This document shows positions 1-64,000 of a stretch of 64,000 nucleotides of DNA, piece by piece (positions within the stretch are counted from its first letter, which is position 1; each line of letters starts with the position of its first letter). The notes beneath the pieces were generated by a model, which did not search any database, was not told the DNA's origin, and worked only from the letters and a program-made list of their open reading frames with translations. The translations under genes were made by a program, and so were the position numbers. The DNA comes from Clostridia bacterium (lineage in GTDB: Bacteria; Bacillota; Clostridia; UMGS1883), in NCBI GenBank assembly GCA_017440585.1, contig JAFSGW010000099.1, positions 42,436 through 106,435 on the forward strand, written 5' to 3'.

Positions 1-1182
1 ATGGTAGCAGCTAAGGCTGCAGGTCTTAGCGAGCTTACACTTAAGCTCAATGCTCCTTACGGTGCTGCATACATTGCAGAACGTGAAGCAGCAGTTGCAG
101 GCGGTCAGTACGAGGATAAGGTTGCTTATATCGAAGTTTCTGATGCAGGTCTTGTAAAGGTTACAGAAACAGGTGATGCTACACTTACAAAGAACGGTTC
201 TGCTATGAACGGCTTTGCATACGTTGCTTCTACAGACGATGTTCGTCTTAATGCAGCAGATGCAGTTGTTATCGGTACAGATGCAGGCTACTATGAAGCT
301 AACAAGAACCTTAACCTTACAGAAGCAACAACATTCGCTAACACAGCTCCTGCAGGCCTTGGTCTTGCAATGGTAGGCGGTGCTCAGGTACGTATCGGTT
401 CCACAAACCTTGAAGAAGGCGGAAAGCTTGATGCTCTTGCAGACAGTGGTATCAGATTCCTTGCAACAGCTTCCTACAGCGATACAGTTCTTGATGACGA
501 AACAGTTGAATTCGGTATCAAGGTATCCGCTGAAGCTTCCGAAAACGTTGCATACATTCCCGCTGTATCCTTCCAGAATGATGACAACAGCGTATTCTCC
601 GCTGCTATCACAAGCCTTAAGGAATCCAACTACAACAGAAAGTACACAGCTGTAGCTTATGCTAAGGTTCCCATGGCTGACGGCTCCGTTAAGGAATTTG
701 TAACAGATGGCGTAACAAGAAGCATTTACCAGGTATCTGCAGGTATCATGAAGAATGGTACAGCTGATGCAGAAAATGCAGCTTACACAGTTGAAGGCGT
801 AGTTAAGAACGTTCTTAACGCTTACGTAAACCAGACAGGTATCCGCCTTTCCTACACAGCTGACGGTATTGCAGTTGAAGAAAACAAGTACACAGGTGAT
901 GTATTCTTCACAGTTACATCTGAATCTGATGGCGACGACGGCTTCAATGTTACAATCACTCCCGATGCAACATGGGGTACACCCGCTGAAATTGCAGAGT
1001 GGTGGACAGATTATGTAAGATTCAACAACAATAACAGCATTGCAAAGGGTTATATTTCCGCAAACTACTATGTTGACGGCGAACCCGTATTTGTTCATGA
1101 TGATGGTAGTCTTACATTCAACTTCGACACAACAGACGATGGCACAGGCGGTTTTGATGGCCCCTGGGTTCCCATTGGCTAA
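1..1182 (+). CDS. Large putative secreted/surface protein, C-terminal part (likely truncated by window start)
   Basis: Open frame from base 1 with highly-expressed codon style; Ala/Thr/Asp-rich; GAQVR...SGIRF...YNRKYTAVAY C-terminal module recalled from clostridial extracellular proteins; followed by a terminator. Confidence 0.7.
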   Translation: MVAAKAAGLSELTLKLNAPYGAAYIAEREAAVAGGQYEDKVAYIEVSDAGLVKVTETGDATLTKNGSAMNGFAYVASTDDVRLNAADAVVIGTDAGYYEANKNLNLTEATTFANTAPAGLGLAMVGGAQVRIGSTNLEEGGKLDALADSGIRFLATASYSDTVLDDETVEFGIKVSAEASENVAYIPAVSFQNDDNSVFSAAITSLKESNYNRKYTAVAYAKVPMADGSVKEFVTDGVTRSIYQVSAGIMKNGTADAENAAYTVEGVVKNVLNAYVNQTGIRLSYTADGIAVEENKYTGDVFFTVTSESDGDDGFNVTITPDATWGTPAEIAEWWTDYVRFNNNNSIAKGYISANYYVDGEPVFVHDDGSLTFNFDTTDDGTGGFDGPWVPIG

Positions 1183-1200
1183 TTAAACAAACTAAAAATT

Positions 1201-1231
1201 AAAGGGCAACCGCAATGCGGTTGCCCTTTTT
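1201..1231 (+). terminator. Rho-independent terminator
   Basis: aaagggcaaccgc-aat-gcggttgcccttt stem plus T tract after stop at 1182. Confidence 0.85.
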
Positions 1232-1254
1232 GTGTGGGGTATGAAAAATGAAAG

Positions 1255-1302
1255 GGGCGACCAATGGTCGCCCCTACGTGGGGGACGGGAAAATGCTGCG
1301 AC
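1255..1302. repeat. REP-containing ~48-bp direct repeat, copy A (downstream flank of RAYT)
   Basis: gggcgaccaatggtcgcccctacgtgggggacgggaaaatgctgcgac; on - strand contains GTAG plus palindrome; matches 1830-1878 with 2 substitutions and 1 indel. Confidence 0.9.
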
Positions 1303-1316
1303 GTGTGGGAAACGTT

Positions 1317-1781
1317 TTACAAATAAAAGCAATCGTTTTCCCATTTTAATGGATTGGTATCAATATATGTCCAAATATTGTTGTAATCCTGTTGATTACG
1401 AATGATGTGGTCGTGAAAGGATTTTTGCCAAACAGGTGAACCGACTGTCTTGGATACAGCACCCTTGAATTGCTGAATTACAGTGGAAATTGTAGGGGCG
1501 TGCATTGCACGCCCGTTGTCGCACATAAGCAGAATATGTACGTGATTGGGCATAACAACATATTTATCAACGCGGATGTATGGATATAATGTTTCGATAT
1601 TTAAAATAGCACTGTTCACAATTTCGCCGTATTGTGACAGTTGCGGGCGACCAATGGTCGCCCCTGCATCATCCCAGAATATACAAGCCTTGTCCTTTGT
1701 GCATACTGTTATAAAATATGCACCGCTACGGCTATAATCATAGTTTGGTAAACGATTAGGTTTGCGTTTAGGGAAATTCAT
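1317..1781 (-). CDS. REP-associated tyrosine (HUH/Y1) transposase, RAYT/TnpA-REP
   Basis: RKPNRLPNYDYS..GAYFITVCT N-terminus, MPNHVH HUH motif, WQKSFHDHIIR, catalytic YIDTNP; ATG at 1781 with GAAAGGA SD; surrounded by REP palindromes. Confidence 0.9.
   Translation of the reverse strand: MNFPKRKPNRLPNYDYSRSGAYFITVCTKDKACIFWDDAGATIGRPQLSQYGEIVNSAILNIETLYPYIRVDKYVVMPNHVHILLMCDNGRAMHAPTISTVIQQFKGAVSKTVGSPVWQKSFHDHIIRNQQDYNNIWTYIDTNPLKWENDCFYL
1492..1515 (+). repeat. REP palindrome inside RAYT ORF
   Basis: gtaggggcgtgc-att-gcacgcccg; translated as GRAMHAPT in the transposase. Confidence 0.85.
1644..1667 (-). repeat. REP palindrome inside RAYT ORF
   Basis: cgggcgaccaatggtcgcccctgc (GCAG head variant); translated as AGATIGRP. 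Confidence 0.85.
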
Positions 1782-1829
1782 ATGTTGGTGATCCTTTCGT
1801 GATTGATATTTTGTTGGAGGTTGTGGAGC

Positions 1830-1878
1830 GGGCGACCAATGGTCGCCCCTACATGGGGGATGGGGAAAATGCTGCGAC
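1830..1878. repeat. REP-containing ~48-bp direct repeat, copy B (upstream flank of RAYT)
   Basis: gggcgaccaatggtcgcccctacatgggggatggggaaaatgctgcgac. Confidence 0.9.
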
Positions 1879-1884
1879 TTACGG

Positions 1885-1913
1885 AAAACGGGCGACCTAT
1901 GGTCGCCCGTTTT
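1885..1913. terminator. REP-like bidirectional terminator hairpin
   Basis: aaaacgggcgacc-tat-ggtcgcccgtttt directly after the GH105 stop. Confidence 0.75.
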
Positions 1914-1914
1914 A

Positions 1915-4008
1915 TTACTTTGAGTAGGGAACAAGCTCTAAAAGGCTTACCCATTCGTTTATGGAATTACCGTGACCTACAACCTTGATATAACGTACCT
2001 TTTCCTTGATGAGGGTATAATTGAATTCCACACCCTGAGGTGCATCGCCGTTGTAGTAAACCCTGTAGTTAACGCCGTCTACAGAAGCATGAATTTCATA
2101 CTTGGTGCTGCGTTCTGCAAACTTCCAGAAGGCTGCACAAACCATTTCAACATATTGCTCGCTTCCTAAGTCAAACACAATTTCACAGTCGCCCGTTGCA
2201 GCCCAGCGAGTCGCAATGTTGTTATCGAATGCATTTTCTGCAGGGTTTTCAGGCTCGGGGGTCTGGCTTGCTGTTGCTGAAACTATTTCAATTTTATTTT
2301 CGTTTTCTAATTCCGGTGTAACCACCTTATACTCCCAACCCTCCTGCTCGGGTCTTTCGGGAAGTGTGCCCGACTGAAGGATTTCCGAAAGCATGCCTGC
2401 AAGGGGAAGCTGCTGTGTGTAGAAGGGGTTTTCCTTACCGCCTATAATTATGAGCTTATGCTCGTTGTTCCAGTACACGTATTTGCCTAATGCCTCTGCC
2501 GCAACCCTTAAAGGAAGGTAGGTTCTGCCGTTTACAATAACGGGAGCGGTGTTTGCCGTGTGCTTTTCAGAGTCCACATAATAATTGGGGCTGTTTATAA
2601 CAAATTGAAGCACAGAATCGTCCTTAACCATTGTAACTGCCTGCAAATCTCCATTCCAGAGAACCTTTGCCTTTAAAGCCTCGCCCAATGCACGGAGGGG
2701 AACCATTGTAACGCCCTCTGTGTTAACAAAGGGTGGTGCATCAATCGCCTTTACGGCTATGCCGTTGTAAACGTTTTCTGCACCTACCTTAAGTGCTACA
2801 GTGCCCATTGTTTTACGTGTGAGGTAGGGATACATATCGCCCTGAACACCGCCATAGTAGCGTGCTGCCTCGCAAAGTGCATACAAGGTTGCACCAACAC
2901 CAAAGTTGAAGTTGCTCTCCAAATTTGTGGCATTTGTTGCCGCGGAGCCTATGTGCTGTGTGTAGCCCACAAAGCCGTCGGGATGAATTGCAGCCTCTGT
3001 TAAGTACTTGATGCCGCCCTCTGCATAGGGAAGATATGTTTCCTTATCAAGAAGCCCTGAGTTTATGCCGTAGTAGAGTGAATACGTGATAAAGCCCGTG
3101 CCGCTTGTTTCGTAGCCGTAGGGGTTCTGGTCACTTGTGGGGAAGTTTGCAAGCATGCTCTGTGTCCAGAAAACCCTGCCCTCGCTGTCGGTACGGGAGC
3201 AGTCAATACAAGCCTTTGCCATTTCAAGATATGTTTTCTTTATCTCGTCGTAATGCTCCCAGGATTGGGGAATATCTTCAAAAACACGGGCAAATGCTGC
3301 CATTACCCAGCCAACACCACGTGCCCATATGTTCTTTTGTCCGTTAACACGGCTTTTTATGTAGCCCGGGTCACGGAAGAAAAGATTTGCAGGCTCGCCC
3401 TCGTAATTTATACCGCCCTCGCCGTCATACATTCTCTGTTTGCACCATATAAAGGCACGGTACATAAAGTCAAGGTATTTTTCGTCCCCCGTTAAGGTGT
3501 AAAGCTTGGAATATACGGGCATTGCCATGTGAACGGCATCGCACCAGGTCCAGTAATCGTCTCTGCCGGTAGCAATCTGTGAATTTGTAATTTCCAGTGT
3601 GCGGGCAATTTTCTTTTCGTCCTGCTGTTTGTCAAGGTTGTAAAGGTCAATATAAACCTGGAAGCAGGTCTGGTTGTCCGCATGATAAACATTTGAATTG
3701 CCCTTCCATGAAGACGGGTCAGTGCTTCTGTGGCCCTGCCACTGGTTGTGCTCTGCCCATTTTGTGGCATAGTCACGGTACTTTTCAATACCTGTTAAAT
3801 AGTAGGCATCCATACAGCCTATGTAATAGGTTGCCACATCCCACTCATAGCCGGGAGTCCAGGTGTGAGTTGCTATCCAGTGGTCGTTAACCTTTTTCAC
3901 ATAGCCTTCAAGCTCCTCGTAGGTGTAGGCGTTATCTGCAAGTGCCATCTGCGGCACCATTGAGAGAAGCATTGCAAGGATTAGCAGTGTTGATAAAACT
4001 TTTTTCAT
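1915..4008 (-). CDS. Secreted GH105-family unsaturated uronyl hydrolase with copper-amine-oxidase-like N-terminal (stalk) domain and C-terminal F5/8 type C (CBM32-like) domain
   Basis: Signal peptide MKKVLSTLLILAMLLSMVPQMALA; HADNQ, WTWCDAVHMAMP, WARGVGW, ETSGT GH105/88 motifs; TMVPLRAL and GRTYLPLR stalk motifs; NAFDNNIATRW discoidin motif; AAGGAGG SD. Confidence 0.85.
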   Translation of the reverse strand: MKKVLSTLLILAMLLSMVPQMALADNAYTYEELEGYVKKVNDHWIATHTWTPGYEWDVATYYIGCMDAYYLTGIEKYRDYATKWAEHNQWQGHRSTDPSSWKGNSNVYHADNQTCFQVYIDLYNLDKQQDEKKIARTLEITNSQIATGRDDYWTWCDAVHMAMPVYSKLYTLTGDEKYLDFMYRAFIWCKQRMYDGEGGINYEGEPANLFFRDPGYIKSRVNGQKNIWARGVGWVMAAFARVFEDIPQSWEHYDEIKKTYLEMAKACIDCSRTDSEGRVFWTQSMLANFPTSDQNPYGYETSGTGFITYSLYYGINSGLLDKETYLPYAEGGIKYLTEAAIHPDGFVGYTQHIGSAATNATNLESNFNFGVGATLYALCEAARYYGGVQGDMYPYLTRKTMGTVALKVGAENVYNGIAVKAIDAPPFVNTEGVTMVPLRALGEALKAKVLWNGDLQAVTMVKDDSVLQFVINSPNYYVDSEKHTANTAPVIVNGRTYLPLRVAAEALGKYVYWNNEHKLIIIGGKENPFYTQQLPLAGMLSEILQSGTLPERPEQEGWEYKVVTPELENENKIEIVSATASQTPEPENPAENAFDNNIATRWAATGDCEIVFDLGSEQYVEMVCAAFWKFAERSTKYEIHASVDGVNYRVYYNGDAPQGVEFNYTLIKEKVRYIKVVGHGNSINEWVSLLELVPYSK

Positions 4009-4021
4009 TTTTATTTCCTCC

Positions 4022-4519
4022 TTAAATAAATTTAATATCATCAAGAATTCGTGAGAAGGCTTCAAGAAACTTTTTTGTTTCAGCATTTTCAAGGAGCAAT
4101 TTGCCCACCTTTTCCACGGCTTTTACAAAGTCGGGCTCAAAATCCTCCACATAAAGGGAGGAGAGAGGGCACATGCCGTTGGCACGGGGGTCAACAATAA
4201 CCTCTAATTCCCCGTCCTTTGCTATGTAAGGCGTTAAGGGGAAAATCCTGCAGGAGAGAGGCCGCAGATTTCTGTCACACACACCGTCGCAGGAAAAAAG
4301 CGGTGCAAATTTGCCTTTATCGTATTCAAAATCCGTTTCGGAAATGCTTGCCCAGGAGGGAAGTGAGGTATACATTTCCTCCTCAAAGGGGAAAAGGTAC
4401 ATTCCGTCCCCGTCCTTATCGCCCTCACAGCACGCCTTGTTGCAGGCTCTGCCACAGTCACCGCGGAGAGGGGTAAGGGTGCCTAAGGCAGCATAAATAT
4501 TATTATAAAAATCTTTCAT
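4022..4519 (-). CDS. Cys-cluster protein (YkgJ/CxxCxxCC-like)
   Basis: DCGRACNKACC, CDGVCDRNLRPLSCRIFP and GMCPL motifs; starts 5 nt after metA stop. Confidence 0.7.
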   Translation of the reverse strand: MKDFYNNIYAALGTLTPLRGDCGRACNKACCEGDKDGDGMYLFPFEEEMYTSLPSWASISETDFEYDKGKFAPLFSCDGVCDRNLRPLSCRIFPLTPYIAKDGELEVIVDPRANGMCPLSSLYVEDFEPDFVKAVEKVGKLLLENAETKKFLEAFSRILDDIKFI

Positions 4520-4524
4520 AACTA

Positions 4525-5457
4525 TTACCTGTTGCCTCCCGTGCAATCGTCAAGATTGTAGGGTGTTGTCTGGTATACAAAGTAGTTCAGCCAGTTGGAG
4601 AAAAGCAGGTCATTATGGCTTCTCCAGGTTACAAGGGGTGTGTTGTCGGGGTTATCGTCGGGGTAATAGTTTTTGGGCAGGGGAACATTGTCAAGCCCCT
4701 TTGCCATGTCACGCTTATATTCCTTGTCCAGTGTGTCGAACTCATATTCGCTGTGACCCGTTACGAAAACACGTGAATCGTCCTCGCTCTTTACAAGGTA
4801 AACCCCGGCTTCGTCACTTACAGCTAAAATGTTAAGGTCCTCATGCTTTTCAATATCGGACTGAAGCACCGTTGTGTGGCGTGAATGAGGTGCACGGAAC
4901 ACCTGGTCAAAGCCACGCATGAGACGGGAGGAGGGGTAGAGGTTTTTGTGCTCAAACACACCGAAAACCTTCTCGGGCAGTATAACCTTGTTTATGCCGT
5001 GGAAATAGTAAAGTGCCGCCTGAGCCGCCCAGCAGATAAACATACTGCTTGTAACGTTTGTTTTCGACCACTCAAAAATTTCGCACATTTCCTGCCAGTA
5101 GTCAACCTCTTCAAAGGGAATCATCTCCACGGGTGCACCTGTTACAATCATTGCATCGTAGCGGTTGTGCCTGATTTCCGCAAAGGTTGTGTAAAAGGTT
5201 TTAAGGTGCTCCTCGCTTGTGTTTTTCGATTCATGTGAGTCCATGCGGATGAAAATGGGCTCAATCTGTAAGGGGGTGTTGGAGAGTGCACGGAGAAGCT
5301 GTGTTTCCGTCGTTATTTTTGTGGGCATTATATTCACAATAACAATTTTAAGGGGACGGATGTCCTGACTTAAGGCACGTGTCTCCGTCATAACAAATAT
5401 ATTTTCACTCATAAGTGTTTTTGTTGCGGGTAAATCGTTAGGTATTTTAATAGGCAT
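4525..5457 (-). CDS. metA: Homoserine O-acyltransferase MetA (probably acetyl-CoA-specific)
   Basis: MPIKIP start, QDIRPL, TGAPVE (Glu at the specificity position), ICWAAQA catalytic Cys, PHSRH, GHSEY. Confidence 0.95.
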
Positions 5458-5576
5458 AAAATCAGTCCTTTCTGTACTTATAATTATAGCTGAAATAAAG
5501 CCTTTAGTCAACATAATGGTTGACGGCAGGGGCTTTTAGATATAAAATATATGTATCAAAATTTGGAGAAATGTGT

Positions 5577-7061
5577 ATGAAGGATTTAGCATATTTTAAA
5601 ATAGAAGAAGATATGACTCCCCGTGACGCATCGGATGCACTTGAAATGGCAAAAAAGGCAGGCTTTGACGAGGTAATTGTCTATCATCACGAAAAGGCAG
5701 ACATTACAAATGCCTCCTACCTGGAGCAGCTTTTGTCCCTTTTCCGTGGGGCATACCGCCACAAGGTGGCACTCTATATTGCCGATGACCGATACGATTT
5801 TTCAGGCACGGGCTTCGGTCAGCTTTCCTCTGTAAAAGAGCTGTGGCAGAAGGTTATGGTCATAAAGGAAAAAAGCGAGGTCTGCCAGGGAGAGGAAATC
5901 CTCTGTGAGTATAAAGATAACTGTGTGGTTGCCACTCTTCCGCCCGCACTTGACAAGTTCCCCTACGGTCACATGCCCGATTTAACAAACCCCGACAGTG
6001 CCCGTCTTATTATTGAAGGGGTGTACAAGCCTCTTATCAACGAGTTTAAAAAGTTTGTTGGATACGAATTCAGGGGATTTTTGTGCAATTGCCCTATATG
6101 GGACTGTGCGGAATACGAAACCGTGCCCTACAGCAAGGCTGCTGTGGAGAGATTCCTGGAGGATGCTCCTCTTCCTGAGGTGGATTTGTTTTTTGCAGCA
6201 GCGAAGGAGGAAAGCCCGTCGGCGGGATGGAGTGATTATCTGGAATGCTTTGATATAGAAGAAAGCTTTGTGTTGCCACTGAAAAAGTTCTGTGATGAAA
6301 ACAACCTTGAGCTTGCCATAGCAACGGGAACGAGTAGTGTGTCTGAAGAATTCGGGAAGGAAAACAGTTCGATTTTCATCAACCCGTATGGTGATAATTG
6401 CTATATGCCTGACGTTGCGAAAAGCTACGATGCCGTATTGGCGTATAAGCATAAATGCGGGTGTGTTATAAAAATAGCAAAAGGAATGGAAATGCTTAAA
6501 AACATCGGCAGGATTTTTGAGGAATACCCCAACTGTGACTGTGTGAAGCTTTGTGATTTTAAAGGCACCGATAAAAACTGCTGTGTTCTCATAAACCACA
6601 AAAAGGAAGAGGTGTCCTTAGGGCTTCTCATGCCGGGCGAATGGGCAATTTATGACTGGGAGAGGGACATTGTTTACGACTTTGAGCCAAAAAGGACTTA
6701 CACCTTTCCTCCCGAGAGCTTTTTATGCCTTGTTAAAAAGGAGGGTGCAATGTACCCTGAGCCCTTGGGAATAAAGGCAGGCGGTGTTATCACAAAGGAG
6801 CTTGAAGTGGCAGAAACCATCCCCTATAAGGAGGAGGGCGGTAAATTCACCTTTACCCTTCCCGGGGAAGGTCTTTCCGGAAAATATATTGAGCTTGCAG
6901 GCGATGGCGGTTATGTGGCTGTGAAATTAGGCTATAACCAATACAAAACCTTAACACGTGCCGTTTACCCTCTTTACGACTTTTTGTGCGGACAGGAATG
7001 CCGGGGCGAAACAGACGGAAAAATTACAGAAATACGTATAATGAAAGAGACCGAAGCATAA
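5577..7061 (+). CDS. Hypothetical protein, degenerate GH106 (alpha-L-rhamnosidase)-like N-terminal region
   Basis: Long ORF with GGAG SD; LYIADDRYDFSGTGFG and FRGFLCNCP resemble GH106 lYDEdxwPSGxaGG and GxFtDEP motifs but with altered acidic residues. Confidence 0.6.
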   Translation: MKDLAYFKIEEDMTPRDASDALEMAKKAGFDEVIVYHHEKADITNASYLEQLLSLFRGAYRHKVALYIADDRYDFSGTGFGQLSSVKELWQKVMVIKEKSEVCQGEEILCEYKDNCVVATLPPALDKFPYGHMPDLTNPDSARLIIEGVYKPLINEFKKFVGYEFRGFLCNCPIWDCAEYETVPYSKAAVERFLEDAPLPEVDLFFAAAKEESPSAGWSDYLECFDIEESFVLPLKKFCDENNLELAIATGTSSVSEEFGKENSSIFINPYGDNCYMPDVAKSYDAVLAYKHKCGCVIKIAKGMEMLKNIGRIFEEYPNCDCVKLCDFKGTDKNCCVLINHKKEEVSLGLLMPGEWAIYDWERDIVYDFEPKRTYTFPPESFLCLVKKEGAMYPEPLGIKAGGVITKELEVAETIPYKEEGGKFTFTLPGEGLSGKYIELAGDGGYVAVKLGYNQYKTLTRAVYPLYDFLCGQECRGETDGKITEIRIMKETEA

Positions 7062-7073
7062 GCTTCGGTCTCT
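7046..7073. terminator. Bidirectional terminator between convergent genes
   Basis: agagaccgaagc-ataa-gcttcggtctct. Confidence 0.7.
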
Positions 7074-7076
7074 ATT

Positions 7077-8714
7077 TTAGTTCACATTTAATTTTCCGTC
7101 TGTTAAGGTAAGCACCTTATCGCAGTAATCAAGCACCTTTTTTCGGTGGGTTATAATAAGCACGGTTTTGCCCTTCTCTGCCTTGAGGGAATTAAGAAGC
7201 CTGATTTCCGTGTCCTCATCAAGGGCACTTGTTGCCTCGTCAAGAAGAAGGATGGGTGTTTTACGTGCTAAGGCACGGGCAATGGCAATTCTCTGCACCT
7301 GCCCTTCGCTGAGGCCTGAGCCCTTTTCGCCCAGCTTTGTGTCCAGCCCGTCGGGAAGAGAGTCTACAAAGTCCATCTGTGCAATGCGGGCGGCTTCCTC
7401 AATGGTTTTTCTGTCAATGTCCGAATAAAAGGCAATATTGTCGGCAATTGTTCCCGATATGAGCATGTTGCCCTGGGGCACATAGCCAAAAAGTGACCTT
7501 AAGGATGCATCAATTTTTCTGTCGGGGTCACCCTGTATGTACATTCTGCCCTCTATGGGGTCAACAAGGCTTAAGAGAAGGCGTATTATGGTGCTTTTGC
7601 CCGCTCCGGAAATGCCGCAAAGGGCAACAAATTCACCCTTGTGAATGCACATTGAGGCAGAATCAAGAATTTTATCGTTCCCGTAGGAAAAGCTTACACG
7701 GTCAAAAACAATAGCCGAAAAATCGCTGAGCACGCCCTTTGGTGCCGTGTTGAAGCCTTCGTCGGCGGCAAGAGTTTCAAATTCCAGAATCCTCTCCGCA
7801 GAGGCAAGCATGTTCTGATAGGTAACAAGGAGCGAGCCCATAGACCTTGCAGGGGACTGCACCTGGTTAACAAGCTGTATCATGGCTGTGAAATCACCAA
7901 AGGAAAGCACCGAGGTTGCTATACGAAAGGCGCCCCACAAAATGGTGAAGGCATAACCGCCGGTGAAGAGCACCATCATGCTCACGTTGGCAAGAATGTT
8001 CCATGCATTACGCCTCAGCCTTAAGGAAAGTGTTTCCTTCTGTATGTTTTTAAGGGCACGGGAAGAGCCCTTTTCCCCTCCGAAAGCTTTCACAACAGTA
8101 AGGTTCTGCACGCTCTCAAGCATAAAGCTTAAGGCATTGCCTTCACTTTTTTGCACTTCCTTGTGGAAAAACTTCATTTTTTTGCTGTAAAGCCTTCCTA
8201 AAAGAAGGAGCAGGGGAGATATAATGCAAATGATAAGAGCAAATTGAAAATCGATTGTGAAAAGTGCCCACAGTGCAAGCACAATCCTTGTAATAAACAT
8301 TGCCCCGTGAGGGAGAATGTGCATTATACCGCTTGTTATAACGTTTGTGTCGCTCTTTATGCGGTTTACAATTTCACCTGAATGAAACTTACTTACATCG
8401 CTCCACTTTTTGCCTAAAACAGCGGCAAAAAGCCTTTCGCGGAAACGCAATTCCATTTTGCTTCCGAAGGAAACGGTCATACGGCTGTTTGCCATACGGA
8501 GCAGTATTTCAATTACTATTAAGCCAATAAGAATGCCACCCTCTTCAAAAAGAGGCTGCATTGCACCTGCCACCGCATAGTCCACAAGGTTTTTCGACAA
8601 AAGTGCAAAAACTATTGTGCACACGCTTATTGCAATGTTTGTGATAATAAGCACCACAAGAAGCGGCAGTATGAAAAGTGAATTGGCAATTATCCATTTT
8701 AAGGGCTTGTTCAT
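7077..8714 (-). CDS. ABC exporter, fused permease/ATPase
   Basis: N-terminal TM helices; Walker A GISGAGKS, LSEGQ signature, LLLDEATSALD. Confidence 0.92.
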   Translation of the reverse strand: MNKPLKWIIANSLFILPLLVVLIITNIAISVCTIVFALLSKNLVDYAVAGAMQPLFEEGGILIGLIVIEILLRMANSRMTVSFGSKMELRFRERLFAAVLGKKWSDVSKFHSGEIVNRIKSDTNVITSGIMHILPHGAMFITRIVLALWALFTIDFQFALIICIISPLLLLLGRLYSKKMKFFHKEVQKSEGNALSFMLESVQNLTVVKAFGGEKGSSRALKNIQKETLSLRLRRNAWNILANVSMMVLFTGGYAFTILWGAFRIATSVLSFGDFTAMIQLVNQVQSPARSMGSLLVTYQNMLASAERILEFETLAADEGFNTAPKGVLSDFSAIVFDRVSFSYGNDKILDSASMCIHKGEFVALCGISGAGKSTIIRLLLSLVDPIEGRMYIQGDPDRKIDASLRSLFGYVPQGNMLISGTIADNIAFYSDIDRKTIEEAARIAQMDFVDSLPDGLDTKLGEKGSGLSEGQVQRIAIARALARKTPILLLDEATSALDEDTEIRLLNSLKAEKGKTVLIITHRKKVLDYCDKVLTLTDGKLNVN

Positions 8715-8734
8715 AGCTTTGCCCCTTTCTTCAG

Positions 8735-8992
8735 TTATTCGTCAAGAATGCCCGATGCACGGAGCTTTTCAATAAATGCCCCAACATCGCTCTTGGCTCT
8801 TTCAAGGTCAACCTCGTATTCCTCAGTGAGCTTTACGGCTGTTTCATCACAGCTTAATCCCTCAGAGAGACAACCGAAGATAAATGCACCTGTTTCGTTC
8901 ATTGTCTGCATGGTTGTATCCTCACCGTCTGTTGCCACAAGCATGTAGCTTCCCATAACTTTTTTTACTATATAACCGGATTTTATTTTCAA
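8735..8992 (-). CDS. PqqD-family (RiPP recognition element-like) protein
   Basis: MNETGAFIF...LTEEYEVDLERAKSDVGAFIEKLRASGIL PqqD signature; probable TTG start after AAAGGGTG. Confidence 0.85.
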   Translation of the reverse strand: MKIKSGYIVKKVMGSYMLVATDGEDTTMQTMNETGAFIFGCLSEGLSCDETAVKLTEEYEVDLERAKSDVGAFIEKLRASGILDE

Positions 8993-9056
8993 GGTAATCA
9001 CCCTTTCAGTATTATCTCCTTAATTATACAGTAAAATCAAAAGCTTTGCAACCTTT

Positions 9057-9293
9057 TTAAAAGCCCATAATAAAGAGATATCCCAAAGCACAAAGGAGAA
9101 TGTAGTCCTCACTGCCCTCAAGCATGAGCACGGCTATTATGGAAAGGAGTATCCAGTCGTCCTTTTTAAAGCTTTTAATGTCAAAAATTGGGGCAGGGCG
9201 ATGCGAAAGAGGCGGACTCATTTTCGGTGGCGGAGGGTAGCTTACCCTTTCACGGGGTGCCTCTGACGAGGGGTTCATCTGAATAACTCTCAT
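9057..9293 (-). CDS. Small hypothetical protein (Pro-rich, C-terminal hydrophobic segments)
   Basis: GGAGG SD; DDWILLSII..D..LL.ALGYLF pattern recalled from clostridial small proteins. Confidence 0.65.
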   Translation of the reverse strand: MRVIQMNPSSEAPRERVSYPPPPKMSPPLSHRPAPIFDIKSFKKDDWILLSIIAVLMLEGSEDYILLCALGYLFIMGF

Positions 9294-9302
9294 ACCTGCC
9301 TC

Positions 9303-9467
9303 CTAAAAAAGCTTTAAGTCCTTGCCTATTTTCCCTATTGAGGCAAAACGCAGAATGTTTATGGCACTGTCCATATAAGGTGCACGCTTAGGGCTTAAAA
9401 AGGGTTTTAAGGCAAGAAGGAGCCTTGTGCGGTCATCGGGCGGCACAAGGGAGGAAAGGTTACCCAT
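9303..9467 (-). CDS. 54-aa hypothetical protein (absent from the ORF track)
   Basis: MGNLSSLVPPDDRTRLLLALKPFLSPKRAPYMDSAINILRFASIGKIGKDLKLF*; TGATG-coupled to upstream ORF; its stop overlaps the next gene's SD. Confidence 0.7.
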   Translation of the reverse strand: MGNLSSLVPPDDRTRLLLALKPFLSPKRAPYMDSAINILRFASIGKIGKDLKLF

Positions 9468-9712
9468 CAGGGGGTTTTGCCCACCCTTTTTGTCAGCTCC
9501 CCCAATACATCCCGTGCCTTTTCGTCGCCCTTTACAGCCTCGGCAATGCTCTTTAAGGAGTCGGGCATTTCACTTCCGTCGGGCATTTTACCCTCTGTGA
9601 GCATTTTTGCCGCATCCTTTCCTTCGGGTGTTGACAAAAACTCCGTTGCCTGAGCTATGCCCTTCTTAAGTGTTTCAGGGTCCATGTTTTTCAAAAGATT
9701 GAATATGTCCAT
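9467..9712 (-). CDS. Small hypothetical protein
   Basis: GAAAGGA SD, host codon style, first of a three-gene operon. Confidence 0.65.
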   Translation of the reverse strand: MDIFNLLKNMDPETLKKGIAQATEFLSTPEGKDAAKMLTEGKMPDGSEMPDSLKSIAEAVKGDEKARDVLGELTKRVGKTP

Positions 9713-9756
9713 ACTTCATCGTCCTTTCGTAATATAATATTCCCGATGCCCATTTG

Positions 9757-9785
9757 TTGACACAAGGGGCTTTTGGGTGTAAAAT
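9757..9785 (+). promoter_or_regulatory. Sigma-A promoter
   Basis: TTGACA-17-TAAAAT upstream of the phosphoesterase-coaX operon. Confidence 0.7.
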
Positions 9786-9801
9786 AAACGTGGTGAGAAG
9801 A

Positions 9802-10275
9802 ATGAGATTTTTGATAATTGCTGACTCCCACGGCTCAACAAGACGGTTTGACAAGGCAATAGTTGCCTTTGAGCCCGACGGGATAATCCATCTGGGAGAC
9901 ATTGAACGGGATGTGGAATATCTCATGGATGTGTACCCTCACATTCCCCTTTATGCAGTTGTGGGTAATAACGACCCCTGGTGCAGAAGAGAAGCGGAAA
10001 AGGTTATCGAGGCAGATGGTGTTAAAATTTTTATGACCCACGGCCACCTTTACGGCGTGTGGGACAAGGGCTTACGCATTGCAGAGCGTGCAGAGGAATT
10101 GGGCTGCAGTGTAGCTCTTTTTGGCCACAGCCACGTGCCCGTGGACGAAGTTTACGGCAATGTGCACGTCTTTAACCCGGGCAGTATTTCACGCCCGAGG
10201 GTGGGGGAGTACAGCGTGGGTATTATGGAAATTGAAAACGGTGAGGCAAAGTTTGCCCACTGTGACTGGTTATAA
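9802..10275 (+). CDS. Metallophosphoesterase, YfcE/MJ0936 family
   Basis: ADSHG, HLGD, VGNND, THGH, FGHSH, NPGS motifs. Confidence 0.92.
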   Translation: MRFLIIADSHGSTRRFDKAIVAFEPDGIIHLGDIERDVEYLMDVYPHIPLYAVVGNNDPWCRREAEKVIEADGVKIFMTHGHLYGVWDKGLRIAERAEELGCSVALFGHSHVPVDEVYGNVHVFNPGSISRPRVGEYSVGIMEIENGEAKFAHCDWL

Positions 10276-10286
10276 GGAGGTATTGT

Positions 10287-11060
10287 ATGTTACTTGCAAT
10301 AGACGTTGGTAATACAAATATTGTGCTTGGTGCCTTCGACGGCAAAGCTCTGGTAAAAAGCTTCCGTGTTGCAACAAGCTACGAAAAGTCCCGTGATGAA
10401 TACGGCATGATGTTTCTTCAGCTTTTAATGTTCAATTCAATAAAGGTGGAGGACATTGACGATGTTATCATCTCCTCCGTTGTGCCTCCGGTTATGTATT
10501 CCTTGGAAAGAGCCATAACAAAATACCTTGGCAAAAAGCCCATCGTTGTTACAAACGAGCTTGATTTAGGGCTTAACATAAAGTACGAAAACCCCCGTGA
10601 GGTTGGTGCCGACAGGCTTGTGAATGCAGTTGCCGTTCACGAAAAGTATAATTGCGATGCCATTATTGTGGACTTTGGCACGGCGACCACCTTCTGTGCA
10701 CTGACAAAGGAGGGGGACTACTTAGGCGGTGCAATCTGCCCCGGTATAAAAATAAGCGTTGAAGCACTTTTTTCAAAAACAAGTAAGCTTCCCCGTATTG
10801 AGCTTGCTCCCACAAAAACAGTTATAGGCAGAACAACCGTTTCCAGCATGCAGTCGGGGGTTATCCACGGCTACGTAGGTCAGGTGGACTATATGGTTAA
10901 ATTAATCCGAGAGGAAATGGGCGTGGAGGCAAAGGTTATAGCAACGGGTGGCCTCAGCGGCATGATAAGCGAGGAAAGCAGTACTATTGACATTATTGAG
11001 CCTAACCTTACCCTTGACGGATTAAGGGTTATTTACGACAGATTGAAGGTGACAGGATGA
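10287..11060 (+). CDS. coaX: Type III pantothenate kinase
   Basis: LLAIDVGNTN, GADR, VDFGTATT, GGAICPG. Confidence 0.96.
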   Translation: MLLAIDVGNTNIVLGAFDGKALVKSFRVATSYEKSRDEYGMMFLQLLMFNSIKVEDIDDVIISSVVPPVMYSLERAITKYLGKKPIVVTNELDLGLNIKYENPREVGADRLVNAVAVHEKYNCDAIIVDFGTATTFCALTKEGDYLGGAICPGIKISVEALFSKTSKLPRIELAPTKTVIGRTTVSSMQSGVIHGYVGQVDYMVKLIREEMGVEAKVIATGGLSGMISEESSTIDIIEPNLTLDGLRVIYDRLKVTG

Positions 11061-11443
11061 CCGAAAAAGCAAAATACACACAAAAAGCACCCTCCCTTGG
11101 CAATGCAAAGGTAAGGAGCCTTGGGTTTATCGCTCTTGCAACGGTATTTATTGCGGCTCTGGTAATTGTAAACTTCCTTCCCTACAGCGGTGTGCTCACA
11201 CTTATTGTTTTTGGAGCCGGTGCAATAGCAATCCACCGCCTTTTAAGCTCCACCGTTTTCGACATTACATATTCCCTTTATGAAAACAAGCTTGTTTTCA
11301 TACGAAAATACGGAAGGATGGAATGGGAGTGTGAGGTTTTCCCCTTTGATGAGGCAAAGTTTTATGCGGATAAAATTGAGCACCGGGGCAAAACCTACGC
11401 CTTTTATCCCGATGATAAATTAAAGGAATTTTTAGGTATATAA
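11057..11443 (+). CDS. Hypothetical membrane protein
   Basis: Two TM segments; ATGA overlap with coaX. Confidence 0.7.
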   Translation: MTEKAKYTQKAPSLGNAKVRSLGFIALATVFIAALVIVNFLPYSGVLTLIVFGAGAIAIHRLLSSTVFDITYSLYENKLVFIRKYGRMEWECEVFPFDEAKFYADKIEHRGKTYAFYPDDKLKEFLGI

Positions 11444-11524
11444 AATTACAATTCCTACTTGTTTATTTGGATTTAATATGTTAGAATATACTTATAAAAT
11501 TATAATTTGAAAGGATGACCATTT

Positions 11525-12172
11525 ATGAAACTCTTTATCGACACAGCCAATGTTGCCGATATCAAAGCGGCAAACGACTTAGGCGTTATCTGCGGTGTTA
11601 CAACTAACCCCTCTCTTATCGCTAAGGAAGGCAGAGATTTCAAGGAAGTTGTTACTGAAATCACATCTATCGTTGACGGTCCCATCAGTGCTGAAGTTAT
11701 CGCTCTTGACCACGAGGGCATGGTAAGTGAAGCAAAGGAGCTTGTTAAGATTCATAAGAACATCGTTATCAAGATTCCTATGACACTTGAAGGCTTAAAG
11801 GCAGTTAAGATTCTTAGTGCTGAAGGCATCAAGACAAACGTTACACTTATCTTCAACTCCACACAGGCTCTTCTTGCAGCCCGTGCAGGTGCTACATATG
11901 TTTCTCCCTTCTTGGGCAGACTTGACGACATCGGCATGAACGGAATGAACCTTATTGAAGAAATCGTTGACATTTTCGACACACACGGTATCGAAACAGA
12001 AATTATCGCAGCTTCTGTTCGTCATCCTGTTCACGTTATCGAAGCAGCTCGCCTCGGTGCACACATCGCTACAATTCCTTACAACGTAATCGTTCAGATG
12101 TCCAAGCATCCTCTTACAGATGCAGGTATTGAACGCTTCCTTAAGGACTGGGAAGGCGTACCCAAGAAGTAA
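11525..12172 (+). CDS. fsa: Transaldolase / fructose-6-phosphate aldolase family
   Basis: [43 protein letters not shown]. Confidence 0.93.
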
Positions 12173-12192
12173 TAAAATAAGGAGACAGTAAA

Positions 12193-12993
12193 ATGAGTAT
12201 TTTAAATAAATTCAGCCTTGAGGGCAAGGTTGCTCTCGTTACAGGTGCTTCCTACGGTATCGGCTATGCAATCGCATCCGGTCTTCATGAAGCAGGCGCA
12301 AAGGTTGTTTTCTGCGACATCAAGCAGGAATTTGTTGACAAGGGTCTCGCTGCATATGCAGCTGACGGTATCGATGCTAAGGGCTACGTTTGCGACGTAA
12401 CTGATGAAGATGCAGTTAACGCTATGGTAGCTAAAATCGAAGAAGAAGTTGGCGTTATTGATATCCTCGTTAACAACGCAGGTATCATCAAGAGAATCCC
12501 CATGTGCGAAATGAGCGCTGCTGACTTTAGGCAGGTTATCGACGTTGACCTTAACGCTCCCTTCATCTGCGCAAAGGCAGTTATTCCTTCCATGATCAAG
12601 AAGGGCCACGGTAAGATTATTAACATCTGCTCCATGATGAGCGAGCTCGGTAGAGAAACAGTATCTGCTTACGCTGCTGCAAAGGGCGGATTGAAGATGC
12701 TTACAAGAAACATCTGCTCCGAATATGGCGAAATGAACATTCAGTGTAACGGTATCGGCCCCGGCTATATCGAAACACCCCAGACAGCACCTCTTCGTGA
12801 AAGACAGGCAGACGGCTCCCGTCATCCCTTCGATGCTTTCATCATCGGTAAGACACCTGCTGCCCGTTGGGGTAAAACAGAAGACCTTGTAGGTCCTGCT
12901 GTATTCCTCGCATCCGATGCATCCGACTTCGTAAACGGCCATGTATTGTATGTAGACGGCGGTATTCTTGCCTATATCGGCAAGCAACCCTAA
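12193..12993 (+). CDS. idnO: Gluconate 5-dehydrogenase-family SDR (likely KduD-equivalent in the uronate pathway)
   Basis: TGASYGIG, NNAG, YAAAK; lies directly upstream of kduI. Confidence 0.85.
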   Translation: MSILNKFSLEGKVALVTGASYGIGYAIASGLHEAGAKVVFCDIKQEFVDKGLAAYAADGIDAKGYVCDVTDEDAVNAMVAKIEEEVGVIDILVNNAGIIKRIPMCEMSAADFRQVIDVDLNAPFICAKAVIPSMIKKGHGKIINICSMMSELGRETVSAYAAAKGGLKMLTRNICSEYGEMNIQCNGIGPGYIETPQTAPLRERQADGSRHPFDAFIIGKTPAARWGKTEDLVGPAVFLASDASDFVNGHVLYVDGGILAYIGKQP

Positions 12994-13168
12994 ATTTTTG
13001 AGTAAAATCGTCATCTTGCCGCCTTGAACCTTGGGGCGGTGCAACAGCACAGCACCCAATGCCCAAAGCGACAATCTGAACGATTTTCTTTCAAAAATTG
13101 CTCTGAGTAAAGAGATGCACAATCTGACGAAATCTCTTTCAAATTTTGAAAGTAATAAAAGCAAGCTG

Positions 13169-13196
13169 TAGCAGGCAGGCAAAAGCCTGCCTGCTA
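13169..13196. repeat. 12-bp-stem palindrome in the SDR-kduI spacer
   Basis: tagcaggcaggc-aaaa-gcctgcctgcta; begins within a GTAG; no long U tract. Confidence 0.6.
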
Positions 13197-13221
13197 TTTA
13201 GATTAAAGGAGGAGAATACCC

Positions 13222-14052
13222 GTGGAAGTAAGATACGATACCCATCCTAATGATGCGATGTTTTACACAACTGAAGAATTAAGAGGTCATTACCTCATTG
13301 AAAACCTTTTTGAAAAGGGTAAAATCAACACAGTTTATTCTCACGTTGACCGCATTATCGTTGGCGGTGCAACACCCGGAAGCGATGCTTTAAAGCTGGA
13401 AGCAGGCGACGAGCTCCGTGCGGCATATTTTTTGGAGAGACGTGAACTTGGTATTATCAACATCGGTGCACCCGGTAAGGTTACACTTGACGGTGTTGAA
13501 TATAGTTTAGGCAACAAGGACGGCTTATACGTTGGTATGGGCACAAAGGATGTCAAGTTTGAAAGTGACGACGAAGCTAACCCTGCAAAGTTCTACTTTA
13601 ACTCTGCTCCTGCTCACACAACCTACCCCACAGTATTTATCGATATGGAAAAGGCCAACAAGCGTCCTATCGGTTCTATGGAAGACAGTAACAAGAGAAC
13701 AATTTATCAGTATATTCACCCTGCAGTATTAAAAACCTGCCAGCTTTCCATGGGCTTAACTAAGCTGGAAGAGGGCAGTATGTGGAACACAATGCCCTGC
13801 CATACTCACGAAAGAAGAATGGAAGTATACCTTTACTTCGACCTTCCCGAAGATGCAGCAGTTTTCCACCTTATGGGTCAGCCTCAGGAAACACGCCACA
13901 TCGTTATGCATAACGAGCAGGCAGTTATTTCTCCCTCCTGGTCCATCCACTCCGGCGTCGGCACACATTGCTACACCTTCATCTGGGGCATGGTTGGCGA
14001 AAATCAGGACTTTGACGATATGGACCACTGCAAAACAAATGAATTAAAATAA
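13222..14052 (+). CDS. kduI: 5-dehydro-4-deoxy-D-glucuronate isomerase
   Basis: FLERRELGIINIG, WNTMPCHTHERRMEVY, SPSWSIHSGVG, GENQ. Confidence 0.96.
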   Translation: MEVRYDTHPNDAMFYTTEELRGHYLIENLFEKGKINTVYSHVDRIIVGGATPGSDALKLEAGDELRAAYFLERRELGIINIGAPGKVTLDGVEYSLGNKDGLYVGMGTKDVKFESDDEANPAKFYFNSAPAHTTYPTVFIDMEKANKRPIGSMEDSNKRTIYQYIHPAVLKTCQLSMGLTKLEEGSMWNTMPCHTHERRMEVYLYFDLPEDAAVFHLMGQPQETRHIVMHNEQAVISPSWSIHSGVGTHCYTFIWGMVGENQDFDDMDHCKTNELK

Positions 14053-14105
14053 TTCATTTGTTCTGCAAGTAAAAATAAAGAAATCGGATATAAGAATTAA
14101 TAAAA

Positions 14106-14164
14106 AGAATTTTGCATGCAAAATTCTACCGAAACTATTCACTTTTCACTATTAACTCTTCACT
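14106..14164. repeat. GAATTTTGC/GCAAAATTC hairpin plus degenerate heptamer tract
   Basis: agaattttgc-at-gcaaaattct followed by actattc-acttttc-actatta-actcttc. Confidence 0.65.
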
Positions 14165-14188
14165 GTCCGACTGTAAGGAGGACTTATT

Positions 14189-14827
14189 ATGCATTGGGCA
14201 AGAAAATGGCAATGTCAGCAGATAGCCAAGGAAATTGTTGACATTTTAAACGAAAAGGGATACACAGCCCGCTATGCTGAAAACTGCGACGAAGCAAAGC
14301 AGATGATTATTGATACCATTCCCGAGGGCTCATCCATCGCTATGGGTGGCAGTGTTACCTTAGGTGACATGGGCATGGTTGAGGTTTTCAGAAGCGACAA
14401 GTACCGCTTCTATGACCGCTATGCAACAGGTAGCTATGAAGAATGCTATCAGGTTTACCGTGAGAGTATGATGGCTGACTGGTTAGTTACAGGCTCCAAC
14501 GCCATCACACGTGACGGCGAAATTGTTAATACTGACTCCTCGGGTAACCGTGCAGGCGGTATTATCTTTGGACCTGATAAGGTTATGATTGTTGTTGGTG
14601 CAAATAAGGTTGTTGACGACCTTCCTGCAGCATTTGACCGTATCAAGCAAATTGCTCCTGCAAATGCAAAGCGTATCGGCCACAGAACACCCTGTGCCGT
14701 AACGGGCAAGTGCGAAATGTGCGAAATCCAGCAGAGCGTATGTAATGCAACAAGCATTATACATAACGGCCGTAAGCATCCCGGCAGATTTAATGTGATA
14801 GTAATCGCCGAAGATGTAGGCTTTTAA
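14189..14827 (+). CDS. LUD-domain (lactate utilization-like) protein
   Basis: GGSVTL, SNAITRDGEIVNTDSSGNR, GANKVV, PCAVTGKCEMC..VCN. Confidence 0.88.
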   Translation: MHWARKWQCQQIAKEIVDILNEKGYTARYAENCDEAKQMIIDTIPEGSSIAMGGSVTLGDMGMVEVFRSDKYRFYDRYATGSYEECYQVYRESMMADWLVTGSNAITRDGEIVNTDSSGNRAGGIIFGPDKVMIVVGANKVVDDLPAAFDRIKQIAPANAKRIGHRTPCAVTGKCEMCEIQQSVCNATSIIHNGRKHPGRFNVIVIAEDVGF

Positions 14828-14833
14828 AAAATC

Positions 14834-14923
14834 AGCAATTAGCAATTAGTAATGAGAAATTGAATGAAAAGAAATTTTGCAGGCAAAATTTCTTCCTTAA
14901 TTGCTCATTGCTCATTAATCATT
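14834..14923. repeat. Heptamer tracts in inverted orientation around a hairpin
   Basis: (agcaatt)n...aagaaattttgc-ag-gcaaaatttctt...ttaattgctcattgctcatt. Confidence 0.8.
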
Positions 14924-14951
14924 ACAAATTATTTTAAAGGAGTTGTTTCCA

Positions 14952-15983
14952 ATGGCAAAAGTAGTAACAATGGGCGAAATTATGCTCAGACTTTCCACAC
15001 CCGGTAATGAAAGATTCCTGCAGGCAGACGAATTTGACGTTTGCTACGGCGGCGGCGAAGCTAACGTTGCAGTATCTTTGGCAAACTATGGTCACGATGC
15101 TGAATTCGTGACAAAGGTTCCTTCTAACCCCATCGGTGACTGTGCAGTAGCTGCACTTCGCAAGATGAACGTTGAAACAAAGAACATCGCCCGTGGCGGT
15201 GAGAGACTCGGTATTTACTTCCTTGAAACAGGTGCTTCCATGCGTGCTTCCAACGTTGTATATGACCGTGCTCATTCCTCCATCTCCACAGCAGTAGCGG
15301 CAGACTTTGACTTCGATAAGATTTTTGAAGGCTGTGACTGGTTCCACTTTACAGGTATCACACCTGCAGTAAGTGATGCAGCGGCAGAATTGACAGAAAT
15401 CGCTCTCAAGAAGGCAAAGGAGCATGGCGTGAAGGTTTCCTGCGACCTTAACTTCCGTAAGAAGCTCTGGTCAAGCGAAAAGGCTCAGAAGGTTATGACA
15501 AACCTTATGCAGTATGTTGACGTTTGTATCGGTAACGAAGAGGATGCTGAAAAAGTTCTTGGCTTCAAGCCCGGTGAAACAGACGTTACAAGCGGTGAAC
15601 TTGAGCTTGCAGGCTACAAGAGCATTTTTGAGCAGATGGTAGAAAAGTTCAACTTTGAATATGTTGTATCTTCTCTCCGTGTTTCTCACAGTGCTTCCGA
15701 CAACGGCTGGTCCGCTTGCATCTATTCAAGAGACACTAAGGAATTCTATCATTCCCGTGAATACCGCATTAACCCCATCGTTGACCGTGTAGGTGGCGGC
15801 GACAGCTTTGCAGCAGGCGTTATCTGCGGTATGCTGGACGGCTATGACTTCAAGAAGGCTCTTGAATACGGCGTAGCAGCATCTGCTCTTAAGCACACAA
15901 TCCCCGGCGATATGAATATCGTAACACGCGCTGAAGTTGAAACTCTTATGGGTGGCGACGGAAGCGGACGAGTACAGAGATAA
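14952..15983 (+). CDS. kdgK: 2-dehydro-3-deoxygluconokinase (PfkB family)
   Basis: GEIMLRL, YGGGEANVA, DLNFRKKLW, DRVGGGDSF. Confidence 0.92.
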   Translation: MAKVVTMGEIMLRLSTPGNERFLQADEFDVCYGGGEANVAVSLANYGHDAEFVTKVPSNPIGDCAVAALRKMNVETKNIARGGERLGIYFLETGASMRASNVVYDRAHSSISTAVAADFDFDKIFEGCDWFHFTGITPAVSDAAAELTEIALKKAKEHGVKVSCDLNFRKKLWSSEKAQKVMTNLMQYVDVCIGNEEDAEKVLGFKPGETDVTSGELELAGYKSIFEQMVEKFNFEYVVSSLRVSHSASDNGWSACIYSRDTKEFYHSREYRINPIVDRVGGGDSFAAGVICGMLDGYDFKKALEYGVAASALKHTIPGDMNIVTRAEVETLMGGDGSGRVQR

Positions 15984-15987
15984 CTTG

Positions 15988-16012
15988 AAAGGACGGCATA
16001 GCCGTCCTTTTT
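15988..16012 (+). terminator. Rho-independent terminator
   Basis: aaaggacggc-ata-gccgtccttttt. Confidence 0.85.
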
Positions 16013-16024
16013 GTTATCTCTGTA

Positions 16025-16222
16025 GCGATATAAATCCCTGTCGGGATTTGCGATATTCCCCTTCGGGGAGCGATATACCTGCGGTGCGATATGTTCGGCT
16101 CTGCCGAACGTGTTATGGGTGTGAGGGATTTATAGCATATCGCATTTTCATTTTAATGAAAATATATCGCATCCGAATGAAATGAGGATATATCGCATTA
16201 TTCCGAAGGAATAATATATCGC
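16025..16222 (+). repeat. GCGATAT/ATATCGC hairpin-chain element, full copy 1
   Basis: GCGATAT at 16025, 16050, 16070, 16086 and ATATCGC at 16137, 16164, 16190, 16216, with a hairpin between successive motifs. Confidence 0.9.
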
Positions 16223-16237
16223 CAAACCGCTTTCCAA

Positions 16238-16278
16238 AATTCTGTGGCAATACACAAAATTTCGGAAAGTGAATATTG
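16238..16278 (+). repeat. 41-bp direct repeat, copy 1 (upstream of AAA ATPase)
   Basis: aattctgtggcaatacacaaaatttcggaaagtgaatattg; 40/41 identical to 17651-17691. Confidence 0.92.
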
Positions 16279-16304
16279 ACTTTAGGTAACGGGTATTATA
16301 TAAT
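16276..16304 (+). promoter_or_regulatory. Sigma-A promoter of AAA ATPase, between repeat copies
   Basis: TTGACT-17-TATAAT; the TTG of the -35 is the last 3 nt of repeat copy 1. Confidence 0.8.
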
Positions 16305-16320
16305 GGAATCGAAAAAACTA

Positions 16321-16349
16321 TGGCAATACACAAAATTTCGGGAAGTGAA
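16321..16349 (+). repeat. 29-bp core of the same repeat, copy 2 (5' UTR)
   Basis: tggcaatacacaaaatttcgggaagtgaa, identical to the core of 17651-17691. Confidence 0.9.
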
Positions 16350-16353
16350 GTTG

Positions 16354-17652
16354 ATGATTGAAAGAAAGAAGTATCTTGATAAATTAATAAGCAAAAAAGA
16401 AAATGGTCTTGTAAAGGTTATTACGGGTATTCGCAGAAGCGGAAAATCATACCTTCTTTTCAATATTTATAAAAGCTACCTGCTTTCTGTCGGGGTCGGT
16501 GAGGATTGCATTATTGAGCTTGCCCTTGATGATGATGAAAATATAAGGTACCGTAACCCCTTGGAGCTTGGTGAATATCTGAGAAACAGGACGGCAGACA
16601 AGGAAAGAATGTATTATGTTTTCCTTGATGAAATACAAAAGGTTGTAACCATTCAGAACCCATATATAAAGGATGTTGAAGATAAAATCGGGTTTGTAGA
16701 TGTTCTTTTGGGGCTTATGAAACGCGAAAATATAGATCTGTATGTTACGGGCAGTAATTCAAAAATGCTCTCGTCGGATATTTTGACGGAGTTTCGCGGC
16801 AGAGGCGATGAAATAAGGGTTAACCCGTTATCCTTCGGCGAGTTTTATAGTGCATTCCCCGGCGATAGGCATGACGCATGGCAGGAATACTGTACTTACG
16901 GAGGATTGCCTCTTGTTTTAAAAAAGCAAACTCACGAAGAAAAGGCAAAATACCTTCAAACCTTGTTCGATAAAATATACTTGAGCGACATAATGGAAAG
17001 AAACAAAATACTTTACGAGAAAACAGTTTTAGATGATATACTGAACATTGTGTCATCTTCTATTGGCTCACTTACAAATGCAAACAATATTGCGAAAACC
17101 TTTAAAAGCAATAAGCAAATCAGTATTGATACGACAACTGTAGCTCGGTATCTGGACTTGTTTATTGATGCGTTTCTCATTTTTAAGGCGGAGCGCTACG
17201 ACGTAAAGGGCAGAAAATATATAGGCTCGCCTTTGAAATACTATTTTTCTGACATAGGGCTTCGTAACGCAAGGCTACAGTTCCGGCAGATGGAAGAAAA
17301 TCATATAATGGAAAACATTATTTATAACGAGCTTATATACCGTGAGTTCAATGTGGATGTGGGCGTTGTCGAATACTTTTATCGTGGCGAAGACAAAAAG
17401 AGCAAACGTGCAAGTCTTGAAATTGATTTTATTGCAAATAAAGGCAGTCAGAAATATTATATTCAATCTGCCTTATCGGTAGCCGATGAAGAAAAACGAA
17501 ATCAGGAAATACGCTCACTTAAAAACGTGGGGGACTCTTTCAAAAAAATTGTGGTTGTGAAGGATAATATCATACCTTATAATGATGAAAACGGAATTTT
17601 CTATATCGGCATTGAGCAGTTTTTGCTTGACGAGAGTATAATGAATGGGTAA
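16354..17652 (+). CDS. AAA+ ATPase (AAA_14 plus DUF4143 family)
   Basis: Walker A GIRRSGKS, Walker B VFLDE, TGSNS, FRGR, YGGLP, KYYFSDIGLRNA, ENIIYNEL, EIDF..YIQS. Confidence 0.9.
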   Translation: MIERKKYLDKLISKKENGLVKVITGIRRSGKSYLLFNIYKSYLLSVGVGEDCIIELALDDDENIRYRNPLELGEYLRNRTADKERMYYVFLDEIQKVVTIQNPYIKDVEDKIGFVDVLLGLMKRENIDLYVTGSNSKMLSSDILTEFRGRGDEIRVNPLSFGEFYSAFPGDRHDAWQEYCTYGGLPLVLKKQTHEEKAKYLQTLFDKIYLSDIMERNKILYEKTVLDDILNIVSSSIGSLTNANNIAKTFKSNKQISIDTTTVARYLDLFIDAFLIFKAERYDVKGRKYIGSPLKYYFSDIGLRNARLQFRQMEENHIMENIIYNELIYREFNVDVGVVEYFYRGEDKKSKRASLEIDFIANKGSQKYYIQSALSVADEEKRNQEIRSLKNVGDSFKKIVVVKDNIIPYNDENGIFYIGIEQFLLDESIMNG

Positions 17653-17691
17653 TTCTGTGGCAATACACAAAATTTCGGGAAGTGAATATTG
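17651..17691 (+). repeat. 41-bp direct repeat, copy 3 (overlaps ATPase stop codon)
   Basis: aattctgtggcaatacacaaaatttcgggaagtgaatattg. Confidence 0.92.
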
Positions 17692-17703
17692 CTCATTACT
17701 CAT

Positions 17704-17752
17704 TGTATTTAATGTCAAGAATTTTGCAAATAAATTCTTGACATTAAATACA
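17704..17752. repeat. Perfect 21-bp inverted repeat overlapping the rpsO -35 box
   Basis: tgtatttaatgtcaagaattt-tgcaaat-aaattcttgacattaaataca. Confidence 0.85.
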
Positions 17753-17766
17753 TGTTGTGTTAATAT
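17738..17766 (+). promoter_or_regulatory. Sigma-A promoter of rpsO-pnp
   Basis: TTGACA-17-TAATAT with TGn extension. Confidence 0.7.
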
Positions 17767-17779
17767 AATAAACGGCTTT

Positions 17780-17842
17780 ATAAGCCTTGTCCGCAGGCAA
17801 GGGGTTCGGACACTCCGACCAATACCTTTGGCTGACGGGGAA
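17780..17842 (+). promoter_or_regulatory. Probable ribosomal protein S15 autoregulatory leader RNA
   Basis: GC-rich structured 5' UTR with cactccgac...ttggctgacgggg, resembling the Firmicutes S15 leader as recalled; expected position. Confidence 0.55.
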
Positions 17843-17879
17843 TAATAATTATTATATTATATTTATGGAGGTATTTACT

Positions 17880-18143
17880 ATGACACCCGAAAGAAAAGCA
17901 GAAATAATTAAGGAATTCCAGCTTTCTCCTACAGATACTGGTTCTCCCGAAGTTCAGATTGCTCTCCTTACAGAGAGAATCAACCACCTCAACGAACACC
18001 TTAAGGAGTTCAAGAAGGACCATCACTCCAGACGTGGTCTTCTTATGATGGTTGGTAAGAGACGTGGTCTTCTCGACTACCTCACAAAGAAGGATATCGA
18101 AAGATACCGTGCAATCGTTGCTAAGCTCGGTTTGAGAAAGTAA
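17880..18143 (+). CDS. rpsO: 30S ribosomal protein S15
   Basis: [37 protein letters not shown]; GGAGG SD. Confidence 0.98.
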
Positions 18144-18150
18144 TTACGGG

Positions 18151-18183
18151 CAAGGCGGAGCAATTTCTGTTCCGCCTTGTTTT
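18151..18183 (+). terminator. Terminator/attenuator after rpsO
   Basis: caaggcggagca...tgttccgccttg-tttt. Confidence 0.7.
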
Positions 18184-18214
18184 CACGTTTACAAACCGAA
18201 AAATTCAGGTGCAC

Positions 18215-18328
18215 GAGGGCTTATGATAGTTTATTTATCACTTATGAATGGGCGTGAAAACGGGCGATTAATAATCGCCCCTACAATGTGTTTGCGCCTA
18301 TCTGTAAGTGATAAACGCATAAGTCCTC
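18215..18328 (+). promoter_or_regulatory. Long imperfect stem in pnp leader (RNase III-type site) with a REP in its loop
   Basis: gagggcttatg/cataagtcctc, tttatcactta/taagtgataaa and tgggcgtgaa/tttgcgccta pair (with G-U pairs). Confidence 0.65.
18261..18284 (-). repeat. Dispersed REP palindrome
   Basis: cgggcgatt-aat-aatcgcccctac (GTAG head on - strand). Confidence 0.8.
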
Positions 18329-18364
18329 ATCTAAAACAAAGTATTTTTAGAAAGGAAAATTGAT

Positions 18365-20461
18365 ATGTTCAGAACGTTTGAAACAACATTCGCAGGCCGT
18401 CCTCTTGTTATCGAAACAGGCAAGATGGCACAGCTTGCTTCCGGTAGCTGTCTTGTACGCTACGGTGACACAGCAGTTCACGCTGCTTGTACAATTTCTG
18501 CAAAGCCCCGTGAAGGAGTAGACTTCTTCCCCTTGGCAGTAGACTACGAAGAAAAGCTTTACGCTGCAGGCAAAATCCCCGGCAGCTATCTTAAGAGAGA
18601 GGGTCGTCCTTCTGAAAAGGCAATCCTTGCTTCCCGTTGTATTGACCGTCCCATGAGACCCTTGTTCCCCAAGGACCTTCGTAACGACGTGTCTATCGTT
18701 ACAACAGTAATGTGTGTTGACCCCGACTGCTCCCCCGAGGTTGCAGCTATGGTTGGTGCATCTATCGCAGCGTGCATTTCTCCCGCTCCCTTCAACGGTC
18801 CCATCGCAGGCGTTAGCGTAGGTCTGGTTGACGGCGAAATCGTTATTAACCCCACACTCGCTCAGAGAGAAGTAAGTGAAATGTACCTTACAATCGCAGG
18901 TACAAAGGAAAAGGTTAACATGATTGAAGCAGGCGGCAGCGAAATCCCCGAGGATTTAATGTTCGAAGCTATCATGAAGGCTCATGAAGAAATCGTAAAG
19001 ATCTGCGAATTTATCGAAACAATCCAGACTGCTATCGGCAAGGAAAAGATTGAATATACACCTATCGAAGTTCCCGAAGACCTCTACGAGGACATCAAGG
19101 CATTTGCTATCGATAAGGTTAAGTACGCTCTTGACACAGACGACAAGAACGTTCGTGAAGAACGCCTTAAGCCCGTATACGAAGAAGTGTACGAAGCAAT
19201 GGCTGAAAAGTATCCCGAGGTTGAAACTACACTTATGGACGAAGCTATCTACAAGCTTCAGAAGTACATTGTAAGAAGATGGATTCTTGACGAAGGCAGA
19301 CGTGTTGACGGCCGTAAGCTTGATGAAATCCGTCCTCTTTCTGCTGAGGTTGGCCTTCTTCCCCGTGTTCACGGTACAGGTCTTTTCACACGTGGTCAGA
19401 CACAGGTATTGACAACTGTAACACTCGGTACTCTTTCCGAAGCACAGCTTCTTGACGGTATCGATGAAGAAGTTGAAAAGAGATATATGCATCACTACAA
19501 CTTCCCCAGCTACTCTGTTGGCGAAACAAGAGCCTCCAGAGGCCCCGGACGTAGAGAAATCGGTCACGGTGCTCTTGCTGAAAAGGCACTCGTTCCCGTA
19601 ATTCCCTCCCGTGAAGAATTCCCCTACTCCTTGAGACTTGTAAGTGAAGTTCTTTCTTCCAACGGCTCCACAAGCCAGGGTAGTATCTGTGGCTCCACAC
19701 TTGCTCTTATGGATGCAGGTGTTCCCATTAAGGCTCCCGTTGCAGGTATCTCCTGCGGCTTGGTTACAGAAGGCGATCGTTTCATCACAATGGTTGACAT
19801 TCAGGGCCTTGAGGACTTCTTCGGCGATATGGACTTTAAGGTAGCAGGTACAAAGAAGGGTATCACAGCTATTCAGGTTGATATCAAGATTGACGGTCTT
19901 ACACCCGAAATCATCAAGGAAGCTCTTATGAAGACACGCGACGCTCGTTATAAGATTCTTGACGAATGTATGCTTCCCTGCATCGCTGAACCTCGTGCAG
20001 AGCTTTCTAAGTATGCTCCCAAGATCTTCACAATGACAGTTGACCCCGAAAAGATTGGTGATATCATCGGTAAGCAGGGTAAGACAATCCAGAAGATTAC
20101 AGCCATGACAGGCGTTAAGATTGACATTGAGGACGACGGCACAGTTCTTATCGCAACAACAGACACAGAAGCTGCTGAAAAGGCTATGAAGCTCATCAAC
20201 GGCGTTTGCGGCAACATCGAAATCGGTGAAGTATTCCTCGGTACAGTTACAAAGCTTATGGACTTTGGTGCATTTGTTGAATTCCTTCCCGGTAAGGAAG
20301 GCCTCGTTCACATTTCCAAGCTCGACCATAAGAGAGTTGAAAAGGTTTCTGACGTGGTTAGTGTTGGTGACGAAATTATGGTTAAGGTTATCGAATTTGA
20401 CCGTATGGGCAGAATTAACCTTTCCCGTAAAGACGCTCTTCCCAAGCCCGAAGCTGAATAA
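18365..20461 (+). CDS. pnp: Polyribonucleotide nucleotidyltransferase
   Basis: DFFPLAVDYEEK, RREIGHG, SNGSTS, GDMDFK, KH and S1 domains. Confidence 0.98.
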   Translation: MFRTFETTFAGRPLVIETGKMAQLASGSCLVRYGDTAVHAACTISAKPREGVDFFPLAVDYEEKLYAAGKIPGSYLKREGRPSEKAILASRCIDRPMRPLFPKDLRNDVSIVTTVMCVDPDCSPEVAAMVGASIAACISPAPFNGPIAGVSVGLVDGEIVINPTLAQREVSEMYLTIAGTKEKVNMIEAGGSEIPEDLMFEAIMKAHEEIVKICEFIETIQTAIGKEKIEYTPIEVPEDLYEDIKAFAIDKVKYALDTDDKNVREERLKPVYEEVYEAMAEKYPEVETTLMDEAIYKLQKYIVRRWILDEGRRVDGRKLDEIRPLSAEVGLLPRVHGTGLFTRGQTQVLTTVTLGTLSEAQLLDGIDEEVEKRYMHHYNFPSYSVGETRASRGPGRREIGHGALAEKALVPVIPSREEFPYSLRLVSEVLSSNGSTSQGSICGSTLALMDAGVPIKAPVAGISCGLVTEGDRFITMVDIQGLEDFFGDMDFKVAGTKKGITAIQVDIKIDGLTPEIIKEALMKTRDARYKILDECMLPCIAEPRAELSKYAPKIFTMTVDPEKIGDIIGKQGKTIQKITAMTGVKIDIEDDGTVLIATTDTEAAEKAMKLINGVCGNIEIGEVFLGTVTKLMDFGAFVEFLPGKEGLVHISKLDHKRVEKVSDVVSVGDEIMVKVIEFDRMGRINLSRKDALPKPEAE

Positions 20462-20494
20462 GGCTGACGATTTTGGCGCAGACATTATAAAATT

Positions 20495-20522
20495 AAAAGG
20501 GGAGAGGAAACTCTCCCTTTTT
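20495..20522 (+). terminator. Rho-independent terminator
   Basis: aaaaggggagag-gaaa-ctctcccttttt. Confidence 0.8.
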
Positions 20523-20537
20523 CAATGTGGTGATTGT

Positions 20538-21764
20538 ATGAATAAGATTACAACTTTAAAAAACGGACTCAGGATAATAACCGAGGTTATGCCCGGTGCA
20601 CAGAGCGTTTTTGTGGGCGTGTGGGTCAAGGCAGGAAGTGCCAACGAAAAGGACAGTGAGTGGGGCATAAGCCACTTTATTGAGCACATGGTTTTCAAGG
20701 GCACAGAAAAAAGAACCGCACAACAGATAAGCGAAGAAACAGACTATGTTGGCGGTCAGGCAAATGCCTTTACATCCAGGGACTGCACCTGCTACTACTC
20801 AAGAACGCTTCCTGAGCATATGGAGCTTTCCTTCGACATCCTTTCCGACATTTACCATAACCCCCGTCTTTTAAAGAAGGATATTGACCTTGAGAGGGGC
20901 GTTATAAAAGAGGAAATCATGATGTATGAGGACTGCCCCGAGGATCTGGTTCAGGACAGGCTTCTTGCTGCAGTTTACCCCGACAGTGCAATAGGAAGGG
21001 AAATTGCAGGCAGTTTGGAGTCGGTAGATGGCTTGAACCGTGAAAAAATGGTTGACTATATGAACCGTTATTACACTCCCGACAACACGGTTATAACCGT
21101 TTGCGGAAGGTTTGACGAAAAGATGGCAATAAGCCTTTGCGAAAAGTATTTCTCCCACCGTATCACAGCCTTCTCCGGCAACAGGGTAATTGTGCCCCGT
21201 TTTGAAAGCGTTGACGTAAGGTGGGAAAAGGACATTGAGCAGGCTCATTTGTGCCTTTCCTATCCTACAGTAAAGCTTGGAAGCGACAAGGAAAGCTATA
21301 CATTATCTGCCTTAAGTAACATTTTCGGCGGAAGCATGTCCAGTAGGCTTTTCAACAAGGTCCGTGAGGAACGTGGCCTTTGCTACAGCGTTTATTCCTA
21401 CTCCTCCCAGACAGAGGTTTCGGGGCTTTTCAGCATTTATACAGGTCTTAATGCAAATTGCCTTAATGCTGCTGAAGAGGTTATACATAATGAGATAGCA
21501 CGCCTTTTAAAGGATGGCATAACCGACTACGAGCTTACAAAGGGCAAGGAACAGCTTAAGGCGGCAATTCTTATGGATATGGAAAACCCCTCAAGCCGTA
21601 TGAGTGCACTTGGCAAGGATATGCTCATTTATAACTCTGTTAAGCCTATTGAAGAAATTGTAAGAGATATCGACTCTGTCACAAAGCATGACATTGAAGA
21701 GGCGGCACATATGGTTTTTGAAAAAAGAGGTGCACGTGGTGTGCTTCTGCCCATTGAGAGGTAA
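20538..21764 (+). CDS. M16 family zinc peptidase (MlpA/YmxG-like)
   Basis: HFIEH motif, NAFTS, SSRLFNKVREERGLCYSV; usual position after pnp. Confidence 0.92.
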   Translation: MNKITTLKNGLRIITEVMPGAQSVFVGVWVKAGSANEKDSEWGISHFIEHMVFKGTEKRTAQQISEETDYVGGQANAFTSRDCTCYYSRTLPEHMELSFDILSDIYHNPRLLKKDIDLERGVIKEEIMMYEDCPEDLVQDRLLAAVYPDSAIGREIAGSLESVDGLNREKMVDYMNRYYTPDNTVITVCGRFDEKMAISLCEKYFSHRITAFSGNRVIVPRFESVDVRWEKDIEQAHLCLSYPTVKLGSDKESYTLSALSNIFGGSMSSRLFNKVREERGLCYSVYSYSSQTEVSGLFSIYTGLNANCLNAAEEVIHNEIARLLKDGITDYELTKGKEQLKAAILMDMENPSSRMSALGKDMLIYNSVKPIEEIVRDIDSVTKHDIEEAAHMVFEKRGARGVLLPIER

Positions 21765-21842
21765 TTAGCAATTAGCAATTAGCAATGAGCAATTAGCAAT
21801 TAAGGTAAAAGGCGGTCAATGACCGCCTTTTTTGTATTGATT
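21762..21842 (+). repeat. Heptamer tract plus terminator hairpin; direct repeat R1
   Basis: t(aatKagc)5-aattaaggt-aaaaggcggtc-aat-gaccgcctttttt-gtattgatt. Confidence 0.92.
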
Positions 21843-21959
21843 AAAAGCATTTGAAAACAATGTTCGCCGTAAAAAGTGTAACTGTTCAGCAAAAAAACGT
21901 TGTATTTTTTGTGATTTGGTGTTATGCTATACTTGTATTATAATTACGGAGGTGCGTGT

Positions 21960-23267
21960 ATGTACCGAATTGCTATTGAAGAGCTATTTAAATGGAAACA
22001 AAGCAAACGCCGAAAACCTTTGATTATCGAAGGTGCCCGTCAGGTTGGTAAAACCTGGCTGATGAAAGAGTTTGGCAGGCAGGCGTATGCAGATACCATA
22101 TATATCAATTTTGATTCCAATTCCCAAATGGCAGAGCTGTTCTCTTCTGATTTGGATACAGAACGTTTGATTATGGGGCTGGAGCTGTATGCAGGACGAA
22201 AAATTGACCCTGAAAATGCTTTGCTGATTTTTGATGAAGTGCAAGAGGTTCCAAGAGCACTCAGCTCTCTTAAATATTTCTATGAAAATGCACCGCAGTA
22301 TCACATTATATGTGCCGGTTCCCTGCTTGGTATTGCTTTGCATCAGGGTACATCATTCCCTGTGGGCAAGGTGGATTTTTTGAAGCTGTATCCTCTCTCT
22401 TTCAAGGAGTTTTTGATGGCAACCGATAAAGAACGGTTTGCAGAACTGATTGATAAAAAAGACTTCCGGATGATTACAAGCTTCAAGCAAACATATATTG
22501 ATGCCCTGAAGCATTATTACTTTGTTGGCGGTATGCCCGAAGCCGTACAGAGCTTTGCAGAAAACAAAGATTTTAACGAGGTTCGTGAAATTCAAAGGCG
22601 AATCCTCGCAGCCTATGAACAGGATTTTTCCAAGCATGCTCCCAACGAAATTGTGCCCAGACTTCGTATGCTGTGGAACAGCATTCCTTCTCAGCTGGCG
22701 AAAGAAAACAAGAAGTTCATCTATGGTATTGTTCGTGAGGGTGCCCGTGCGAAGGACTACGAAACTGCGATTATGTGGCTTTGTGATTGCGGTCTTGTTC
22801 ATAAAATCACCCGCGTCAATACGGCAGGCATCCCTTTGAGGGCGTATGAGGACCTGAAAGCATTTAAGCTGTTTATGGCAGATGTTGGTCTCCTTGGCTG
22901 CATGGCAGGTCTTCGTCAGAGCACTTTGCTTGACGGCAACGACCTTTTTGTTGAGTTCAAGGGTGCACTTACGGAGCAGTATGTTTGTCAGCAGTTAAAG
23001 ACCATTCCGGATTTAGATGTTTACTATTATACCAATGACAGAGGCTCCTGTGAGGTTGACTTTGTCGTTGATACAGGCGAATTGATTGTTCCTGTTGAAG
23101 TAAAGGCAGAGGTTAACCTCAGAGCTAAAAGCCTTAAGACGTACCGGGAAAAGTTTTCTCCTGAGGTTTCTGTTCGTACATCTATGGCAGACTATAAAAA
23201 AGAAGAATGGCTCGTTAATCTGCCACTGTATGCGATAGATCAGATTAAGGGTATTGAAAATAATTAG
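21960..23267 (+). CDS. AAA+ ATPase (AAA_14 plus DUF4143 family)
   Basis: GARQVGKT, LIFDEVQ, AGSLLG, FPVGKV, GGMPE, EVDFV..PVEVK; GGAGG SD. Confidence 0.92.
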   Translation: MYRIAIEELFKWKQSKRRKPLIIEGARQVGKTWLMKEFGRQAYADTIYINFDSNSQMAELFSSDLDTERLIMGLELYAGRKIDPENALLIFDEVQEVPRALSSLKYFYENAPQYHIICAGSLLGIALHQGTSFPVGKVDFLKLYPLSFKEFLMATDKERFAELIDKKDFRMITSFKQTYIDALKHYYFVGGMPEAVQSFAENKDFNEVREIQRRILAAYEQDFSKHAPNEIVPRLRMLWNSIPSQLAKENKKFIYGIVREGARAKDYETAIMWLCDCGLVHKITRVNTAGIPLRAYEDLKAFKLFMADVGLLGCMAGLRQSTLLDGNDLFVEFKGALTEQYVCQQLKTIPDLDVYYYTNDRGSCEVDFVVDTGELIVPVEVKAEVNLRAKSLKTYREKFSPEVSVRTSMADYKKEEWLVNLPLYAIDQIKGIENN

Positions 23268-23328
23268 CAATTAGCAATTAGCAATTAAGGTAAAAAGGCG
23301 GTCAATGACCGCCTTTTTTGTATTGATT
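23261..23328 (+). repeat. Heptamer tract plus terminator hairpin; direct repeat R2
   Basis: t(aattagc)3-aattaaggt-aaaaaggcggtc-aat-gaccgcctttttt-gtattgatt; supplies the ATPase TAG stop. Confidence 0.92.
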
Positions 23329-23610
23329 TTTGTATTGGTTAGTGGTAAAATGTACTTGCGACACAGTTGAATATTTGCCCTGAAGAAGACGCATACTGTT
23401 TGGTAAAAACGTATGCGTGGTTCGTATTGTCTTCTTTGGGAAACAACTGTGTCGCAGCAGGAACCAAGCTGCGTTTTTCGTGCGTAGCTCCGGCTGCGCA
23501 CTTTTTTTGTATATTTATGTATAAGGTAGGCTTGCTGTCAGGGGACTTATTTGAAAAGACAAAGATCAGTAACAAAAAAATCTGAAATCGAATGCAAAGG
23601 AGGGTTTTCT

Positions 23611-23877
23611 ATGAAAACAAAATGGAATGAAAAATCTACTGCTGATAAAATAATGTTAATATTAAGGATTGTTATATCCGTTGTAGTTTTAGTTGGTGCA
23701 GCATTACAGATAACCGGTGTGTGGGATAAAGCACTAAATGTAGTTATTCCTCTTTTGAGCGTTTTGATTCTGATACAGTCTATCGGGGAGCATAGAGAAC
23801 AGAGAAAGGCTTCAGCTATTGTTGGTTATGTTTGCTTTGCAGCTATGGTTGTTATGATTATAGGTGCAATGCTGTAA
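23611..23877 (+). CDS. Small 3-TM membrane protein
   Basis: AAGGAGG SD; three hydrophobic segments. Confidence 0.75.
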   Translation: MKTKWNEKSTADKIMLILRIVISVVVLVGAALQITGVWDKALNVVIPLLSVLILIQSIGEHREQRKASAIVGYVCFAAMVVMIIGAML

Positions 23878-23891
23878 AGTGAGGTGCGAAT

Positions 23892-24464
23892 ATGAAAATA
23901 GCAATTATTATAGCAGTATGTGTTGCACTTTTTATAGTATTAAAACCTATGAAAAAGCCGATTTTTACATTTGCAGTTATTCTTGCTTTCATTGTTGGCT
24001 TCGGTGCTGTTCAATACTTTAATCGGCCCGATGGCTCAACACTTGAAAGCCGTGAGGAAATCTGTGCGGAGTTTCCAAGAGGTAAGGATTGGAAAATAGC
24101 CATTGAGCAGGAATTTAACGATTATATCATAAGCGGTATTTATTCCCGTAACGAAATGAGTGGTATAGCAGTTTTCAAGCCTTATGGAAACGGCAAATAT
24201 AAGCTCCATTCAAGAGAATGGAGAGAACAAGACAGAATCATAATAACAGGCATTACCATTGATAATTTATGGTATGATGTTATTTGGTTTAACGGAGCTA
24301 AAACAGATTATGCAGAAATAACCTACACCCTTGACGGTGTTAAGCAAGAGCCGATTATACATAATGCAAAAGGCATGGAAATCTTTATAAATCCTGCTCC
24401 GACCAATGATGTGTACGGCATTGATGTAGTTTATTATGACGATGCCGGAAACAAATATGAGTGA
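23892..24464 (+). CDS. Hypothetical membrane-anchored protein
   Basis: GAGGTG SD; N-terminal TM segments then soluble domain. Confidence 0.75.
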   Translation: MKIAIIIAVCVALFIVLKPMKKPIFTFAVILAFIVGFGAVQYFNRPDGSTLESREEICAEFPRGKDWKIAIEQEFNDYIISGIYSRNEMSGIAVFKPYGNGKYKLHSREWREQDRIIITGITIDNLWYDVIWFNGAKTDYAEITYTLDGVKQEPIIHNAKGMEIFINPAPTNDVYGIDVVYYDDAGNKYE

Positions 24465-24476
24465 GGAGCTGATGAT

Positions 24477-24785
24477 ATGCACATAGGCATTGCAACAGGT
24501 TTATTTATAGTGTCATATATTGTCCAGTTATTGCTGTGTTTTAAGGCTAAAAGCACACAGACAAAGCTGATTCCGTTTTACTTCGGACTTTTTGTTGCAT
24601 TTTTCGGATTGCTGGTATATGCAGAAGTTTTCGGATATATGAGTACAGGCAGTTTTATTGGTAACATGCACATTTTATCAGCAATTATAATCTGGATAGC
24701 GGTGTTGATAATATACATCGGTCTGCTCCTTGCAAAGATTACTCATAGCATAGTTAAATACATTCAAAGGAGGAATGATAAATGA
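24477..24785 (+). CDS. Hypothetical membrane protein
   Basis: GAGGAG SD; three TM segments. Confidence 0.7.
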   Translation: MHIGIATGLFIVSYIVQLLLCFKAKSTQTKLIPFYFGLFVAFFGLLVYAEVFGYMSTGSFIGNMHILSAIIIWIAVLIIYIGLLLAKITHSIVKYIQRRNDK

Positions 24786-26275
24786 GAAAATTTACAGGTT
24801 ATATTCCGGCTGCACTCTTTACGGGATTTTATCTGCTTTCGGGACTGACTGGAGTACGTATAACAATGTCAATGCTTTTAGTCTGGCTTGTTTGTTTTTG
24901 GCTCTCTGCCTTCTTTTTGCATAAGGGCTTGTTCTGGGGTGGTATTTTCGGCTTGTTTCCTGCACTCAATATGATATTTATGGGAACTCAGTACACGGGA
25001 CCGGTTATCAATGTTGAAATCCTTCTTGGAATTATACTGATACTCTTTTACGGCATTCTTGGTTTTTACCTTTGGAAAAAGCGAGACGACATACCAAAGG
25101 CAGGAACTAAAGAAATTGTGATAATGGTTGTTAAGGTTGCCCTGACGGTAGCTGTTGTAATGGCAAGTGCTTATATAGCTGTAATATCGGGTATGATTTT
25201 AATATCTGAGGGAATAAACCAAGCATTTGCATATATTGGAATGCTTGTTATTCCGTCTTTATTCTTACCTTTGATATGGCTTAAAAAGAGAAAGATATTC
25301 TTTTTAATATGGCTGATACCTGCCGTAATCTATTTTGTCGCATTAGGTGTTAATTATGCAGTGGTGAAGTATGATGAAAGCATTACCATAAACACAGCAC
25401 CGAACATCAATGTTCACGAATATTTGCCCTTTGAAGAAGATTCAAAGATTGTAAAAACAAGAAGCGAAACACTGCAGTTTACAGATAATCTCCCCAAAAT
25501 TGACGGAGCTGCCGCACTGTTCCCGGTGTATTCAGCATTTGTAAATGCAACATACCCCGAAACGACAAAATTATACGATGGGCATTTTGAATATAACAAT
25601 ACCCCCGCAGGATATAAGCTCTTATCGGAAAAAAGTACGGATATATTCATAGGCGTATATCCGTCAGAAGAGCAAAAGGCTGATGCCAAGGCAAAAGGAA
25701 CAAAGTATATCTATACACCTATCGGAACAGAAGCCTTTGTTTTCTTCGTACACAAAGACAATCCCATTGAAAATCTCACAACGGAGCAAATACAGGGCAT
25801 TTATTCAGGCGAGATTACGAATTGGAAACAACTCGGTGGAAAGAATGAAGAAATCGTAGCCTTCCAGAGAAATGAAGGCAGCGGAAGTCAGAGTATGTTA
25901 GAGCGTTTTATGGGCGATAAGCCTATAATGGAAGCTCCGACAGAGCTCAAAAACGATTTAATGTCAGGAATTATTGAAAGAGTGTCGAACTATAAGAATA
26001 AGACAAATTCAATAGGTTTTTCTTTCAGATACTATGTTGAAGGCATTATAAAGAACCCTGATATTAAAATGCTTTCCGTTGACGGTGTTGCACCGACAGC
26101 AGAAAACATTAAGAACGGTAAATATCCCATTGTAACACCGATATACGCTGTTACTTATGAAGAACAGACAAATGAAAATGTTAATAAGCTCCTTGATTGG
26201 ATATTGTCTGAAGAAGGGCAGTATATCATCGAAGAAACGGGCTATGTAGGTATTGTATCGGAATTTGAAGAATAA
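24782..26275 (+). CDS. Multi-TM protein fused to PstS-like (PBP) substrate-binding domain
   Basis: About 7 TM segments, then DGAAAL, EAFVFFV, IYSGEITNWKQLGG, FQRNEGSGSQ, IGFSFRYY. Confidence 0.85.
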   Translation: MRKFTGYIPAALFTGFYLLSGLTGVRITMSMLLVWLVCFWLSAFFLHKGLFWGGIFGLFPALNMIFMGTQYTGPVINVEILLGIILILFYGILGFYLWKKRDDIPKAGTKEIVIMVVKVALTVAVVMASAYIAVISGMILISEGINQAFAYIGMLVIPSLFLPLIWLKKRKIFFLIWLIPAVIYFVALGVNYAVVKYDESITINTAPNINVHEYLPFEEDSKIVKTRSETLQFTDNLPKIDGAAALFPVYSAFVNATYPETTKLYDGHFEYNNTPAGYKLLSEKSTDIFIGVYPSEEQKADAKAKGTKYIYTPIGTEAFVFFVHKDNPIENLTTEQIQGIYSGEITNWKQLGGKNEEIVAFQRNEGSGSQSMLERFMGDKPIMEAPTELKNDLMSGIIERVSNYKNKTNSIGFSFRYYVEGIIKNPDIKMLSVDGVAPTAENIKNGKYPIVTPIYAVTYEEQTNENVNKLLDWILSEEGQYIIEETGYVGIVSEFEE

Positions 26276-26288
26276 GAAGGTGCACACT

Positions 26289-28178
26289 ATGAAAAAAATA
26301 TTATCCATTATCCTATCGATCACAATGCTGTTTTCAATGACAGCAGTAGCATTTGCAGAAGAGGTTGCAACTACGGTAGCAAGAGAAGTGCCTGGCATTA
26401 TCAAAGTCGGCGTTAATGCAGAATATGCTCCGTTTGAGTATTACGATGAAGAAGGCAAGCTTACAGGCTTTGATATTGATTTGATGAATTGTATCGGCGA
26501 AAGAATAGGTTTTGATGTTGAATATGTTGATATGCCGTTTGATATGCTTGTGTCTGCCGTTTCAAGCGGTAAGGTTGATTGTGCCATTTCAACCTTTTCG
26601 GTTACAGATGAAAGAGAATATTATATGGATTTTACAAGACCTTATCTTGGGGCTAATGTAACGCATAAAGACGGTGAAACAACATCTAAGGCACTTAAAA
26701 TGTATTCAATCGTTTTCAGAGAGGGCGTTGCTGATTCTCTCTACAAGTCATCAATGCCGACAGATTACGAAAAGCTCTTTATACTTGTAAACGGAACTGT
26801 TGAAGAACTTATATCCGACGGAACGATAGAAAAACTTATTGCAAAGTATGACCTTAATAAACCTTATGATGAAGAAGCAGACTATGAATACGGATATTAT
26901 GAATATATTGTATTAAAGTCAACAGTTGCAGACAAAGACGGTGCGGAAATACCGAAACTTGAAAGCTGGGAAGAGGCTACAACCGTTCCTGCTCCGAGCG
27001 AATGGGCGTCAAAGGATGTTGATTTTGCCCGTGCTGTAGGAATTACTGACGACAGAGATTATCTCTACAAAGAAAATATTACCCGTGAAGAATTTTGTGA
27101 GCTGATTTATAATCTTATAGTATTAACAAGTGATGAAATCACCGCACCTGTAACGGATAGCTTCACAGACACCAAAAACGATAAAATCCTCATGCTGAAC
27201 GGTTTGGGTATTATCAACGGAAAGTCAGCAACGGAGTTTGCACCAAACGATTATCTCACCCGTGAAGAAGCTGCAACGATTATTGTTCGTATGGTAAACA
27301 GGATGTTTCCGATGGCAGCAACAGAAATGTGGTTTGAGTATGACGATATAAACGAAGTTTCCGAATGGGCATCCGATGCTGTTCAGACAATCAGTAATTT
27401 AGGTTTTATGAACGGTGTCGGCAATAATAAATTTGCTCCAAAAGAAACATATACAACAGAGCAGGCAATCGCAACTCTTGTAAGAGTTTTCAGAGGTGCA
27501 GAAGCAATCGGAGCTATTGAACACGATTCAAGCATTGGAATCATCGGCGGAGCCGATAAACCGACAGAGCTTGTAGTAACCGATACGATTAAAGTTGATG
27601 ATTTTTATATTGACGAAGCAATTAAGCTTATTACTGAGTCGGGCAGGCTTGCATCTGACAAAAACTTTATCAGCATGTATACGGCTAACTATGATATGAC
27701 GGAAAAAATATTAACTCTTGGTGCCACTGATTTTAACAAACCGAAAGATATATACTACATTTCTGCTGATCGTGAAAAGATGGTTGCCGATATAGAGGCC
27801 TTAGCAAAAGCTGAAGGTGTTGATATAAGAGATTTGGGAGAGCACTGGTTTGAACACATTTGGAGAAAACTTAATTTTTCCACTCTTGCAAGCCTGATAA
27901 ATGCATCCTATGGTGCTGAAAACCTTGCGGCTCTCACCATACTCACAAACAGCAGAGGTTATATAATGCCTGAAGACTTCAAAAACGACTTTGCTTTGTT
28001 TGTTCAGTATGAGGGAGGTTATTCTGCGATAGTGTCTTTCTCGGAATTTGGTGATGGTGTTGTAAGTGCGAATATGTCCTTCGTAAAAAATGGTGATAAA
28101 GACAATGTGTTTGTGAGAATGTACGAAATTACACAAGGCTTGGGAGAGGAAAGCATTATTGCAGCAAAAGTAGAATAA
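26289..28178 (+). CDS. Secreted fusion of family-3 amino-acid-binding domain, SLH domains and unknown C-terminal domain
   Basis: Signal peptide; YAPFEY..GFDIDL SBP_bac_3; SLH motifs ITREEF, FAPNDYLTREEAA, GFMNGVGNNKFAPKETYTTEQA. Confidence 0.85.
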   Translation: MKKILSIILSITMLFSMTAVAFAEEVATTVAREVPGIIKVGVNAEYAPFEYYDEEGKLTGFDIDLMNCIGERIGFDVEYVDMPFDMLVSAVSSGKVDCAISTFSVTDEREYYMDFTRPYLGANVTHKDGETTSKALKMYSIVFREGVADSLYKSSMPTDYEKLFILVNGTVEELISDGTIEKLIAKYDLNKPYDEEADYEYGYYEYIVLKSTVADKDGAEIPKLESWEEATTVPAPSEWASKDVDFARAVGITDDRDYLYKENITREEFCELIYNLIVLTSDEITAPVTDSFTDTKNDKILMLNGLGIINGKSATEFAPNDYLTREEAATIIVRMVNRMFPMAATEMWFEYDDINEVSEWASDAVQTISNLGFMNGVGNNKFAPKETYTTEQAIATLVRVFRGAEAIGAIEHDSSIGIIGGADKPTELVVTDTIKVDDFYIDEAIKLITESGRLASDKNFISMYTANYDMTEKILTLGATDFNKPKDIYYISADREKMVADIEALAKAEGVDIRDLGEHWFEHIWRKLNFSTLASLINASYGAENLAALTILTNSRGYIMPEDFKNDFALFVQYEGGYSAIVSFSEFGDGVVSANMSFVKNGDKDNVFVRMYEITQGLGEESIIAAKVE

Positions 28179-28184
28179 TTAAAC

Positions 28185-28213
28185 AAAAAAGGCGGTCACT
28201 GACCGCCTTTTTT
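28185..28213. terminator. Bidirectional terminator; third copy (R3) of the R1/R2 hairpin
   Basis: aaaaaaggcggtc-act-gaccgccttttttt. Confidence 0.85.
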
Positions 28214-28351
28214 GCGATATGTGGCGTTGCCACGCGATATATTTCACTTTGTGAAATGCGATATAACAAAAGGAACGCTTCGCGTTCCTTCTGTTGCGAT
28301 ATGACAGAAAACGTGTTTTCTGTCGTGAGGTAAAATGCTTTGCATTTTACC
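28214..28351 (-). repeat. GCGATAT hairpin-chain element, half copy
   Basis: GCGATAT at 28214, 28234, 28258, 28296, each followed by a hairpin (gtggc/gccac, atttcac/gtgaaat, aaggaacgc/gcgttcctt, gacagaaaac/gttttctgtc). Confidence 0.88.
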
Positions 28352-29405
28352 TGCCTGCAGATATTCTTACATTTTTCTGGTGGGTTGCATTAACCTTGCC
28401 GTCATTATGACGGATGGAATTTAAAAAGTGGATGTCGAATACGCCATGGGCATTATTGCCCTTTACCCAGTCATAATTATAGCCTGCACCATAGTCATCA
28501 CTTCGCCAGCTTGTCCACACTCCGCCGGGGGCACCGTCGTTACCTGCGTGGAGCTTACTTGTGGCAGATGCAGCAATTTTTCTGCCGTTATATATTATTA
28601 TAACGGGACGGCTCGTCCAGTTCTGACCGCCGAAAATTGAGTTCATTTTGCTTGTATCGGAGGCTGTCAGGGGCTCACAGTCGGCATGACCTGAGCCGGT
28701 GGTACGCTTTGCCTTAAACGTCTGCCCGGTATAGTAGTCCTGCACGGTAAAGGTTGCCCCTACGGGGATAACGTACTGTGCGGCGTTCCACCAGTCAAGG
28801 TATTCGCCGTATTTTGCACCGGGAGTGGATGTTACGGGCACGTGGTGCACGGGGATGGTAAGCTTTTTGCCTGCATAAATGGAAGAATTTTCATTAAGTC
28901 CGTTTACCTCTAAAAGCTCGCTCATGGGTATGCCGAAATTGTTGGCAATGTTCCAGTAGGTGTCGCCTGATTTAACCGTATACGTAGTGTAGGTTATGTA
29001 CGGCTTTGTTGAAGCGGAGGAGCCGGAGCTTGAGCCTGACGACGGGGATGAAGGGATTACAACCTTATCGCCGATTTCAAGCCACGAGGAGGTTGTGGCA
29101 TTGTTTGCCTTTAAAAGTGTGTTGAAGTCAACGCCGTACCATTGTGAAATGAGCCAATAAGTATCGCCTTTTTTTACCGTATGGATTTTCTCCGTTGGCA
29201 CATATACAACATCACCTATTTCAAGCCATGAAGAGGTGGTGGCGTTGTTTGCCTTTAAAAGTGTGTTGAAGTCAACACCGTACTGCTTTGAAATTGTCCA
29301 GTAGGTGTCGCCCTTTACTACCGTGTGGTTTGCCGCCTGCACAGGCGTGGACAAAGTTAGTGTGGCAAGTGAAATTGCCATTAGGTTTTTGATTTTCATA
29401 AGCAT
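28347..29405 (-). CDS. Secreted protein with three LysM domains
   Basis: Signal peptide; HTVVKGDTYW, HTVKKGDTYW, YTVKSGDTYW; C-terminal HADCEPLT..GVFDIHF domain. Confidence 0.9.
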   Translation of the reverse strand: MLMKIKNLMAISLATLTLSTPVQAANHTVVKGDTYWTISKQYGVDFNTLLKANNATTSSWLEIGDVVYVPTEKIHTVKKGDTYWLISQWYGVDFNTLLKANNATTSSWLEIGDKVVIPSSPSSGSSSGSSASTKPYITYTTYTVKSGDTYWNIANNFGIPMSELLEVNGLNENSSIYAGKKLTIPVHHVPVTSTPGAKYGEYLDWWNAAQYVIPVGATFTVQDYYTGQTFKAKRTTGSGHADCEPLTASDTSKMNSIFGGQNWTSRPVIIIYNGRKIAASATSKLHAGNDGAPGGVWTSWRSDDYGAGYNYDWVKGNNAHGVFDIHFLNSIRHNDGKVNATHQKNVRISAGR

Positions 29406-29413
29406 TCTCCTTT

Positions 29414-29558
29414 TTTACTTTGATTGGGTAACTGCAACGATTTTATAAGGTGTCGGGACACGCCTGCTTCGCTAAAATAAATTAAGCACAAGCAAAGTGG
29501 TCTAATCGTGGGTCAGGCATGTCCCGCAACGTGGGCTTTAGGTAAGTTCGTGGTCACC
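29414..29558 (-). repeat. Structured leader-like element, copy 1 (upstream of LysM gene)
   Basis: On - strand: tgaccacg-N13-cccac-N5-gggaca-[59 nt]-tgtccc..accttataaaatcgttgcagttacccaatcaaagtaaa; homologous to 31966-32112. Confidence 0.85.
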
Positions 29559-29646
29559 TTGCTGAAAAAGCGTTGCTTTCCCACGCTTTTTATTTTCGGC
29601 AAAAAAGCGGAATATCTTTTATGTAAATATTGGCTATGCTCATTTC

Positions 29647-29674
29647 TTGACAAAAAAACTGATAGTGATATAAT
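29647..29674 (+). promoter_or_regulatory. Sigma-A promoter of hydG
   Basis: TTGACA-16-TATAAT with TGn. Confidence 0.75.
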
Positions 29675-29694
29675 GAAGAGAGGAGATGATGATT

Positions 29695-31119
29695 ATGTTT
29701 AAATACGATGTTAAGTCCTCAAAAGCAGAGGAATTTATAAACCACGGGGAAATACTTGAAACACTGGAATATGCGAAAAACAATAAGGACAATAAGGAGC
29801 TTATTGACTCCATCATTAAAAAAGCAGAAGAAATGAAAGGCATTACCCACCGTGAAGCAGCGGTTTTACTGGAATGTGAAATTGACGAGGCAAACGAAAG
29901 GGTTTATTCTTTAGCAAAAAAAATCAAGGATAAATTTTACGGCAACCGCATAGTTATGTTTGCACCCCTTTATTTATCCAACTACTGTGTTAACGGCTGT
30001 GTGTACTGCCCTTATCACAGACAGAATAAAACTATCCCCCGTAAGAAGCTCACTCAGGAGGAAATAGTAGCCGAGGTTATGGCACTTCAGGACATGGGTC
30101 ATAAACGCCTTGCCTTAGAGGCAGGGGAGGACCCTGTGCATAACCCTCTTGAATATATTTTGGAGTGTATTGAAACCATTTACTCCATCAAGCACAAAAA
30201 CGGTGCAATCCGCCGTGTTAACGTAAACATTGCGGCAACAAGCGTTGAAAACTACAAAAAGCTGAAGGATGCAGGCATAGGCACATACATCCTTTTCCAG
30301 GAAACCTATAACAAGGAAAACTACGAAGCCCTTCATCCCACAGGTCCCAAGAGCAACTATGCTTACCACACCGAGGCTATGGACAGAGCCATGGACGGTG
30401 GTATTGACGATGTGGGCTTAGGCGTGCTTTTCGGTCTTAACCTTTATCGCTATGACCTTGTTGGTCTTCTTATGCATGCAGAGCACCTTGAGGCGGCAAA
30501 GGGTGTTGGTCCCCACACAATAAGTGTGCCCCGTATCTGCCCTGCAGACGATATCGACGTTAACGACTTCTCCAATGCAATTTCCAACGAAATTTTTGAA
30601 AAAATCGTTGCAATAATCCGTATTGCAGTGCCCTATACAGGTATGATTATTTCCACCCGTGAAAGTAAAGAGGTACGTGAAAGAGTGCTTCAGCTTGGCG
30701 TAACCCAGCTCTCCGGCGGCAGCCGTACTTCTGTGGGCGGTTATACAGAGCCTGAGTATATCGACGAATCAACAAGTCAGTTTGACCTCTCTGACAGAAG
30801 AACCCTTGACGAGGTTGTTTCCTGGCTTATCGATATGGATCAGGTGCCCTCATTCTGTACTGCCTGCTACCGTGAAGGCAGAACGGGCGACAGGTTTATG
30901 AGCCTTTTGAAGTCGGGGCAGATAATTAACTGCTGTCATCCCAATGCACTTATGACCTTGAAGGAATACCTTATAGACTATGCAAGCGAGGAAACAAGGG
31001 TAAAGGGCGAGGCAATTATTGCCCGTGAAATAGAAAAAATCACTAACGAAAAGGTTAAGGAAAGAGCAAAGCAGAACCTTTTGGACATCGAAAACGGAAC
31101 AAGAGACTTCAGGTTTTAA
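29695..31119 (+). CDS. hydG: [FeFe]-hydrogenase H-cluster radical SAM maturase HydG
   Basis: [33 protein letters not shown]-terminal [11 protein letters not shown] second cluster motif. Confidence 0.95.
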
Positions 31120-31125
31120 TAGTGC

Positions 31126-31158
31126 AAAAGAGAAGGTTGAAAAATCTTCTCTTTTTTT
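31126..31158 (+). terminator. Rho-independent terminator
   Basis: aaaagagaaggtt...aatcttctcttttttt. Confidence 0.75.
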
Positions 31159-31252
31159 GCATAAATTTATAAAAACCCCTTTTCAAAATGCTATTTATTT
31201 GGTACAATTATTATATATAACTATGCGAAAATTTTTAAGAGGAGAGATAGAT

Positions 31253-31960
31253 ATGCAACCTAAGTACAAAAGAATTCTTCTGAAGGTTTCCGGCGAAGCC
31301 CTGGCAGGGGATAAGGGCTTTGGTCTTGACCAGCCTACCATCGATGCAATCTGTGCGGAAATTAAAAGATGTGCCGAAACAGGCGTTGAAATTGCCGTTG
31401 TTGTAGGCGGCGGTAACTTCTGGAGAGGCAGAACAGGCGAAAACATGGACCGCTCCCGTGCCGACCACATGGGCATGCTTGCAACTGTTATAAACTCTCT
31501 GGCTCTTTGCTCCGCTTTAGAGGCTATGGACGTTACAACACGTGTGCAGACAGCTATCGAAATGCGTGCAATTGCCGAGCCCTACATAAGAGGTAAGGCT
31601 AACAGCCACCTTAACCGTGGCAGGGTTGTTATTTTCGGCTGTGGTACAGGTAACCCCTTCTTCTCCACAGACACGGCAGCAGCCCTCCGTGCTGCTGAAA
31701 TCAATGCAGATGTAATTCTTCTTGCAAAGAAGGTTGACGGTGTTTACGATTCTGACCCTGCTGTTAACCCCGATGCAAAGAAGTTTGACCAGTTAACCTT
31801 CTCCGAGGTTTTAGCAAGAGACTTGAAGGTTATGGACTCTACAGCAACAGCTCTTTGCCGTGACAACAAAATGCCTATTCAGGTATTCGGCTTAGACGAC
31901 CCTGAAAACATTTACAGAGCTGTTATGGGTGAACCCATCGGCACATTGGTAACCGAATAA
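31253..31960 (+). CDS. pyrH: UMP kinase
   Basis: [36 protein letters not shown]. Confidence 0.97.
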
Positions 31961-31965
31961 TTGGA

Positions 31966-32112
31966 TGACCACGCTTTTTACTGCAACCCACAACGTGGGA
32001 CAGTGGGTGAAAAGATATCCGCAGATATCCTTTTTGAAGCCGTCGCCCGACTTCAAAAAGCAGCCCTGTCCCCGTACCTTATAAAATGTTGCAGTTACCT
32101 AATCAAAGTAAA
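31966..32112 (+). repeat. Structured leader-like element, copy 2 (pyrH-frr spacer)
   Basis: tgaccacg-N13-cccac-N5-gggaca-[64 nt]-tgtccc..accttataaaatgttgcagttacctaatcaaagtaaa. Confidence 0.85.
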
Positions 32113-32139
32113 CTGATATAAAGAAAGGAATAAATTATC

Positions 32140-32682
32140 ATGAAAGAAATTAGCGCAAGAATGGATAAAACCATTGCTTATTACAAGGACGATTTAAACA
32201 CAATCAGAGTAGGCAGAGCAAATGCTGCAGTGCTTGACAAAATTGCAGTTGACTACTACGGCACGATGACACCTGTTGCACAGGTTGGTACAATTTCCAC
32301 TCCCGACCCCAGAACTCTTATGATTCAGCCCTGGGACGGAAGCCTTCTCAAGGCTATTGAAAAGGCAATACTTGCAAGTGAATTAGGCATTAACCCCCAG
32401 AACGACGGTAAGGTTATCCGCCTTAACTTCCCCCAGCTTACAGAGGAAAGACGTAAAGAGCTTTCTAAGACAGTTTCCAAGAAGAGCGAGGAAGCAAAGG
32501 TAAGCGTTCGTAACATCCGCCGTGATGCTATGGATGAATACAAGGCATTAAAGAAGAAGAACGAAATTACAGAGGATGACCTCAAGAGTGCAGAAAAGGA
32601 TATCCAGGATCTTACCGATATGAAGATCAAGGAAATCGATTCTATTACAGAAAAGAAGCAGAAGGAAATTATGTCCATATGA
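32140..32682 (+). CDS. frr: Ribosome recycling factor
   Basis: IRVGRAN, DYYG, LTEERRKEL, VRNIRRD. Confidence 0.97.
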   Translation: MKEISARMDKTIAYYKDDLNTIRVGRANAAVLDKIAVDYYGTMTPVAQVGTISTPDPRTLMIQPWDGSLLKAIEKAILASELGINPQNDGKVIRLNFPQLTEERRKELSKTVSKKSEEAKVSVRNIRRDAMDEYKALKKKNEITEDDLKSAEKDIQDLTDMKIKEIDSITEKKQKEIMSI

Positions 32683-33431
32683 AAATAAAGGACTTTTTCC
32701 GAAGGAAATCCTTAGAGCAAAAAGTGGACTTTGATAACTTACCCAAGCATATCGGAATTATTATGGACGGAAACGGCAGATGGGCGAAAAAACGCGGTCT
32801 GCCCCGTACCTCCGGTCACGCTGTTGGGGCAAAAACATTTGAGCGAATAGTTGAATATGCAGGTAACATAGGCGTAAAGGTTGTTACAGTGTACGCATTT
32901 TCAACAGAGAACTGGAGAAGACCTAAAGAAGAGGTCGATGCACTCATGGCGATTTTAGAGGACTATCTTGACCATGGCTTACAGCGCCTGGCAGGCAGAG
33001 ATGTTCAGATTCACTTTATTGGTGACAGAAGTGCTTTTTCTCCCGAGTTCCGTGAAAAACAGCTCTACATGGAAAAGGCCACTGAAAAAAACAGTGGTCT
33101 TTTGCTTAATGTTGCCCTCAATTACGGCGGACGTGACGAGGTTATAAAGGCGGTAAGAGAAATTGCCGCACTGGTTAAGGAAGGCAAAATGCAAGTTGAG
33201 GATATTTCAGAAAGTGACATTTCAGAAAGAACCTATACCGCATCCCAGCCCGACCCCGACCTTATTATCCGTCCTTCGGGTGAGTATCGTTTAAGTAACT
33301 TTTTCCTTTGGCAAGGTGCATACAGTGAGCTTTGGTTCTCAAACATACTGTGGCCCGATTTTTCAAATGAAGACCTGCTTCAGGCAATTTATGATTATCA
33401 ACAGCGCACCCGCCGTTTCGGTGGTGTATAA
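32679..33431 (+). CDS. uppS: Undecaprenyl diphosphate synthase
   Basis: HIGIIMDGNGRWA, YAFSTENW, RPSGEYRLSNF, RRFGG. Confidence 0.97.
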   Translation: MKIKDFFRRKSLEQKVDFDNLPKHIGIIMDGNGRWAKKRGLPRTSGHAVGAKTFERIVEYAGNIGVKVVTVYAFSTENWRRPKEEVDALMAILEDYLDHGLQRLAGRDVQIHFIGDRSAFSPEFREKQLYMEKATEKNSGLLLNVALNYGGRDEVIKAVREIAALVKEGKMQVEDISESDISERTYTASQPDPDLIIRPSGEYRLSNFFLWQGAYSELWFSNILWPDFSNEDLLQAIYDYQQRTRRFGGV

Positions 33432-33450
33432 GCGTTAGATTGGAGATAAC

Positions 33451-34275
33451 ATGAAAACAAGACTTATTACATCATTTGTAGGAGCAATAGTGTTCTTTAT
33501 TGTGCTTCTTACGCCTCCTGTTGTGTTTCAGCTTGCAACAGTTATTGTTACGGGCATAGCAATGTATGAAATTTATTCCGTTACGGGTATTGCAAAAAAA
33601 CTGCCTCTGGCACTTTCGGGCTGCTTCGGCATTGCCTTTGGTGCCCTTTTGGGCTGTATGCATCTTAACGACAAGCTGGTTACATACGATGTGTGCCTGC
33701 TCTGGCTTTCAATTTATATTGCATACATGTTTGCACTTATGGTTTTTGACCACGAAAACGTAAAGCTTCAGGATGCGTCCATGGCGTTTTTCGTTTCCAT
33801 ATTTGTGGCAGTTTTATTCTCCTACCTTATTCCTCTCCGTGAGGCAGAAAACGGCATATTTATTATCATTGCCCTTTTTGTGGGCACATGGTGCAGTGAC
33901 AGCGGTGCATACTTTATCGGTGTACGCTTCGGCAAGCACAAGATGGCTCCCGTTTTAAGCCCAAAAAAATCCTGGGAAGGCTTTTTCGGCGGTATTCTGG
34001 GCAGTGTTGTGGGCATGCTTATTTATATGGCAGTGCTTAACCTTGTGTTGAAAATAGAGTGTAACGGGCCTGCTTTGATACTTACAGCTGTAGGCTGTGC
34101 AATTTTAGGCCCCGTTTCCGACATTGCCACAAGTGCAATAAAGAGAGAATTCGGCGTGAAGGACTATGGCACACTTTTCCCCGGTCACGGGGGCATACTT
34201 GATAGGTTTGACAGCGTGCTTTTAACAACTCCCTTTGTTTATTTTATAAGTCAGGTATTTGAGCTTGTTGGGTGA
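33451..34275 (+). CDS. cdsA: Phosphatidate cytidylyltransferase
   Basis: SPKKSWEG, KDYGTLFPGHGGILDRFDS. Confidence 0.95.
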   Translation: MKTRLITSFVGAIVFFIVLLTPPVVFQLATVIVTGIAMYEIYSVTGIAKKLPLALSGCFGIAFGALLGCMHLNDKLVTYDVCLLWLSIYIAYMFALMVFDHENVKLQDASMAFFVSIFVAVLFSYLIPLREAENGIFIIIALFVGTWCSDSGAYFIGVRFGKHKMAPVLSPKKSWEGFFGGILGSVVGMLIYMAVLNLVLKIECNGPALILTAVGCAILGPVSDIATSAIKREFGVKDYGTLFPGHGGILDRFDSVLLTTPFVYFISQVFELVG

Positions 34276-34280
34276 TTGAA

Positions 34281-35420
34281 ATGAAGAATATTTCTATTTT
34301 AGGTTCAACAGGGTCTATAGGCACACAGAGCTTAGATGTTTGTGACAAGGACCCTTCATTAAAGGTTGCCGCACTTACGGCATACAAAAACACAGATTTA
34401 CTTGAAGAGCAGATAAGAAAATATAAGCCGAAATTTGCTGCAATGTATGACGAAGCCTCTGCAGCTGATTTAAAGGTGCGTGTTGCAGACACAGACACCG
34501 TGGTTTTAAGCGGCGAAGAGGGCGTGTGCGAATGTGCACGTCAAGGCGAAATGGCAGTTACTGCCATAGTTGGCATTGCAGGCTTACGCCCCACCCTTGC
34601 GGCAATTGAATCAGGGTGCGACATTGCCCTTTCCAATAAGGAAACCCTTGTTACAGCAGGGGAATATGTAATGGGCTATGCCAAAGAAAAAAACGTTAAG
34701 ATTGTGCCCGTTGACAGTGAGCACAGTGCAATTTTTCAGTCCATTGCCGATCAGGGCAAGTTTCTGGAAAAAATAATTATAACAGCCTCGGGCGGCCCCT
34801 TCTTCGGCAAAAAGAAGGAGGAGCTCGTAAACGTTACAGCTGCTGATGCCCTTAAGCATCCCAACTGGTCAATGGGTGCAAAAATAACCATCGACAGCTC
34901 AACTCTGGTTAACAAGGGTCTTGAAATTATCGAAGCAATGCACCTTTTTGGAGTAAGCGTGGATAACATCATCCCCGTTGTGCACCGTCAGAGCATTGTG
35001 CACTCTCTGGTGGAATTCTGCGATGGCTCTGTAATAGGTCAGTTCGGTGTGCCCGACATGAAGCTTCCCATTTCCTATGCTCTTCATTATCCTGAAAGAA
35101 GCATAAAGGTTTCAGAAAAGCTTGACCTGGCAAAAATCGGCACACTTACCTTTTGTGAAATTGACCACGAGGCGTTCCCTGCAGTTAATATGGCAAAGTG
35201 GGCTGCAAAGCAGGGCGGAAGCATGCCTGCCGTGTTTAACGGTGCAAACGAAGAGGCAGTTGCAATGTTTCTTAAGGGCGAATGCCGTTTTGGTGACATT
35301 ACAGAGTATATTTCCTATGCTATGGATAAACATACTGTAGTGAGAGATACTTCCATTGAAGCCATTGAAGAGGCGGACAGATTTGCCCGCAGAATGGTAA
35401 GGGAAGCGGCAGGCAAATAA
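34281..35420 (+). CDS. dxr: 1-deoxy-D-xylulose 5-phosphate reductoisomerase
   Basis: LGSTGSIG, PVDSEHSAIFQ, HPNWSMGAKITIDS. Confidence 0.97.
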   Translation: MKNISILGSTGSIGTQSLDVCDKDPSLKVAALTAYKNTDLLEEQIRKYKPKFAAMYDEASAADLKVRVADTDTVVLSGEEGVCECARQGEMAVTAIVGIAGLRPTLAAIESGCDIALSNKETLVTAGEYVMGYAKEKNVKIVPVDSEHSAIFQSIADQGKFLEKIIITASGGPFFGKKKEELVNVTAADALKHPNWSMGAKITIDSSTLVNKGLEIIEAMHLFGVSVDNIIPVVHRQSIVHSLVEFCDGSVIGQFGVPDMKLPISYALHYPERSIKVSEKLDLAKIGTLTFCEIDHEAFPAVNMAKWAAKQGGSMPAVFNGANEEAVAMFLKGECRFGDITEYISYAMDKHTVVRDTSIEAIEEADRFARRMVREAAGK

Positions 35421-35436
35421 TTTTCGGAGGTATTTT

Positions 35437-36453
35437 ATGGGCTTTTCCATAGTTGTAACAGTTATAGCTTTTGGGATAATGGTAATGCTCCACGAGCTGG
35501 GGCATTTCCTTACTGCAAAAAAATTCGGTGTTACCGTCCACGAGTTTTCCATTGGCATGGGTCCGCTCATTTTTAAATGGGGCAAGGGCGAAACACAGTA
35601 TTCCATACGCCTTCTGCCTTTTGGCGGATATGTCAAGCTTGAGGGCGAGGGCGATGAAAGCGACGACCCGAGAGCATTTTCAAATATTTCACCAATAAAG
35701 CGTATATGCATCCTTGTGGCAGGAGCTGTAATGAACATTCTTTTAGGCTTTCTGTGCTTTGTTGTTATAAATAACACATACCCCAGGGTGCAGGTGCCCG
35801 TTATAAGCGAAATTATCCCTGACTCTGCCGCAGAAGAGGCAGGGCTTATGGTGGGGGATGAAATCGTAAAGCTTAATAATACCCACGTTGCCACACAAAG
35901 TGACGTTGCCCTTTTTATGATGGATAACGGCCTTGATGAGGTTATCATAACCTATATCCGTCAGGGGGAAAAGCATAAGGCTACCGTTTACCCTGTTGAG
36001 CAGCTTATAGGCTTTAAGTCAAGCATTAAGGAATTGAGTTTTTGGGAAACCGTGGAGTATTCCTTCTATGACACACGCTACGTTGTGAAGGCAGTAATGG
36101 TTTCCATAAAAATGATGCTTACGGGAGAGGCTAAGGTCAGCGACATGTCGGGACCTGTTGGTGTTGTGCAGGTAGTGGGGGATGCTGCCGAAAGTGCAAG
36201 CCCCTATGGGCTTCTGGCAGTTGTAATGCAGCTTTTAATGCTTTTTGCAATGATAAGCGTAAATTTAGGCGTATTTAACCTTTTACCTTTTCCCGGTCTT
36301 GACGGCGGAAGCATTATATTTGCATTTATTGAATTAATAACACGGAAAAAACTGAAGCCGGAGGTGCTGGGTGTTATAAACCTGGCAGGGCTTGTGCTTT
36401 TACTGGGGCTTGGTATTTTTATCATGTTCTCGGATATAACGAAATTACTATAG
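35437..36453 (+). CDS. rseP: Site-2 (RIP) metalloprotease with PDZ domain
   Basis: HELGH, GGYV, NLLPFPGLDGG. Confidence 0.93.
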   Translation: MGFSIVVTVIAFGIMVMLHELGHFLTAKKFGVTVHEFSIGMGPLIFKWGKGETQYSIRLLPFGGYVKLEGEGDESDDPRAFSNISPIKRICILVAGAVMNILLGFLCFVVINNTYPRVQVPVISEIIPDSAAEEAGLMVGDEIVKLNNTHVATQSDVALFMMDNGLDEVIITYIRQGEKHKATVYPVEQLIGFKSSIKELSFWETVEYSFYDTRYVVKAVMVSIKMMLTGEAKVSDMSGPVGVVQVVGDAAESASPYGLLAVVMQLLMLFAMISVNLGVFNLLPFPGLDGGSIIFAFIELITRKKLKPEVLGVINLAGLVLLLGLGIFIMFSDITKLL

Positions 36454-36469
36454 AAATGAGGCTTATAAC

Positions 36470-36892
36470 ATGAGCAGAAAATCGGCAAGAGAAAATGCAT
36501 TCAAAATTATTTACAATTGCGCTCTTATGAAGGAGCCTCCTCACGATATGTGTGAATATTTTGAGGAAACCATGAAGGACGAAATGTGGGCAGAGGCATC
36601 CATGGACAAAAAGGACATGGAATATATGCGCTCCGTTGTTTTCGGTGCAGCTGAAAAGAAAAACGAGCTTAACGAAAAAATTGCACCCCTTCTTAAAAAG
36701 TGGGACGTTGCCCGTCTTCCCAAGGTGAGCCTTGCAATACTTCAGCTTGCCATCTACGAAATCGAAGAGGTTGACGACGTGCCCGACCGTGTGGCCGTAA
36801 ACGAAGCCATTGAGCTTGCGAAAACTTACGGTGAGGACGATACTTATAAGTTTATAAATGGCGTATTGGCAGAATATTTAAAGAATAAATGA
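36470..36892 (+). CDS. nusB: Transcription antitermination factor NusB
   Basis: RKSARE, VAVNEAIELAKTYG, FINGVL. Confidence 0.95.
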   Translation: MSRKSARENAFKIIYNCALMKEPPHDMCEYFEETMKDEMWAEASMDKKDMEYMRSVVFGAAEKKNELNEKIAPLLKKWDVARLPKVSLAILQLAIYEIEEVDDVPDRVAVNEAIELAKTYGEDDTYKFINGVLAEYLKNK

Positions 36893-36946
36893 GCAATTAG
36901 TAATTAGCAATGAGCAATTAAGGTGGAATTTTGCCATGCAAAATTC
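36888..36946 (+). repeat. Heptamer tract plus GAATTTTGC hairpin
   Basis: aatgagc-aattagt-aattagc-aatgagc-aattaaggtg-gaattttgc-cat-gcaaaattc; supplies nusB TGA stop. Confidence 0.85.
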
Positions 36947-36985
36947 GATTGTAATACTTGTGCTACGGCGAAGAGGTGGTCAATA

Positions 36986-38194
36986 GTGGCAGAAAGACGC
37001 GAAGCGACGGTTACACAGATTAACAATTACATAAAAGCTATTATTGAGCGGACCGAGGTTCTGCAGAATGTGTGGATAAAAGGCGAAATAAGTAACCTTA
37101 AGTACCATTCCTCGGGGCACGTGTACCTTACCTTAAAGGACGAAGGGGGAGCACTCCGTGCCGTTATGTTCAAGGGAGCCGTTATGAAGCTACCCTTTAA
37201 AATGGAAAACGGCATGAAGGTTTCAGCCAACGGCAGGATAGGCGTTTTTGAACGTGACGGAGCATATCAGCTCTATATTGAAACAATGGAACAGGAAGGT
37301 CAGGGCGACCTTTTCAAAAAGCTTGAGGAATTAAGAAAGAAGCTTTCCCTTGAAGGCTTATTTGACGAAAGGCACAAAAAGCCCATACCCCGATACCCCC
37401 AAAAGGTGGGCGTTGTAACAAGCCCCACCGGTGCTGCTGTGAGAGATATTCTTAACATTTTAAAAAGGCGTTACCCCTTATGCGAGGTTTACCTTTATCC
37501 TGCATTGGTGCAGGGTGTGAATGCGGCGGAAAGCATTGCAAGGGGTATAGAGTTTTTTAACCGTGAAAACATGGTTGACGTTATCATTGCAGGCCGTGGC
37601 GGCGGTAGCATTGAGGACTTGTGGGCATTTAACGAGGAGGTTACCGTGAGGGCAATTTTTGCATCCGGAATTCCCGTTATAAGTGCCGTAGGTCACGAAA
37701 CAGACTTTACCCTCTCCGATGCGGTGGCAGACTTACGTGCACCGACTCCCTCTGCGGCGGCAGAAATTGCCGTGCCTGATAGCGAAGAGCTTACACTGGC
37801 TCTTGACAAATACCGTGTAAGGCTCAAAACACTTCTACTGAAGAAGGCAGAGGAAAGCGAAACAAAGCTGAGGCTCATTTCAGAAAGAGCAAGCCGTGAA
37901 AGCTTTTTGAGGCGAATAGAAAACCTTATGGTTACAACTGACCGTACCTTTGATTTGCTCCTTAAAAGCTTTGAAGGCAAGGTTGAAAGAAAAACAGCAC
38001 TTTTGTCGCAAAGTGCGGCAAAGCTTGATGCTTTAAGCCCTCTTAAGGTTTTTGACCGTGGCTACAGCGTGGCTTATCATAAAGATAAGGTTTTAAAAAG
38101 TGTGAAGGAAATTGAAAACAACGATACAATCCATCTTGTGCTTAAGGACGGCAGGGTTGAAGCACAGGTAGGTAGAATTGAGGAAGCATTATGA
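36986..38194 (+). CDS. xseA: Exodeoxyribonuclease VII large subunit
   Basis: GEISN, SGHVY, RGGGSIEDLWAFN, SAVGHETD, APTPSAAAE; GTG start after GAGGTG. Confidence 0.95.
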   Translation: MAERREATVTQINNYIKAIIERTEVLQNVWIKGEISNLKYHSSGHVYLTLKDEGGALRAVMFKGAVMKLPFKMENGMKVSANGRIGVFERDGAYQLYIETMEQEGQGDLFKKLEELRKKLSLEGLFDERHKKPIPRYPQKVGVVTSPTGAAVRDILNILKRRYPLCEVYLYPALVQGVNAAESIARGIEFFNRENMVDVIIAGRGGGSIEDLWAFNEEVTVRAIFASGIPVISAVGHETDFTLSDAVADLRAPTPSAAAEIAVPDSEELTLALDKYRVRLKTLLLKKAEESETKLRLISERASRESFLRRIENLMVTTDRTFDLLLKSFEGKVERKTALLSQSAAKLDALSPLKVFDRGYSVAYHKDKVLKSVKEIENNDTIHLVLKDGRVEAQVGRIEEAL

Positions 38195-38391
38195 CATTTG
38201 AAGAAGCTTTAAAGGAACTTGAAGAAACTGTTAAAAAGCTGGAATCGGGGGAAACAACCCTTGACGAAGCTATGACCCTTTTTGAAAAGGGCGTTGCCCT
38301 TACAAAAAACTGCAGGAAAATGCTTGACGAGGCTCAGCTTCGGGTAAAAAAGGTTACCGAAGACGGGCAGGAGGATTTTCCCGTAGAATAA
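38191..38391 (+). CDS. xseB: Exodeoxyribonuclease VII small subunit
   Basis: FEEALKELE..LESG..LDE..FEKG. Confidence 0.95.
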   Translation: MTFEEALKELEETVKKLESGETTLDEAMTLFEKGVALTKNCRKMLDEAQLRVKKVTEDGQEDFPVE

Positions 38392-38411
38392 GTTTTAAAG
38401 GAAGATTACAA

Positions 38412-39278
38412 ATGGATTTTAACGGAAAGCTTAATTTTTACACAGAGAAAATAAACGAGGCATTAAAAAAGGCAACGGAGGATTTTCCCCGTGGAAACAT
38501 TGTTTCCGAGGCAATGGCATACTCCCTTCTTGCAGGGGGAAAGAGAATACGCCCCGTTATAGCCCTTGCTGTTGCAGAGAGCTTAGGCGGCGATATGGAT
38601 ATAGCTCTTGCCTTTGGCTGTGCCCTTGAAATGATACATACCTATTCATTGATACATGACGATTTGCCCTGCATGGATAACGACACCATGCGTCGTGGTA
38701 TGCCCACCTGCCACGTAAAGTACGGCGAGGCGTATGCCCTTTTAGCAGGTGACGGGCTTCTTACCTATGCATTTTCCTATATAACAGACAAGGTTAGTGA
38801 TAAAGAAAAGGCGTTTGATTTTATTAAGTACCTTTCCCATATGGCAGGCATTGAGGGCATGGTAGGCGGTCAGACAGACGATATTAAGGCTGAAAGCGAG
38901 AGTGCCGATATTGAAACACTCCGCTTTATCCATGCACGTAAAACAGGTGCACTTATAAATGCTGCAGGTGCCGCAGGTGCAATTGCGGCAGGGCTCCCCG
39001 CTTCCTATGCGGAGGACTATACAAAGAGCCTTGGCCTTGCCTTCCAGATAAAGGATGATATCCTTGACGTGGAGGGTGACGAGGCAAAAATGGGAAAAAC
39101 ACTTATGAAGGATATAAACTCCGAAAAGTCCACCTTTGTTACCCTTATGGGGCTTGAGGAAGCCAAGGGTGAATTAAGGAAGGAAACAGACAAGGCAATT
39201 GATGCCTGCCGTCTTTTCGGGGAAAAGGGCGGATTTTTAAAAGAACTGGCAGAGGTAATGCTAAAGAGAGAAAATTAA
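38412..39278 (+). CDS. ispA: Farnesyl/geranyl diphosphate synthase
   Basis: GGKRIRP, SLIHDDLPCMD, RRG, FQIKDDILD. Confidence 0.93.
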   Translation: MDFNGKLNFYTEKINEALKKATEDFPRGNIVSEAMAYSLLAGGKRIRPVIALAVAESLGGDMDIALAFGCALEMIHTYSLIHDDLPCMDNDTMRRGMPTCHVKYGEAYALLAGDGLLTYAFSYITDKVSDKEKAFDFIKYLSHMAGIEGMVGGQTDDIKAESESADIETLRFIHARKTGALINAAGAAGAIAAGLPASYAEDYTKSLGLAFQIKDDILDVEGDEAKMGKTLMKDINSEKSTFVTLMGLEEAKGELRKETDKAIDACRLFGEKGGFLKELAEVMLKREN

Positions 39279-39296
39279 TATCCGGGGGGAATACAA

Positions 39297-39752
39297 ATGA
39301 AAGCTTTAATTGATTTTGCAACAAACATGCCCTTGGTTGCAGCCATTACAGGCTGGGCAACGGCACAGGTTTTAAAGGTTGTTATTGAATCGGTAATAGC
39401 GAAAAAGTTTACATGGGAAAGCATTTTTGCATCGGGAGGCATGCCCTCTTCTCACAGTGCTTTTGTTACTGCACTTACAACAGTTATAGGCTTTGAGTAC
39501 GGGCTTGGCAGTGTGTACTTTGCTTTTGCGGCATCCTTTGCACTTGTTGTTATGTACGATGCCTGCGGTGTAAGGCGTGCGGTAGGTGAGCAGGCAAAGG
39601 CTCTTAACCGCATTATAGGTGCTCTCCGCGAAAACAGCACCATAGGGCAGGAAAAGGCCCTTAAGGAAATATTGGGCCATAGTCCTTTTCAGGTTGCAAT
39701 GGGCTTCTTATTGGGACTTATAATAGGCACAGCTATTGCAATTTTATTCTGA
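39297..39752 (+). CDS. Divergent PAP2 (DUF212) protein
   Basis: SGGMPSSHS, VMYDACGVRR, LGHSPFQV. Confidence 0.9.
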   Translation: MKALIDFATNMPLVAAITGWATAQVLKVVIESVIAKKFTWESIFASGGMPSSHSAFVTALTTVIGFEYGLGSVYFAFAASFALVVMYDACGVRRAVGEQAKALNRIIGALRENSTIGQEKALKEILGHSPFQVAMGFLLGLIIGTAIAILF

Positions 39753-39763
39753 GGTGACAGACA

Positions 39764-40831
39764 ATGTTTAACAAACTGGCGTTTATAGAAGAAAAATACG
39801 AGCTCCTTTCCTCTAAAATAAGTGACCCTGATATCATTGCTGATATCGACTCCTGGCGTAAGCTCATGAAGGAGCACAGTGACCTTACCCCCATTGTGGA
39901 AAAGTACAGAGAGTATAAGGGTATTATGAAAACAATTTCCGAGGCTGAAGAAATGCTCCGGGATAAGCCCGATGCAGACTTTGAGGAGATGCTTCGTGAG
40001 GAAATAGCCGAAGCGAAGGATAAAATACCTTCTATTGAGGAGGAATTGAAAATTCTTCTCATACCCAAGGACCCCAACGATGACAAGAGCGTTATTGTGG
40101 AAATCCGTGGCGGTACAGGTGGCGAGGAAGCGGCACTTTTTGCCGCAGCACTTTTCCGCATGTACTCCATGTATGCCGAAAAAAAGCGCTGGAAGATAGA
40201 AATAATGAACTCCAATGCAACCGAATTAGGTGGCTATAAGGAAATTTCCTTCTCCGTTGACGGGCAGGGTGCATACAGCCGTTTCAAGTACGAGAGCGGT
40301 GTGCACCGTGTACAGAGAGTGCCCGAAACAGAATCACAGGGCAGGATACAGACCTCTGCCGCATCTGTGGCAGTGCTGCCTGAGGTTGAAGAGGTTGAAC
40401 TGGAAATTAACCAGAACGATTTAAAAATTGACGTGTTCCGTGCAGGTGGCCCCGGTGGTCAGTGCGTTAACACAACTGACTCTGCCGTGAGAATTACTCA
40501 CTTGCCCACAGGGCTGGTGGTGTCCTGTCAGGACGAAAAGAGCCAGCACAAAAACAAGGATAAGGCACTTAAGGTTTTAAGAAGCCGTCTTTACGAGCAT
40601 ATGGAGGCTGAACGGAACGCCTCTATTGCCGCAGAAAGAAAGAGCCAGGTTGGCTCAGGCGACAGAAGCGAAAGAATAAGAACCTATAACTTCCCTCAGG
40701 GAAGAGTTACCGACCACCGAATTAACCTTACACTTTATAAGATTGACTCAATCATGAACGGTGAAATAGACGAATTGGTTGATGCACTTGCAACCTACTA
40801 CCAGAGCGAAAAGCTGAAGGCAGAAAATTAA
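39764..40831 (+). CDS. prfA: Peptide chain release factor 1
   Basis: [10 protein letters not shown] (PxT motif), [12 protein letters not shown]. Confidence 0.97.
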
Positions 40832-40844
40832 AAGGAGAAAGCAT

Positions 40845-41804
40845 ATGATGAATTCCAACAGAAAAGAAAAGGTTTTACTTGAAAGAGTTATATCGGAATT
40901 TAACCTTGAGGTTGTGTACGCCCCCGAAAACATGGGCGAGGTATGGATTGACTGTGCCGATGTGCACCGTCCCGGCATTCAGTTTGCCGCTGATTATTAC
41001 GACTATTTTGACAAGGACAGAATTCAGGTTTTAGGTAAGGCGGAAATGTTCTATCTTATGGAAAAAACCTCCGAGGAAAAGGTTCAGATACTTAAAAAAA
41101 TGTGCGGTCTGCACATTCCTGCAATTATCGTAACCCGTAAGGCAGAAATCCCCCCTGAGCTTATGGAGGCTGTAAAGGAATGCAAAACACCTCTTCTTCG
41201 TACAGAGGAGAGCACATCTCAGTTTATAGCATCATATATATCAAATATGAACGTTATCCTTGCACCCTTTATCACACGTCACGGTGTTTTGATGGAGGTT
41301 TACGGTGAAGGCGTGCTTATTTTAGGCGAATCAGGCGTTGGTAAAAGCGAAACTGCTGTTGAGCTCGTAAAGCGAGGCCACCGTCTTGTGGCAGACGATG
41401 CTGTTGAAATAAGAAAGGTTTCCTCAAAAACCCTTGTTGCATCCTCTCCGGAAATTATCCGTCACTTTATTGAAATACGCGGCATAGGTATAATTGACGT
41501 TAAGAAAATCTTCGGTATGGGTGCTGTTAAGGACATGGAAAACGTTAACCTTGTTGTTAACCTTGAACTGTGGCAGCAGGGGAAAAACTACGAGCGACTT
41601 GGTATAGACAAAAACTATACAAACATTTTAGGCATTGACATCCCTTCTGTTACAATCCCCGTACGTCCCGGTAGAAACCTGGCAATTATTATCGAAATTG
41701 CCGCAATGAACTACCGTCAGCAGCAGATGGGTTATAATGCAGCAGAAGAGCTTAACGAAAGAATTGCAAAGCAGATAAACATGGACGCGAAGGGAATAAT
41801 TTAA
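40845..41804 (+). CDS. hprK: HPr kinase/phosphorylase
   Basis: GESGVGKSE, GHRLVADD, EIRGIGII, PVRPGRN. Confidence 0.97.
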   Translation: MMNSNRKEKVLLERVISEFNLEVVYAPENMGEVWIDCADVHRPGIQFAADYYDYFDKDRIQVLGKAEMFYLMEKTSEEKVQILKKMCGLHIPAIIVTRKAEIPPELMEAVKECKTPLLRTEESTSQFIASYISNMNVILAPFITRHGVLMEVYGEGVLILGESGVGKSETAVELVKRGHRLVADDAVEIRKVSSKTLVASSPEIIRHFIEIRGIGIIDVKKIFGMGAVKDMENVNLVVNLELWQQGKNYERLGIDKNYTNILGIDIPSVTIPVRPGRNLAIIIEIAAMNYRQQQMGYNAAEELNERIAKQINMDAKGII

Positions 41805-41806
41805 GA

Positions 41807-42520
41807 ATGATTAAAATTACTGTTGATACACATACACATACAAGCGTTTCCGCTCATGCCTTTTCCACCTTGGAGGAAAACCTTGCCGCAGCGGCAAAAA
41901 AAGGCCTTGAGGGCATTGCCATGACAAACCACGGTCCCGATTTAGGTGACGGTGCGGTGTGGTTTCACTTTAAGTCGGCAAGGCATTTGCCCAGATGGGT
42001 GAACGGAGTAAGGCTTTTGCCCGGTGCAGAGGTTGACATTATGGACAAAAAGGGCAGGCTTGATATTGAGGATAAATATTTAAAGGATCTGGAGCTTGTT
42101 ATTGCATCCTTCCACACACCCTGCTTTCCTGAAAACAGCCCCATTGAGGACGTAACAGAGGCGTGGCTTAATGTGATGGACAACGAGCACGTGGATGTGC
42201 TTGGGCACATGGGCGACGGAAGATATATGTGCGATTACGAGGCTGTTGTAAAAAAAGCAAAGGAAACGGGCAAGATAATAGAAATAAATAATCACTCCTT
42301 CCGTGTGAGGGCAGGAAGCGACGTAAACTGCAGACAAATTGCCCTTTTGTGCAAGAAGTATTCGGTGCCCGTTGTGCTTTCAACGGATGCCCACTTCTCT
42401 CTGGAGGTTGGTGAGGTGCCCAACAGCATCCGTCTTATGGAGGAAATTGACTTCCCTGAGGAATTGATACTTAATACCTCACTTAAGAAGCTTTGTGATT
42501 ATTTAAAAGTTGAAATATAA
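41807..42520 (+). CDS. PHP-domain phosphatase (YcdX-like)
   Basis: DTHTHT..HAFST, TNHGP, EINN, STDAH. Confidence 0.9.
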   Translation: MIKITVDTHTHTSVSAHAFSTLEENLAAAAKKGLEGIAMTNHGPDLGDGAVWFHFKSARHLPRWVNGVRLLPGAEVDIMDKKGRLDIEDKYLKDLELVIASFHTPCFPENSPIEDVTEAWLNVMDNEHVDVLGHMGDGRYMCDYEAVVKKAKETGKIIEINNHSFRVRAGSDVNCRQIALLCKKYSVPVVLSTDAHFSLEVGEVPNSIRLMEEIDFPEELILNTSLKKLCDYLKVEI

Positions 42521-42531
42521 GGAAGATTGTT

Positions 42532-43440
42532 GTGAAAAATATCGGTATAGACGTTGGCGGAACATTTATAAAGGCGGCAGTTGTGGAAAGAGGGGGCAAA
42601 ATTGTGCTTTCCTCCAAAACGCCCACCCCTAAAAACGGTGAGGCAATCCCCGAAAAAACTGTGGAAATAATAGAGGAGCTTCTGGAAAAAACAAGCCTTG
42701 GCACTAATGACATTGAAAGCATAGGCATAGGTGTGCCCGGTGTGTGCGACTCAAAAAAGGGCATTATTGTAAATTGCCCCAACATTGAAAACTGTAAGGA
42801 AATTGCCATTTGTGAATACCTTGAAAAAAAGTTCGGCATTAAAACCTACCTTGATAACGATGCAAACTGTGCCGCATTGGGTGAGTACCTTGTGAGCGAT
42901 GAAAAGTGCGACAGCTTTGTTTTTGTAACCTTGGGCACAGGCGTTGGCGGCGGCATTATAATTAACGGGAAAATCCTTCGTGGCATTAACTCTGCCGCAG
43001 GTGAGGTAGGCCACATTGTTTTAAAAAAGGATGGGGAAAAATGCAACTGCGGAAGACGTGGCTGCTGGGAAAGGTATGCATCTGTTACGGCACTTGTACG
43101 TCAGGGAAAACGTGCCGGCATGACGGGCAACGTTTCGGGCAGAAGCATTTTTGCTGACCTTGCCCGTGGCTCTGTAAAAGCCCGTGAGGTAATAGACGGC
43201 TGGCTTTCCTATGTGGCAGAGGGCATATGTGACCTTGTGAACATTTTCCAGCCTGATGAAATCGTTATAGGTGGCGGTATAAGCCGTGAGGGTGACATTA
43301 TCCTTAACCCCATAAAGAAATTTACCGAGGCACACTCCATAACCGACAACCGTTACGGGAAAAACACCCGTATTAAAATATCAAGGCTTTTTAACGATGC
43401 AGGTGTTGTGGGTGCAAGCTTCCTTTATACGCAAAATTGA
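42532..43440 (+). CDS. ROK family sugar kinase (glucokinase-like)
   Basis: GIDVGGT, NDANCAALGE, LGTGVGGG, GEVGH, CNCGRRGCWE. Confidence 0.92.
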   Translation: MKNIGIDVGGTFIKAAVVERGGKIVLSSKTPTPKNGEAIPEKTVEIIEELLEKTSLGTNDIESIGIGVPGVCDSKKGIIVNCPNIENCKEIAICEYLEKKFGIKTYLDNDANCAALGEYLVSDEKCDSFVFVTLGTGVGGGIIINGKILRGINSAAGEVGHIVLKKDGEKCNCGRRGCWERYASVTALVRQGKRAGMTGNVSGRSIFADLARGSVKAREVIDGWLSYVAEGICDLVNIFQPDEIVIGGGISREGDIILNPIKKFTEAHSITDNRYGKNTRIKISRLFNDAGVVGASFLYTQN

Positions 43441-44336
43441 ATTTGGCGGTGAATTTATTGTATAACTTTGAAAACTGCGATGTGCGTTTTAACGTACCTT
43501 TAAAAGAATATACTACCTTTAAAACAGGTGGCAATGCGAAGGTTTTTATTGAACCCAAAACCCCCGTTGCGGTGGCACAGGTTCTCAGAAAGCTTACTGA
43601 GCGTGGCGAGAGGTACTTTGTTTTAGGTAACGGCAGTAACCTTCTTGTGGCAGACGAGGGCATTGACTGCCCCGTAATCCACATAGGCAAAAATTTAAGC
43701 GAAATAAAAGTTGAAGGCGAAAGGGTTATATGTCAGGCAGGTGCACTTTTATCAGGTGCTGCAAATGCGGCATACCGTGAAGAACTCACGGGTATGGAAT
43801 TTGCCCAGGGCATCCCCGGCAGCGTTGGTGGCGGTGTGTGCATGAATGCAGGTGCCTACGGCGGTGAACTGAAGGACATTATCGACTGGATTGATTACGC
43901 CTCCCCATCGGGTGAGTTTTACCGTATGGACTGCGACACTGCAGACCTTACTTATCGCCACAGCTTTTTCTCGGATAAGGAATATGTTGTGACGGCAGCG
44001 TGCTTTAAGCTGAATCGTGGCAATGGCGAGGAAATCCTTGCGAAAATGAAGGACCTTGCCGAACGAAGAAGGGATAAACAGCCCCTTAAATACCCTTCTG
44101 CAGGAAGCACCTTCAAAAGGCCATGCGGCTACTTTGCCGCAGCACTCATTGAAGAGGCAGGGCTTAAGGGTCTTTGTGTGGGCGATGCCTGCGTGAGCGA
44201 AAAGCATTCGGGCTTTATTATAAATAAAGGCAATGCAACAACTGAAGACATATTGTGCCTCATGGAAAAGGTTAAAAAAGCCGTTTATGAAAAATCCGGC
44301 GTTACATTGGAGGCAGAGGTTAAATTCTGGAAGTAA
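43437..44336 (+). CDS. murB: UDP-N-acetylenolpyruvoylglucosamine reductase
   Basis: GNGSNLL, GIPGSVGG..MNAGAYG, QPLKYPSAGSTFK, SEKHSGF. Confidence 0.95.
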   Translation: MNLAVNLLYNFENCDVRFNVPLKEYTTFKTGGNAKVFIEPKTPVAVAQVLRKLTERGERYFVLGNGSNLLVADEGIDCPVIHIGKNLSEIKVEGERVICQAGALLSGAANAAYREELTGMEFAQGIPGSVGGGVCMNAGAYGGELKDIIDWIDYASPSGEFYRMDCDTADLTYRHSFFSDKEYVVTAACFKLNRGNGEEILAKMKDLAERRRDKQPLKYPSAGSTFKRPCGYFAAALIEEAGLKGLCVGDACVSEKHSGFIINKGNATTEDILCLMEKVKKAVYEKSGVTLEAEVKFWK

Positions 44337-44348
44337 GGATGAAGGAAA

Positions 44349-45209
44349 ATGAAATTTTTGATTGTGACAGGTATATCCGGTGCAGGTAAAACCCAGGTAC
44401 TGCACTTTCTTGAGGACATGGGCTATTACTGCATAGACAACATGCCCGTGCTCTTTTTGTCGGCATTTGCTCAGGCGGTATCGGAGGGTAAGATAAAGGC
44501 AAAGAACGTTGCCGTTGTTACCGATATCCGCGGTGGCGAAATGTTTTCAAACATTGAAGAAGAGCTTTCAAAAATTTCCAAGGATACCTGCCCCTATGAA
44601 ATAGTGTTCTTAGAGGCAGACCATACCGCACTGGTAAGAAGGTATAAGGAAACAAGGCGTGCACATCCCCTTGCACCTCACGGTCCCGTGGAAAAGGGCA
44701 TTAATGCCGAGAAGGAAATAATGGCAAGCATCCGTAAAAGAGCAGATCACGTTATAAATACCTCAAACCTTTTAACCCGTGAGCTTCACGAAATTGTGCG
44801 TGAAAAGTTCGGTGACGGAGCTAAAAAGAAGGAGTTTTTCTCCGTTAACATTATGTCCTTCGGCTTTAAGTACGGTATTCCCATTGCAACGGATTTGGTG
44901 ATGGACGTAAGGTTTTTGCCTAACCCCTACTACGTTGAGGATATGCGCTACAGAACGGGCCTTGACGAGGATGTGTATAAATACGTAACAGATAATAAGC
45001 AGTGTGCAGACTTTGTGAGGATGTATTCGGAAATGATAATGTATCTTGTGCCTCACTACATAAAGGACGGCAGAAGACAGATAACAATTTCCATAGGCTG
45101 TACGGGCGGTAAGCACAGAAGTGTTGCCATAACGGAAGCCTTAAAGAAAATTTTTGAAGAAAATTCACTCCAGGCAAAGAGCTCACACCGTGATATTGAA
45201 AGGAAGTAA
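44349..45209 (+). CDS. rapZ: RNase adapter RapZ (YvcJ)
   Basis: TGISGAGKT, DIRGG, SFGFKYG, DVRFLPNPY, GCTGGKHRSV. Confidence 0.95.
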   Translation: MKFLIVTGISGAGKTQVLHFLEDMGYYCIDNMPVLFLSAFAQAVSEGKIKAKNVAVVTDIRGGEMFSNIEEELSKISKDTCPYEIVFLEADHTALVRRYKETRRAHPLAPHGPVEKGINAEKEIMASIRKRADHVINTSNLLTRELHEIVREKFGDGAKKKEFFSVNIMSFGFKYGIPIATDLVMDVRFLPNPYYVEDMRYRTGLDEDVYKYVTDNKQCADFVRMYSEMIMYLVPHYIKDGRRQITISIGCTGGKHRSVAITEALKKIFEENSLQAKSSHRDIERK

Positions 45210-45211
45210 GT

Positions 45212-46099
45212 ATGACCTTTCTTGGTGAAATAAAAACAGAGCTTTTAAGCCTGAAAATTAAAAAAATATGCTGTATGACAAGCGAAATAAGAGGCATTCT
45301 TGCCTTTGGCGGGGTAGCTTTCAACGAGGGTGTGTTTTTCGGCACAGACAGCTTTGAACTGGCAAAAAGATTGAGTATCTTTTTAAGGAAGGTTTTAAAT
45401 ATTGACTTTATGGAGAGGCTCGATGAAGAAGCGGGAAGCTACAAATTTTTCCTGCCTGAAAACGTGCTTTACGAGCTTGGGCTCGGCATAGAGGACGGGG
45501 TAATTACAGAGCTTAACAATAAAGAGGATGAAAGCTGTTGTATGCGTGCCTTTATAAGAGGGGCATTCCTTGCCTCGGGCAGTGCATCAAATCCTGAAAG
45601 GGCGTACCGTGTTGAAATCTTTACGGAAAACAAAGCCTTTTATGATAAAGCTTTTAACATTATTTCCTCTATGGGCATTGACTGCAAAAAGGCAAAGCGT
45701 AAAAACCTTTATGTTATTTACGGCAACAACAGCGAAAACGCCTCCGACATTTTAAAGGTTACCGAGGCATCGGGTGCCGTTTTTAAAATGCTGGATGCGA
45801 AAATTGAAAAGGAAAAACGTAATAAGGCAAACCGCCTTATGAATTTTGATATGGCAAATATTGACCGTATAAGCGAAAATTCGGAAAGGGAAGCAAGGGC
45901 AATAAGGCTTATTGAAGAGAAAATAGGGCTTGATAATTTAAAGCCAAACCTTCGCCTTGTGGCAAAGCTCAGGATGGAAAACGAGGGTGCATCTCTTCGT
46001 GAGCTTTGCGAAATGTGCGACCCACCCCTTGCAAAAAGCACCCTTAATAACCGACTTAACAAGCTTATACAAATAGCTAAAGAATTGAGTGATGACTGA
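45212..46099 (+). CDS. whiA: DNA-binding protein WhiA
   Basis: AFIRGAFLASGS..NP, NRLMNFDMAN, SLRELC..KSTLNNRL. Confidence 0.92.
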   Translation: MTFLGEIKTELLSLKIKKICCMTSEIRGILAFGGVAFNEGVFFGTDSFELAKRLSIFLRKVLNIDFMERLDEEAGSYKFFLPENVLYELGLGIEDGVITELNNKEDESCCMRAFIRGAFLASGSASNPERAYRVEIFTENKAFYDKAFNIISSMGIDCKKAKRKNLYVIYGNNSENASDILKVTEASGAVFKMLDAKIEKEKRNKANRLMNFDMANIDRISENSEREARAIRLIEEKIGLDNLKPNLRLVAKLRMENEGASLRELCEMCDPPLAKSTLNNRLNKLIQIAKELSDD

Positions 46100-49000
46100 T
46101 GTTTACCCATTTGCATGTACATAGTGAATACAGCCTTTTAGACGGTGCGGCACGTGTTGGCGAGCTTCCCAAAAGAGCAAAGGAGCTTGGGCAGACGGCT
46201 ATGGCACTTACAGACCACGGCGTTATGTACGGTGCGGTGGATTTTTATAAGGCATGTAAAAAAGAAGGCATAAAGCCCATTATAGGCTGTGAGGTTTATG
46301 TTGCACCCAGAACTCTTTCCGACAAGGAAACAAAGAAGGATGCGGAAAACTTCCACCTTGTGCTTCTTGCAAAGAATGCACAGGGCTACCGTAACTTATG
46401 CAAAATAGTTTCCAAAGCGGCGGTGGACGGCTTCTATTACCGCCCAAGAACAGACCTTAACGAGCTTAAAAAGTACTCCGGCGGTCTTGTGGCACTTTCT
46501 GCCTGCCTTGCAGGTGCTATCCCTTCACGCCTTACAGAGGGCGACTATGAGGGTGCAAAAAAGTGTTTATTGGAATACAAGGCAATTTTTGAGGACTTTT
46601 ATATTGAGCTTCAGGACCACGGTATTGAAGAGCAGAAGCGTATTATGCCCTCTCTTTTAAAGCTCGCGGAGGAAACAGGCACACCTCTTGTTGCCACAAA
46701 CGACATACATTACGTAGCGAAGGAGGACGCTGCCTACCAGGACGTGCTCTTGTGCATACAGACAGGCAAAACCCTTGCAGACGAAAACCGTATGAGGTTT
46801 TCAACGGATGAGTTTTACGTTAAGAGCGAGGAGGAAATGCGTGAATTATTCCGCTTTGCTCCCGAGGCTATCGAAAACAGCGGAAAGATTGCCGATATGT
46901 GCAATTTTGACTTTGAATTTCACAAAAAGCTTTTGCCTCAGTTCCCCATTCCCGAGGGCTTTACAAGGGTTAGCTACCTTGAAAAATTATGCCGTGAGGG
47001 ATTGGTAAAGCGCTACGGCGAAAATGTAGGGGAGGATATTATAAAAAGGCTTGAGTATGAGCTTAATGTTATAAACAACATGGGCTTTACCGACTACTTT
47101 TTAATAGTTTCCGACTTTATAGGCTACGCAAAGAAAAACGGCATTTACGTTGGTCCCGGACGAGGCAGTGCGGCAGGAAGCGTTGTGTCCTATGTTCTGG
47201 AAATTACCGACATTGACCCCATAAAATATAAGCTTCTTTTCGAACGTTTCCTTAACCCTGAGCGAGTTTCCATGCCCGATATAGATATTGACTTCTGTAA
47301 GGAAAGGCGTGGCGAGGTTATTGACTACGTTGTGGAAAAATACGGCAAGGACAACGTTTGTCAGATTATAACCTTTGGTACCATGAAGGCGAGAGCCGCT
47401 ATCCGTGATGCAGGCAGGGTTATGGATATGCCCTATGCCGAGTGCGACATGGTGGCAAAGGCTGTGCCCAAGGAGCTGGACATAACCCTTGACAAGGCTT
47501 TAGAGGCTCCCAAAATGAAGGAGCTTTACGAAAGCGACGAAAGGGTTAAAAAGCTTGTGGATACAGCCCGCAGTATTGAAAACCTGCCAAAAAGCTCAGG
47601 CACCCATGCGGCAGGCGTTGTAATCTGCGGCGAAAGGCTTGACGAAAACATTCCCCTTTCAAAAAACGAGGACGTTGTGGTAACACAGTTCACAAAGGAC
47701 ACAGTTGAAGAGCTGGGTCTTCTTAAGATGGACTTTTTAGGTCTTAAAAACCTTACAATTATCCGTAACTGTGTTGAGTTTGCAGCAAATGACGGCATAA
47801 ATATTGACCTTAAAAACATTTCCTACGATGTGCCCGAGGTTTATAAAATGATTGCAAAGGGCGACACCGCAGGCGTGTTCCAGTTGGAAAGTGGCGGTAT
47901 GACAGAGTTCATGAAAAAGCTTAACCCCGGTAATTTAGAAGATATTATCGCAGGTATTTCCCTTTACAGACCGGGTCCCATGGACTTTATCCCACAGTAT
48001 ATACGAAATAAACACAACCCTGAAATGATTACCTATAAGCACCCATCCTTAGAGAGCATACTTCGTGATACCTACGGATGTATTGTGTATCAGGAGCAGG
48101 TTATGGAAATTGTACGTACCCTGGCAGGCTTCTCCTTAGGCGGTGCGGATATGGTTCGTCGTGCCATGAGTAAGAAAAAGGCAAAGGACATGGAAAAGGC
48201 ACGAAACAACTTCATTTATGGCGAGGTTGACGAAAACGGCAATGTAACCATCCCCGGCTGTTTACGTAACGGCATTGATGAAAAAACAGCATCAAGCATA
48301 TTCGACGATATGGATGCCTTTGCAAAGTACGCCTTCAACCGTTCCCATGCGGCGTGCTATGCGGTGGTCGCTTACCAGACGGCATACCTTAAGTATTTTT
48401 ACCCTGTGCACTTTATGGCGGCACTTATTACGGGCTTTATGGATGAAGCAGGCAAGGTTGCAATATATGTGGAAGCCTGCAAGAGCATGGGCATTAAAAT
48501 ACTGCCTCCCGATGTAAACAAGAGCTTCTCTGCCTTCAGCGTAGAGGGCGACAACATCCGCTTTGGCTTGGGAAGCGTTAAAAACGTGGGCATTGCATTT
48601 GTTGACCGCCTTGTTGAGGAAAGGCGTGCAAACGGCAGTTTCACAAGCTTCTCCGAGTTTGCAAAGCGTATGAGTGATAAGGATATTAATAAAAGAAGCG
48701 TGGAGGGTATTATCCGCGTGGGCGGGTTTGACTCTGTTGTAAAATCACGAAGCAAGCTTCTTGCAGGCTTTGAGGATGTGATTGAGTCTGCCGTGAAGGA
48801 AAAGCGCAGTAACATAGAAGGGCAGATAAGCCTCTTTGGTGACATTATGCCCGAGGAGGCTATGGGTGACGATGACCTTCCCAATGCACCCACTCTTCCA
48901 AAGAGTATGATACTTGAAATGGAAAAGGAATGGGGCGGAATGTACTTCTCAGGTCATCCGCTTGATGACTACAGAAGCATTGTAAGTGACCCCCGCTTTA

Positions 49001-49551
49001 CCCGTATTGCCGACGTTTTATCGGGCGAGGTTACTGACGGCAACTTTGTAACGGTGGCAGGCCTTGTAACAGCAAGGCGTGACAAACGAACAAAGAGCAA
49101 TACAATGATGAGCTTTATTGTAATAGAAGACTTTACAGGCTCAATCGAAACAATTGTGTTCCCCAAAACCCTTTCAAAGCACGACAAGCTTATTGAGGAG
49201 GGTGCATTTGTACGAATGACCGCCCGTGTTGATGCAAAGGATGAGGATGTGGATAATGATGCCGAAAAGGCTGTTACCGCAAAGCTTATTATGGATGCGG
49301 TAAGCATTCTTGAAAAGCCCGAGGGGCCGGTGGGCGAAGCGAGGGAACTTTCAATTAAGCTTAATGAGGGCGATATTAAAAAGCTTGACGAAATCCGCAG
49401 TATTATTTTAAAATGCCGTGGCTTTGACAGAGTTTCCCTTAAGCTTGATGAGGGTGAAATAGCCTGCCATTCCTCCGTAAAAACAAATGCAGAGGCTGCA
49501 AAAAAGCTTATTGACCAGTATTTTGGCGAAGAAAGATGCGAAGTGAGATAA
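46099..49551 (+). CDS. dnaE: DNA polymerase III alpha subunit
   Basis: HLHVHSEYSLLDG, GPGRGSAAGS, SMPDIDIDF, KMDFLGL, YAFNRSH. Confidence 0.98.
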   Translation: MFTHLHVHSEYSLLDGAARVGELPKRAKELGQTAMALTDHGVMYGAVDFYKACKKEGIKPIIGCEVYVAPRTLSDKETKKDAENFHLVLLAKNAQGYRNLCKIVSKAAVDGFYYRPRTDLNELKKYSGGLVALSACLAGAIPSRLTEGDYEGAKKCLLEYKAIFEDFYIELQDHGIEEQKRIMPSLLKLAEETGTPLVATNDIHYVAKEDAAYQDVLLCIQTGKTLADENRMRFSTDEFYVKSEEEMRELFRFAPEAIENSGKIADMCNFDFEFHKKLLPQFPIPEGFTRVSYLEKLCREGLVKRYGENVGEDIIKRLEYELNVINNMGFTDYFLIVSDFIGYAKKNGIYVGPGRGSAAGSVVSYVLEITDIDPIKYKLLFERFLNPERVSMPDIDIDFCKERRGEVIDYVVEKYGKDNVCQIITFGTMKARAAIRDAGRVMDMPYAECDMVAKAVPKELDITLDKALEAPKMKELYESDERVKKLVDTARSIENLPKSSGTHAAGVVICGERLDENIPLSKNEDVVVTQFTKDTVEELGLLKMDFLGLKNLTIIRNCVEFAANDGINIDLKNISYDVPEVYKMIAKGDTAGVFQLESGGMTEFMKKLNPGNLEDIIAGISLYRPGPMDFIPQYIRNKHNPEMITYKHPSLESILRDTYGCIVYQEQVMEIVRTLAGFSLGGADMVRRAMSKKKAKDMEKARNNFIYGEVDENGNVTIPGCLRNGIDEKTASSIFDDMDAFAKYAFNRSHAACYAVVAYQTAYLKYFYPVHFMAALITGFMDEAGKVAIYVEACKSMGIKILPPDVNKSFSAFSVEGDNIRFGLGSVKNVGIAFVDRLVEERRANGSFTSFSEFAKRMSDKDINKRSVEGIIRVGGFDSVVKSRSKLLAGFEDVIESAVKEKRSNIEGQISLFGDIMPEEAMGDDDLPNAPTLPKSMILEMEKEWGGMYFSGHPLDDYRSIVSDPRFTRIADVLSGEVTDGNFVTVAGLVTARRDKRTKSNTMMSFIVIEDFTGSIETIVFPKTLSKHDKLIEEGAFVRMTARVDAKDEDVDNDAEKAVTAKLIMDAVSILEKPEGPVGEARELSIKLNEGDIKKLDEIRSIILKCRGFDRVSLKLDEGEIACHSSVKTNAEAAKKLIDQYFGEERCEVR

Positions 49552-49567
49552 ACAGTGTATTTTAGTT

Positions 49568-49608
49568 GCAGGATTAACGATTAAGATTAATTTAATCGTT
49601 AATCCTGC
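49568..49608. terminator. Hairpin after dnaE (terminator-like)
   Basis: gcaggattaacgattaa...ttaatcgttaatcctgc followed by gttgttttt. Confidence 0.65.
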
Positions 49609-49619
49609 GTTGTTTTTCG

Positions 49620-49676
49620 TTAATTCTTTGAATTTAATAATTAATTCTTGAATTAATCATTAAAACGGTGTATAAT
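49620..49676 (+). promoter_or_regulatory. Sigma-A promoter with duplicated palindromic operator-like sites
   Basis: TTGAAT(49648)-17-TATAAT(49671); ttaattctttgaatttaat and ttaattcttgaattaat in tandem. Confidence 0.65.
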
Positions 49677-49706
49677 AAGTGTGGTGACTATAAGGAGGAA
49701 TGGTTA

Positions 49707-51131
49707 ATGCAGGCTGATGAACTTAAGAGGATGGCTTTAAATATAAAAGCTTTAAAAACAGAATCACAGACTATTGAGCTTAAAACTGCAAATCAAGGCT
49801 GTCCTACCAGACTTTTTGATACATTGTCCTCATTTTCTAATCAGGATGATGGGGGAGTAATAATTTTTGGCATCGATGAATCGGAGGATTATGCAATTAA
49901 AGGCGTATACAATGCACAGGATTTGCAGAAAAAGGTTAATGAACAGTGCAAGCAAATGGAGCCTCCAGTCCGTGCGTTGTTTGCCGTATGTGAAATTGAT
50001 GGAAAAGTAATTGTATCTGCAGAAATTCCCGGAGTGGACATTTCGGAACGCCCCGTATTTTATAAAGGGGTTGGGCGTATAAAGGGTTCCTATGTACGTG
50101 TGGGTGAAGCGGATGAGCTGATGAGTGAATATGAGATTTACAGCTATGAGGCGTTCAGGAAAAGAATACGTGACGATATCAGAACCATCGAGAACAGCAA
50201 ACTGAATGTGGTTGATGAAAAACGCTTGGCAGACTATCTTAATGCCGTAAAAAGTGAGCGGAAAAACCTTGCGGATAATGTTTCGGAAGATGAAATACTT
50301 GAGTTAATGGGAGTTGTTAATGACAATAAACCTACCCTTGCCGGACTTATGACTTTTTCGAAATATCCTCAGGCTTATTTTCCTCAGTTGTGTATTACGG
50401 CGGTTTCTCTCCCGGGAACTGAGCAAGGTACTGTGGGCGAAGACGGCGAACGATTTATCGACAATAAACGAATTACGGGAGCTATTCCCGATATGCTCGA
50501 GGAAGCTGTTGAATTTGTACGCAAAAACAGCAGAACAAAGACGATTATAGATGATAATGGTCGTCGTGCGGACAAGCCGGAATATCCCATTAAAGCTGTT
50601 CGTGAAGCAATTCTTAATGCTCTGGTGCATCGTGACTACAGTATTCACACAGAAAATGTTCCTGTCAGAATCGAAATGTATCGGGATAGGATGGAAATCA
50701 TCAATAGCGGCGGTTTGTACGGAAAGATTTCTATTGATGCGCTTGGCAGGGTTCGCCCCGAAACCAGGAATGCGGCTCTCGCAAATATGCTGGAGCTTTT
50801 AAAAATTACAGAAAACAGATACTCCGGAATTCCTACAATGCGTAGAGAATTTGCGGATGCAGGACTCCCGGCTCCCTTGTTTTCAGTTGTACACGGAGAA
50901 TTCAAGGTGGTTATGAAAAACGGTTTGTTTGGGGCTGCAAAAGCTGCAACTGATTCTTTGGTGGAGTTTTGCTCAACTCCTCGCACACGTAGTGAAATTG
51001 TAGCGTTTGTAGGCAAATCAAAGAATCACGTTATGTCACATATTGTTGCCCCCCTTGTAGAAAACGGAACGCTTAAAATGACAATTCCCGAAAAGCCCAA
51101 GAGTCCTGCTCAAAAATTTGTAAAAGCATAA
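49707..51131 (+). CDS. AlbA_2 (Schlafen-like) plus HATPase_c_4 plus wHTH protein (RecG-like annotation family)
   Basis: ESQTIELK, LSSFSN..GGVIIFGIDE, EYPIKAVREAILNALVHRDYS, INSGGL, SGIPTM, C-terminal PEKPKSPAQKF; AAGGAGG SD. Confidence 0.88.
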   Translation: MQADELKRMALNIKALKTESQTIELKTANQGCPTRLFDTLSSFSNQDDGGVIIFGIDESEDYAIKGVYNAQDLQKKVNEQCKQMEPPVRALFAVCEIDGKVIVSAEIPGVDISERPVFYKGVGRIKGSYVRVGEADELMSEYEIYSYEAFRKRIRDDIRTIENSKLNVVDEKRLADYLNAVKSERKNLADNVSEDEILELMGVVNDNKPTLAGLMTFSKYPQAYFPQLCITAVSLPGTEQGTVGEDGERFIDNKRITGAIPDMLEEAVEFVRKNSRTKTIIDDNGRRADKPEYPIKAVREAILNALVHRDYSIHTENVPVRIEMYRDRMEIINSGGLYGKISIDALGRVRPETRNAALANMLELLKITENRYSGIPTMRREFADAGLPAPLFSVVHGEFKVVMKNGLFGAAKAATDSLVEFCSTPRTRSEIVAFVGKSKNHVMSHIVAPLVENGTLKMTIPEKPKSPAQKFVKA

Positions 51132-51148
51132 TATAATTGTCTTCAAGC

Positions 51149-51183
51149 AAAAAAGCTGAACGATTAAATCGTTCAGCTTTTTT
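51149..51183. terminator. Bidirectional terminator
   Basis: aaaaaagctgaacgat-taa-atcgttcagctttttt. Confidence 0.85.
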
Positions 51184-51661
51184 ATTTGTGATAATTCTCA
51201 TTTGCATTAATCTTAAATGCACGGTAGGTTTGTTCCGTGAGCATAAGACGGGCTAAGTTATGAGGGAAGGTCATGTCCGACATGCTCATTTTAAAGTCAG
51301 CACGTTTTTTTACCTCCTCGGAAAGCCCTAAGGAGCCTCCTATAACAAAGGTTATGGAGGAAGAGGTCATAAAAGCATCGGATAGCTTTTTTGCAAAGTC
51401 CGTGCTTGAGAGCTTTTTGCCCTCTATGCACATGGCTATAACATAGTCGCCCTTTTGTATTTTGCTTAAAATATCCTCCCCTTCCCGTGTAAGCACCTGC
51501 ATTTCCTCGCTTTGTGAGGCGTTGTCGGGGATGGGGCGGTCACCTATTTCAATGCTTTTAAATTTCGCGAAACGAGAAAGACGCTTTTCGTATTCACATA
51601 AAGCGTCTTTAATGAACTTTTCTTTTATTTTACCTACTGAAATAACGGTGATATTAGGCAT
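51182..51661 (-). CDS. rlmH: 23S rRNA (pseudouridine1915-N3)-methyltransferase
   Basis: VGKIKE, EYEKRL, FVIGGSLGL, MTFPH, EQTYRAFKI..YHK. Confidence 0.95.
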   Translation of the reverse strand: MPNITVISVGKIKEKFIKDALCEYEKRLSRFAKFKSIEIGDRPIPDNASQSEEMQVLTREGEDILSKIQKGDYVIAMCIEGKKLSSTDFAKKLSDAFMTSSSITFVIGGSLGLSEEVKKRADFKMSMSDMTFPHNLARLMLTEQTYRAFKINANENYHK

Positions 51662-51670
51662 TGAAAACAC

Positions 51671-52465
51671 CTACCTGACAGTATATTTCGTTGAGGGGGC
51701 ATAGCGTGATGCCACCTCTAAGGTAACGTCACTTCCTATATGTGCACCCTTCATAACAAGGTGCTCCTCTGTTGTGGCATATGCCACGGAGGGGGTGTTG
51801 TTATCTAAGCTTAAGTGCCCTAAAATGATGTGCTTTGTGCCCGTGTCTAAAAGATGCGAGCAGGTTAAGGCACAGTCATCGTTTGAAAGATGCCCCACGG
51901 AGGAGCGTACCCTTCTTTTAAGCTCGGGGGAATAGGGCCCGTGAAGGAGCATATCTACATCGTGGTTGGACTCCAAAAGCACTATGTCGCTTGCTTTTAT
52001 GTTTTCGTAAACTGTTTTGTTCATAACCCCTATATCGGTGGCAATGGATGCCCTTTTGGAGTTATGCTCAATTGTAAAGCCCACACTTTCCGTGCTGTCG
52101 TGGGGAGTGGAAAAGGGGGTTACTACGGCATCGAAGGCACCAAAGGGAACACCGCCCTTTATGTAACGGACATTATCGGCATTGATTTTACCTATTTTGG
52201 TTATCATCCTCTGCCATGTGCCCACCGTTGCATAGATGGGCAGGTTATACCTTCTTGAAAGTATGCCCGCACCCTTTATATGGTCAATGTGCTCGTGTGT
52301 TATGAAAATGCAGTTAAGGCTCTCCGGCTCAACGCCTATCTGCCGTAAGGCTTCCTCAATATGGCTTCCGCTTTCACCGCAATCGACCAGAATGTTGGTA
52401 TTTCCTGCCTTTACAAAGGTGGAATTACCGCTGGAACCTGAAAAAAGACTGCAAAGCTCAACCAT
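51671..52465 (-). CDS. MBL-fold metallo-hydrolase (YycJ/WalJ-like)
   Basis: SGSSGN, THEHIDH, ESNHD, GHLSN, HLS. Confidence 0.92.
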   Translation of the reverse strand: MVELCSLFSGSSGNSTFVKAGNTNILVDCGESGSHIEEALRQIGVEPESLNCIFITHEHIDHIKGAGILSRRYNLPIYATVGTWQRMITKIGKINADNVRYIKGGVPFGAFDAVVTPFSTPHDSTESVGFTIEHNSKRASIATDIGVMNKTVYENIKASDIVLLESNHDVDMLLHGPYSPELKRRVRSSVGHLSNDDCALTCSHLLDTGTKHIILGHLSLDNNTPSVAYATTEEHLVMKGAHIGSDVTLEVASRYAPSTKYTVR

Positions 52466-53723
52466 TGGAAATATACACTCTTTCTATCTCGGCACCGATT
52501 TTTGTAAGACGGCCCTCGATGTTTTCATAGCCACGGTCAATATAAACGGGGTCGTTAATTGTTGTAATGCCGTCGCTTGCAAGGCCTGCAATAATAAGTG
52601 CCGCACCTGCACGAAGGTCAGTTGCTCTCACGGGGGCACCGTGAAGAGGAGCACCGCCCTCTATGATGGCTGTTTTGCCCTGCACGGAAATATCGGCACC
52701 AAGCCTCTTTAATTCGCCCACATACTGGAAGCGGTTGTCCCACACGTCCTCGGTAACCATGCTTGTACCCTCGGCAAGTGTTAAAAGAGCCACAATCTGA
52801 GGCTGAAGGTCTGTGGGGAAGCCGGGATAGGGCATTGTTCTTACATCGCAGGGGAGAAGGGGCTTTGTACGCCTTACACGGATTGCATCGTCGTACTCTT
52901 CAATTTCAACACCCATTTCCTCAAGCTTTGAAACAAGAGATGCCATGTGCTTGGGAATAATGTTTTTAACTAAAACATCGCCGCCTGCAGCTGCCGCCAT
53001 AATCATAAAGGTGCCTGCCTCAATCTGGTCGGGAATGATGGCATAGCTGCCACCGCCAAGCTTTGCTACACCGTCGATACGGATAACGTCTGTACCTGCA
53101 CCGCGGATACGTGCACCCATGGCGTTCAGGAAGTTTGCAAGGTCAACAATGTGGGGCTCTTTTGCGGCATTTTCAATAACCGTTCTGCCCCTGGCAAGGG
53201 TTGCCGCAAGGATAATGTTCATGGTTGCACCAACGCTCACCTTGTCAAGGTAAACGTTTGCACCCTTTAACTCTTCAGCCTTTGCTTCTACCTGACCACG
53301 GATAATGTCAACAGTTGCACCAAGTGCCTTAAAGCCCTTAACGTGAAGGTCAATAGGTCTTTCGCCAAAGTTACAGCCACCGGGAAGTGCAACCTCAGCT
53401 TTTCCGAACCTGCCTAAAAGTGCACCTAAAAGATAATAGGATGCACGCATACGGCTTGCAAGGTCATAGGGTGCCTTGAAGGTAGACACACATGAAGAGT
53501 CAATTTCGATTGTATTGTTATCAATCCTGGTAACCTTTGCACCAAGATAGGAAAGCATTTCAAGAATAACGCCGACATCACGGATGTCGGGCACGTTTTC
53601 AATACGGCACACTCCGTCAACTAAAAGTGCCGCAGGAATAATTGCCACTGCCGCGTTTTTTGCACCGTTTGTCTGTATTTCACCATGAAGGGGGTTTCCG
53701 CCTCTTACACGTAAAGTTTCCAT
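52458..53723 (-). CDS. murA: UDP-N-acetylglucosamine 1-carboxyvinyltransferase
   Basis: GAKNAA, MRASYY, LPGGCNFGERPIDLH, PYPGFPTDLQ, DLRAGAAL, IDRGY. Confidence 0.96.
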   Translation of the reverse strand: METLRVRGGNPLHGEIQTNGAKNAAVAIIPAALLVDGVCRIENVPDIRDVGVILEMLSYLGAKVTRIDNNTIEIDSSCVSTFKAPYDLASRMRASYYLLGALLGRFGKAEVALPGGCNFGERPIDLHVKGFKALGATVDIIRGQVEAKAEELKGANVYLDKVSVGATMNIILAATLARGRTVIENAAKEPHIVDLANFLNAMGARIRGAGTDVIRIDGVAKLGGGSYAIIPDQIEAGTFMIMAAAAGGDVLVKNIIPKHMASLVSKLEEMGVEIEEYDDAIRVRRTKPLLPCDVRTMPYPGFPTDLQPQIVALLTLAEGTSMVTEDVWDNRFQYVGELKRLGADISVQGKTAIIEGGAPLHGAPVRATDLRAGAALIIAGLASDGITTINDPVYIDRGYENIEGRLTKIGAEIERVYISNG

Positions 53724-53887
53724 TTATATGAACACCACTTTCATAAAAAAGTTGGGTAAAACAATGTATACACATACACAGTATATTATAACCCATTTTA
53801 GTACAAAATGTCAACATAAAGGCACTGCACGGGGGATAAAATTTTGCATAGGGGAAAGACTATTTTAAAAGGGAAAGGGGCGGTAAA

Positions 53888-54517
53888 ATGGGGCTTTCAT
53901 TTGTGAGAACAATAATACTCTACATTTCGGTAATAATTGCCATGCGCATAATGGGCAAAAGAACCATCGGTGAAATGCATCCTACGGAGCTGGTTATTTC
54001 AATTATGATATCGGATTTGGCAACGGTTGCCATGCAGTCAAAGGAAACGCCCTTATCGGACGGCATAATACCCATTTTTACATTAGTGGTGCTGGAGCTT
54101 ATTTTTGCCTTCCTTCTTCTTAAAAGCCGCAGTGTGAGGCGTATTCTTGTTGGCAGAAGCTGCAGTGTGGTAAGAAACGGCAAGCTTCTGGAAAAGGAAA
54201 TGGGCGACCTCCGTATTACCGTTGAGGATATTGAGGAACAGATACGTATAAGCGGATACACAAGCTTAGAGGAGGTTTCCGAGGTGATTATTGAAACAAA
54301 CGGTCAGGTTTCCGTTATACCGAAAAGAAACGGAGAAAAGGTGCCTTACCTTGTCATTACCGACGGGAAGGTGCACAAAAAGGAAATGGAGCACGCCCAT
54401 ATTACCATGAAAACTATTGAAGAGGAGCTTAAAAAAAGACAGCTTGCCGATGTGGGCGAGGTTTTTTACATGAGTGCAGTTGACTCAAGGGTGATACATT
54501 TTCAGAAAAAGGGTTAA
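53888..54517 (+). CDS. DUF421 (YetF/YrbG-like) membrane protein
   Basis: MRIMGKRTIGEM..ELV, IETNGQVSVIP, ITDG. Confidence 0.9.
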   Translation: MGLSFVRTIILYISVIIAMRIMGKRTIGEMHPTELVISIMISDLATVAMQSKETPLSDGIIPIFTLVVLELIFAFLLLKSRSVRRILVGRSCSVVRNGKLLEKEMGDLRITVEDIEEQIRISGYTSLEEVSEVIIETNGQVSVIPKRNGEKVPYLVITDGKVHKKEMEHAHITMKTIEEELKKRQLADVGEVFYMSAVDSRVIHFQKKG

Positions 54518-54549
54518 AAAGAAAAAATATTTGACGGGGGATATAAAAA

Positions 54550-56910
54550 ATGCAGGCTGTTATAAACATTTGTGACGAGGGAATAAGGCTGAGACCCTTA
54601 AGCTGTGTCAGAAACCCTGCCCTTGTAAGGGTGGGAAGATTAAGTGTGCTTGAGCACATGATAAGGCTTCTTTCCTGCGGGGGATGTGAAAAAATTATAA
54701 TAATTTCAAGCTACATGTCAGAGGGTGTAAGGGTGCATTTAAAGGAGGCTGACCGCTTCGGGGCAGAGCTTGTGTTTTTAAAACACCATAACGAAAAGGA
54801 GGCACTTACAGCCTGCGCGAAAAAAATAAACGGGGATTTTATTTATATCTCAGGGCCACTTTATGCCGCCTTTGATATAAAAGAGGCAATACAGCTTCAC
54901 AAAAAAAGAAATGCCTTTCTTACCCTTATTACCCCTCATGGCATCTGCGAGGGCATTGCAAGCGACAAACGGGGCAGGGTAACAAGGGTTGAGGAGGCAA
55001 GGCTCTGGAGCAGTGTTTCCGGGGACAGTGGCACGGGGGTTTACATTTTAAAGCCTTCGGCTGTCCATTTTGCCGAGGGAGGCGGATTTACCCGTAAAGC
55101 CTTAGGGGATATTGTACGCTCGGGAAGAGAGGTGTATATAAAGGCAACAAAGGGTCCCTTTGAGCCTGTCTGCGATACAGCCTCCTACATGAGAGCCTGC
55201 TTTGCCTTTCTTGAAGGCATGAAAAAAACCGCCAACGGCGGTATTGTGGTTGAAGAGGGTGCAGTTGTTGAAAAGGGTGCCCTTTTAGAGGTGCCCTGCT
55301 ATATAGGAAAAAATGCCCACATTCATAAGGGGGCAAAAATCGGTGCCTTTTCCCTCATAGGTGAGGGGAGCGTTATATCCGAGGGTGCAAGCATAAAGCG
55401 GAGCATTTTAGGAAAAGACTGCCGTGTGGGTGCAGGTGCCTCACTGAGGGGCTGTATTTTGGACGAAGAGGTGCACCTTGGCAGAAGCACCACCGTTTAC
55501 GAGCAGGCAATAGTGGGCAGGCGGTGCTCCGTTGCAGGGGAGGTTTTAATAAAATCCTTTGTGAAAATATGGCCCGAAAAGAGGGTTGAAAAGGGTGTTA
55601 TTGTTTCGGAAAACATAATGTGGGGGCAGAAAAAGCGGTCACGACTTTTTGAAGAGGGCAAAATTGAAGGCGTTGTAAATGTGGACATTACGCCTCTTTT
55701 CTGCACCCTTTTAGGCTCTGTTGCAGGCAGACTTTTCGCCTCGGGAGCTGTTGGGGTTTCAACTGACGACTCTGCCTCAGGAGCTATGCTTCGTGATGCA
55801 ATAGTGTCGGGGCTTATGGGCTCGGGGTGCACCGTTAAGGACTTTGGGGAACAGCCCCTGCCCATTACACGCCGTGCAGTGGCGTTTTACTCATTAAAGG
55901 GGGCGGTTGCCTTAAGCGTTCAGTCCGTTTCGGGTGAGGAGGTCTGTCGTGTAAGCATTATGGGAAAGCATGGCTTCGACATAGAGGATAACGTGAAGGC
56001 AAAGCTTGAGGAAATGTTTGAAAAGGGCGAGGTTGTGTACCCTGAAGCAAAAAGTGTAAAGGAATGTGAGTATGTTTTTGAATACAAGCTTTACTACCTT
56101 AAAAGCTTTGTGGACTATAAAAGGGTTAAAAGAAAGGGCTTAAGGGTGCTTTTAAGCTGTCCTGCCACCTGGGGGAGACGGCTTATTACCTCCTCACTTT
56201 CTGATTTTGAATCCACGGTAAGTATGTACGAGGGCGATGCGGATACAAGGGAGGGCAGGCTGGATTTTGCCTCTGCTGTACATGAGGGCAATTTTGACCT
56301 TGGCTTTATGCTTTCCGGAAGCTGTGAAAAGCTTTATGTGGTATATAAGGGGAGGCTGCTTGCCGATGATATGTATGAGGCACTCTGTGCTCTTATGGTT
56401 ATGAAACAGCACAAGGGTGCAAAAATATATGTGCCCTGCACCTCAACGGGTGCCATTGATAAGCTTGCGGAGAAATATAACTGCTCTGTTGTACGGACAA
56501 AAAGCACTTCCCCCGACATTATGAGGCACATGGCAGGAGATGAGGGGTACCTTACAAAGCAGTTTGTTTTCCGTTTCGATGCTGTTGGCTCGGTTATTCT
56601 GCTTATGGACTATTTAACGGGCACGGGGGAGGATTTAGGAGACCTTATTTCTCAGATACCGCCCATTGCCATGGAAAGAGCCGTGGTGGATATGCCCCAT
56701 GGAAGGCTTAACACAGTTATGGAAAAAATAAGCCGTATGCCCGAGGCGGAGGATTCTCCCGAGGGGGTTAAAATAACCTTCGACAAGGGCTGGGTCATGG
56801 TAATACCCGACAGGGAAAAAGAGGTTTTCCGCTTGTGCAGTGAGGGCGTAAGCATGGAGGCGGCAAAGGAGCTGTGTGATTTCTGCATAAGGACCATAGA
56901 CGAAAAATAA
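54550..56910 (+). CDS. Sugar-phosphate nucleotidyltransferase / LbH / phosphomannomutase-like fusion, catalytic motifs degenerate
   Basis: EGIRLRPL N-terminus, hexapeptide repeats, VKIWPEK, GVVNVDITP, EGVKI..GWVMVIPD PMM domain IV. Confidence 0.8.
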   Translation: MQAVINICDEGIRLRPLSCVRNPALVRVGRLSVLEHMIRLLSCGGCEKIIIISSYMSEGVRVHLKEADRFGAELVFLKHHNEKEALTACAKKINGDFIYISGPLYAAFDIKEAIQLHKKRNAFLTLITPHGICEGIASDKRGRVTRVEEARLWSSVSGDSGTGVYILKPSAVHFAEGGGFTRKALGDIVRSGREVYIKATKGPFEPVCDTASYMRACFAFLEGMKKTANGGIVVEEGAVVEKGALLEVPCYIGKNAHIHKGAKIGAFSLIGEGSVISEGASIKRSILGKDCRVGAGASLRGCILDEEVHLGRSTTVYEQAIVGRRCSVAGEVLIKSFVKIWPEKRVEKGVIVSENIMWGQKKRSRLFEEGKIEGVVNVDITPLFCTLLGSVAGRLFASGAVGVSTDDSASGAMLRDAIVSGLMGSGCTVKDFGEQPLPITRRAVAFYSLKGAVALSVQSVSGEEVCRVSIMGKHGFDIEDNVKAKLEEMFEKGEVVYPEAKSVKECEYVFEYKLYYLKSFVDYKRVKRKGLRVLLSCPATWGRRLITSSLSDFESTVSMYEGDADTREGRLDFASAVHEGNFDLGFMLSGSCEKLYVVYKGRLLADDMYEALCALMVMKQHKGAKIYVPCTSTGAIDKLAEKYNCSVVRTKSTSPDIMRHMAGDEGYLTKQFVFRFDAVGSVILLMDYLTGTGEDLGDLISQIPPIAMERAVVDMPHGRLNTVMEKISRMPEAEDSPEGVKITFDKGWVMVIPDREKEVFRLCSEGVSMEAAKELCDFCIRTIDEK

Positions 56911-56940
56911 AAAGAGATGAGCCTTCGCTCATCTCTTTTT
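56909..56940. terminator. Bidirectional terminator
   Basis: aaaaagagatgagc-cttc-gctcatctcttttt. Confidence 0.85.
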
Positions 56941-56944
56941 ATTT

Positions 56945-57117
56945 GCGATATGTGTGCAAGCACACGCGATATATTTGCCTTCGGCAAATGCGATATACCT
57001 GCCCAAGGGCAGGTGCGATATGATAAAATCCCACATGTCCCGCAGGACATATCGTGCACTTGTGCATATCACGTCCCGAAGGGACATATCACAAATCCCG
57101 TGAGGGATTTATATCGT
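56945..57117 (-). repeat. GCGATAT/ATATCRY hairpin-chain element, full copy 2 (inverted relative to copy 1)
   Basis: GCGATAT at 56945, 56966, 56990, 57015; ATATCGT/ATATCAC at 57049, 57066, 57086, 57111; hairpins between motifs; shares aaatccc/gggattt terminal hairpin with copy 1. Confidence 0.9.
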
Positions 57118-57128
57118 TGCAAAGAAGA

Positions 57129-58151
57129 TTACAAAAGCTCAACGAGCTTTTGTACATCTTCGCAGCTTGTTGCCCAGCTTGTGGCAAAGCGGACAACCGT
57201 GTGGTTCTCGTCGTACTTTTCCCAGTAGCTTATACAAACCTTTTCTTTAATTTTTGCCATTTTACCGTTTTCAAGTATAATAAAAATCTGGTTTGTGGGG
57301 GAGTTTATGAAAAATTCATACCCTTTTTCACGGAATGCATCCTTAAGCATCTGTGCTGTTTCAATAGCATTTTTTGAAATTTCAACATAGAGGTTGTCTG
57401 TGAAAAGAGCATCGAACTGAACGCCTAAAACCCTGCCCTTTGCAAGCATTGCACCATGCTGCTTTACAAGGGTTGAAAAATGCTTCGGGGCATTGTTTTT
57501 AGTGAACACAACAGCCTCACCGCAAAGTGCACCGCATTTTGTACCGCCTATGTAGAAAACGTCGCAAAGAGAAGCGATGTCGGGAAGGGAAAGGTCGGCT
57601 CCGGAGGCTAAAGCATAGCCAAGGCGTGCACCGTCAAGGAAAAGGGGCAATTTGTGCTTACGGCAAACTTCGGATATTTCAGTAAGCTCCTTCTTTGTAT
57701 AAAGGGTGCCGTATTCCGTGGGATGGGAAATATAGACCATGCCGGGGTAAACCATATGACTGTGGCTTTCGTCAGCATAGAAGGTTTCAACCCATTTGTC
57801 CACATCCTCTGCCTTTATTTTGCCCATGTAGTGGGGGATGGTTATAACCTTGTGACCTGTGTATTCAATGGCACCTGCCTCGTGGCATGCAACATGACCC
57901 GTTACTGCAGATATTACGCCCTCATGCCTTTCAAGCATTGTGGCAATAACCGCCTGATTTGTCTGTGTGCCGCCGGATATAAAGAAAACCTCCGCCTCGG
58001 GGCAACAGGTTGCCTCTCTTATTTTCTCCTTTGCAAGACGGCAGTATTTGTCCTCTCCATAGCCGTCAAGCTTTTCCATGTTGGTTTCAATAAGGTGCTC
58101 CAGAACACGTGGATGTGCACCCTCTGAATAGTCGTTTTTAAAATATAACAT
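57129..58151 (-). CDS. ltaE: Low-specificity L-threonine aldolase
   Basis: FKNDYSEG, GGTQTN, HEAGAIE, LDGARLG, IGGTKCG. Confidence 0.9.
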   Translation of the reverse strand: MLYFKNDYSEGAHPRVLEHLIETNMEKLDGYGEDKYCRLAKEKIREATCCPEAEVFFISGGTQTNQAVIATMLERHEGVISAVTGHVACHEAGAIEYTGHKVITIPHYMGKIKAEDVDKWVETFYADESHSHMVYPGMVYISHPTEYGTLYTKKELTEISEVCRKHKLPLFLDGARLGYALASGADLSLPDIASLCDVFYIGGTKCGALCGEAVVFTKNNAPKHFSTLVKQHGAMLAKGRVLGVQFDALFTDNLYVEISKNAIETAQMLKDAFREKGYEFFINSPTNQIFIILENGKMAKIKEKVCISYWEKYDENHTVVRFATSWATSCEDVQKLVELL

Positions 58152-58172
58152 TGTTTTCCTCCTTCTATGAGA

Positions 58173-58201
58173 ATGGGCGACCTCAGGTCGCCCGTATTTT
58201 T
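58173..58201. repeat. REP-like palindrome at the topoisomerase stop
   Basis: atgggcgacc-tca-ggtcgcccgt; same GGGCGACC/GGTCGCCC arms as the RAYT REPs. Confidence 0.7.
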
Positions 58202-60389
58202 ATTCATTGAATAATGTGAGCTGTTTCTTGCCCGAGTCCTCATCCTTTAAAAAGTAGCCTGCCGAGGGAAGGGAGCGTGCCTTGTAGCCCTTGGGGTCAC
58301 CTAAAGCCTCGCCTGCAAGAGCAATGCGGGAAAGCGTTGCCTTTCTGCGAAGTGTCATAACCTGAATACCCTGGCTTGTACGGCTTGTTTTTGTGAGCAC
58401 ATCCGTTGTGTCAAAAACTACGCACTTGCCGTTATCGGAATATGCTGCAACAAGTGTTTCTTCGGGAATGTAGAGAGCATTTGCAAGAGGGCATTTGTCC
58501 GAATAACCACCCGTGAGACGCTTACGGTTTGTTTTTGTAGCGTAGCCCTGCATGTCAATCTTTGCGATTTTACCGTTTGTGAAGGCAAAGAGCATAAAGC
58601 CCGTGTAGGTACCTGTGGGCACACAGTACACAATTTTTTCACCGTTTTCCATGCTGAGCAGGTTGGGCAGATAATCACCCATGGCACTTGCCTTTGTGTC
58701 ACGGATATCGTTAAGCCGCATTTTGTAAACATTCTGCTTGTCGGAGAAGAAGAGCATGTCCATTCTGTTGGAGGCTTCAAATTCATACGCCATTTCGTCG
58801 CCTTCCTTGAACTTGTGCTCACCGCCCGAGCGAAGGGAAACAAGCGTAATTTTCTTGAAGTAGCCTTCACGGGTCATGAACACCTTAACGTTATAGTCGG
58901 GAATTTCTTCAACAACAGTTTCTTCCTCGTCCTCTGCCAAATCGAGAAGGATTGTTTTTCTGTCTCTGCCGTACTTCTTTTCAATTTCCGTAAGCTCATC
59001 GGAAATAATTTTCTTTATACGGCGGGTGCTTTCGCTTGCCTCACGTAAATCCTTAACCTCTGCTGTGAGAGAGTCAATTTCATCTATCCTCTTCATGATA
59101 TAGTCACGGTTTAAGTTACGGAGCTTTATTTCAGCCACGTATTCCGCCTGGATGCGGTCAATGCCGAAGCCTTCCATAAGGTTGGGTACAACCATGGAGT
59201 CCTCTTCCGTATTTCTTACAATGTAAATTGCCTTGTCAATATCAAGAAGAATTTCCTTTAAACCTAAAAGCAGATGAAGCCTTGCAGCCTTCTTTTCCGC
59301 ATCAAACACAAGACGGCGGCGTGTGCAGTCCATACGGAAATTAATCCAGTGGCGTAAAATGCCTCTCACACCTAAAACCATAGGCTCACCGCCTATGAGC
59401 ACGTTGAAGTTACAGCTGAAGGAGTCCTCTAAGGGAGTTGAGCGATAAAGCTTTGCCATAAGCTTCTCCGGGTCAGTGCTTCGCTTTAATTCAATGGTAA
59501 GCTTTAAGCCGGTCTTGTCCGTTTCATCACGGACATCGTTAATTTCCTTAAGCTTGCCTGCCTTTATAAGCTCAGCCAGCTTGTCAATAATTGCCTCGGT
59601 TGAGGTGGAATAGGGTATTTCCGTTATTTCAATAAGGTTATTTTTCTTATCAAACTTATACTTTGCACGAAGCCTTACACTGCCTCTGCCTGTTTCATAT
59701 ATCTGGTTGAAGGCAGCCTCGTCACGGATAAGGAAAGCTCCCGTTGAAAAATCAGGTCCCGTAATATATTCGGAAAGGTCAGCCTTGTCGTCCTTCATAA
59801 GTGCCTTTGTTGCACGGCATACCTCGCTTAAGTTGAAGGATGCAATGTTCGATGCCATGCCTACGGCAATACCCTGGTTGGGGTTAACAAGAATGTTGGG
59901 GAAGGCTGTGGGCAGAAGGGCGGGCTCTTTCTTTGTCGCATCATAGTTGTCCACAAAGTCAACGGTGTTTTTGTCAATATCACGGAAGATTTCCGCCGAT
60001 ATGGGGGAAAGCATTGCCTCTGTGTAACGTGATGCGGCAAAAGCCATGTCACGGCTGTAATGCTTGCCGAAGTTACCCTTTGAGTCAACAAAGGGGTGCA
60101 GAAGTGCCTCATGACCCTCTGTAAGACGTACCATTGTTTCATATATTGCCTGGTCACCATGAGGGTTAAGGCGCATTGTCTGACCTACAATGTTGGCACT
60201 TTTTGTTCTGCCGCCCTTTAAAAGCCCCATATCGTACATGGTGTACAGAAGCTTCCTGTGTGAGGGCTTGAAGCCGTCAATTTCGGGAATGGCACGTGAA
60301 ACAATTACGCTCATGGCGTAGGGCATATAGTTTTCTTTAAGTGTTCTGGTTATTTGCTGTTTGCTGATTTCATTTTCCAAAATTTTCAC
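58200..60389 (-). CDS. Type IIA DNA topoisomerase subunit A (ParC-like/GyrA family)
   Basis: YAMSVIVSRAIP..DGFKPSHR, PHGD, AASRYTE catalytic Tyr, GIAVGMA; no QxRGGxG GyrA box seen; shortened CTD. Confidence 0.9.
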   Translation of the reverse strand: MKILENEISKQQITRTLKENYMPYAMSVIVSRAIPEIDGFKPSHRKLLYTMYDMGLLKGGRTKSANIVGQTMRLNPHGDQAIYETMVRLTEGHEALLHPFVDSKGNFGKHYSRDMAFAASRYTEAMLSPISAEIFRDIDKNTVDFVDNYDATKKEPALLPTAFPNILVNPNQGIAVGMASNIASFNLSEVCRATKALMKDDKADLSEYITGPDFSTGAFLIRDEAAFNQIYETGRGSVRLRAKYKFDKKNNLIEITEIPYSTSTEAIIDKLAELIKAGKLKEINDVRDETDKTGLKLTIELKRSTDPEKLMAKLYRSTPLEDSFSCNFNVLIGGEPMVLGVRGILRHWINFRMDCTRRRLVFDAEKKAARLHLLLGLKEILLDIDKAIYIVRNTEEDSMVVPNLMEGFGIDRIQAEYVAEIKLRNLNRDYIMKRIDEIDSLTAEVKDLREASESTRRIKKIISDELTEIEKKYGRDRKTILLDLAEDEEETVVEEIPDYNVKVFMTREGYFKKITLVSLRSGGEHKFKEGDEMAYEFEASNRMDMLFFSDKQNVYKMRLNDIRDTKASAMGDYLPNLLSMENGEKIVYCVPTGTYTGFMLFAFTNGKIAKIDMQGYATKTNRKRLTGGYSDKCPLANALYIPEETLVAAYSDNGKCVVFDTTDVLTKTSRTSQGIQVMTLRRKATLSRIALAGEALGDPKGYKARSLPSAGYFLKDEDSGKKQLTLFNE

Positions 60390-60579
60390 ATCCTTTTAAA
60401 CCATTTAATTATATCATAGTATAGTCAAATGGTCAAGTTTCGGGCGTGTTTCGGCAAAATTTTATTAACAAATTTTAAAAAAATTACGAAATTGTTAAAA
60501 AAGTTTTACAAAAAGGGTTTACAAACGGAAAAAATTGTGTATAATAGAGAAGGCTAATAAAAGGAAAGGTGCTGATTTT

Positions 60580-61797
60580 ATGCAGAAAAGAGCGGATGTC
60601 AACAATAAAATATCCGTGGCTGCTGTTATAAGAGAAGGTCGCAATATAATAAAAAATGTTGATAAAAAGGTTTTATCGGCAATGCTTTGTGCAATAATGC
60701 TCATTTCCACCTTCGGGTTTGTTACAAAGTATTACACGATAGGCTACGATGTATATTACGAAGATGTAAACATCGGTGTTACATCCAATAAAGAGGAAGC
60801 CATTGAAGCATATACCGATGCGGTGACAGATGTGAGAAAGTGCCGTATGGGTGAGCTTAGGGGCGACTTAAGATTTGTTATGACAATTGCTTCTGTTGAG
60901 GATATGCTCGGCAGTGACATTTACCGCGGTATTGTTGAGGCGGCAAAAGGTAAGGAGGACTGTTACAGCATTGAATGCGATGGTATAGCGGTTGCTCACC
61001 TTAAAACGAGAGACGAAGCCTACGAGGCTGTAAACAATCATATTGCAAGCTACAATAGAGAGGATGCAATGCTTTATTCCTCTTATACAATAGCGGCAAC
61101 AAAGGAAATTGTTACTGAAATTGTAACTGTAGAAGAGGCAGAGAGGAAAATTGCCGAAAGCGGTCTTTTCACCGTTGTTTACAAGGACCTTTATCAGGAG
61201 GAATACGAAATTCCCTTCAATACAACAATCATTGAGGACGAAAAGGTTCCCGAGGGTGTTGAAATGTGCACTCAGGAAGGTGTTGTCGGCAAGGGCGTAA
61301 GACGGGCAGTTATTTTATACGAAAACGGCGTTCAGAAGCAGGATGTTGAGCCCATCTCCAGCCTTGTTGAAGCTCCCGTGGACAGAATAATAGTTAAGGG
61401 TACGGGCAAAATGGCAGGTTTGGTGGAAAACACTCTTCCCTGGCCTTCAGAGGGCAGGTTCACTTCAGGCTACGGCCGTCGCTGGGGCAGAAACCACACA
61501 GGTATTGATATTGCGGCAAAGCCCGGCACACCCATATATGCTCCTGCTATGGGTACTGTTACATTTTCCGACACAAGAAGCGGTTACGGCAATTATATCA
61601 TGATTGACCACGGTAACGGCTACGTGACAACATATGCTCACATGACAACACGCTACGTAAAAGAGGGCGATGTTGTAGCAGAGGGCACACTTATAGGCAC
61701 AGTGGGCTCCACAGGCCGTGTTACAGGACCTCATCTTCACTTTGAAATACTTTGTAACGGCAGCTATGTAGACCCCATGCTTTATATTGCAGGTTGA
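60580..61797 (+). CDS. M23 peptidase with G5 domain
   Basis: N-terminal TM; QEGVVG..PVDRIIVKGT G5; HTGID, YAH, TGPHLHFE. Confidence 0.92.
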   Translation: MQKRADVNNKISVAAVIREGRNIIKNVDKKVLSAMLCAIMLISTFGFVTKYYTIGYDVYYEDVNIGVTSNKEEAIEAYTDAVTDVRKCRMGELRGDLRFVMTIASVEDMLGSDIYRGIVEAAKGKEDCYSIECDGIAVAHLKTRDEAYEAVNNHIASYNREDAMLYSSYTIAATKEIVTEIVTVEEAERKIAESGLFTVVYKDLYQEEYEIPFNTTIIEDEKVPEGVEMCTQEGVVGKGVRRAVILYENGVQKQDVEPISSLVEAPVDRIIVKGTGKMAGLVENTLPWPSEGRFTSGYGRRWGRNHTGIDIAAKPGTPIYAPAMGTVTFSDTRSGYGNYIMIDHGNGYVTTYAHMTTRYVKEGDVVAEGTLIGTVGSTGRVTGPHLHFEILCNGSYVDPMLYIAG

Positions 61798-61822
61798 CAA
61801 AAAGCCACAAAAAGGCTATAAT
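61794..61822 (+). promoter_or_regulatory. Sigma-A promoter
   Basis: TTGACA-17-TATAAT perfect consensus overlapping the M23 stop. Confidence 0.75.
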
Positions 61823-61823
61823 T

Positions 61824-61858
61824 GAGATTGCAGAGAGTTTCTGCAATCTCTTTTTTTT
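61824..61858 (+). terminator. Rho-independent terminator
   Basis: gagattgcaga...tctgcaatctc plus T tract. Confidence 0.8.
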
Positions 61859-61870
61859 GAGGTGACCAAT

Positions 61871-62269
61871 ATGGATAAATTAAAGAAATTTACAGCTCTT
61901 CCCTTATGCTGGCACATAGGTCTTTTTATTGCCTTTGCAATACTTAACCGGAAGGGTGCAGGCATGAGCCTTATTATGGTTGATTTGCTTTTGGGAATTA
62001 TTGTAACGCCCGTTTTTCTCTCGGTGCTCAGCGTAGCTCATGCAATTGTGCACGAGGGAAAGGTTTATGACTACATATACCTCTGCCTTATGGTGCTTCT
62101 TGTAACAGGCGTTTTAAGAGGCGTTCTTTACTTTGTATTTAACGGCGGTATGGCAGGGCTTACCCTTGCGGCAGGTGCTCTCGGTGTGTCTGTGGGTGTG
62201 TTCACAATATGGGCATGCATTTTTGCCTTAACTGACCGCATTATGAAAAAGAACCCTAAAAGGAAATAA
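61871..62269 (+). CDS. Hypothetical 4-TM membrane protein
   Basis: GAGGTG SD; four hydrophobic segments. Confidence 0.75.
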   Translation: MDKLKKFTALPLCWHIGLFIAFAILNRKGAGMSLIMVDLLLGIIVTPVFLSVLSVAHAIVHEGKVYDYIYLCLMVLLVTGVLRGVLYFVFNGGMAGLTLAAGALGVSVGVFTIWACIFALTDRIMKKNPKRK

Positions 62270-62272
62270 GAT

Positions 62273-62312
62273 AAAAGTGCAGTAAAAAGTTTGTTTTTAC
62301 TGCACTTTTTTT
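62273..62312 (+). terminator. Rho-independent terminator
   Basis: aaaagtgcagtaaaaa...tttttactgcactttttt. Confidence 0.85.
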
Positions 62313-62445
62313 GTTTAATTTTTGCCCTTGAAACTGAATAAAAATATTGAAAATGAAAATAAACTGTGCTATAATTTTCCTGATATAAAGACAATGGGGG
62401 GTTGTTTTTAATATTATGTATTGAAAACATTTCCCGGAGGTAGCA

Positions 62446-63372
62446 ATGATTTGTAATAATATTTTAGAAGCAATGGGAAACACTCCCATTATAAAACTTA
62501 ACAGATTAGCGGATGAAAACAGTGCCGACATCCTTGTGAAATTTGAAGGCCTGAACGTTGGCGGCTCCATTAAAACCCGTACAGCCTATAATATGATTAA
62601 AAAGGCTGAGGAAGAGGGTAAAATAACAAAGGACACTGTTATTGTCGAGCCCACAAGCGGTAACCAGGGTATTGGTCTTGCACTTGTTGGTGCCGTAAGA
62701 GGCTACAAGACAAAGATTATTATGCCAGACTCTGTCAGTGAAGAAAGAAGAAAGCTTGTTGAGCACTACGGTGCCGAGGTTATTCTCATTCATGATGCAG
62801 GCAACATCGGTGACTGTATTGAGGAATGCCTGCAGACAGCACTCCGCATGCAGGAGGAGGATACAAATGTTTTCGTGCCTCAGCAGTTTGAAAACCCTGC
62901 AAACCCCGAAATACAGAGGAATGTAACAGCACAGGAAATTCTCATGCAGGTTGACGGACCCATTCATGGCTTCTGCTCCGGCATAGGCACCGGCGGTACC
63001 ATCACGGGTATTGGTGAAGCTCTTAAAAAGGAAAACCCCGATATGGAAATATGGGCGGTTGAGCCTGAGCATGCGGCAATTTTATCAGGCGGCAGCATAG
63101 GCACACACATACAGATGGGTATTGGTGACGGGCTTATCCCTGAAATACTCAATACTAAGATATATAACGACATCTGCATTGTAAAGGATGAAGAGGCTAT
63201 CCGCACAGCAAAGGAGCTTGCAAGCAAGGAAGGCATTATGTGCGGTATTTCTTCTGGAACAAACGTTGCAGCGGCAATTAAAATGGCTAAAAAGCTGGGA
63301 CGGGGAAAAACAGTTGTAACTGTATTGCCCGACACGGCAGAGAGATATTTCTCTACACCTTTGTTTGAATAA
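62446..63372 (+). CDS. cysK: Cysteine synthase (O-acetylserine sulfhydrylase)
   Basis: GNTP, GGSIK PLP Lys, [33 protein letters not shown]. Confidence 0.9.
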
Positions 63373-63424
63373 CACCCATTTTTTGAGTGTATTTAATAAA
63401 TATCACAATTGGGAGGAAACGATT

Positions 63425-64000
63425 ATGGATTGGAATAGTAATGTAAGACCCGAAACAATGGAAAGAATCACAACAAAAGAACAGGCAGAACGCTATATTG
63501 ACGAGCTTGTTGAGTTTACGCGCAACCAGGTGGGTGACAAGAAGGTGCTTCTTGCTCTCTCCGGCGGTGTTGACTCTTCCGTAGTAGCTGCACTTTTAAT
63601 TAAGGCTATAGGCAAACAGCTTGTTTGTGTGCACGTAAATCACGGTCTTATGCGTAAGGGCGAAAGTGAAAACGTTATTGAAGTTTTCCGCAATCAGCTG
63701 GATGCAAACCTCATTTATATTGATGCAACAGATCGTTTCCTTGATAAGCTCAAGGGCGTTGCCGAACCCGAAAAGAAGAGAAAAATTATAGGCGGAGAAT
63801 TTATCGAAGTATTCAACGAGGAAGCTTTGAAGCTTGAGGGCATCAAATTCCTTGCACAGGGCACAATTTACCCCGACATTTTAGAGTCTGACGGCGTTAA
63901 GGCTCACCACAACGTTGGCGGTCTTCCCGAAGAAATGGACCTTCAGCTTGTTGAACCCGTAAAGCTCCTTTTCAAGGACGAGGTACGTGTTGTGGGCAGT
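63425..64000 (+). CDS. guaA: GMP synthase ATP-pyrophosphatase subunit lacking N-terminal glutaminase domain (runs off window)
   Basis: GGGAGG SD then [12 protein letters not shown]...[49 protein letters not shown]. Confidence 0.88.

Follow-up and report, generated by a model that had tools for sequence, protein, structure and literature searches.

A heptamer-linked hairpin array of Clostridia matches the Gut-1 motif and probably represents a terminator-proximal dispersed repeat

Introduction

In a 64-kb stretch of genomic DNA from a Clostridia bacterium (hereafter, the window), positions 16025–16222 hold four copies of the heptamer GCGATAT and four of its complement, ATATCGC, with short hairpins between them. 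A preliminary description of the locus read this arrangement as an undescribed element, not recognized as a member of an Rfam family, either a non-coding RNA or a single-stranded DNA mobilized by an HUH nuclease, whose heptamers can pair in nested fashion into stacked four-way junctions. The locus raises the questions of whether the element belongs to a known family, which of its possible helices are conserved and whether it is better understood as an RNA or as a mobile repeat.

The family that proved pertinent, Gut-1, has been held in Rfam since 2010 as an orphan motif. In the part of the original report available to us, it is presented as a likely non-coding RNA, not cis-regulatory, found in the human gut only and in environmental sequence only (Weinberg et al. 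2010, PMC2864571). A full-text literature search with the name plus the accession returned only that paper and a 2026 structure-prediction benchmark.

Results and discussion

The element is a variant of the catalogued Gut-1 motif

The GCGATAT heptamers start at positions 16025, 16050, 16070 and 16086 on the plus strand and at 16137, 16164, 16190 and 16216 on the minus strand, and each interval between them is a short hairpin. The window contains 21 copies of the heptamer compared to 5.02 ± 2.05 expected from 100 dinucleotide shuffles of the window, none of which reached 21, so the basic layout given in the preliminary description is borne out far above chance. Region 16020–16226 also folds more stably than its shuffled counterparts as plus-strand RNA (−77.3 kcal/mol, z −5.6), as minus-strand RNA (−73.2 kcal/mol, z −6.6) and as DNA (−45.9 kcal/mol, z −6.9).

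The element starts 13 nt past the intrinsic terminator (15987–16011, plus strand, located by a terminator scan) of an upstream PfkB-family kinase gene (14943–15983; Pfam PfkB) and is divided into three parts. An A-type array (16025–16109, plus strand), with a hairpin after each of its four linkers, is the part that matches Gut-1. It is followed by a junction (16110–16136, plus strand), a candidate long-range stem or terminal inverted repeat, and by an inverted, B-type array (16137–16222, minus strand) with four GCGATAT linkers and three hairpins, one of which has a 4-bp stem and an 11-nt loop. A GTAG at 16022–16025 does mark the start of this copy, as had been noted, but only one of the 13 composites of this form in the genome is preceded by GTAG.

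In a scan of the window against Rfam 15, the sole match above the gathering score was Gut-1 (RF01706; gathering cut-off 50 bits), at 57044–57119 on the minus strand with 54.0 bits. At relaxed thresholds, the same model matched 16023–16097 on the plus strand with 41.5 bits (E 5.6e-7), under the cut-off. Both alignments span model positions 1–77 of 77 with all three stems formed. The model consists of three hairpins joined by GUGAAAU, whereas the linker here is GCGAUAU, differing at two or three of the seven positions, and the lower score of the copy at 16025 is due to this linker. The remaining parts scored less: 24 bits for a third copy (28176–28262), 22 bits for the forward half of the second copy (56943–57031) and 16.9 bits for the inverted half of the copy at 16025. 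The claim of an undescribed family, which its proponents had tied in advance to the outcome of an Rfam search, is thus overturned, and the element is, as judged by its alignment to RF01706, a variant of the catalogued Gut-1 motif.

The arrays share with Gut-1 at least three short covarying hairpins, a conserved purine-rich 7-nt linker and CUUCG-like loops. They go beyond its model in that they are often paired with an inverted B-type array, which the model barely detects (16.9 bits, see above). They also depart from the motif as described in the available part of the 2010 report, since here they form a dispersed, terminator-adjacent repeat with up to about 80 arrays per genome. Moreover, while that text confines the motif to the human gut, the matches listed in our searches include metagenome-assembled genomes from rumen, goat, deer and horse.

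The two other copies in the window differ in completeness. A second composite (56945–57117) starts with a B-type array (56945–57021, plus strand) right after the terminator of an upstream plus-strand gene, a terminator visible in the sequence although unflagged by the terminator scan. Its A-type array, the RF01706 match at 57044–57119, follows the terminator of a minus-strand gene (57154–57130, minus strand) and has the linkers ACGATAT, GTGATAT, GTGATAT and ACGATAT. The forward half of this composite carries four exact heptamers, while the inverted half reads ATATCGT, ATATCAC, ATATCAC and ATATCGT. The third copy (28214–28351, plus strand) is a solitary array of four forward heptamers and four hairpins, followed by GTGAGG and an end hairpin; it lacks an inverted half and lies directly after a bidirectional terminator (scan site 28215–28183, minus strand). 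The proposal that the homologues keep their heptamers therefore applies to the third copy and to the forward half of the second, but four of the eight heptamers at 56945–57117 have changed. Terminator-like sites detected by the scan at 15987–16011, 57154–57130 and 28215–28183 adjoin all three copies.

Gut-1 arrays are a high-copy family with free hairpin sequences

In the genome to which the window belongs (2.23 Mb in 103 contigs), 43 matches to Gut-1 reach E ≤ 1e-3, and 17 of these exceed the cut-off. A scan for at least three GAWAT cores with hairpin spacers returned 79 arrays compared to 11 in the shuffled genome. Among the 79, 52 have homogeneous linkers of the kinds RTGAAAT, RYGATAT or TYGATAT; this filter left out, as heterogeneous, the A half at 57049–57117 and the half at C15:5590, which slightly affects the pair counts given below. 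When the hairpin filter was dropped, 80 linker runs were found, 55 with four linkers, 24 with three and one with five.

The spacers between the linkers vary in sequence and keep their ability to fold. Of 211 spacers, 177 are distinct, and 57% close with at least four Watson-Crick pairs compared to 1.9% after shuffling, which bears out, for the hairpins, the earlier suggestion that structure rather than sequence is selected. Stems are nearly perfect, with eight internal mismatches in 139 stems. Hairpin loops are strand-asymmetric (T 46%, C 26%), TTC occurring 24 times and GAA once. One G.T and five A.C mismatches were counted (p 0.22), a comparison that, with eight mismatches in all, is underpowered as a test of which strand folds.

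Five RTGAAAT-type copies (C40:25–165, C40:3215–3355, C2:55289–55475, C2:55569–55747 and C83:123–334) are 94–98% identical, each with its own hairpin and T-run at the end point. Two of the five are located behind 5S rRNA, and a tandem unit of about 280 nt is made up of two; as some of these near-identical copies lie in rRNA-operon or tandem duplications, they do not represent independent insertions. Many arrays are located at contig ends, and Gut-1-type repeats accordingly break assemblies.

Arrays follow terminators and other stable hairpins

All but one (C83:161) of the 52 homogeneous arrays lie outside long ORFs on a crude ORF map. Seventeen of the 28 solitary arrays have a co-oriented ORF ending at most 300 nt upstream, and others follow tRNA-Met, tRNA-Glu (twice), tRNA-Tyr, tRNA-Leu and 5S rRNA. 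For 30 of 50 arrays, the folding energy of the preceding 50 nt is −12 kcal/mol or below, a level reached at 15% of random intergenic sites and at 25% of gene 3' ends, and a T-run lies within 16 nt upstream of 21 of 50 arrays, compared to 19% in the random intergenic and gene 3'-end controls. Linker 1 often starts 0–2 nt past the T-run, and one array follows a classical REP hairpin rather than a terminator. Copies are thus situated directly 3' of pre-existing stable hairpins, mostly intrinsic terminators, and their orientation follows the upstream gene, as the preliminary description had stated for the three copies in the window and as the ORF-based placement shows across the arrays of the genome. 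This orientation could also reflect a replication-strand bias.

The genes examined upstream of the arrays are housekeeping genes unrelated to each other and encode a phosphoribosyltransferase, flavoproteins, an ABC permease, glycoside hydrolases, a sigma factor, DegV, Tex, a histidine kinase and YpeB. In a Pfam search of 20 upstream proteins plus both neighbours of the copy at 56945, no transposase and no recurring family was found next to the arrays. We had considered a cognate neighbouring gene as a candidate partner and rejected it on the basis of these 22 proteins; the DUF4143 ATPase gene beside the copy at 16025 is not a general neighbour.

A competing reading is that Gut-1 arrays are functional structured RNAs, present as 3' trailers generated by read-through from, or processing of, the upstream transcript and serving, for example, as an exonuclease block, as a sponge for proteins binding the single-stranded heptamers or as insulation of neighbouring genes. 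The 17 co-oriented solitary arrays, five more behind tRNA or 5S genes, the pyrimidine-rich loops on the sense strand and the one amplified subfamily that ends in its own hairpin and T-run all agree with such trailers, as does the rating as a likely RNA in the available part of Weinberg et al. (2010, PMC2864571). However, linker 1 lies 0–13 nt past the T-run of the terminator, which leaves no room for a promoter, and a terminated transcript would exclude the array. In addition, dozens of copies stand behind unrelated genes, and arrays are absent or decayed at orthologous loci (see below). The stems are also near-perfect DNA palindromes (eight mismatches in 139 stems, one of them G.T), unlike long-lived RNA helices, although this comparison is underpowered. 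An RNA run (X1) matched 5% of sampled words and showed almost nothing over 16104–17300, but its contigs were mostly kinase genes of relatives at less than 95% identity, making it uninformative. Taken together, we regard a trailer RNA as an unlikely primary identity of the arrays.

Arrays are gained, lost and decayed between related genomes

Comparison of orthologous loci revealed a patchy presence of the arrays. Among the 12 genomes that hold the kinase locus, the composite is found in the genome of the window (G000) and, in altered form, in G007; in both, a DUF4143 ATPase gene accompanies it downstream of the PfkB kinase gene. In the G007 composite, 85 nt are inserted, one hairpin is replaced and the B half has decayed. 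In G002 and G006, the kinase terminator is directly followed by rpsO and the array is absent, and in G003 the ATPase gene is present with only linker remnants. At the 56945 locus, one of nine genomes of the genus has the composite, six have the terminators only, and G007 and G008 carry incomplete B-like arrays whose stems are broken. At the 28214 locus, one of ten genomes of the genus has the array, positioned exactly after the terminator that is common to the others. Arrays are thus gained and lost between congeners and decay at orthologous loci; this multi-copy, come-and-go behaviour fits the mobile single-stranded element envisaged in the preliminary description. Deletion in relatives could account for single loci.

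With stricter filters, Gut-1 copy number ranges from 0 to 30 among ten congeners. Within the order, 51 of 87 genomes are carriers; a sample across the class gave 30 of 151 genomes, in 21 of 108 genera. A 16-mer from the composite junction occurs in 39 of the 87 genomes of the order, while its reversed control pattern gave seven matches in six genomes. A distant-mode search of phage and plasmid collections with 16013–16226 returned no match. A pattern scan of genome contigs listed at least 80 loci, in which true elements of Oscillospirales-type metagenome-assembled genomes are mixed with false matches. Eight loci were inspected among the matches listed; three were true composites (L101, L117, L147) and five (L076, L079, L105, L108, L125) were unrelated tandem or coding repeats containing GCGATAT. 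Due to this admixture, the list of organisms does not provide a clean host range.

A long-range junction stem, rather than heptamer pairing, covaries in the composite form

Where two arrays are adjacent in the genome, they are convergent (12 of 12 pairs); including loci from other assemblies, 23 pairs are convergent, two divergent and none tandem. As five of 13 composites lie between co-directional genes, this pairing is not merely the result of two arrays having settled behind convergent genes. Indeed, 18 composites from the genome of the window and eight other assemblies, including their B halves, align over their whole length in the same order: an A array with an AAATCCC-type first hairpin, a junction and an inverted B array. 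On the basis of this alignment, the 200-nt form is a conserved composite of a Gut-1-type A array, a junction and an inverted B array. The inner hairpins of the B array have 3–5-bp stems and conserved 11–12-nt loops (alignment columns 127–175; window 16144–16189), and no Rfam model covers them. In most copies, these loops read, on the minus strand, TCGC, three free bases and GCTC; the copy at 16025 has diverged.

Together, the last five bases of linker 1 and the 5' arm of hairpin 1 recur in the junction as their reverse complement. In the copy at 16025, GGGATTTATAGC (16125–16136) is the reverse complement of 16027–16038, which comprises the core of linker 1 and the 5' arm of hairpin 1, save for one or two mismatches near the 3' end of GGGATTTATAGC; scored as an 11-mer, the tail matches the array start with one mismatch. 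Such an 11-mer match with at most one mismatch follows 11 of 80 arrays, compared to 0.7% in an arm-shuffled control. Across the 18 composites, the corresponding 12-bp stem is 95.4% paired, three of its pairs, in seven cells, are changed on both sides, and the junction tracks the variants of hairpin 1. By these compensatory changes, a long-range stem other than the heptamer pairing covaries with hairpin 1.

The earlier model instead placed the long-range pairing in the heptamers and envisaged a selected fold with a spine of four 7-bp helices (heptamers 1–8, 2–7, 3–6 and 4–5) and stacked four-way junctions. Such junctions are thermodynamically possible, as the heptamer pairs are present in the minimum-energy folds of both strands of 16020–16226. 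The two halves of a composite always carry the same linker subfamily, 97–99% of heptamer cells in the 18 composites are complementary, and the 23 convergent cases among 25 adjacent pairs would likewise suit this fold. Comparative support is, however, absent. Only one of 15 nested heptamer pairs with a variant heptamer is compensated, and changes on both sides occur in a single element whose heptamers are all TCGATAT. Heptamer positions 3–7 are invariant in the 18 composites, while variants at positions 1–2 result in eight unpaired and five wobble cells. The second copy in the window has four uncompensated heptamers, and the orthologous copies in G007 and G008 keep only one half. Furthermore, 28 of the 52 arrays have no partner, only six of them near a contig end, and the covarying junction stem competes with pair 1–8 for the same bases. 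The invariant heptamer pairs are neutral evidence, and the model is accordingly unsupported rather than disproved; as a selected fold, we consider it very unlikely. The conserved heptamer resembles an independent sequence motif.

The window's RAYT-like gene is associated with a different repeat

A further possibility is that the arrays are REP-type substrates of a RAYT-like HUH (Y1) transposase, with the hairpins as its binding sites and the heptamer as its point of cleavage. RAYT-like genes are indeed present in this genome. A Y1 gene at C67:2–550 scored 74.6 bits against NF047646 (REP-associated tyrosine transposase; cut-off 80) and 27 bits against IS200, and a second RAYT-like ORF lies in the window at 1317–1934 on the minus strand. 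Across 87 genomes, 38 have both Gut-1 and RAYT-like matches, 13 Gut-1 only, 15 RAYT-like only and 21 neither, giving a co-occurrence odds ratio of 4.1 (Fisher p 0.003), in which kinship is ignored and related genomes are not independent. In addition, the motif beside the C67-type gene adjoins arrays in two of its three copies.

The repeat that accompanies the ORF in the window is, however, of another kind. GTAG-headed, REP-like palindromes at 1253–1273, 1491–1517, 1645–1665, 1830–1850 and 1890–1909 flank the ORF and also lie in frame within it. Their head, GTAGGGGCG, occurs 21 times in the genome and defines a family separate from the heptamer arrays. Nunvar et al. (2010, PMC2817692), in the available part, define a REP as a single palindrome that is conserved in sequence and headed by GT(A/G)G, and place the cognate RAYT gene between two inverted REPs. 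By this definition, the GTAG palindrome is the expected cognate repeat of the RAYT-like gene that it flanks and interrupts. Moreover, the surrounding sequence of all 13 RAYT-like loci is free of homogeneous arrays to a distance of about 1.5 kb, and 13 genomes carry arrays with no RAYT-like match, including G028 (97% complete, seven arrays) and G036 (96% complete, five arrays). Conversely, in genus g5, six of 11 genomes have RAYT-like genes and none of the 11 has arrays. Mobilization of the arrays by this enzyme thus appears most improbable; the HUH nuclease postulated in the preliminary description has a counterpart in the RAYT-like gene, but one flanked by a different, classical GTAG repeat.

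The starts of contigs C67, C69 and C71 (positions 1–50 of each) share a sequence that is internal to a RAYT-like gene of a second type. Beside this type of gene is an inverted-repeat motif, which adjoins Gut-1 arrays on C69 and C71 in differing relative positions.

Relation to REP/BIME, MITE and CRISPR sequences

Like REP/BIME sequences, as far as the available text of Nunvar et al. describes them, the arrays are extragenic, multi-copy and palindromic, with preserved stems, inverted clustering and a frequent location near gene 3' ends; both the high extragenic copy number (52 to 80 arrays) and the alternating orientation (12 of 12 pairs convergent) are found here. They differ from REPs as defined in that text in three ways. 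The hairpin sequence is free (177 of 211 spacers distinct) and the linker is the conserved part, a GT(A/G)G head is lacking (GTAG precedes one of 13 composites), and the RAYT-like genes are flanked by another repeat (no homogeneous array near 13 loci).

In common with MITEs, the arrays are non-coding and short, differ in presence between relatives and include recent near-identical copies. The A part is bounded by a 12-nt inverted pair reminiscent of MITE termini, but these inverted termini covary between copies, which argues for pairing rather than for an end that is read by a protein. No target-site duplication was visible at three filled-versus-empty loci, where the flanks are AT-rich and diverged, and no autonomous parent element was found.

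The way in which a fixed short repeat regularly alternates with variable spacers recalls CRISPR. However, in CRISPR arrays the direct repeats exceed 20 nt and the unique spacers are not palindromic, whereas the repeats here are 7 nt and the spacers 9–20-nt perfect palindromes, with exactly four repeats in 55 of 80 arrays and dozens of loci per genome. Rfam CRISPR models gave chance-level scores of 15–16 bits with the window copies, compared to cut-offs of 37–42.

A terminator-proximal repeat acting as a single strand

Based on these observations, we favour, with a probability of roughly 60%, the reading that the element is a multi-copy, intergenic REP/BIME- or MITE-like repeat of Clostridia that is terminator-proximal and acts in single-stranded form. 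Its basic unit, equivalent to Rfam Gut-1, comprises four conserved 7-nt linkers and, behind each of them, a short, perfect hairpin whose sequence is free; the linker is GCGATAT here and RTGAAAT or TCGATAT in sister subfamilies. Since the loops are strongly strand-asymmetric, the repeat may spread and act as a single strand of one polarity. The heptamer would be a recognition or spacer motif that a trans-acting protein meets in single-stranded form, rather than a helix partner, and insertion would be aimed at the foot of an existing hairpin. A benefit to the host, such as 3'-end protection or insulation, would be secondary, if there is any. As searches for a transposase, a target-site duplication or an excision product found none, mobility is deduced from presence/absence patterns and copy number. 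The strict preference for four linkers and the conserved 11-nt loops of the B hairpins suggest a defined folded unit, beyond what a selfish repeat needs.

Going further, the arrays could be a structure-guided mobile element of a new kind, in which a folded strand of about 175–200 nt is inserted precisely at the foot of a terminator by an enzyme. The strand would fold via its hairpins, the covarying end-to-junction stem and perhaps heptamer helices, and it would also insert at other stable hairpins, with neither a terminal sequence read by a protein nor a target duplication. We give little credence to this extension at present; if true, an orphan "RNA motif" of 2010 would be the trace left by a novel transposition or retro-insertion pathway that is widespread in gut Clostridia.

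Assembled genomes in any case recast Gut-1 as a terminator-adjacent dispersed repeat with several linker subfamilies, a composite form and a patchy distribution over at least 21 genera. Reading it as a repeat shifts the focus away from a single sRNA target and towards an enzyme or binding protein and insertion polymorphism. Annotators should be aware that Gut-1 "sRNA genes" in gut Clostridia are repeat copies.

Additional repeats at the kinase locus

The kinase terminator lies in the middle of a larger palindrome (15973–16024), in which the final 12 nt of the kinase gene, stop codon included, recur as their reverse complement in the 12 nt after the terminator. The corresponding palindrome measures 21 nt in the congener G003, while only 4 nt are left in G002. 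We considered it as a potential insertion scar and rejected this explanation; as G003 has a longer version with no array, the palindrome is a feature of the locus.

On the other side of the element, three exact copies of a 21-mer (16245–16265, 16321–16341 and 17658–17678) bracket the AAA_14/DUF4143 ATPase gene (16336–17652). One copy overlaps the −35 region, one the gene start, and the third lies just past the stop codon; each is the core of a roughly 39-nt direct repeat. Elsewhere in the genome, the 21-mer does not occur at up to three mismatches except for a loose copy on contig C76. The ATPase gene and the hairpin composite are together missing between the kinase terminator and rpsO in G002 and G006. 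With its 21-mer repeats, the ATPase gene resembles an inserted cassette or an operator set.

Follow-up and report, generated by a model that had tools for sequence, protein, structure and literature searches.

A repeat bracketing a PDC-S01 ATPase gene in a Clostridia bacterium is best read as the predicted private operator of its cassette

Why does a single ATPase gene, set among housekeeping genes, carry three copies of one 41-nt repeat, two at its ends and one in its leader? The gene lies on contig JAFSGW010000099.1 of a Clostridia bacterium (assembly GCA_017440585.1, 2.23 Mb in all; G000 below), in a stretch of 64,000 nt that was analysed as a whole and that we call the window. The first-pass annotation had taken the repeat to be an autoregulatory operator and, at the same time, a mobility or recombination site. 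The explanation that we prefer, with a probability of roughly 0.55, is that of a horizontally moving PDC-S01 cassette whose repeat would be its private operator, the copy behind the gene being a duplicate of the first copy that has since been kept.

The three copies belong to one repeat family on the plus strand: R1 (16238–16278, the reference), R2 (16314–16354, 80% identical) and R3 (17651–17691, 98% identical), designated O1, O2 and O3 when regarded as operators. Their starts are 76 bp (R1 to R2) and 1337 bp (R2 to R3) apart, which places R1 and R3 at a distance of 1413 bp. The layout described in the first-pass annotation is confirmed by the coordinates. A 41-bp repeat with one mismatch stands at both ends of the cassette, the left copy supplies the TTG of the −35 box with its last three bases, the right copy begins within the TAA stop codon (17650–17652), and the 29-nt core recurs exactly in R2, between the −10 box and the start codon. 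The window contains this core three times (with 1, 0 and 0 mismatches), whereas 100 shuffles predict 0.00 occurrences, and a search of the complete 2.23-Mb assembly found the repeat only in the three copies at the cassette. An inner TGTG-N6-CACA palindrome is common to all of them. R1 lies inside a full nested palindrome (16228–16271, so that the whole O1 element spans 16228–16278), and its single strand (16225–16285) folds at −19.2 kcal/mol, with a z-score of −5.0.

The promoter of the cassette, TTGACT-17-TATAAT at 16276–16304, scores 11/12, and its −35 and −10 boxes are conserved across five aligned cassettes. The 3′ end of R2 supplies the ribosome-binding purines of the AAA_14 + DUF4143 gene (16354–17652, plus strand, 432 aa), which starts at the ATG at 16354 and is the only gene encoded between R1 and R3. 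Behind the gene, a perfect 21-bp hairpin (17704–17752) is terminator-like for the cassette, and its right arm includes the −35 box of the rpsO promoter. This hairpin is found in the congener G003 and is missing from the sites of G002 and G006 that lack the cassette; its left arm looks as if the target had been copied there, in inverted orientation, at the insert's right edge. The flanking genes encode a PfkB sugar kinase and include rpsO and pnp. No integrase or transposase family was detected in a Pfam scan of the 13 ORFs of at least 150 aa between 5520 and 31119, nor among the six proteins profiled at the cassette and its neighbors, as the first-pass annotation had stated for the vicinity of the gene.

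The encoded protein matches AAA_14 over residues 20–164 (91.9 bits, cut-off 27, E 4e-26) and, following it, DUF4143 over residues 212–371 (69.7 bits, cut-off 28.1, E 3e-19). The PADLOC PDC-S01 model PDLC04787 is matched by residues 1–427 of 432 (E 2.1e-104), and the gene stands as a single-gene unit among housekeeping neighbors. It thus resembles PDC-S01 (AAA_14 + DUF4143; COG1373) in the full-length model match, the two Pfam domains and the single-gene organization, which bears out its assignment to a single-gene defence candidate, PDC-S01 itself being a bioinformatic candidate. No NCBIfam model matched the 432-aa protein, and a PDB sequence search with it gave no match. An AlphaFold2 model built on 80 relatives (pLDDT 90.6, pTM 0.90) predicts a protein made up of four parts, namely a P-loop ATPase, a helical domain, a helix-turn-helix bearing a beta wing, and an alpha/beta C-terminal domain. 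The modelled winged helix comprises approximately residues 243–298, with helices at 243–254 and 260–272 and strands at 276–298. The top fold matches of the model are the archaeal AAA+ ATPases SSO1545 and PABY2304; STAND proteins (Apaf-1, CED-4, MalT and plant NLRs) and Orc1/Cdc6 initiators (2qby, 2v1u, 1w5s, 1fnn), including complexes with origin DNA, are among the best. As modelled, the protein is a STAND/Orc-like AAA+ ATPase with a winged helix and a PD-(D/E)xK-like C-terminal domain. Across the 80 sequences, neither the Walker A and B residues nor E320, E356 and D358 vary, and Q371 and K398 are almost invariant. With the presumed placement of the motif, residues 370–373 at the expected ExK position are IQSA, and the canonical (D/E)xK lysine is missing from that place.

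The 41-nt repeat is best read as the private operator of the cassette, a prediction drawn from sequence comparison. The palindromic site lies across the promoter of the cassette gene and accompanies that gene from locus to locus, since the homology shared with cassettes at other loci starts at the left edge of R1. The congeners G003 and G007, which carry the cassette at the orthologous locus, have three copies each with spacings of 76 nt and roughly 1340 nt, as in G000. A 16-nt core is identical in all nine copies of these three genomes, whose cassette genes are only 82–83% identical. Among 41 related genomes, R copies are confined to these three, with three copies in each, and outside the cassette genomes the 20-nt core has a single match, with two mismatches, in G033.

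The same organization recurs in more distant relatives. We surveyed 80 subfamily loci from public genomes (48–80% protein identity) of Lachnospiraceae, Oscillospiraceae, Mycoplasma, Treponema, Succinivibrio, Bacteroides, Collinsella and others. A strong palindrome lies within 170 nt upstream of the gene in 41 of 78 usable loci, compared with 2 of 78 control stretches inside the gene. At least two copies of the palindrome core are present upstream in 31/67 loci, and 18 of the 32 spacings between such copies fall at 74–78 nt; the 76 bp that separate R1 and R2 are the modal spacing. Relatives in several phyla share this layout with different site sequences, and the type of palindrome changes between clades together with variable positions at the start of the recognition helix. 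The site TGTG..CACA pairs with D(T/A)(T/A)TV(A/G)RYLDLF, TGCGTAT..ATACGCA with S(S/P)STIS(K/T)Y(I/L)DYF, TGCGGAT..ATCCGCA with GSETIEKYIGYF, and GTAGAATTCTAC with DKQTVENYIGYF. Such covariation of site and helix is what a self-operator predicts, and it is confounded by shared descent, which gives the same pattern. The operator half of the earlier proposal therefore gains comparative support, from the twin palindromes placed about 76 bp apart around the promoter and their covariation with the recognition helix.

We propose that the two upstream copies would act together. R1 overlaps the −35 box and R2 covers the predicted transcript start 76 bp, or about seven helical turns, away, so that a protein seated on both would shut the promoter. 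The cassette encodes only this one protein, which makes it the obvious candidate binder, and the likeliest part to do so would be its own winged helix, acting as an oligomer.

Two known arrangements are comparable. In autoregulated mobile restriction-modification systems, a controller (C) protein acts at a C-box. The likeness lies in a portable palindromic operator over the promoter of a horizontally moving nuclease-type gene, with a helix-turn-helix reader (here predicted) encoded in the same unit. In the cassette, however, regulator and effector would be one polypeptide, and the sites form a 76-bp pair with a further copy at the 3′ side. The Orc1/Cdc6 initiators likewise have an AAA+ module followed by a winged helix, and repeated sites adjoin the protein's own gene. 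They differ from the cassette protein, which has an additional nuclease-like domain and sites that bracket a promoter, and which shows no sign of a role in replication.

The copy behind the gene requires a separate account. R3 is identical to R1 at 40 of 41 positions, including the non-palindromic bases GAATATTG with the −35 TTG. This match extends beyond the palindrome, indicating that R3 arose by duplication rather than by convergence. About 13–18% of relatives carry a 3′ copy. In 11/73 loci, compared with 3/438 mismatched pairs, a repeat scoring at least 16 is shared by the 170 nt upstream of the start and the 150 nt downstream of the stop, and an operator core occurs within 150 nt after the stop in 9/68 loci, where 0.014 would be expected per locus. 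Conversely, the 3′ copy is missing from 62/73 loci by repeat score and from 59/68 by operator core, and it is decayed in a relocated cassette of G006 (contig C4). The 3′ copy is thus dispensable for the family. A 96%-identical strain contig joins 17652 to 17755 without a 3′ copy; the letters between are not known. When present, the copy lies 1 to 30 nt behind the stop in 10 of 11 operator-type loci, and it precedes the terminator wherever a terminator is visible, including L050 and L057.

Flanking duplication is a wider tendency of the family. Each gene was scored by its best ungapped repeat linking the 500 nt upstream of the start to the 500 nt downstream of the stop, and repeats that scored at least 17 were counted. 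Such repeats were found in 15/71 subfamily loci and in 3/32 more diverse family genes from relatives, compared with 2/568 mismatched-partner pairs, 0/71 reversed controls and 3/85 neighboring genes, one of which is itself a family gene, leaving 2/84. The survey of DUF4143 genes for flanking direct repeats that the first-pass annotation had proposed thus reveals an enrichment, 18/103 family genes against 2/84 non-family neighbors (pooled Fisher p 7e-4). The repeats are of two kinds, namely operator copies and outer repeats of 29–101 nt, the latter being pieces of local DNA such as terminators and the ends of neighboring genes. The right copy of an outer repeat frequently begins at the stop codon, with its start within −5 to +30 in 7/13 cases.

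Two of the outer cases have empty sites with a single copy. One is the G006 C4 cassette, which is flanked by a 30-nt outer repeat and whose empty sites are found in G003 (C1) and G010 (C117). The other is a second AAA_14 + DUF4143 gene in the window itself (ORF 21924–23267, likely start 21960). It is flanked by a 66-nt direct repeat (21777–21842 and 23262–23328) made of the stop codon of the upstream peptidase gene, AATTAGC heptads and a terminator, and its own stop codon lies inside the right copy. Single-copy empty sites are present in G007 (C29) and G009 (C31), and the same cassette occurs elsewhere in G006 (C14). The second gene (21777–23328) represents a clean case of insertion with long target duplication. 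At the edges of several family cassettes in different genomes, short arrays of 7-nt units (AATTAGN, ACTGATC) are seen: L007 (reverse complement, 1001–1035), the window (21762–21805) and L060 (4428–4458 and 6023–6218).

Insertion with long target duplication was described for restriction-modification genes by Furuta, Abe and Kobayashi (2010, PMC2853133), and, measured against the accessible text of that paper, the second family gene has all the features given for it. The first cassette resembles these insertions in having no mobility genes and direct repeats longer than 30 bp (41 nt, one mismatch). Its repeat, read as its own operator, is absent from the empty sites and hence is not a duplication of the kdgK–rpsO target.

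Several further candidates were set aside. The G006 C4 site was considered as an integrase att site, and the 5-kb inserts found there in G001 and G007 consist of PPTase, hydrolase, condensation and AMP-binding genes and thus do not form an integrative element. A paralogue on contig C37 (L005) has a 33-nt terminator repeat with only these two copies; it was rejected as a clean target duplication, the repeat being missing from the G007 and G009 empty sites, which lack a 2.3-kb block. L167, with a 100-nt repeat, was rejected as a clean empty-site case, as its right flank has no collinear match in nine congeners. A 2630-bp circular record of Prevotella nigrescens (L189/L190) contains a family gene together with part of a methylase specificity gene. 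An identical stretch occurs in the chromosome, where it is flanked by two Eco57I-like genes next to an Mpi-type invertase. A repeat of matching spacing was not found, and the record was not accepted as a cassette circle. Separately, one MAG contig (L051, 1–6153) has three family genes in a span of 6 kb, and the third of them (3861–5087) is flanked by an approximately 77-nt repeat that copies the 3′ end of the neighboring nitroreductase gene.

Within our preferred explanation, R3 would have originated when the 41 nt of R1 were duplicated at the 3′ edge, one instance of this family-wide habit of flanking duplication. Its core would have been kept since, most simply as an auxiliary operator that loops to R1/R2 or stops read-through from reaching the rpsO promoter. 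Auxiliary operators that act by DNA looping are familiar from lac (O1/O2/O3) and gal (OE/OI). The cassette resembles them in pairing a main operator, here a predicted one, over the promoter with a distant copy that lies inside or behind the gene, and differs in that its looping is suggested by layout alone. In G007, a 103-aa ORF without a Pfam family (L008, contig C18, 1109–1417, minus strand) lies about 85 nt downstream of R3, before rpsO, and R3 could serve as its operator.

That R3 and R1 are nearly identical even outside the palindrome is explained equally well by function and by a recent copy or gene conversion. R3 may instead be a functionless scar, with only R1 and R2 of importance. It would then be either the remaining left end of a second tandem copy that was lost, or an incidental product of the insertion or amplification process behind the flanking duplications of many family members. 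Several observations are in line with this. The identity runs past the palindrome into the −35 TTG, the 3′ copy of L050 (42 nt, one mismatch to the 5′-UTR copy) includes the ribosome-binding bases, the 3′ copy is so often missing or, as in G006 C4, decayed, and the duplications enriched in the family (15/71 and 3/32 against 2/84) involve many unrelated sequences. However, three species share the R3 core without a difference, their genes differing at 17–18% of bases, and the G007 R3 is a near-perfect palindrome of its own with 13-nt arms, not a decaying copy of R1. We consider a functionless R3 unlikely, while granting it a real share of the probability, and favor retention of R3 as a further operator copy.

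The mobility of the unit is evident from comparison between congeners. The states of the kdgK–rpsO interval could be determined for the genus genomes G000, G002, G003 and G005–G007, the other assemblies being fragmented. The interval holds the cassette in G000, G003 and G007, is empty in G002 and G006, and contains a rhamnosidase gene in G005. G006 encodes an 86%-identical protein at another locus (C4), where nucleotide homology runs from 16237 to 17658. For cassettes in other contexts, homology starts at 16238 (L040), 16243 (L043) or 16250 (L011) and ends at about 17633. Overall, the left edge falls at 16237–16250 and the right edge at 17633–17658, and therefore the conserved unit extends from the left edge of R1 to the stop codon. 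The claim of a self-contained unit is thus sustained, as the cassette has been gained, lost and relocated among congeners.

The recombination half of the earlier proposal is not supported. It had anticipated a one-repeat empty site between kdgK and rpsO in relatives, and no copy of R is present in the empty sites of G002 and G006. Nor was an orphan R copy found in 37 other relatives. Together these observations indicate that the empty sites were not produced by R1–R3 recombination. No R1–R3 joint was listed in assembled Logan contigs of runs X2, X4, X5 and X6, a kind of contig that cannot show rare forms. What occurs at different loci is the unit that begins with R1 and ends with the stop codon; recombination between R copies as its means of movement is unsupported, and the data can be explained without it.

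These results bear on the proposal that R1 and R3 are att-like sites, between which the cassette excises as a 1413-bp circle (stop codon joined to R) and re-integrates, through its own ATPase-nuclease or a host enzyme. Such sites would agree with repeats that bound exactly the unit conserved between loci, with a right copy that overlaps the stop codon, with the start of the right repeat at −5 to +30 of the stop in the 10 of 11 operator-type and 7 of 13 outer cases, and with a cassette polymorphic in presence and location. Against them stand the empty sites without R, the lack of orphan copies in the 37 relatives and the scarcity of the 3′ copy among relatives; in addition, no recombinase family was detected in the scanned ORFs of 5520–31119. 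Integrase/att elements and integron cassettes form a poor parallel in the same respect, as no recombinase gene was detected in or beside this unit. We regard att-like recombination as improbable, and continue to favor the operator.

A bolder proposal is that the ATPase-nuclease itself moves its gene by binding the end palindromes and then excising, copying or inserting the cassette, with ATP-driven DNA handling and the nuclease domain leaving long, variable duplications. If so, PDC-S01 would be a new class of one-gene mobile element without transposase, integrase or HUH enzyme, and one of the commonest "defence" calls in prokaryotes would be recast as a selfish element. We consider this a long shot.

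That the repeat acts in RNA, with R2 (5′ UTR) and R3 (3′ UTR) bound by protein or affecting mRNA stability or translation, is barely credible: the predicted transcript does contain both copies, and the 3′ copy precedes the terminator in L050 and L057, but neither the R2 nor the R3 RNA is folded more stably than shuffled sequences (z −0.46 and −1.66), the sole strong hairpin is R1, outside the transcript from this promoter, and none of the Rfam families matches the repeats.

With the repeat read as a private operator, PDC-S01 gains a concrete candidate DNA target: a private palindrome, present as a promoter pair 76 bp apart and sometimes as a third copy behind the gene. The locus and its relatives define the moving unit as running from the first palindrome to the stop codon. 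In addition, flanking duplications are in excess in the family, which ties it to an old and unexplained phenomenon of restriction-modification genes, "insertion with long target duplication". The gene itself is in a known candidate family; the new content is the architecture of twin operators plus a 3′ copy, and the defined cassette borders. PDC-S01 is a bioinformatic phage-defence candidate, and the published passages on DUF4143 and PDC-S01 that were consulted describe no operators or flanking repeats of the family, nor, for PDC-S01, any cassette borders. According to the accessible parts of three studies, PDC-S01 ranks fourth in frequency among defence calls in prokaryotes (PMC12988326) and the most frequent single locus in rumen genomes (PMC13356809), and COG1373 is listed among genes shared between gut genera (PMC10782964). 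Relatives are also encoded on 217 plasmid records at an E-value of 1e-30 or better, of which 170 are from Acinetobacter, and on 13 phage records at 1e-20 or better.

Finally, the DNA directly to the left of the cassette contains interspersed elements. Between kdgK and R1 lies an array of short hairpins (16023–16226), each adjoining GCGATAT or ATATCGC. Its first part, 16023–16097, matches the Rfam Gut-1 RNA at 41.5 bits, below the cut-off of 50. Of the 43 Gut-1 matches in the genome, 17 exceed the cut-off and many lie at contig ends; Gut-1 therefore behaves as an interspersed repeat here. One Gut-1 copy stands directly upstream of the paralogous cassette on contig C37. In a strain contig from run X5, the cassette is kept and 50 other letters replace the Gut-1 element.

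Follow-up and report, generated by a model that had tools for sequence, protein, structure and literature searches.

How does a pair of convergent core genes come to enclose a run of accessory genes in which copies of one hairpin mark the joints between units? We examined this question in a 64,000-nucleotide stretch of a Clostridia draft genome (hereafter the window; positions are counted from its first letter), where the interval between an M16 peptidase gene and a LysM gene is organised as follows.

20538..21764, plus strand: M16 peptidase gene, the core left flank (Pfam Peptidase_M16 and M16_C)
21762..21842, plus strand: R1, comprising the M16 stop codon, five AATKAGC heptamers, AATTAAGG, the hairpin (21811-21827), a T-tract and GTATTGATT
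21863..23254, plus strand: DUF4143b module, ~97 nt of conserved upstream sequence and an ORF without its own last codons
21960..23267, plus strand: DUF4143b gene (Pfam AAA_14 and DUF4143)
23261..23328, plus strand: R2, comprising three heptamers, AATTAAGG, the hairpin (23297-23313), a T-tract and GTATTGATT
23323..23351, plus strand: sigma-70-type promoter from a promoter scan, TTGATT-17-TAAAAT, with TG before the -10 box
23352..23512, plus strand: structured leader RNA, a long three-helix hairpin and an intrinsic terminator (23480-23501)
23611..28178, plus strand: five AT-rich cargo genes (Pfam, GC, codon usage)
23611-23877, 23892-24464 and 24477-24785, plus strand: the first three of these, encoding small proteins of 88, 190 and 102 aa
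24782-26275, plus strand: the fourth, 497 aa, with a hydrophobic N-terminal part (by eye) and PBP_like_2 (Pfam)
26289-28178, plus strand: the fifth, 629 aa, SBP_bac_3 and SLH (Pfam)
28177..28213, plus strand: R3, comprising the hairpin (28191-28207) with loop ACT and A and T tracts
28208..28340, no strand assigned: GCGATAT repeat element, an insertion that separates R3 from the LysM stop codon
28347..29405, minus strand: LysM cell-wall protein gene, the core right flank (three Pfam LysM domains), convergent with M16

We consider that this arrangement was probably built by two successive insertions, each of which would have duplicated the resident terminator around the incoming DNA.

A predicted terminator hairpin confined to one locus

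The hairpin, GGCGGTCA(A/C)TGACCGCC, consists of a perfect 7-bp stem and a 3-nt loop with an A-tract on its 5' side and a T-tract on its 3' side, and its three copies lie where a preliminary description of this DNA had placed them. The cores of R1 (21807-21842) and R2 (23293-23328) are 100% identical over 36 nt, while the copy at 28187-28222 is 81% identical to them (repeat family D7). In total R1 and R2 share ~67-81 bp, differing in heptamer count (five against three) and by one A, whereas the sequence common to R2 and R3 is ~30 nt compared with ~80 nt for R1/R2. Predicted folding energies range from -16 to -23 kcal/mol over both strands (R1, -16.4 on the plus strand and -16.9 on the reverse; R3, -21.4 and -22.6 on its two strands), and a terminator scan returned terminator-like sites at 21807-21831 (R1) and 23292-23318 (R2). 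The GC-rich stem, short loop and U-tract on both strands are those of a bidirectional intrinsic terminator, and the hairpin lies between the stop codons of convergent genes and is kept there in relatives. We predict that it is the ancestral, orthologous bidirectional terminator of the M16 and LysM genes.

A search of the window for GGCGGTCANTGACCGCC with up to two mismatches gave three matches, all exact, against none in 100 shuffles, and the same search over the 2,225,520-base draft genome found the same three sites and no others, even with two mismatches. All three sites in this 2.2-Mb genome thus fall within the M16-LysM interval, and the hairpin was found nowhere else in the 10 genomes of the genus. 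The preliminary description had allowed that the hairpin might simply be a common terminator; since it occurs at this locus only, it is not, and within the genus it is confined to the M16-LysM locus.

A suggested kinship with REP elements, drawn from the geometry of the hairpin, was not borne out. The REP-like family GGGCGACCAWTGGTCGCCC has another stem sequence and belongs to another family, with only stem and loop lengths being similar; of its 15 sites genome-wide, which are flanked by GTAG/CTAC (by eye), 3 have A/T-rich flanks. Three copies at one locus also differ from the dispersed, high copy number of REP/BIME sequences.

The M16-LysM interval in related genomes

Orthologs of the M16 gene are present in 9/9 congeners (72-88% aa identity), and in seven of the nine M16 and LysM are adjacent and convergent. 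Counts of the hairpin at the locus, an unrooted comparison in which gain and loss in G004 are not polarised, are one in G004 and G003, two in G007 and G009 and three here; G004, G007 and G009 are among the four congeners nearest to this genome by M16 identity. In G004 the M16 and LysM stop codons are 27 bp apart and the hairpin alone fills this spacer, and in the distant G003 the single hairpin is accompanied by heptamers. In G007 and G009 two hairpins enclose a ~385-bp unit of promoter, leader and small ORF. The single terminator of G004 and, in G007 and G009, the copy on the LysM side are orthologs of R3, while the left junction of the G007/G009 unit is homologous to R2 and window positions 23320-23510. 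When G007, G009 and the R2 side are aligned, the junction from terminator T1 to the leader includes TTTTTT-RYTGTTGATT; the 15 nt 3' of the R1 stem are identical to that junction, after which R1 diverges. Because the G007/G009 junction matches R2 while R1 departs from it after 15 nt, the R1/R2 duplication would be later than the leader and would span the -35 box of the leader promoter, which sits within the GTATTGATT of R2 (hexamer TTGATT at 23323). The counterpart of the segment duplicated as R1/R2 is single in G003, G004, G007 and G009. These alignments show single, double and triple hairpin states with homologous junctions, and support the M16-LysM interval as a growth point for accessory genes. 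Insert boundaries in the other species coincide with hairpin copies, which is what the preliminary description had asked of such a comparison; among strains of the same species, none was found in which the site is empty or partly filled.

The ancestral interval, on our preferred reading, would have contained one bidirectional intrinsic terminator. In an older event, common to two sister species, a sigma-70 promoter with a structured leader that contains a terminator would have arrived as a unit and duplicated the ~28-30-bp palindromic terminator (A-tract, stem-loop and T-tract) around itself, the cargo of this unit being five envelope genes here and a 53-codon ORF in the sister species; acquisition of the five genes behind the leader added no further hairpin copy. 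In a more recent event, a 1.4-kb single-gene DUF4143/PDC-S01 ATPase-nuclease module would have arrived without a stop codon or terminator of its own and duplicated a 67-81 bp target in which the heptamers and the terminator lie between the M16 stop codon and the -35 box of the leader promoter. M16 would therefore retain its terminator (R1), R2 would supply DUF4143b with both stop codon and terminator, and the leader promoter would stay intact. As the terminator would be copied at each insertion, the hairpin copies are best read as target-site duplications, that is, as by-products of insertion and not as recombination sites; they could have arisen if staggered breaks flanking the hairpin were subsequently filled in. 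Of the sequential insertions proposed earlier, each duplicating a “REP-like terminator”, the bracketing of units by hairpins at a growth point is thus retained, but the duplicated element is the orthologous terminator of core genes and not a REP. If terminator duplication is regular, accessory and defence genes could be added between convergent core genes with transcription on both sides undisturbed, and repeated hairpins would form a readable record of successive insertions, an array-building route unlike that of integrons.

The leader promoter is kept in G007 and G009, and promoters are similarly positioned ahead of other members of the leader family. The leader itself folds with an MFE of -68.5 kcal/mol (z -6.7) and scores 144 bits against the covariance model of the family, across which covariation is seen. 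No match in Rfam 15 covers 23352-23512 at E<=1, and none lies over the leader copies of eight leader-family loci at E<=0.1. The leader belongs to an RNA family that has several copies, is supported by covariation and has no Rfam entry; it lies in front of cell-surface genes and may represent a new type of regulatory element in gut Clostridia. The first bases of the leader are overlapped by a weak, sub-threshold, terminator-type Rfam match at 23291-23378 on the opposite strand, and four weak matches in the eight loci miss the leaders, except for a sub-threshold MIR2679 match overlapping the leader in L073.

The five cargo genes have a GC content of 0.35-0.39 and a GC3 of 0.27-0.38, compared with means of 0.440 and 0.448 (5th percentiles 0.378 and 0.35) for the ORFs of the genome (n=878). 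CCG accounts for 21 of their 47 proline codons. Its share in the genome as a whole is 7.8%, and in rpsO, pnp, M16, LysM, radical-SAM and a 267-aa ORF, the six core genes of the flanks, it is used for 2 of 76 prolines. They are compositionally foreign envelope genes, and for them the early impression of AT-rich genes with different codon usage was correct; the GC of the DUF4143b gene, 0.431, is average for the genome. The 88-, 190- and 102-aa proteins are hydrophobic (by eye) and match no firm Pfam family, while the PBP_like_2 and SBP_bac_3+SLH genes are paired at other loci in G006, G002 and G069 (~50-78% aa identity), there without the leader. The GCGATAT element, which is not at the corresponding place in G004, G007 or G009, gives a weak match to Rfam Gut-1 at 28176-28262 (24 bits against a gathering score of 50).

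DUF4143 modules and a MITE elsewhere

DUF4143b is an AAA+ ATPase with a C-terminal PD-(D/E)xK-type domain (Walker A at 25, Walker B at 88, D...EVK at 367/380-382). The PADLOC profile PDC-S01 matches it with an E-value of 1.6e-189, and two further DUF4143 genes of this genome, copy a and a copy on contig C37, with 2.1e-104 and 1.5e-160, making DUF4143b a candidate single-gene defence system by profile match. Exactly the span 21863..23254 has 80-81% nucleotide identity to relatives in G035, a member of another family, and G006. Their C-terminal tails and flanking DNA differ from those of the window copy, whose stop codon is a TAG within the first heptamer of R2, and the M16 protein is only 44% identical to that of G035. 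These comparisons show a horizontally transferred module, one that moves between bacterial families, and its ~97 nt of conserved upstream sequence suggest a promoter of its own. DUF4143/PDC-S01, a very common and uncharacterised ATPase-nuclease, stands out as a self-contained unit crossing family boundaries.

A second module in the window lies between a sugar kinase gene and rpsO.

16238..17691, plus strand: second DUF4143 module (copy a), gene 16354-17652

In this module a 41-nt repeat occurs three times (16238-16278, 16314-16354 and 17651-17691), and it is part of the element because the empty sites in G006 and G002 lack it. Locus-specific exact direct repeats of at least 17 nt flank 3 of the 4 DUF4143 genes of this genome; among 587 ORFs of 300-600 aa, five are repeat-flanked, namely these three and two explained by generic repeats, so that 2 of the 583 other ORFs have such flanks. 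On C37 a terminator is double around the DUF4143 gene here and single in G004 and G001, and like R1/R2 it behaves as the direct target repeat of a transposon, single at empty sites. Target duplications of ~35 to >100 nt, which take in the 3' ends of upstream genes, are found in G005, G027, G006 (twice) and G003 (87 nt, exact), the copies in G027 being only ~80% identical (by eye) over >100 nt. In all, an exact repeat of at least 17 nt is found at only 9 of 46 DUF4143 genes examined, two of which (copy a and its G003 ortholog) have an element-borne repeat absent from empty sites, and the two close relatives of DUF4143b in G006 and G035 have no flanking repeat.

Terminator duplication is general in this genome and extends to an independent element, a 230-bp MITE with terminal inverted repeats CAG[CA][GC]TGTCGA at both ends. 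Seven of its 14 full-length copies lie between exact repeats, 23-31 nt long, that each comprise a whole terminator hairpin, and most of the others have imperfect hairpin pairs; the palindrome sharply delimits the duplications, which lie 0-2 nt from the ends of the element. The MITE is present in 9/9 congeners; all of 31 more distant genomes lack it. In other Clostridia, repeats of 16-99 nt, mostly stem-loops, straddle 26 of the 75 sites that carry the terminal motif of the MITE. Copies in this genome are up to 97% identical to one another, which suggests that the responsible enzyme was recently active. No Rfam match was obtained at eight MITE loci (E<=0.01), and no transposase, IS1202-like or other, was found beside any copy. 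Terminal inverted repeats of the MITE type were not seen at the R1, R2 and R3 junctions of the two units of the M16-LysM locus, and the R1/R2 duplication (67-81 bp) is longer than those of the MITE.

The IS1202 group of the IS1202 family, with target duplications of 16-28 bp and no defined target consensus on record (PMC10132070), resembles these elements in that a duplication tens of bp long flanks the inserted DNA. Here, in contrast, the duplicated segment is a complete intrinsic-terminator palindrome, reaching 35 to >100 bp for the gene modules; the MITE ends start CAG..TGTCGA and not TGT...ACA, and the gene-carrying units of the M16-LysM locus have no inverted ends.

The data point to an enzyme recognising terminator palindromes. 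We tentatively raise, as a rather doubtful generalisation, that gut Clostridia (Oscillospiraceae and neighbours) may possess an undescribed, structure-directed insertion process in which the terminator palindrome is extruded and cleaved on its two sides. A widespread 220-390-bp MITE superfamily, the promoter-leader units and single-gene defence modules such as DUF4143/PDC-S01 would all end between two complete terminators. New genes would then receive a ready-made terminator while old genes keep theirs, giving a terminator-seeking, integrase-free growth of accessory-gene arrays at convergent gene pairs; in a bolder version, the DUF4143 AAA-ATPase/PD-(D/E)xK nuclease could itself be the cutting enzyme. 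Group IIC introns, IS110/IS1111 and IS1397-type elements (into REP or attC) also prefer palindromic or terminator-containing intergenic DNA, inserting beside or inside the hairpin with a duplication of none or a few bp, whereas here the entire hairpin is found on both sides.

Alternative origins of the array

Host homologous recombination could in principle dispense with a dedicated enzyme, if circles already bearing a terminator copy, perhaps released from the corresponding locus of a different strain, enter through a Campbell-type crossover that doubles the shared segment. Variable and mostly long flanking repeats (17 to >100 nt) are expected where repeat length reflects homology length, the diverged copies in G027 fit a donor and a recipient copy, and recombination between repeats would also turn the single-hairpin relatives into losses. 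How the first circle gained target sequence at a new locus is left unexplained, however, and the sharp palindrome boundaries of the MITE duplications resemble enzymatic cleavage rather than homology. As a weak test, neither a circle junction nor an R-to-R joint was present among the public-contig matches listed. We regard this origin as unlikely.

Loss alone, from an ancestor that already had several hairpins with cargo, would produce the short intervals by deletion between direct repeats, for which repeats of 28-80 bp are suitable substrates; G004, with one hairpin and an R3-type loop, is close to this genome by M16 identity, as are the two-hairpin G007 and G009. Against this stand the foreign composition of the cargo, the DUF4143 module at unrelated loci of other families with 80% nucleotide identity, the virtual identity of R1 and R2 compared with 72-88% for congener M16 proteins, and the single state of the distant G003, where heptamers are present, all of which make loss quite improbable.

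The array resembles integron cassette arrays and CALINs in its co-oriented accessory genes, the hairpin-forming copies between them and its single growth point, and the hairpin could be imagined as an attC-analogue site bounding cassettes that are moved by a site-specific, possibly hairpin-binding recombinase encoded elsewhere. Units bounded by copies of one locus-specific hairpin, with all cargo in one direction, would suit such a system. Integrons have an IntI-type tyrosine recombinase beside the array, but a whole-genome search for PF00589 found two genes, both on contig C70, and none on C58, which carries the array. attC sites are imperfect inverted repeats of ~50-150 bp with R''-L''/L'-R' boxes and extrahelical bases, an architecture that the short perfect stem between A/T tracts does not share. 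Nor are the units promoterless cassettes, given the leader promoter, the conserved sequence upstream of DUF4143b and the terminator R1 ahead of that module. The hairpin is instead a predicted textbook bidirectional terminator, single between the same core genes in relatives and copied here as a target duplication; its shared extent varies between pairs of copies, and what is duplicated at other DUF4143 and MITE insertions is a quite different hairpin, or coding sequence. An integron-like system is accordingly a very improbable source of the array. The growth point recognised in the preliminary description stands, with 6.58 kb here against ~27 bp to 2.2 kb in the seven congeners with adjacent genes, while “integron-like” is an analogy only, as there is no integrase on the contig and no attC-like site.

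Hotspots of horizontal transfer and defence islands between core genes are usually ascribed to integrases, prophages or homologous recombination in the flanks. The M16-LysM interval is similar to them in its variable accessory content, including the candidate defence gene PDC-S01, at the same core pair across species, and differs in its signature, the duplication of the terminator itself. Transposons offer a partial likeness, as terminal inverted repeats are found on the MITE and not on the two units of this locus. Finally, a chimeric array, made by a metagenome assembler threading strain variants through a short repeat, is barely credible: although the genome is a 103-contig draft and repeats of 36-80 nt can mislead assemblers, contigs from public metagenome runs (of which run X1 may be the source sample) bridge R1 (21570-21980), R2 (22982-23638, 0 differences) and R3 (27848-29047) with unique sequence on both sides, and the two-hairpin form recurs in independently assembled congeners.

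Hairpin copies and foreign DNA between the M16 and LysM genes

Three copies of one hairpin, R1, R2 and R3, lie between an M16 peptidase gene and a convergent LysM gene, where the preliminary description had placed them, as inspection of the sequence bore out. With Pfam assignments, the gene order is M16, AAA_14+DUF4143 (DUF4143b), three small proteins, a PBP_like_2 protein (g4), an SBP_bac_3+SLH protein (g5) and, on the opposite strand, LysM. R1 and R2 each run from a stop codon through AATTAGC-type heptamers, AATTAAGG, an A-tract, the hairpin GGCGGTCAATGACCGCC and a T-tract to GTATTGATT, and differ only in heptamer number and a single A.

Hairpin copies between the M16 and LysM genes
R1, 21762-21842: starts at a stop codon; five heptamers
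R2, 23261-23328: starts at a stop codon; three heptamers; one A more than R1
R3, 28177-28213: shares with R1 and R2 only the A-tract, hairpin (loop ACT) and T-tract

The hairpin folds with -16 to -23 kcal/mol on both strands and has U-tracts on both, an anatomy predicted to be that of a bidirectional intrinsic terminator. Its pattern matches three times in the window against none in 100 shuffles, and no further match was found in the 2,225,520-base, 103-contig draft genome with two mismatches allowed. Across ten genomes of the genus, a pattern search found it at this locus only, three times here, twice in G007 and G009 and once in G003 and G004. The hairpin is therefore not a common terminator sequence, a doubt the preliminary description had itself raised, and its proposed membership of a REP family fails on copy number and sequence. 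Confinement to this locus across the genus argues that the hairpin is the ancestral terminator of the M16/LysM pair, with inserted units lying between its copies.

We compared the DNA downstream of M16 in nine congeners and one neighbouring genus. All nine other species carry the M16 ortholog (72-88% amino acid identity), and in seven of them M16 and LysM are adjacent and convergent.

Spacer between M16 and LysM in this draft genome (G000) and its congeners
G000: 6,582 bp
G004: 27 bp, containing just AAAAAAGGCGGTCACTGACCGCCTTTTT
G003: single hairpin, preceded by heptamers of the variant AATTAGG
G007, G009: ~385-bp unit between two hairpin copies
G008: diverged hairpin copy, with another gene ahead of it
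G001: ~60 bp, different hairpin
G005: ~2.2 kb, different content
G006, G002: no LysM ortholog in the ~15-16 kb fetched beyond M16

On its left side, the G007/G009 unit can be aligned with R2 together with window positions 23320-23510. Directly 3' of R2 is a promoter (TTGATT-17-TAAAAT, with TG before the -10 box), whose -35 box is the "gtattgatt" that had been noticed as part of the repeat, followed by a 161-nt leader RNA (-68.5 kcal/mol, z -6.7 against shuffles) that ends in an intrinsic terminator at 23480-23501. The matching promoter and leader in G007 and G009 are followed by a 53-codon hydrophobic ORF (L021:4173-4334 and L023, respectively), whose TGA stop lies, by eye, in the loop of the second hairpin; as with DUF4143b, the reading frame is closed by the duplicated target.

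In the draft genome the leader instead precedes five AT-rich genes. Their GC content is 0.35-0.39 (genome mean 0.440), their GC3 is 0.27-0.38 (genome mean 0.448) and 21 of their 47 proline codons are CCG, compared with 7.8% genome-wide; these genes are compositionally foreign, as their AT-richness and use of CCG had suggested by eye. The three small proteins appear hydrophobic by eye and have no firm Pfam match, and the N-terminal part of the PBP_like_2 protein is likewise hydrophobic by eye. The pair g4 and g5 recurs at other loci in G006, G002 and G069 (g4 at ~75-78% and g5 at ~50-59% amino acid identity), and g4 alone in G059 (73%). No leader was found upstream of these homologues at their other loci, nor any homology between the five-gene cargo and the small-ORF region of G007 and G009, which argues that the cargo behind the leader was probably exchanged or enlarged without an extra hairpin copy.

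R1 includes the -35 box of the leader promoter and then diverges, so the DUF4143b module is probably younger than the leader unit. Its arrival would have duplicated a stretch of 67-81 bp that reaches from the M16 stop codon as far as the -35 box, apparently without any loss, the M16 terminator being kept and the leader promoter restored. The open-ended DUF4143b frame would run into the heptamer stop pad and terminator; its stop codon is the TAG in the first heptamer of R2. Judged from sequence comparison, the locus thus shows what appear to be two nested duplications around foreign DNA, a single ancestral terminator and horizontal movement of the DUF4143 module. The proposal that sequential insertions had each duplicated a terminator is upheld in that nested copies bracket foreign DNA and congeners carry one or two copies, and target duplication on sequential insertion is the history we consider probable.

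An assembly artefact is highly improbable: contigs from four public gut-metagenome runs, all short, span each of R1, R2 and R3 and confirm contiguity across them. Among the joints listed from these runs there was no R1-R2 joint, R2-R3 joint or circle junction, and no same-species empty site; two "go-back" joints (26287 to 23269) represent the M16 3' end of a related strain running into heptamers. A metagenome search with the M16 protein yielded 80 loci, none of them above 45% identity and hence none from this genus.

Two types of small repeat were also recorded. GGGCGACCAWTGGTCGCCC, a REP-like family that by eye is flanked by GTAG/CTAC, has 15 sites genome-wide, and small hairpin clusters bounded by GCGATAT occur in the window and at L085:614-686. 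Two GCGATAT clusters match the Rfam Gut-1 RNA below threshold (41.5 and 41.1 bits; gathering score 50), and one sits between R3 and the LysM stop codon as an insertion relative to the congeners.

REP-like and GCGATAT sites in the window
1249-1908: REP-like, four sites within 700 bp at the window start
18256-18280 and 58169-58193: REP-like
16023-16230 and 28208-28340: GCGATAT clusters

DUF4143 modules and the repeats that flank them

Window positions 21863-23254 share 80-81% nucleotide identity with DUF4143 genes of G006 and G035, the latter a member of another family whose M16 protein is just 44% identical. Homology runs from ~97 nt before the start codon to about four codons before the stop, and the C-terminal tails and flanks of the three copies differ. 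The DUF4143b protein contains Walker A and Walker B motifs, its D...EVK nuclease motif is intact, and it matches the PADLOC candidate defence family PDC-S01 (E 1.6e-189); no relative of solved structure was found by sequence. PMC3424549 places DUF4143 among the PD-(D/E)XK families, as one whose function is unknown.

Three of the four DUF4143 genes in the draft genome have locus-specific exact flanking repeats: R1/R2 at DUF4143b, a AAAAAACTCCGCAT(C/T)ACTGATGCGGAGTTTTT terminator on contig C37 and a 41-nt repeat at the first window copy. As a control, 587 ORFs of 300-600 amino acids with full flanks were searched for exact repeats of at least 17 nt shared by the 500 nt upstream and the 400 nt downstream; the five positives were these three genes and two others, both explained by generic GCGATAT and heptamer repeats.

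The C37 terminator is single between convergent genes in G004 and G001 and double in the draft genome, where the second copy is followed by an XRE-type/SLOG-like module (by eye) ending at a different terminator. The C37-type DUF4143 module is 1.3 kb long and shares 80-81% identity with copies in G031, G002 and G035, with homology ending two to three codons short of the stop. The 41-nt repeat of the first window module, which contains TGTGGCAATACACA, is absent from the empty sites of G006 and G002 and thus belongs to the element; the word resembles an operator, or may be what is left of a tandem copy.

Two further repeat-flanked DUF4143 loci of the draft genome
C37 (L088), 9379-11660, a small array: terminator, DUF4143, terminator repeat, XRE-type gene and divergent SLOG/DUF1273-like gene (both by eye), different terminator
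Window, 16238-17691: first DUF4143 module, with the 41-nt repeat at 16238-16278 (over the -35 box), 16314-16354 (in the 5' UTR) and 17651-17691 (after the stop codon)

Among 41 related genomes we located 47 DUF4143 places and examined 46, leaving out a fragment at a contig start. Nine of the 46 loci have an exact flanking repeat of at least 17 nt, in a set where a few loci are cut by contig ends and the longest ORF at L195 and L196 may not be DUF4143. The closest relatives of DUF4143b, in G006 and G035, have no flanking repeat. Target duplication at DUF4143 genes is frequent and not obligatory.

The nine repeat-flanked DUF4143 loci
G000 and G003: the three loci of the draft genome and the G003 ortholog of the first window copy (four loci)
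G005: ~35 nt duplicated from the 3' end of the gene upstream
G027: more than 100 nt duplicated, ~80% identity by eye
G006: ~75 nt duplicated from the stop codon, terminator included
G006, second locus: 27-nt repeat
G003, a further locus: 87 nt exact, upstream gene's 3' end

The heptamers are more widespread. A strict genome scan found AAT[TGC]AG[CT] units in 48 arrays, with two to five units in each, 34 of the arrays starting at a stop codon and 34 followed by a AATTAAGG-like word; in the window, AATKAGY arrays with AATTAAGG lie at 14830-14850, 21763-21797, 23262-23282 and 36888-36922. In a looser listing the hairpin after each array differs by eye, and the locus-specific part of R1 and R2 is therefore only the hairpin and its immediate flanks. 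Given the seven-nt period, three units place TAG in all three frames, as can be read directly off the sequence, and arrays supply TAG or TGA in all three; they may serve as a stop pad for translation, or else represent a small mobile 3'-end element.

Inserted DNA between two copies of its target, very often a whole terminator

We scanned the draft genome for direct repeats of at least 24 nt lying 250-12,000 bp apart, using 20-mer seeds occurring at most three times on the scanned strand. Many low-copy repeats proved to be terminator hairpins ~256-290 bp apart, between which lies a 230-bp MITE whose inverted termini read CAG[CA][GC]TGTCGA and which has a subterminal hairpin (copies outside the window include L209:218-447 on C12, L210, L211, L212, L213, L215 and L216). 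There are 14 full-length copies, setting aside five further partial ones, and four of the 14 carry a ~105-bp internal insert. Exact flanking repeats of 23-31 nt occur at seven of the 14. They lie 0-2 nt from the ends of the element, and each consists of a whole stem-loop, A and T tracts included; the orientation of the loops identifies the flanking hairpins as direct copies. Most other full-length copies have imperfect hairpin pairs. On C73, a copy lacking one end carries an XRE-type gene (by eye) and a small gene between two 31-nt terminator copies.

The MITE is present in all nine congeners and in none of 31 more distant relatives, and the MITE loci searched gave no Rfam match. Among the matches listed, many other Clostridia genomes contain its terminal hairpin motif; 26 of 75 listed sites with enough flank are straddled by an exact repeat of 16-99 nt whose copies are 218-387 bp apart, most of these repeats being strong stem-loops. 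A search for an autonomous parent of the MITE turned up no transposase beside the copies or at the terminal-motif loci listed. No ORF recurs beside the copies, PF01609 is absent, and the genome's only rve-domain gene belongs to an IS3-like element on C77 with unrelated ends. No protein cluster is common to more than four of the 79 terminal-motif loci listed, and the largest, judged from one member's sequence, resembles ABC ATPases. No MITE ends were seen at R1, R2 or R3; GTATTGATT, which resembles the MITE end TGTCGA, is most simply read as a -35 box.

These results show a genome-wide tendency for inserted DNA to lie between two target copies, very often a whole terminator. Opposite-strand breaks at both borders of the palindrome, or wider apart, would leave long overhangs, and their fill-in would leave a copy of the segment to either side of the insert. 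The MITE duplications coincide sharply with the palindrome, which suggests that the hairpin or cruciform itself may be recognised. The 67-81 bp of R1/R2 and the duplications of coding sequence would call for a wider stagger or a different route. One such route is Campbell-type homologous recombination of circles sharing the segment, which would account for these longer duplications and which we think unlikely. The hairpin copies would be scars, incidentally useful in that every transcription unit ends up with a terminator.

A history of loss alone from a longer hairpin array is rather less plausible still. More doubtful again is a true hairpin-specific recombination system, in spirit the integron-like growth point of the preliminary description. 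Of that idea the outline of a cassette array stands; there is no integrase here and no attC architecture at the hairpin, and unlike integron cassettes the leader unit has its own promoter and the DUF4143 module a conserved upstream region. The closest mechanistic relatives are long-duplication insertion sequences and hairpin-targeting elements. Long target duplications as such are already known, among them those of 16-28 bp in the IS1202 group, for which no target has been identified (PMC10132070); what is new here is the duplication of an entire terminator and its association with single-gene modules of a candidate defence family (PDC-S01). A non-exhaustive literature search, confined to main texts, found no description of a duplication equal to a terminator hairpin.

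A leader RNA family upstream of surface-protein genes

A covariance model built from three leader sequences and searched across 41 related genomes gave full-length matches in 31, with up to 18 per genome (loci inspected, L065-L087). No matching Rfam family was found for the window copy or the family loci searched. Leader units are not generally repeat-flanked: among 25 matches, with a downstream reach of up to 1.5 kb, repeats occur only at the M16-locus copies and at one G004 locus (25 nt).

Leader copies in the draft genome (covariance model)
Window, 23352-23512
C68, 2083-2248, reverse strand
C63, 22541-22712, forward strand

The predicted structure is a long hairpin with three helices. In 24 aligned members 90.8% of cells pair and 41 of 50 pairs are changed on both sides; none of 500 shuffles reached the observed values and slid controls pair at 25-53%. 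The covariation support appears strong, in an alignment that was fitted to the model. Members have a promoter just upstream, the shared words UGCGACA...UGUGUCGCAGCA, the apex UUGGUAAAAAUGCAUGCUCU and a terminator, CGUGCGUAGCUUCGGCUGCGCAC, that hardly varies. Directly before the terminator lies UGCAUUUUU, to which the apex AAAAAUGCA is complementary, and in the window leader and two others apex and partner co-change, by eye, to AAAAACG/CGUUUUU.

Genes 3' of the leaders, mostly with cell-surface or envelope functions, encode an SLH+trypsin-like protease, three BspA-type LRR proteins, a GDSL lipase, an AMP-binding enzyme, a LytTR regulator and a glycosyltransferase. The leader looks like a transcription-attenuation leader of a surface-protein regulon. 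In G040, from another family, three same-strand copies lie within 1.3 kb of contig C71 (L077: 677-852, 1501-1674 and 1733-1905), two of them nearly adjacent.

Follow-up and report, generated by a model that had tools for sequence, protein, structure and literature searches.

An Inverted Heptamer-Hairpin Dyad Behind a Threonine-Aldolase-Like Gene of a Clostridia Bacterium Contains Rfam Gut-1 as One of Its Arms

The Locus Between Two Convergent Genes

The window analyzed here, by which we mean the whole 64,000-nt stretch of clostridial DNA, carries a compact array of short repeats at positions 56945-57117, between two convergent genes. On the + strand the heptamer GCGATAT has been found four times (56945, 56966, 56990, and 57015), each time followed by a palindrome of different sequence, which behind the first three copies reads GTGTGC/GCACAC, ATTTGCC/GGCAAAT, and ACCTGCCC/GGGCAGGT. 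The fourth copy is followed by a linker, GATAAAATCCCACAT, and by a further hairpin, after which the heptamer appears in inverted form as ATATCGT (57049), ATATCAC (57066), ATATCAC (57086), and ATATCGT (57111), with three further palindromes in between. In the following, the sense strand is the strand on which arm A reads Gut-1-like (see below), which is also the sense of the upstream gene and in the window corresponds to the - strand. On this strand arm A opens with CA and continues with the heptamers ACGATAT (57111-57117), GTGATAT (57086-57092), GTGATAT (57066-57072), and ACGATAT (57049-57055), which are separated by the hairpins h1 (AAATCCC/GGGATTT), h2 (GTCCC-TTC-GGGAC), and h3 (GCAC/GTGC). 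The sequence thus matches exactly the - strand succession of heptamers and hairpins that had been described in the original prediction. The GGGATTT of the linker, taken together with the next ATATC(GC), is the complement of the element start (CGATAT-AAATCCC).

The element is enclosed by two hairpins of a different type (Table 1). The one named h0 is located directly 5' of the element and extends over the stop and the final codons of the Beta_elim_lyase (ltaE-like) gene. The other closes the far side and terminates the convergent + strand gene (54550-56910); judged by its sequence it looks like a bidirectional terminator, and it has been left unflagged by the consensus terminator scan. Two further copies of the array are located in the window, both of them behind terminators, a full one at 16025 and a one-armed one at 28214. 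The copies at 56945 and 16025 share the AAATCCC/GGGATTT first hairpin, a CCC-TTC-GGG second hairpin, and the GGGATTT linker, so that the collinearity claimed for them earlier has been borne out.

Table 1. Positions of the element at 56945-57117, its parts, its neighbors, and the other copies in the window.
Feature	Positions	Strand	Basis or remark
h0, terminator-like hairpin	57130..57154	-	11 pairs, then ATCTTCTTTG; terminator scan
Arm A, Rfam Gut-1 match	57044..57119	-	cmscan, 54 bits against a cut-off of 50
h4 hairpin, GTCC-TGCG-GGAC	57037..57048	-	sequence; position conserved in the family
Linker, ATGTGGGATTTTATC	57022..57036	-	sequence
Arm B, four ATATCGC heptamers (+ strand GCGATAT)	56945..57021	-	hairpins ACCTGCCC/GGGCAGGT, ATTTGCC/GGCAAAT, and GTGTGC/GCACAC in between
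Hairpin with A-run and T-run, AAGAGATGAGC-cttc-GCTCATCTCTT, then TTTATTT	56912..56944	+	read from the sequence
Upstream co-oriented gene, threonine-aldolase-like (ltaE-like), 340 aa	57129..58151	-	Pfam PF01212 Beta_elim_lyase, 94.6 bits
Second full 4+4 copy of the window	16025..16222	+	behind the terminator of the upstream + strand gene; Gut-1 41.5 bits on arm A
One-armed half copy	28214..28345	+	four GCGATAT with hairpins, then GTGAGG and a further hairpin; without inverted arm

The accumulation of the heptamer is far from what chance would produce. GCGATAT occurs 21 times in the window against an expectation of 5.0 ± 2.1, a count reached by none of 100 shuffles, and 16 of the 21 occurrences fall into the three clusters at 16025, 28214, and 56945. 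The copy at 56945 has a fold energy of -75.8 kcal/mol on the - strand (z = -5.8, equaled by 0 of 200 shuffles) and of -68.6 kcal/mol on the + strand (z = -4.6). Its minimum free energy (MFE) structure consists of a ladder of heptamer:anti-heptamer helices together with hairpins, as in the family consensus described below, and the earlier argument that the GTGATAT variants represent G-U wobbles holds for the heptamer pairing on the - strand. Read depth over the element (runs X1 and X2) reflects the many copies of the family and has been left out as evidence.

Relation to the Rfam Family Gut-1

One arm of the element belongs to a family that is already catalogued, which had gone unrecognized in the original prediction. 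Rfam Gut-1 (RF01706; model length 77 nt, gathering cut-off 50 bits) matches arm A on the - strand over the full model 1-77 with 54.0 bits (E = 6.9e-08 for the whole window), all three stems of the model are placed in the alignment, and the match is the sole one at gathering level in the 64-kb window. Arm B of the same copy matches weakly on the + strand (22 bits), and the two arms of the 16025 copy have scored 41.5 bits (arm A) and 16.9 bits. The family has been described from 43 sequences as "human gut only" and rated 'Y' as an RNA and as not cis-regulatory, without a stated function (Weinberg et al., 2010; PMC2864571).

The agreement with the model comprises the four spaced heptamers, the three short hairpins, and the UUCG-type loops. 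Differences concern the heptamer itself, which is GUGAAAU in the model consensus and GCGAUAU/GUGAUAU in the 56945 copy; the resulting GAUAU spacers in place of GAAAU represent a subfamily variant that is also present in the published Gut-1 seed. More important is the extent of the unit. Gut-1 as catalogued comprises 77 nt and is typed "Gene; sRNA", whereas the unit found here measures ∼175 nt and extends the model by one more hairpin (h4), by a linker with complementarity to the start, and by a second arm in inverted orientation. Unlike the published picture, it is also multi-copy, located behind terminators and tRNA genes, and gained or lost between relatives. The 56945 element is therefore a complete dyad of which Gut-1 is arm A, and it is not a new kind of thing, as one half has already been catalogued without being explained. 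No description of the dyad form has been found in the literature on Gut-1/RF01706, which in full-text searches comprised only the 2010 paper and a structure-prediction benchmark of 2026.

The Family in This Genome and in Related Genomes

The genome of the window (2.23 Mb in 103 contigs) contains 43 Gut-1 arms at E ≤ 1e-3, of which 17 score over the cut-off, and regex catalogues have revealed further arrays missed by Rfam, the 28214 half copy among them. Several heptamer subfamilies coexist, namely GTGAAAT/ATGAAAT, GCGATAT/GTGATAT, TCGATAT, and ATGATAT, and both arms of one copy share the heptamer type except in two chimeric copies (C61 and C36:8730). The unit number is not free, as had been foreseen: four strict heptamers are found in 33 of the 43 Rfam-level arms and never more than four, a count that is partly ascertained because the Rfam model itself expects four, and arms with fewer strict heptamers mostly contain degenerate ones or are located at contig ends. 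The proposed 4+4 stoichiometry has stood as the common layout with four heptamers per arm. It is not fixed or obligatory, because many half copies have four heptamers but lack a second arm (e.g., at 28214-28302), and truncated derivatives occur as well (G008).

Beyond this genome, 24 of 41 related genomes contain Gut-1, and matches number 0 to 41 per genome. A sampling across the class has found it in 28 of 151 genomes (E ≤ 1e-6). Many copies sit at contig ends, and the repeat therefore accounts for some of the assembly breaks in these genomes. At two places, G000:C2:55388-55911 and C40:1-410, several elements of differing heptamer types are found in tandem within a few hundred bases (two GTGAAAT half copies plus a GCGATAT arm), and these hot spots coincide with contig ends.

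Architecture and Predicted Fold of the Dyad

In order to compare complete dyads, those of this genome have been combined with 20 loci from other genomes that were chosen by score or by paired hits, which has resulted in 28 unique 4+4 dyads; 23 dyad sequences form the alignment A1. In other genera, convergent Gut-1 hit pairs are separated by ∼18-23 nt. The common order is h0, CA, arm A with its heptamers and h1-h3, h4, linker, and arm B with its anti-heptamers and h5-h7. Across the dyads h0 is a strong hairpin, often with an A-run and a T-run as in a bidirectional terminator. Arm A is composed of four RYGAWAU heptamers with short, near-perfect Watson-Crick hairpins between them, and arm B of four complementary heptamers with longer hairpins that are rich in tandem G.A and G.U. 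Hairpin sequences vary between copies and yet remain palindromic, in agreement with the earlier view of a defined folded module rather than of slippage.

The linker comprises the complement of the h1 5' half; behind it come an incomplete and a complete anti-heptamer. The linker is therefore able to pair with the first ∼13 nt of the element. An exact 5-nt linker complement has been found in 23 of the 28 dyads, and in 26 of 28 after two mis-parses were corrected and one G.U was allowed. Within A1, 91.6% of the cells of this start-linker helix are paired, compared to 31-50% in slid controls; 6 of its 13 pairs are compensatory with both sides changed, and the observed values were reached by none of 500 shuffles. 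The helix follows the h1 variants AAATCC, TTGCC, ACGCC, AAATCTC, TTGTTCC, CCGTC, and CCACCC, the last of which comes from a viral-collection contig. RNAalifold applied to the 23 dyads of A1 has yielded a consensus with arm A:arm B heptamer helices and local hairpins (42 pairs, 24 of them compensatory), which predicts a ladder in which fully paired four-way junctions connect 7-bp helices. Covariation of the heptamers exists at the subfamily level only, and register-specific covariation between heptamer i and anti-heptamer 9-i has given no signal; within a subfamily the heptamers hardly vary. The ladder precludes the start-linker helix and vice versa, and this helix is equally conserved.

The Folded Strand

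The arm A hairpins, of which 72 are unique, are composed of 328 Watson-Crick pairs, 3 A.C, and 1 G.U. They are almost purely Watson-Crick and therefore carry no strand signal, and they would suit a DNA palindrome as well. The hairpins of arm B are more informative, as their 479 pairs on the sense strand comprise 425 Watson-Crick pairs, 34 G.A, 16 G.U, 3 A.C, and 1 U.C, with the G.A mostly in tandem in CGAG/CGAG contexts. In 20 of 23 dyads the sense strand has the lower RNA MFE, and DNA folding parameters have given no consistent strand difference for the same 23. Against the sense strand counts the commonest mismatch of the start-linker helix, which is C.A in 20 of 23 on this strand and G.U on the opposite one. 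Both strands offer a plausible loop: CTTCG on the one suits an RNA UNCG-like loop, and CGAAG on the other the GNA triloop of a DNA mini-hairpin. GNA triloops form stable DNA mini-hairpins. Taken together, the mismatch types of arm B and the RNA fold energies favor the sense strand as the folded one.

Placement and Polarity

Non-random polarity had been postulated, and it has been found: the upstream ORF is co-oriented for 26 of the 43 arms, opposed for 10, and absent for 7, counts that rest on a crude ORF map. A co-oriented tRNA is located upstream of 4 of the 10 opposed arms and of one arm without an upstream ORF, and of the remaining six opposed arms four are the second arms of dyads. Copies are found 32-41 nt downstream of six tRNA-operon ends in this genome (41 tRNA genes), and a tRNA gene lies directly upstream in 15 of the 20 loci fetched from other genomes. 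Hairpins of ≥10 bp that end ≤1 nt from the CA have been observed for 21 of 35 primary arms, compared to 114 of 1000 random intergenic positions, and the mean upstream MFE is -18.3 kcal/mol for primary arms and -8.0 kcal/mol for random intergenic positions. As such a terminator-like hairpin separates gene and element in most copies, sense transcripts may be rare. Dyads at convergent and half copies at tandem genes have shown no clear association.

With respect to replication, sense strand and G-rich strand coincide in 25 of the 28 copies that have ≥15 kb of context. The three copies against the local GC skew, the 56945 copy among them, still follow the upstream gene or tRNA, and replication alone is therefore not favored as the cause of polarity.

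The element itself differs from the terminators that it adjoins. It has in common with intrinsic (bidirectional) terminators that its hairpins contain GC and that it abuts terminator hairpins; unlike in those, its own hairpins have no U-tracts, and the internal ones run into heptamers. A GC-rich hairpin with a direct U-tract is thus missing from the element proper, T-runs are found only at h0 and at 56912-56944, and the calls of the terminator scan inside the element rest on the T's of heptamer and linker. As regards the tRNAs, the terminator hairpin at the end of nearly every tRNA operon of the genome has its start at the encoded CCA or inside it. The operons with a Gut-1 copy behind them share one terminator type, GAAAAAAGCAC...GTGCTTTTTTCA, which recurs in other genera, and h0 may therefore travel with the element.

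Turnover Between Close Relatives

That the element behaves as a dispersed repeat with gain and loss had not been recognized in the original prediction. Eight genomes of the same genus contain an orthologue of the ltaE-like gene, and none of them has a complete copy behind it; six have none, and two contain fragments (G007 and G008). The fragment in G008 shows a fusion of the first heptamer with an anti-heptamer (GTGATATCGC) and, behind it, two arm B hairpins that are still recognizable; in G007 only a remnant is left. Directly behind the truncated element, a small HTH gene (∼80 aa) is inserted at both loci (L002 in G007, L008 in G008), and no homologue of this ORF has been found in the genome of the window. 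A metagenome contig of 494 nt that belongs to a close relative connects 56950 with 57135 through 10 other letters, which replace 184 nt. It diverges by 10 differences in 398 nt on one side and by 9 in 86 on the other, and it retains TATCGCAAAT beside the terminator. At the 16025 locus, one of five relatives (G007) contains a copy, which is disrupted: another hairpin takes the place of h3, the h1 hairpin is interrupted, and arm B has decayed. An identical arm variant is located behind tRNA-Glu (two copies) and tRNA-Tyr (one copy). On the evidence of these sequence comparisons, copies are gained and lost between close relatives.

Inverted repeats are present both in the heptamers, whose orientation is reversed in arm B, and as a 13-bp repeat around arm A. 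A target-site duplication could be defined neither from the empty allele of the metagenome contig nor from the orthologous loci, and the phage and plasmid collections have given no match to the element. A pattern scan of a collection of viral contigs has returned at least 121 loci, of which at least 16 pass a palindrome filter and at least ∼8 look by eye like genuine Gut-1 arrays; the other filtered loci, among the matches listed, are tandem repeats or chance. At least two of these arrays adjoin a tRNA gene or a tRNA 3' end and therefore possibly represent host flank. The Y1/IS200-like (PF01797) transposase on contig C67 has been considered as mobilizer and rejected, as it is bounded by its own GGGGACGTACA ends and nothing connects it to the heptamer arrays. 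PF01797 gave no match in the Gut-1-rich genomes G007 (25 matches), G014 (18), and G034 (7), whose assemblies are incomplete, and this analysis has identified no protein partner or mobilizing enzyme of the element.

Interpretation and Alternatives

In Proteobacteria, REP, BIME, and REPIN elements are extragenic, many-copy, hairpin-forming sequences that often occur as inverted pairs, are found at gene 3' ends near terminators, and vary between strains. The family described here is likewise extragenic and multi-copy (43 arms in 2.2 Mb), forms inverted pairs, and has a ladder fold. Unlike REP copies, which have a common stem sequence, those of this family are conserved only in the heptamers and at some positions, with variable stems and no shared palindrome; in addition, each arm is an array of four units. 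No RAYT-type (Y1/HUH) transposase with heptamer arrays at its flanks has been found; the PF01797 gene on C67 is flanked by GGGGACGTACA repeats. BOX elements of Streptococcus pneumoniae are modular intergenic repeats with stable folds and no coding capacity. They resemble the family as modular, non-coding intergenic repeats of Gram-positives with stable structures; BOX, however, has conserved module sequences and a variable boxB number, and the family described here four units with hairpin sequences that are free to vary.

The reading that we favor, and regard as moderately probable, is that of a dispersed dyad repeat, with Gut-1 as arm A, which is present in read-through RNA on the sense strand and serves as a REP/BIME-like 3'-flank module. 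The sense strand, i.e., the - strand of the window, would act as a single strand, most likely as RNA that arises when transcription passes the weak hairpin at the ltaE stop and ends at the putative bidirectional terminator beyond arm B. Local hairpins would form first, and the heptamers of arm A would then pair with those of arm B to give a rod of 7-bp helices at fully paired four-way junctions, with a 13-bp helix between element start and linker as a competitor. Most plausibly the module would provide a stable 3'-flank structure that caps or insulates read-through transcripts as REP/BIME do, and it would spread and decay via duplication, recombination, and deletion. Both the function and the means of spread are what we infer from the features described above. 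A more far-reaching version, which we consider unlikely, takes Gut-1 dyads as an unrecognized class that targets terminators and tRNA trailers and in which the four-way-junction stack on the sense strand and the competing helix constitute a switchable RNA or ssDNA device. If this were true, the unit would drive its own copying, or sense and handle terminator read-through, and would be neither a passive repeat nor an ordinary sRNA.

The main rival to the 3'-flank module, to which we give an appreciable minority chance, is a selfish non-autonomous element that moves as folded ssDNA in the manner of REPINs, MITEs, or PATEs. It would target the site behind hairpin terminators, especially tRNA trailers, and have no host function, with the structure serving mobilization. 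Such an element would account well for the high copy number, which is very uneven among relatives (0 to 41), for the many copies at contig ends, for presence and absence at orthologous loci and in the contig of the close relative, and for identical variants behind different tRNAs. The chimeric copies (C61 and C36:8730), the 13-bp inverted repeat that brackets arm A, the near-perfect palindromes of this arm, and a whole hairpin swapped between the orthologous copies of G000 and G007 point in the same direction. However, no cognate enzyme has been found; the Y1 transposase of the genome has GGGGACGTACA ends and its own 75-nt mini-element, and G007, G014, and G034 bear Gut-1 without a PF01797 match. 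No target-site duplication could be defined, the phage and plasmid collections have given no match, and the polarity tracks the upstream gene even against GC skew.

Quite improbable in our view is that each arm is an independent sRNA gene and the dyad a pair of convergent ones, acting for instance as a protein sponge with four single-stranded heptamers. Both arms do match Gut-1 on opposite strands (e.g., 66 and 53 bits on C56), convergent pairs are many, loops of the CTTCG/CTGCG type are found on each arm's own reading strand, half copies end in terminator-like hairpins, and the motif has been rated 'Y' as an RNA and counted among the non-cis-regulatory ones (Weinberg et al., 2010; PMC2864571). 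Yet there is no room for a promoter between h0 and the first heptamer, the G.A and G.U of arm B are located on the strand on which this arm does not read as Gut-1, its loop types are not the mirror image of those of arm A, and the complementarity of linker and start binds both arms into one unit; ∼45 loci in 2.2 Mb would also be unusual for an sRNA gene. Very improbable is a feature of double-stranded DNA, with the heptamers as inverted protein boxes and cruciform palindromes between them, e.g., a topological or nucleoid-protein site behind highly transcribed genes. The inversion of the heptamers between the arms, the perfect arm A palindromes, the enrichment behind tRNA operons, and a site between terminators at which low transcription is expected would fit, but the heptamer spacing of 16 to 27 bp has no helical phasing, the purine-purine mismatches of arm B are strand-specific and would be meaningless in duplex DNA, and a candidate binding protein is not known. 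Only the short repeat unit speaks in favor of replication slippage or of a chance clustering of a short motif, and the probability of this reading is close to nil: the spacers differ in sequence and are all palindromic, the arms keep to four units, families across the class share the conserved architecture, and the motif count is far over that of shuffles, so that shuffle counts, conserved architecture, and four-unit constancy refute it.

Gut-1 has been an orphan "sRNA" in Rfam since 2010, known from gut metagenomes only, and is here half of a larger unit. As a REP/BIME-like 3'-flank module, this unit would behave as a Gram-positive counterpart of REP/BIME repeats with a strong preference for the site behind terminators, tRNA ones especially. 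Experiments should accordingly seek read-through transcripts, 3'-end stability, and mobility instead of a trans-acting sRNA, and isolate genomes can be used for them.

Other Repeated Sequences Beside the Copies

Several further repeats have been noticed in the vicinity of Gut-1 copies. Mini-elements of ∼75 nt with inverted GGGGACGTACA ends are located at C39:3675-3749, C69:1214-1289, and C71:148-222, two of them adjoining Gut-1 half copies; their end sequence is shared with the flank of the long-form Y1 transposase gene G000:C67:167-980, which is itself interrupted by a second copy. At G000:C19:70093-70573 (L037), the interval from tRNA-Lys to the following Gut-1 copy measures ∼480 nt and closes with a duplicated 3' end of this tRNA (CTGATGGTCCACCA), like a small integrated element. 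The stretch before C19:70605 matches no Rfam family at the gathering threshold, and GGAACCGAGCCCGACCGC-related sequences are located behind the terminators of other tRNAs (C6, C19:100, and C49). Before the dyads L030 and L031 (G031 and G034), only the last ∼18 nt of tRNA-Leu are found as a partial duplicate, which suggests that the tRNA 3' end and the element have been duplicated together, e.g., at the border of an integrated element. Finally, the 21-nt motif TGGCAATACACAAAATTTCGG occurs on the + strand of the window in three exact copies (16245-16265, 16321-16341, and 17658-17678; 0 expected) and is probably a transcription-factor operator. Two of the copies flank a promoter-like TTGACT/TATAAT just 3' of the 16025 element, and the orthologous loci in G007 and G003 have retained the motif as well.
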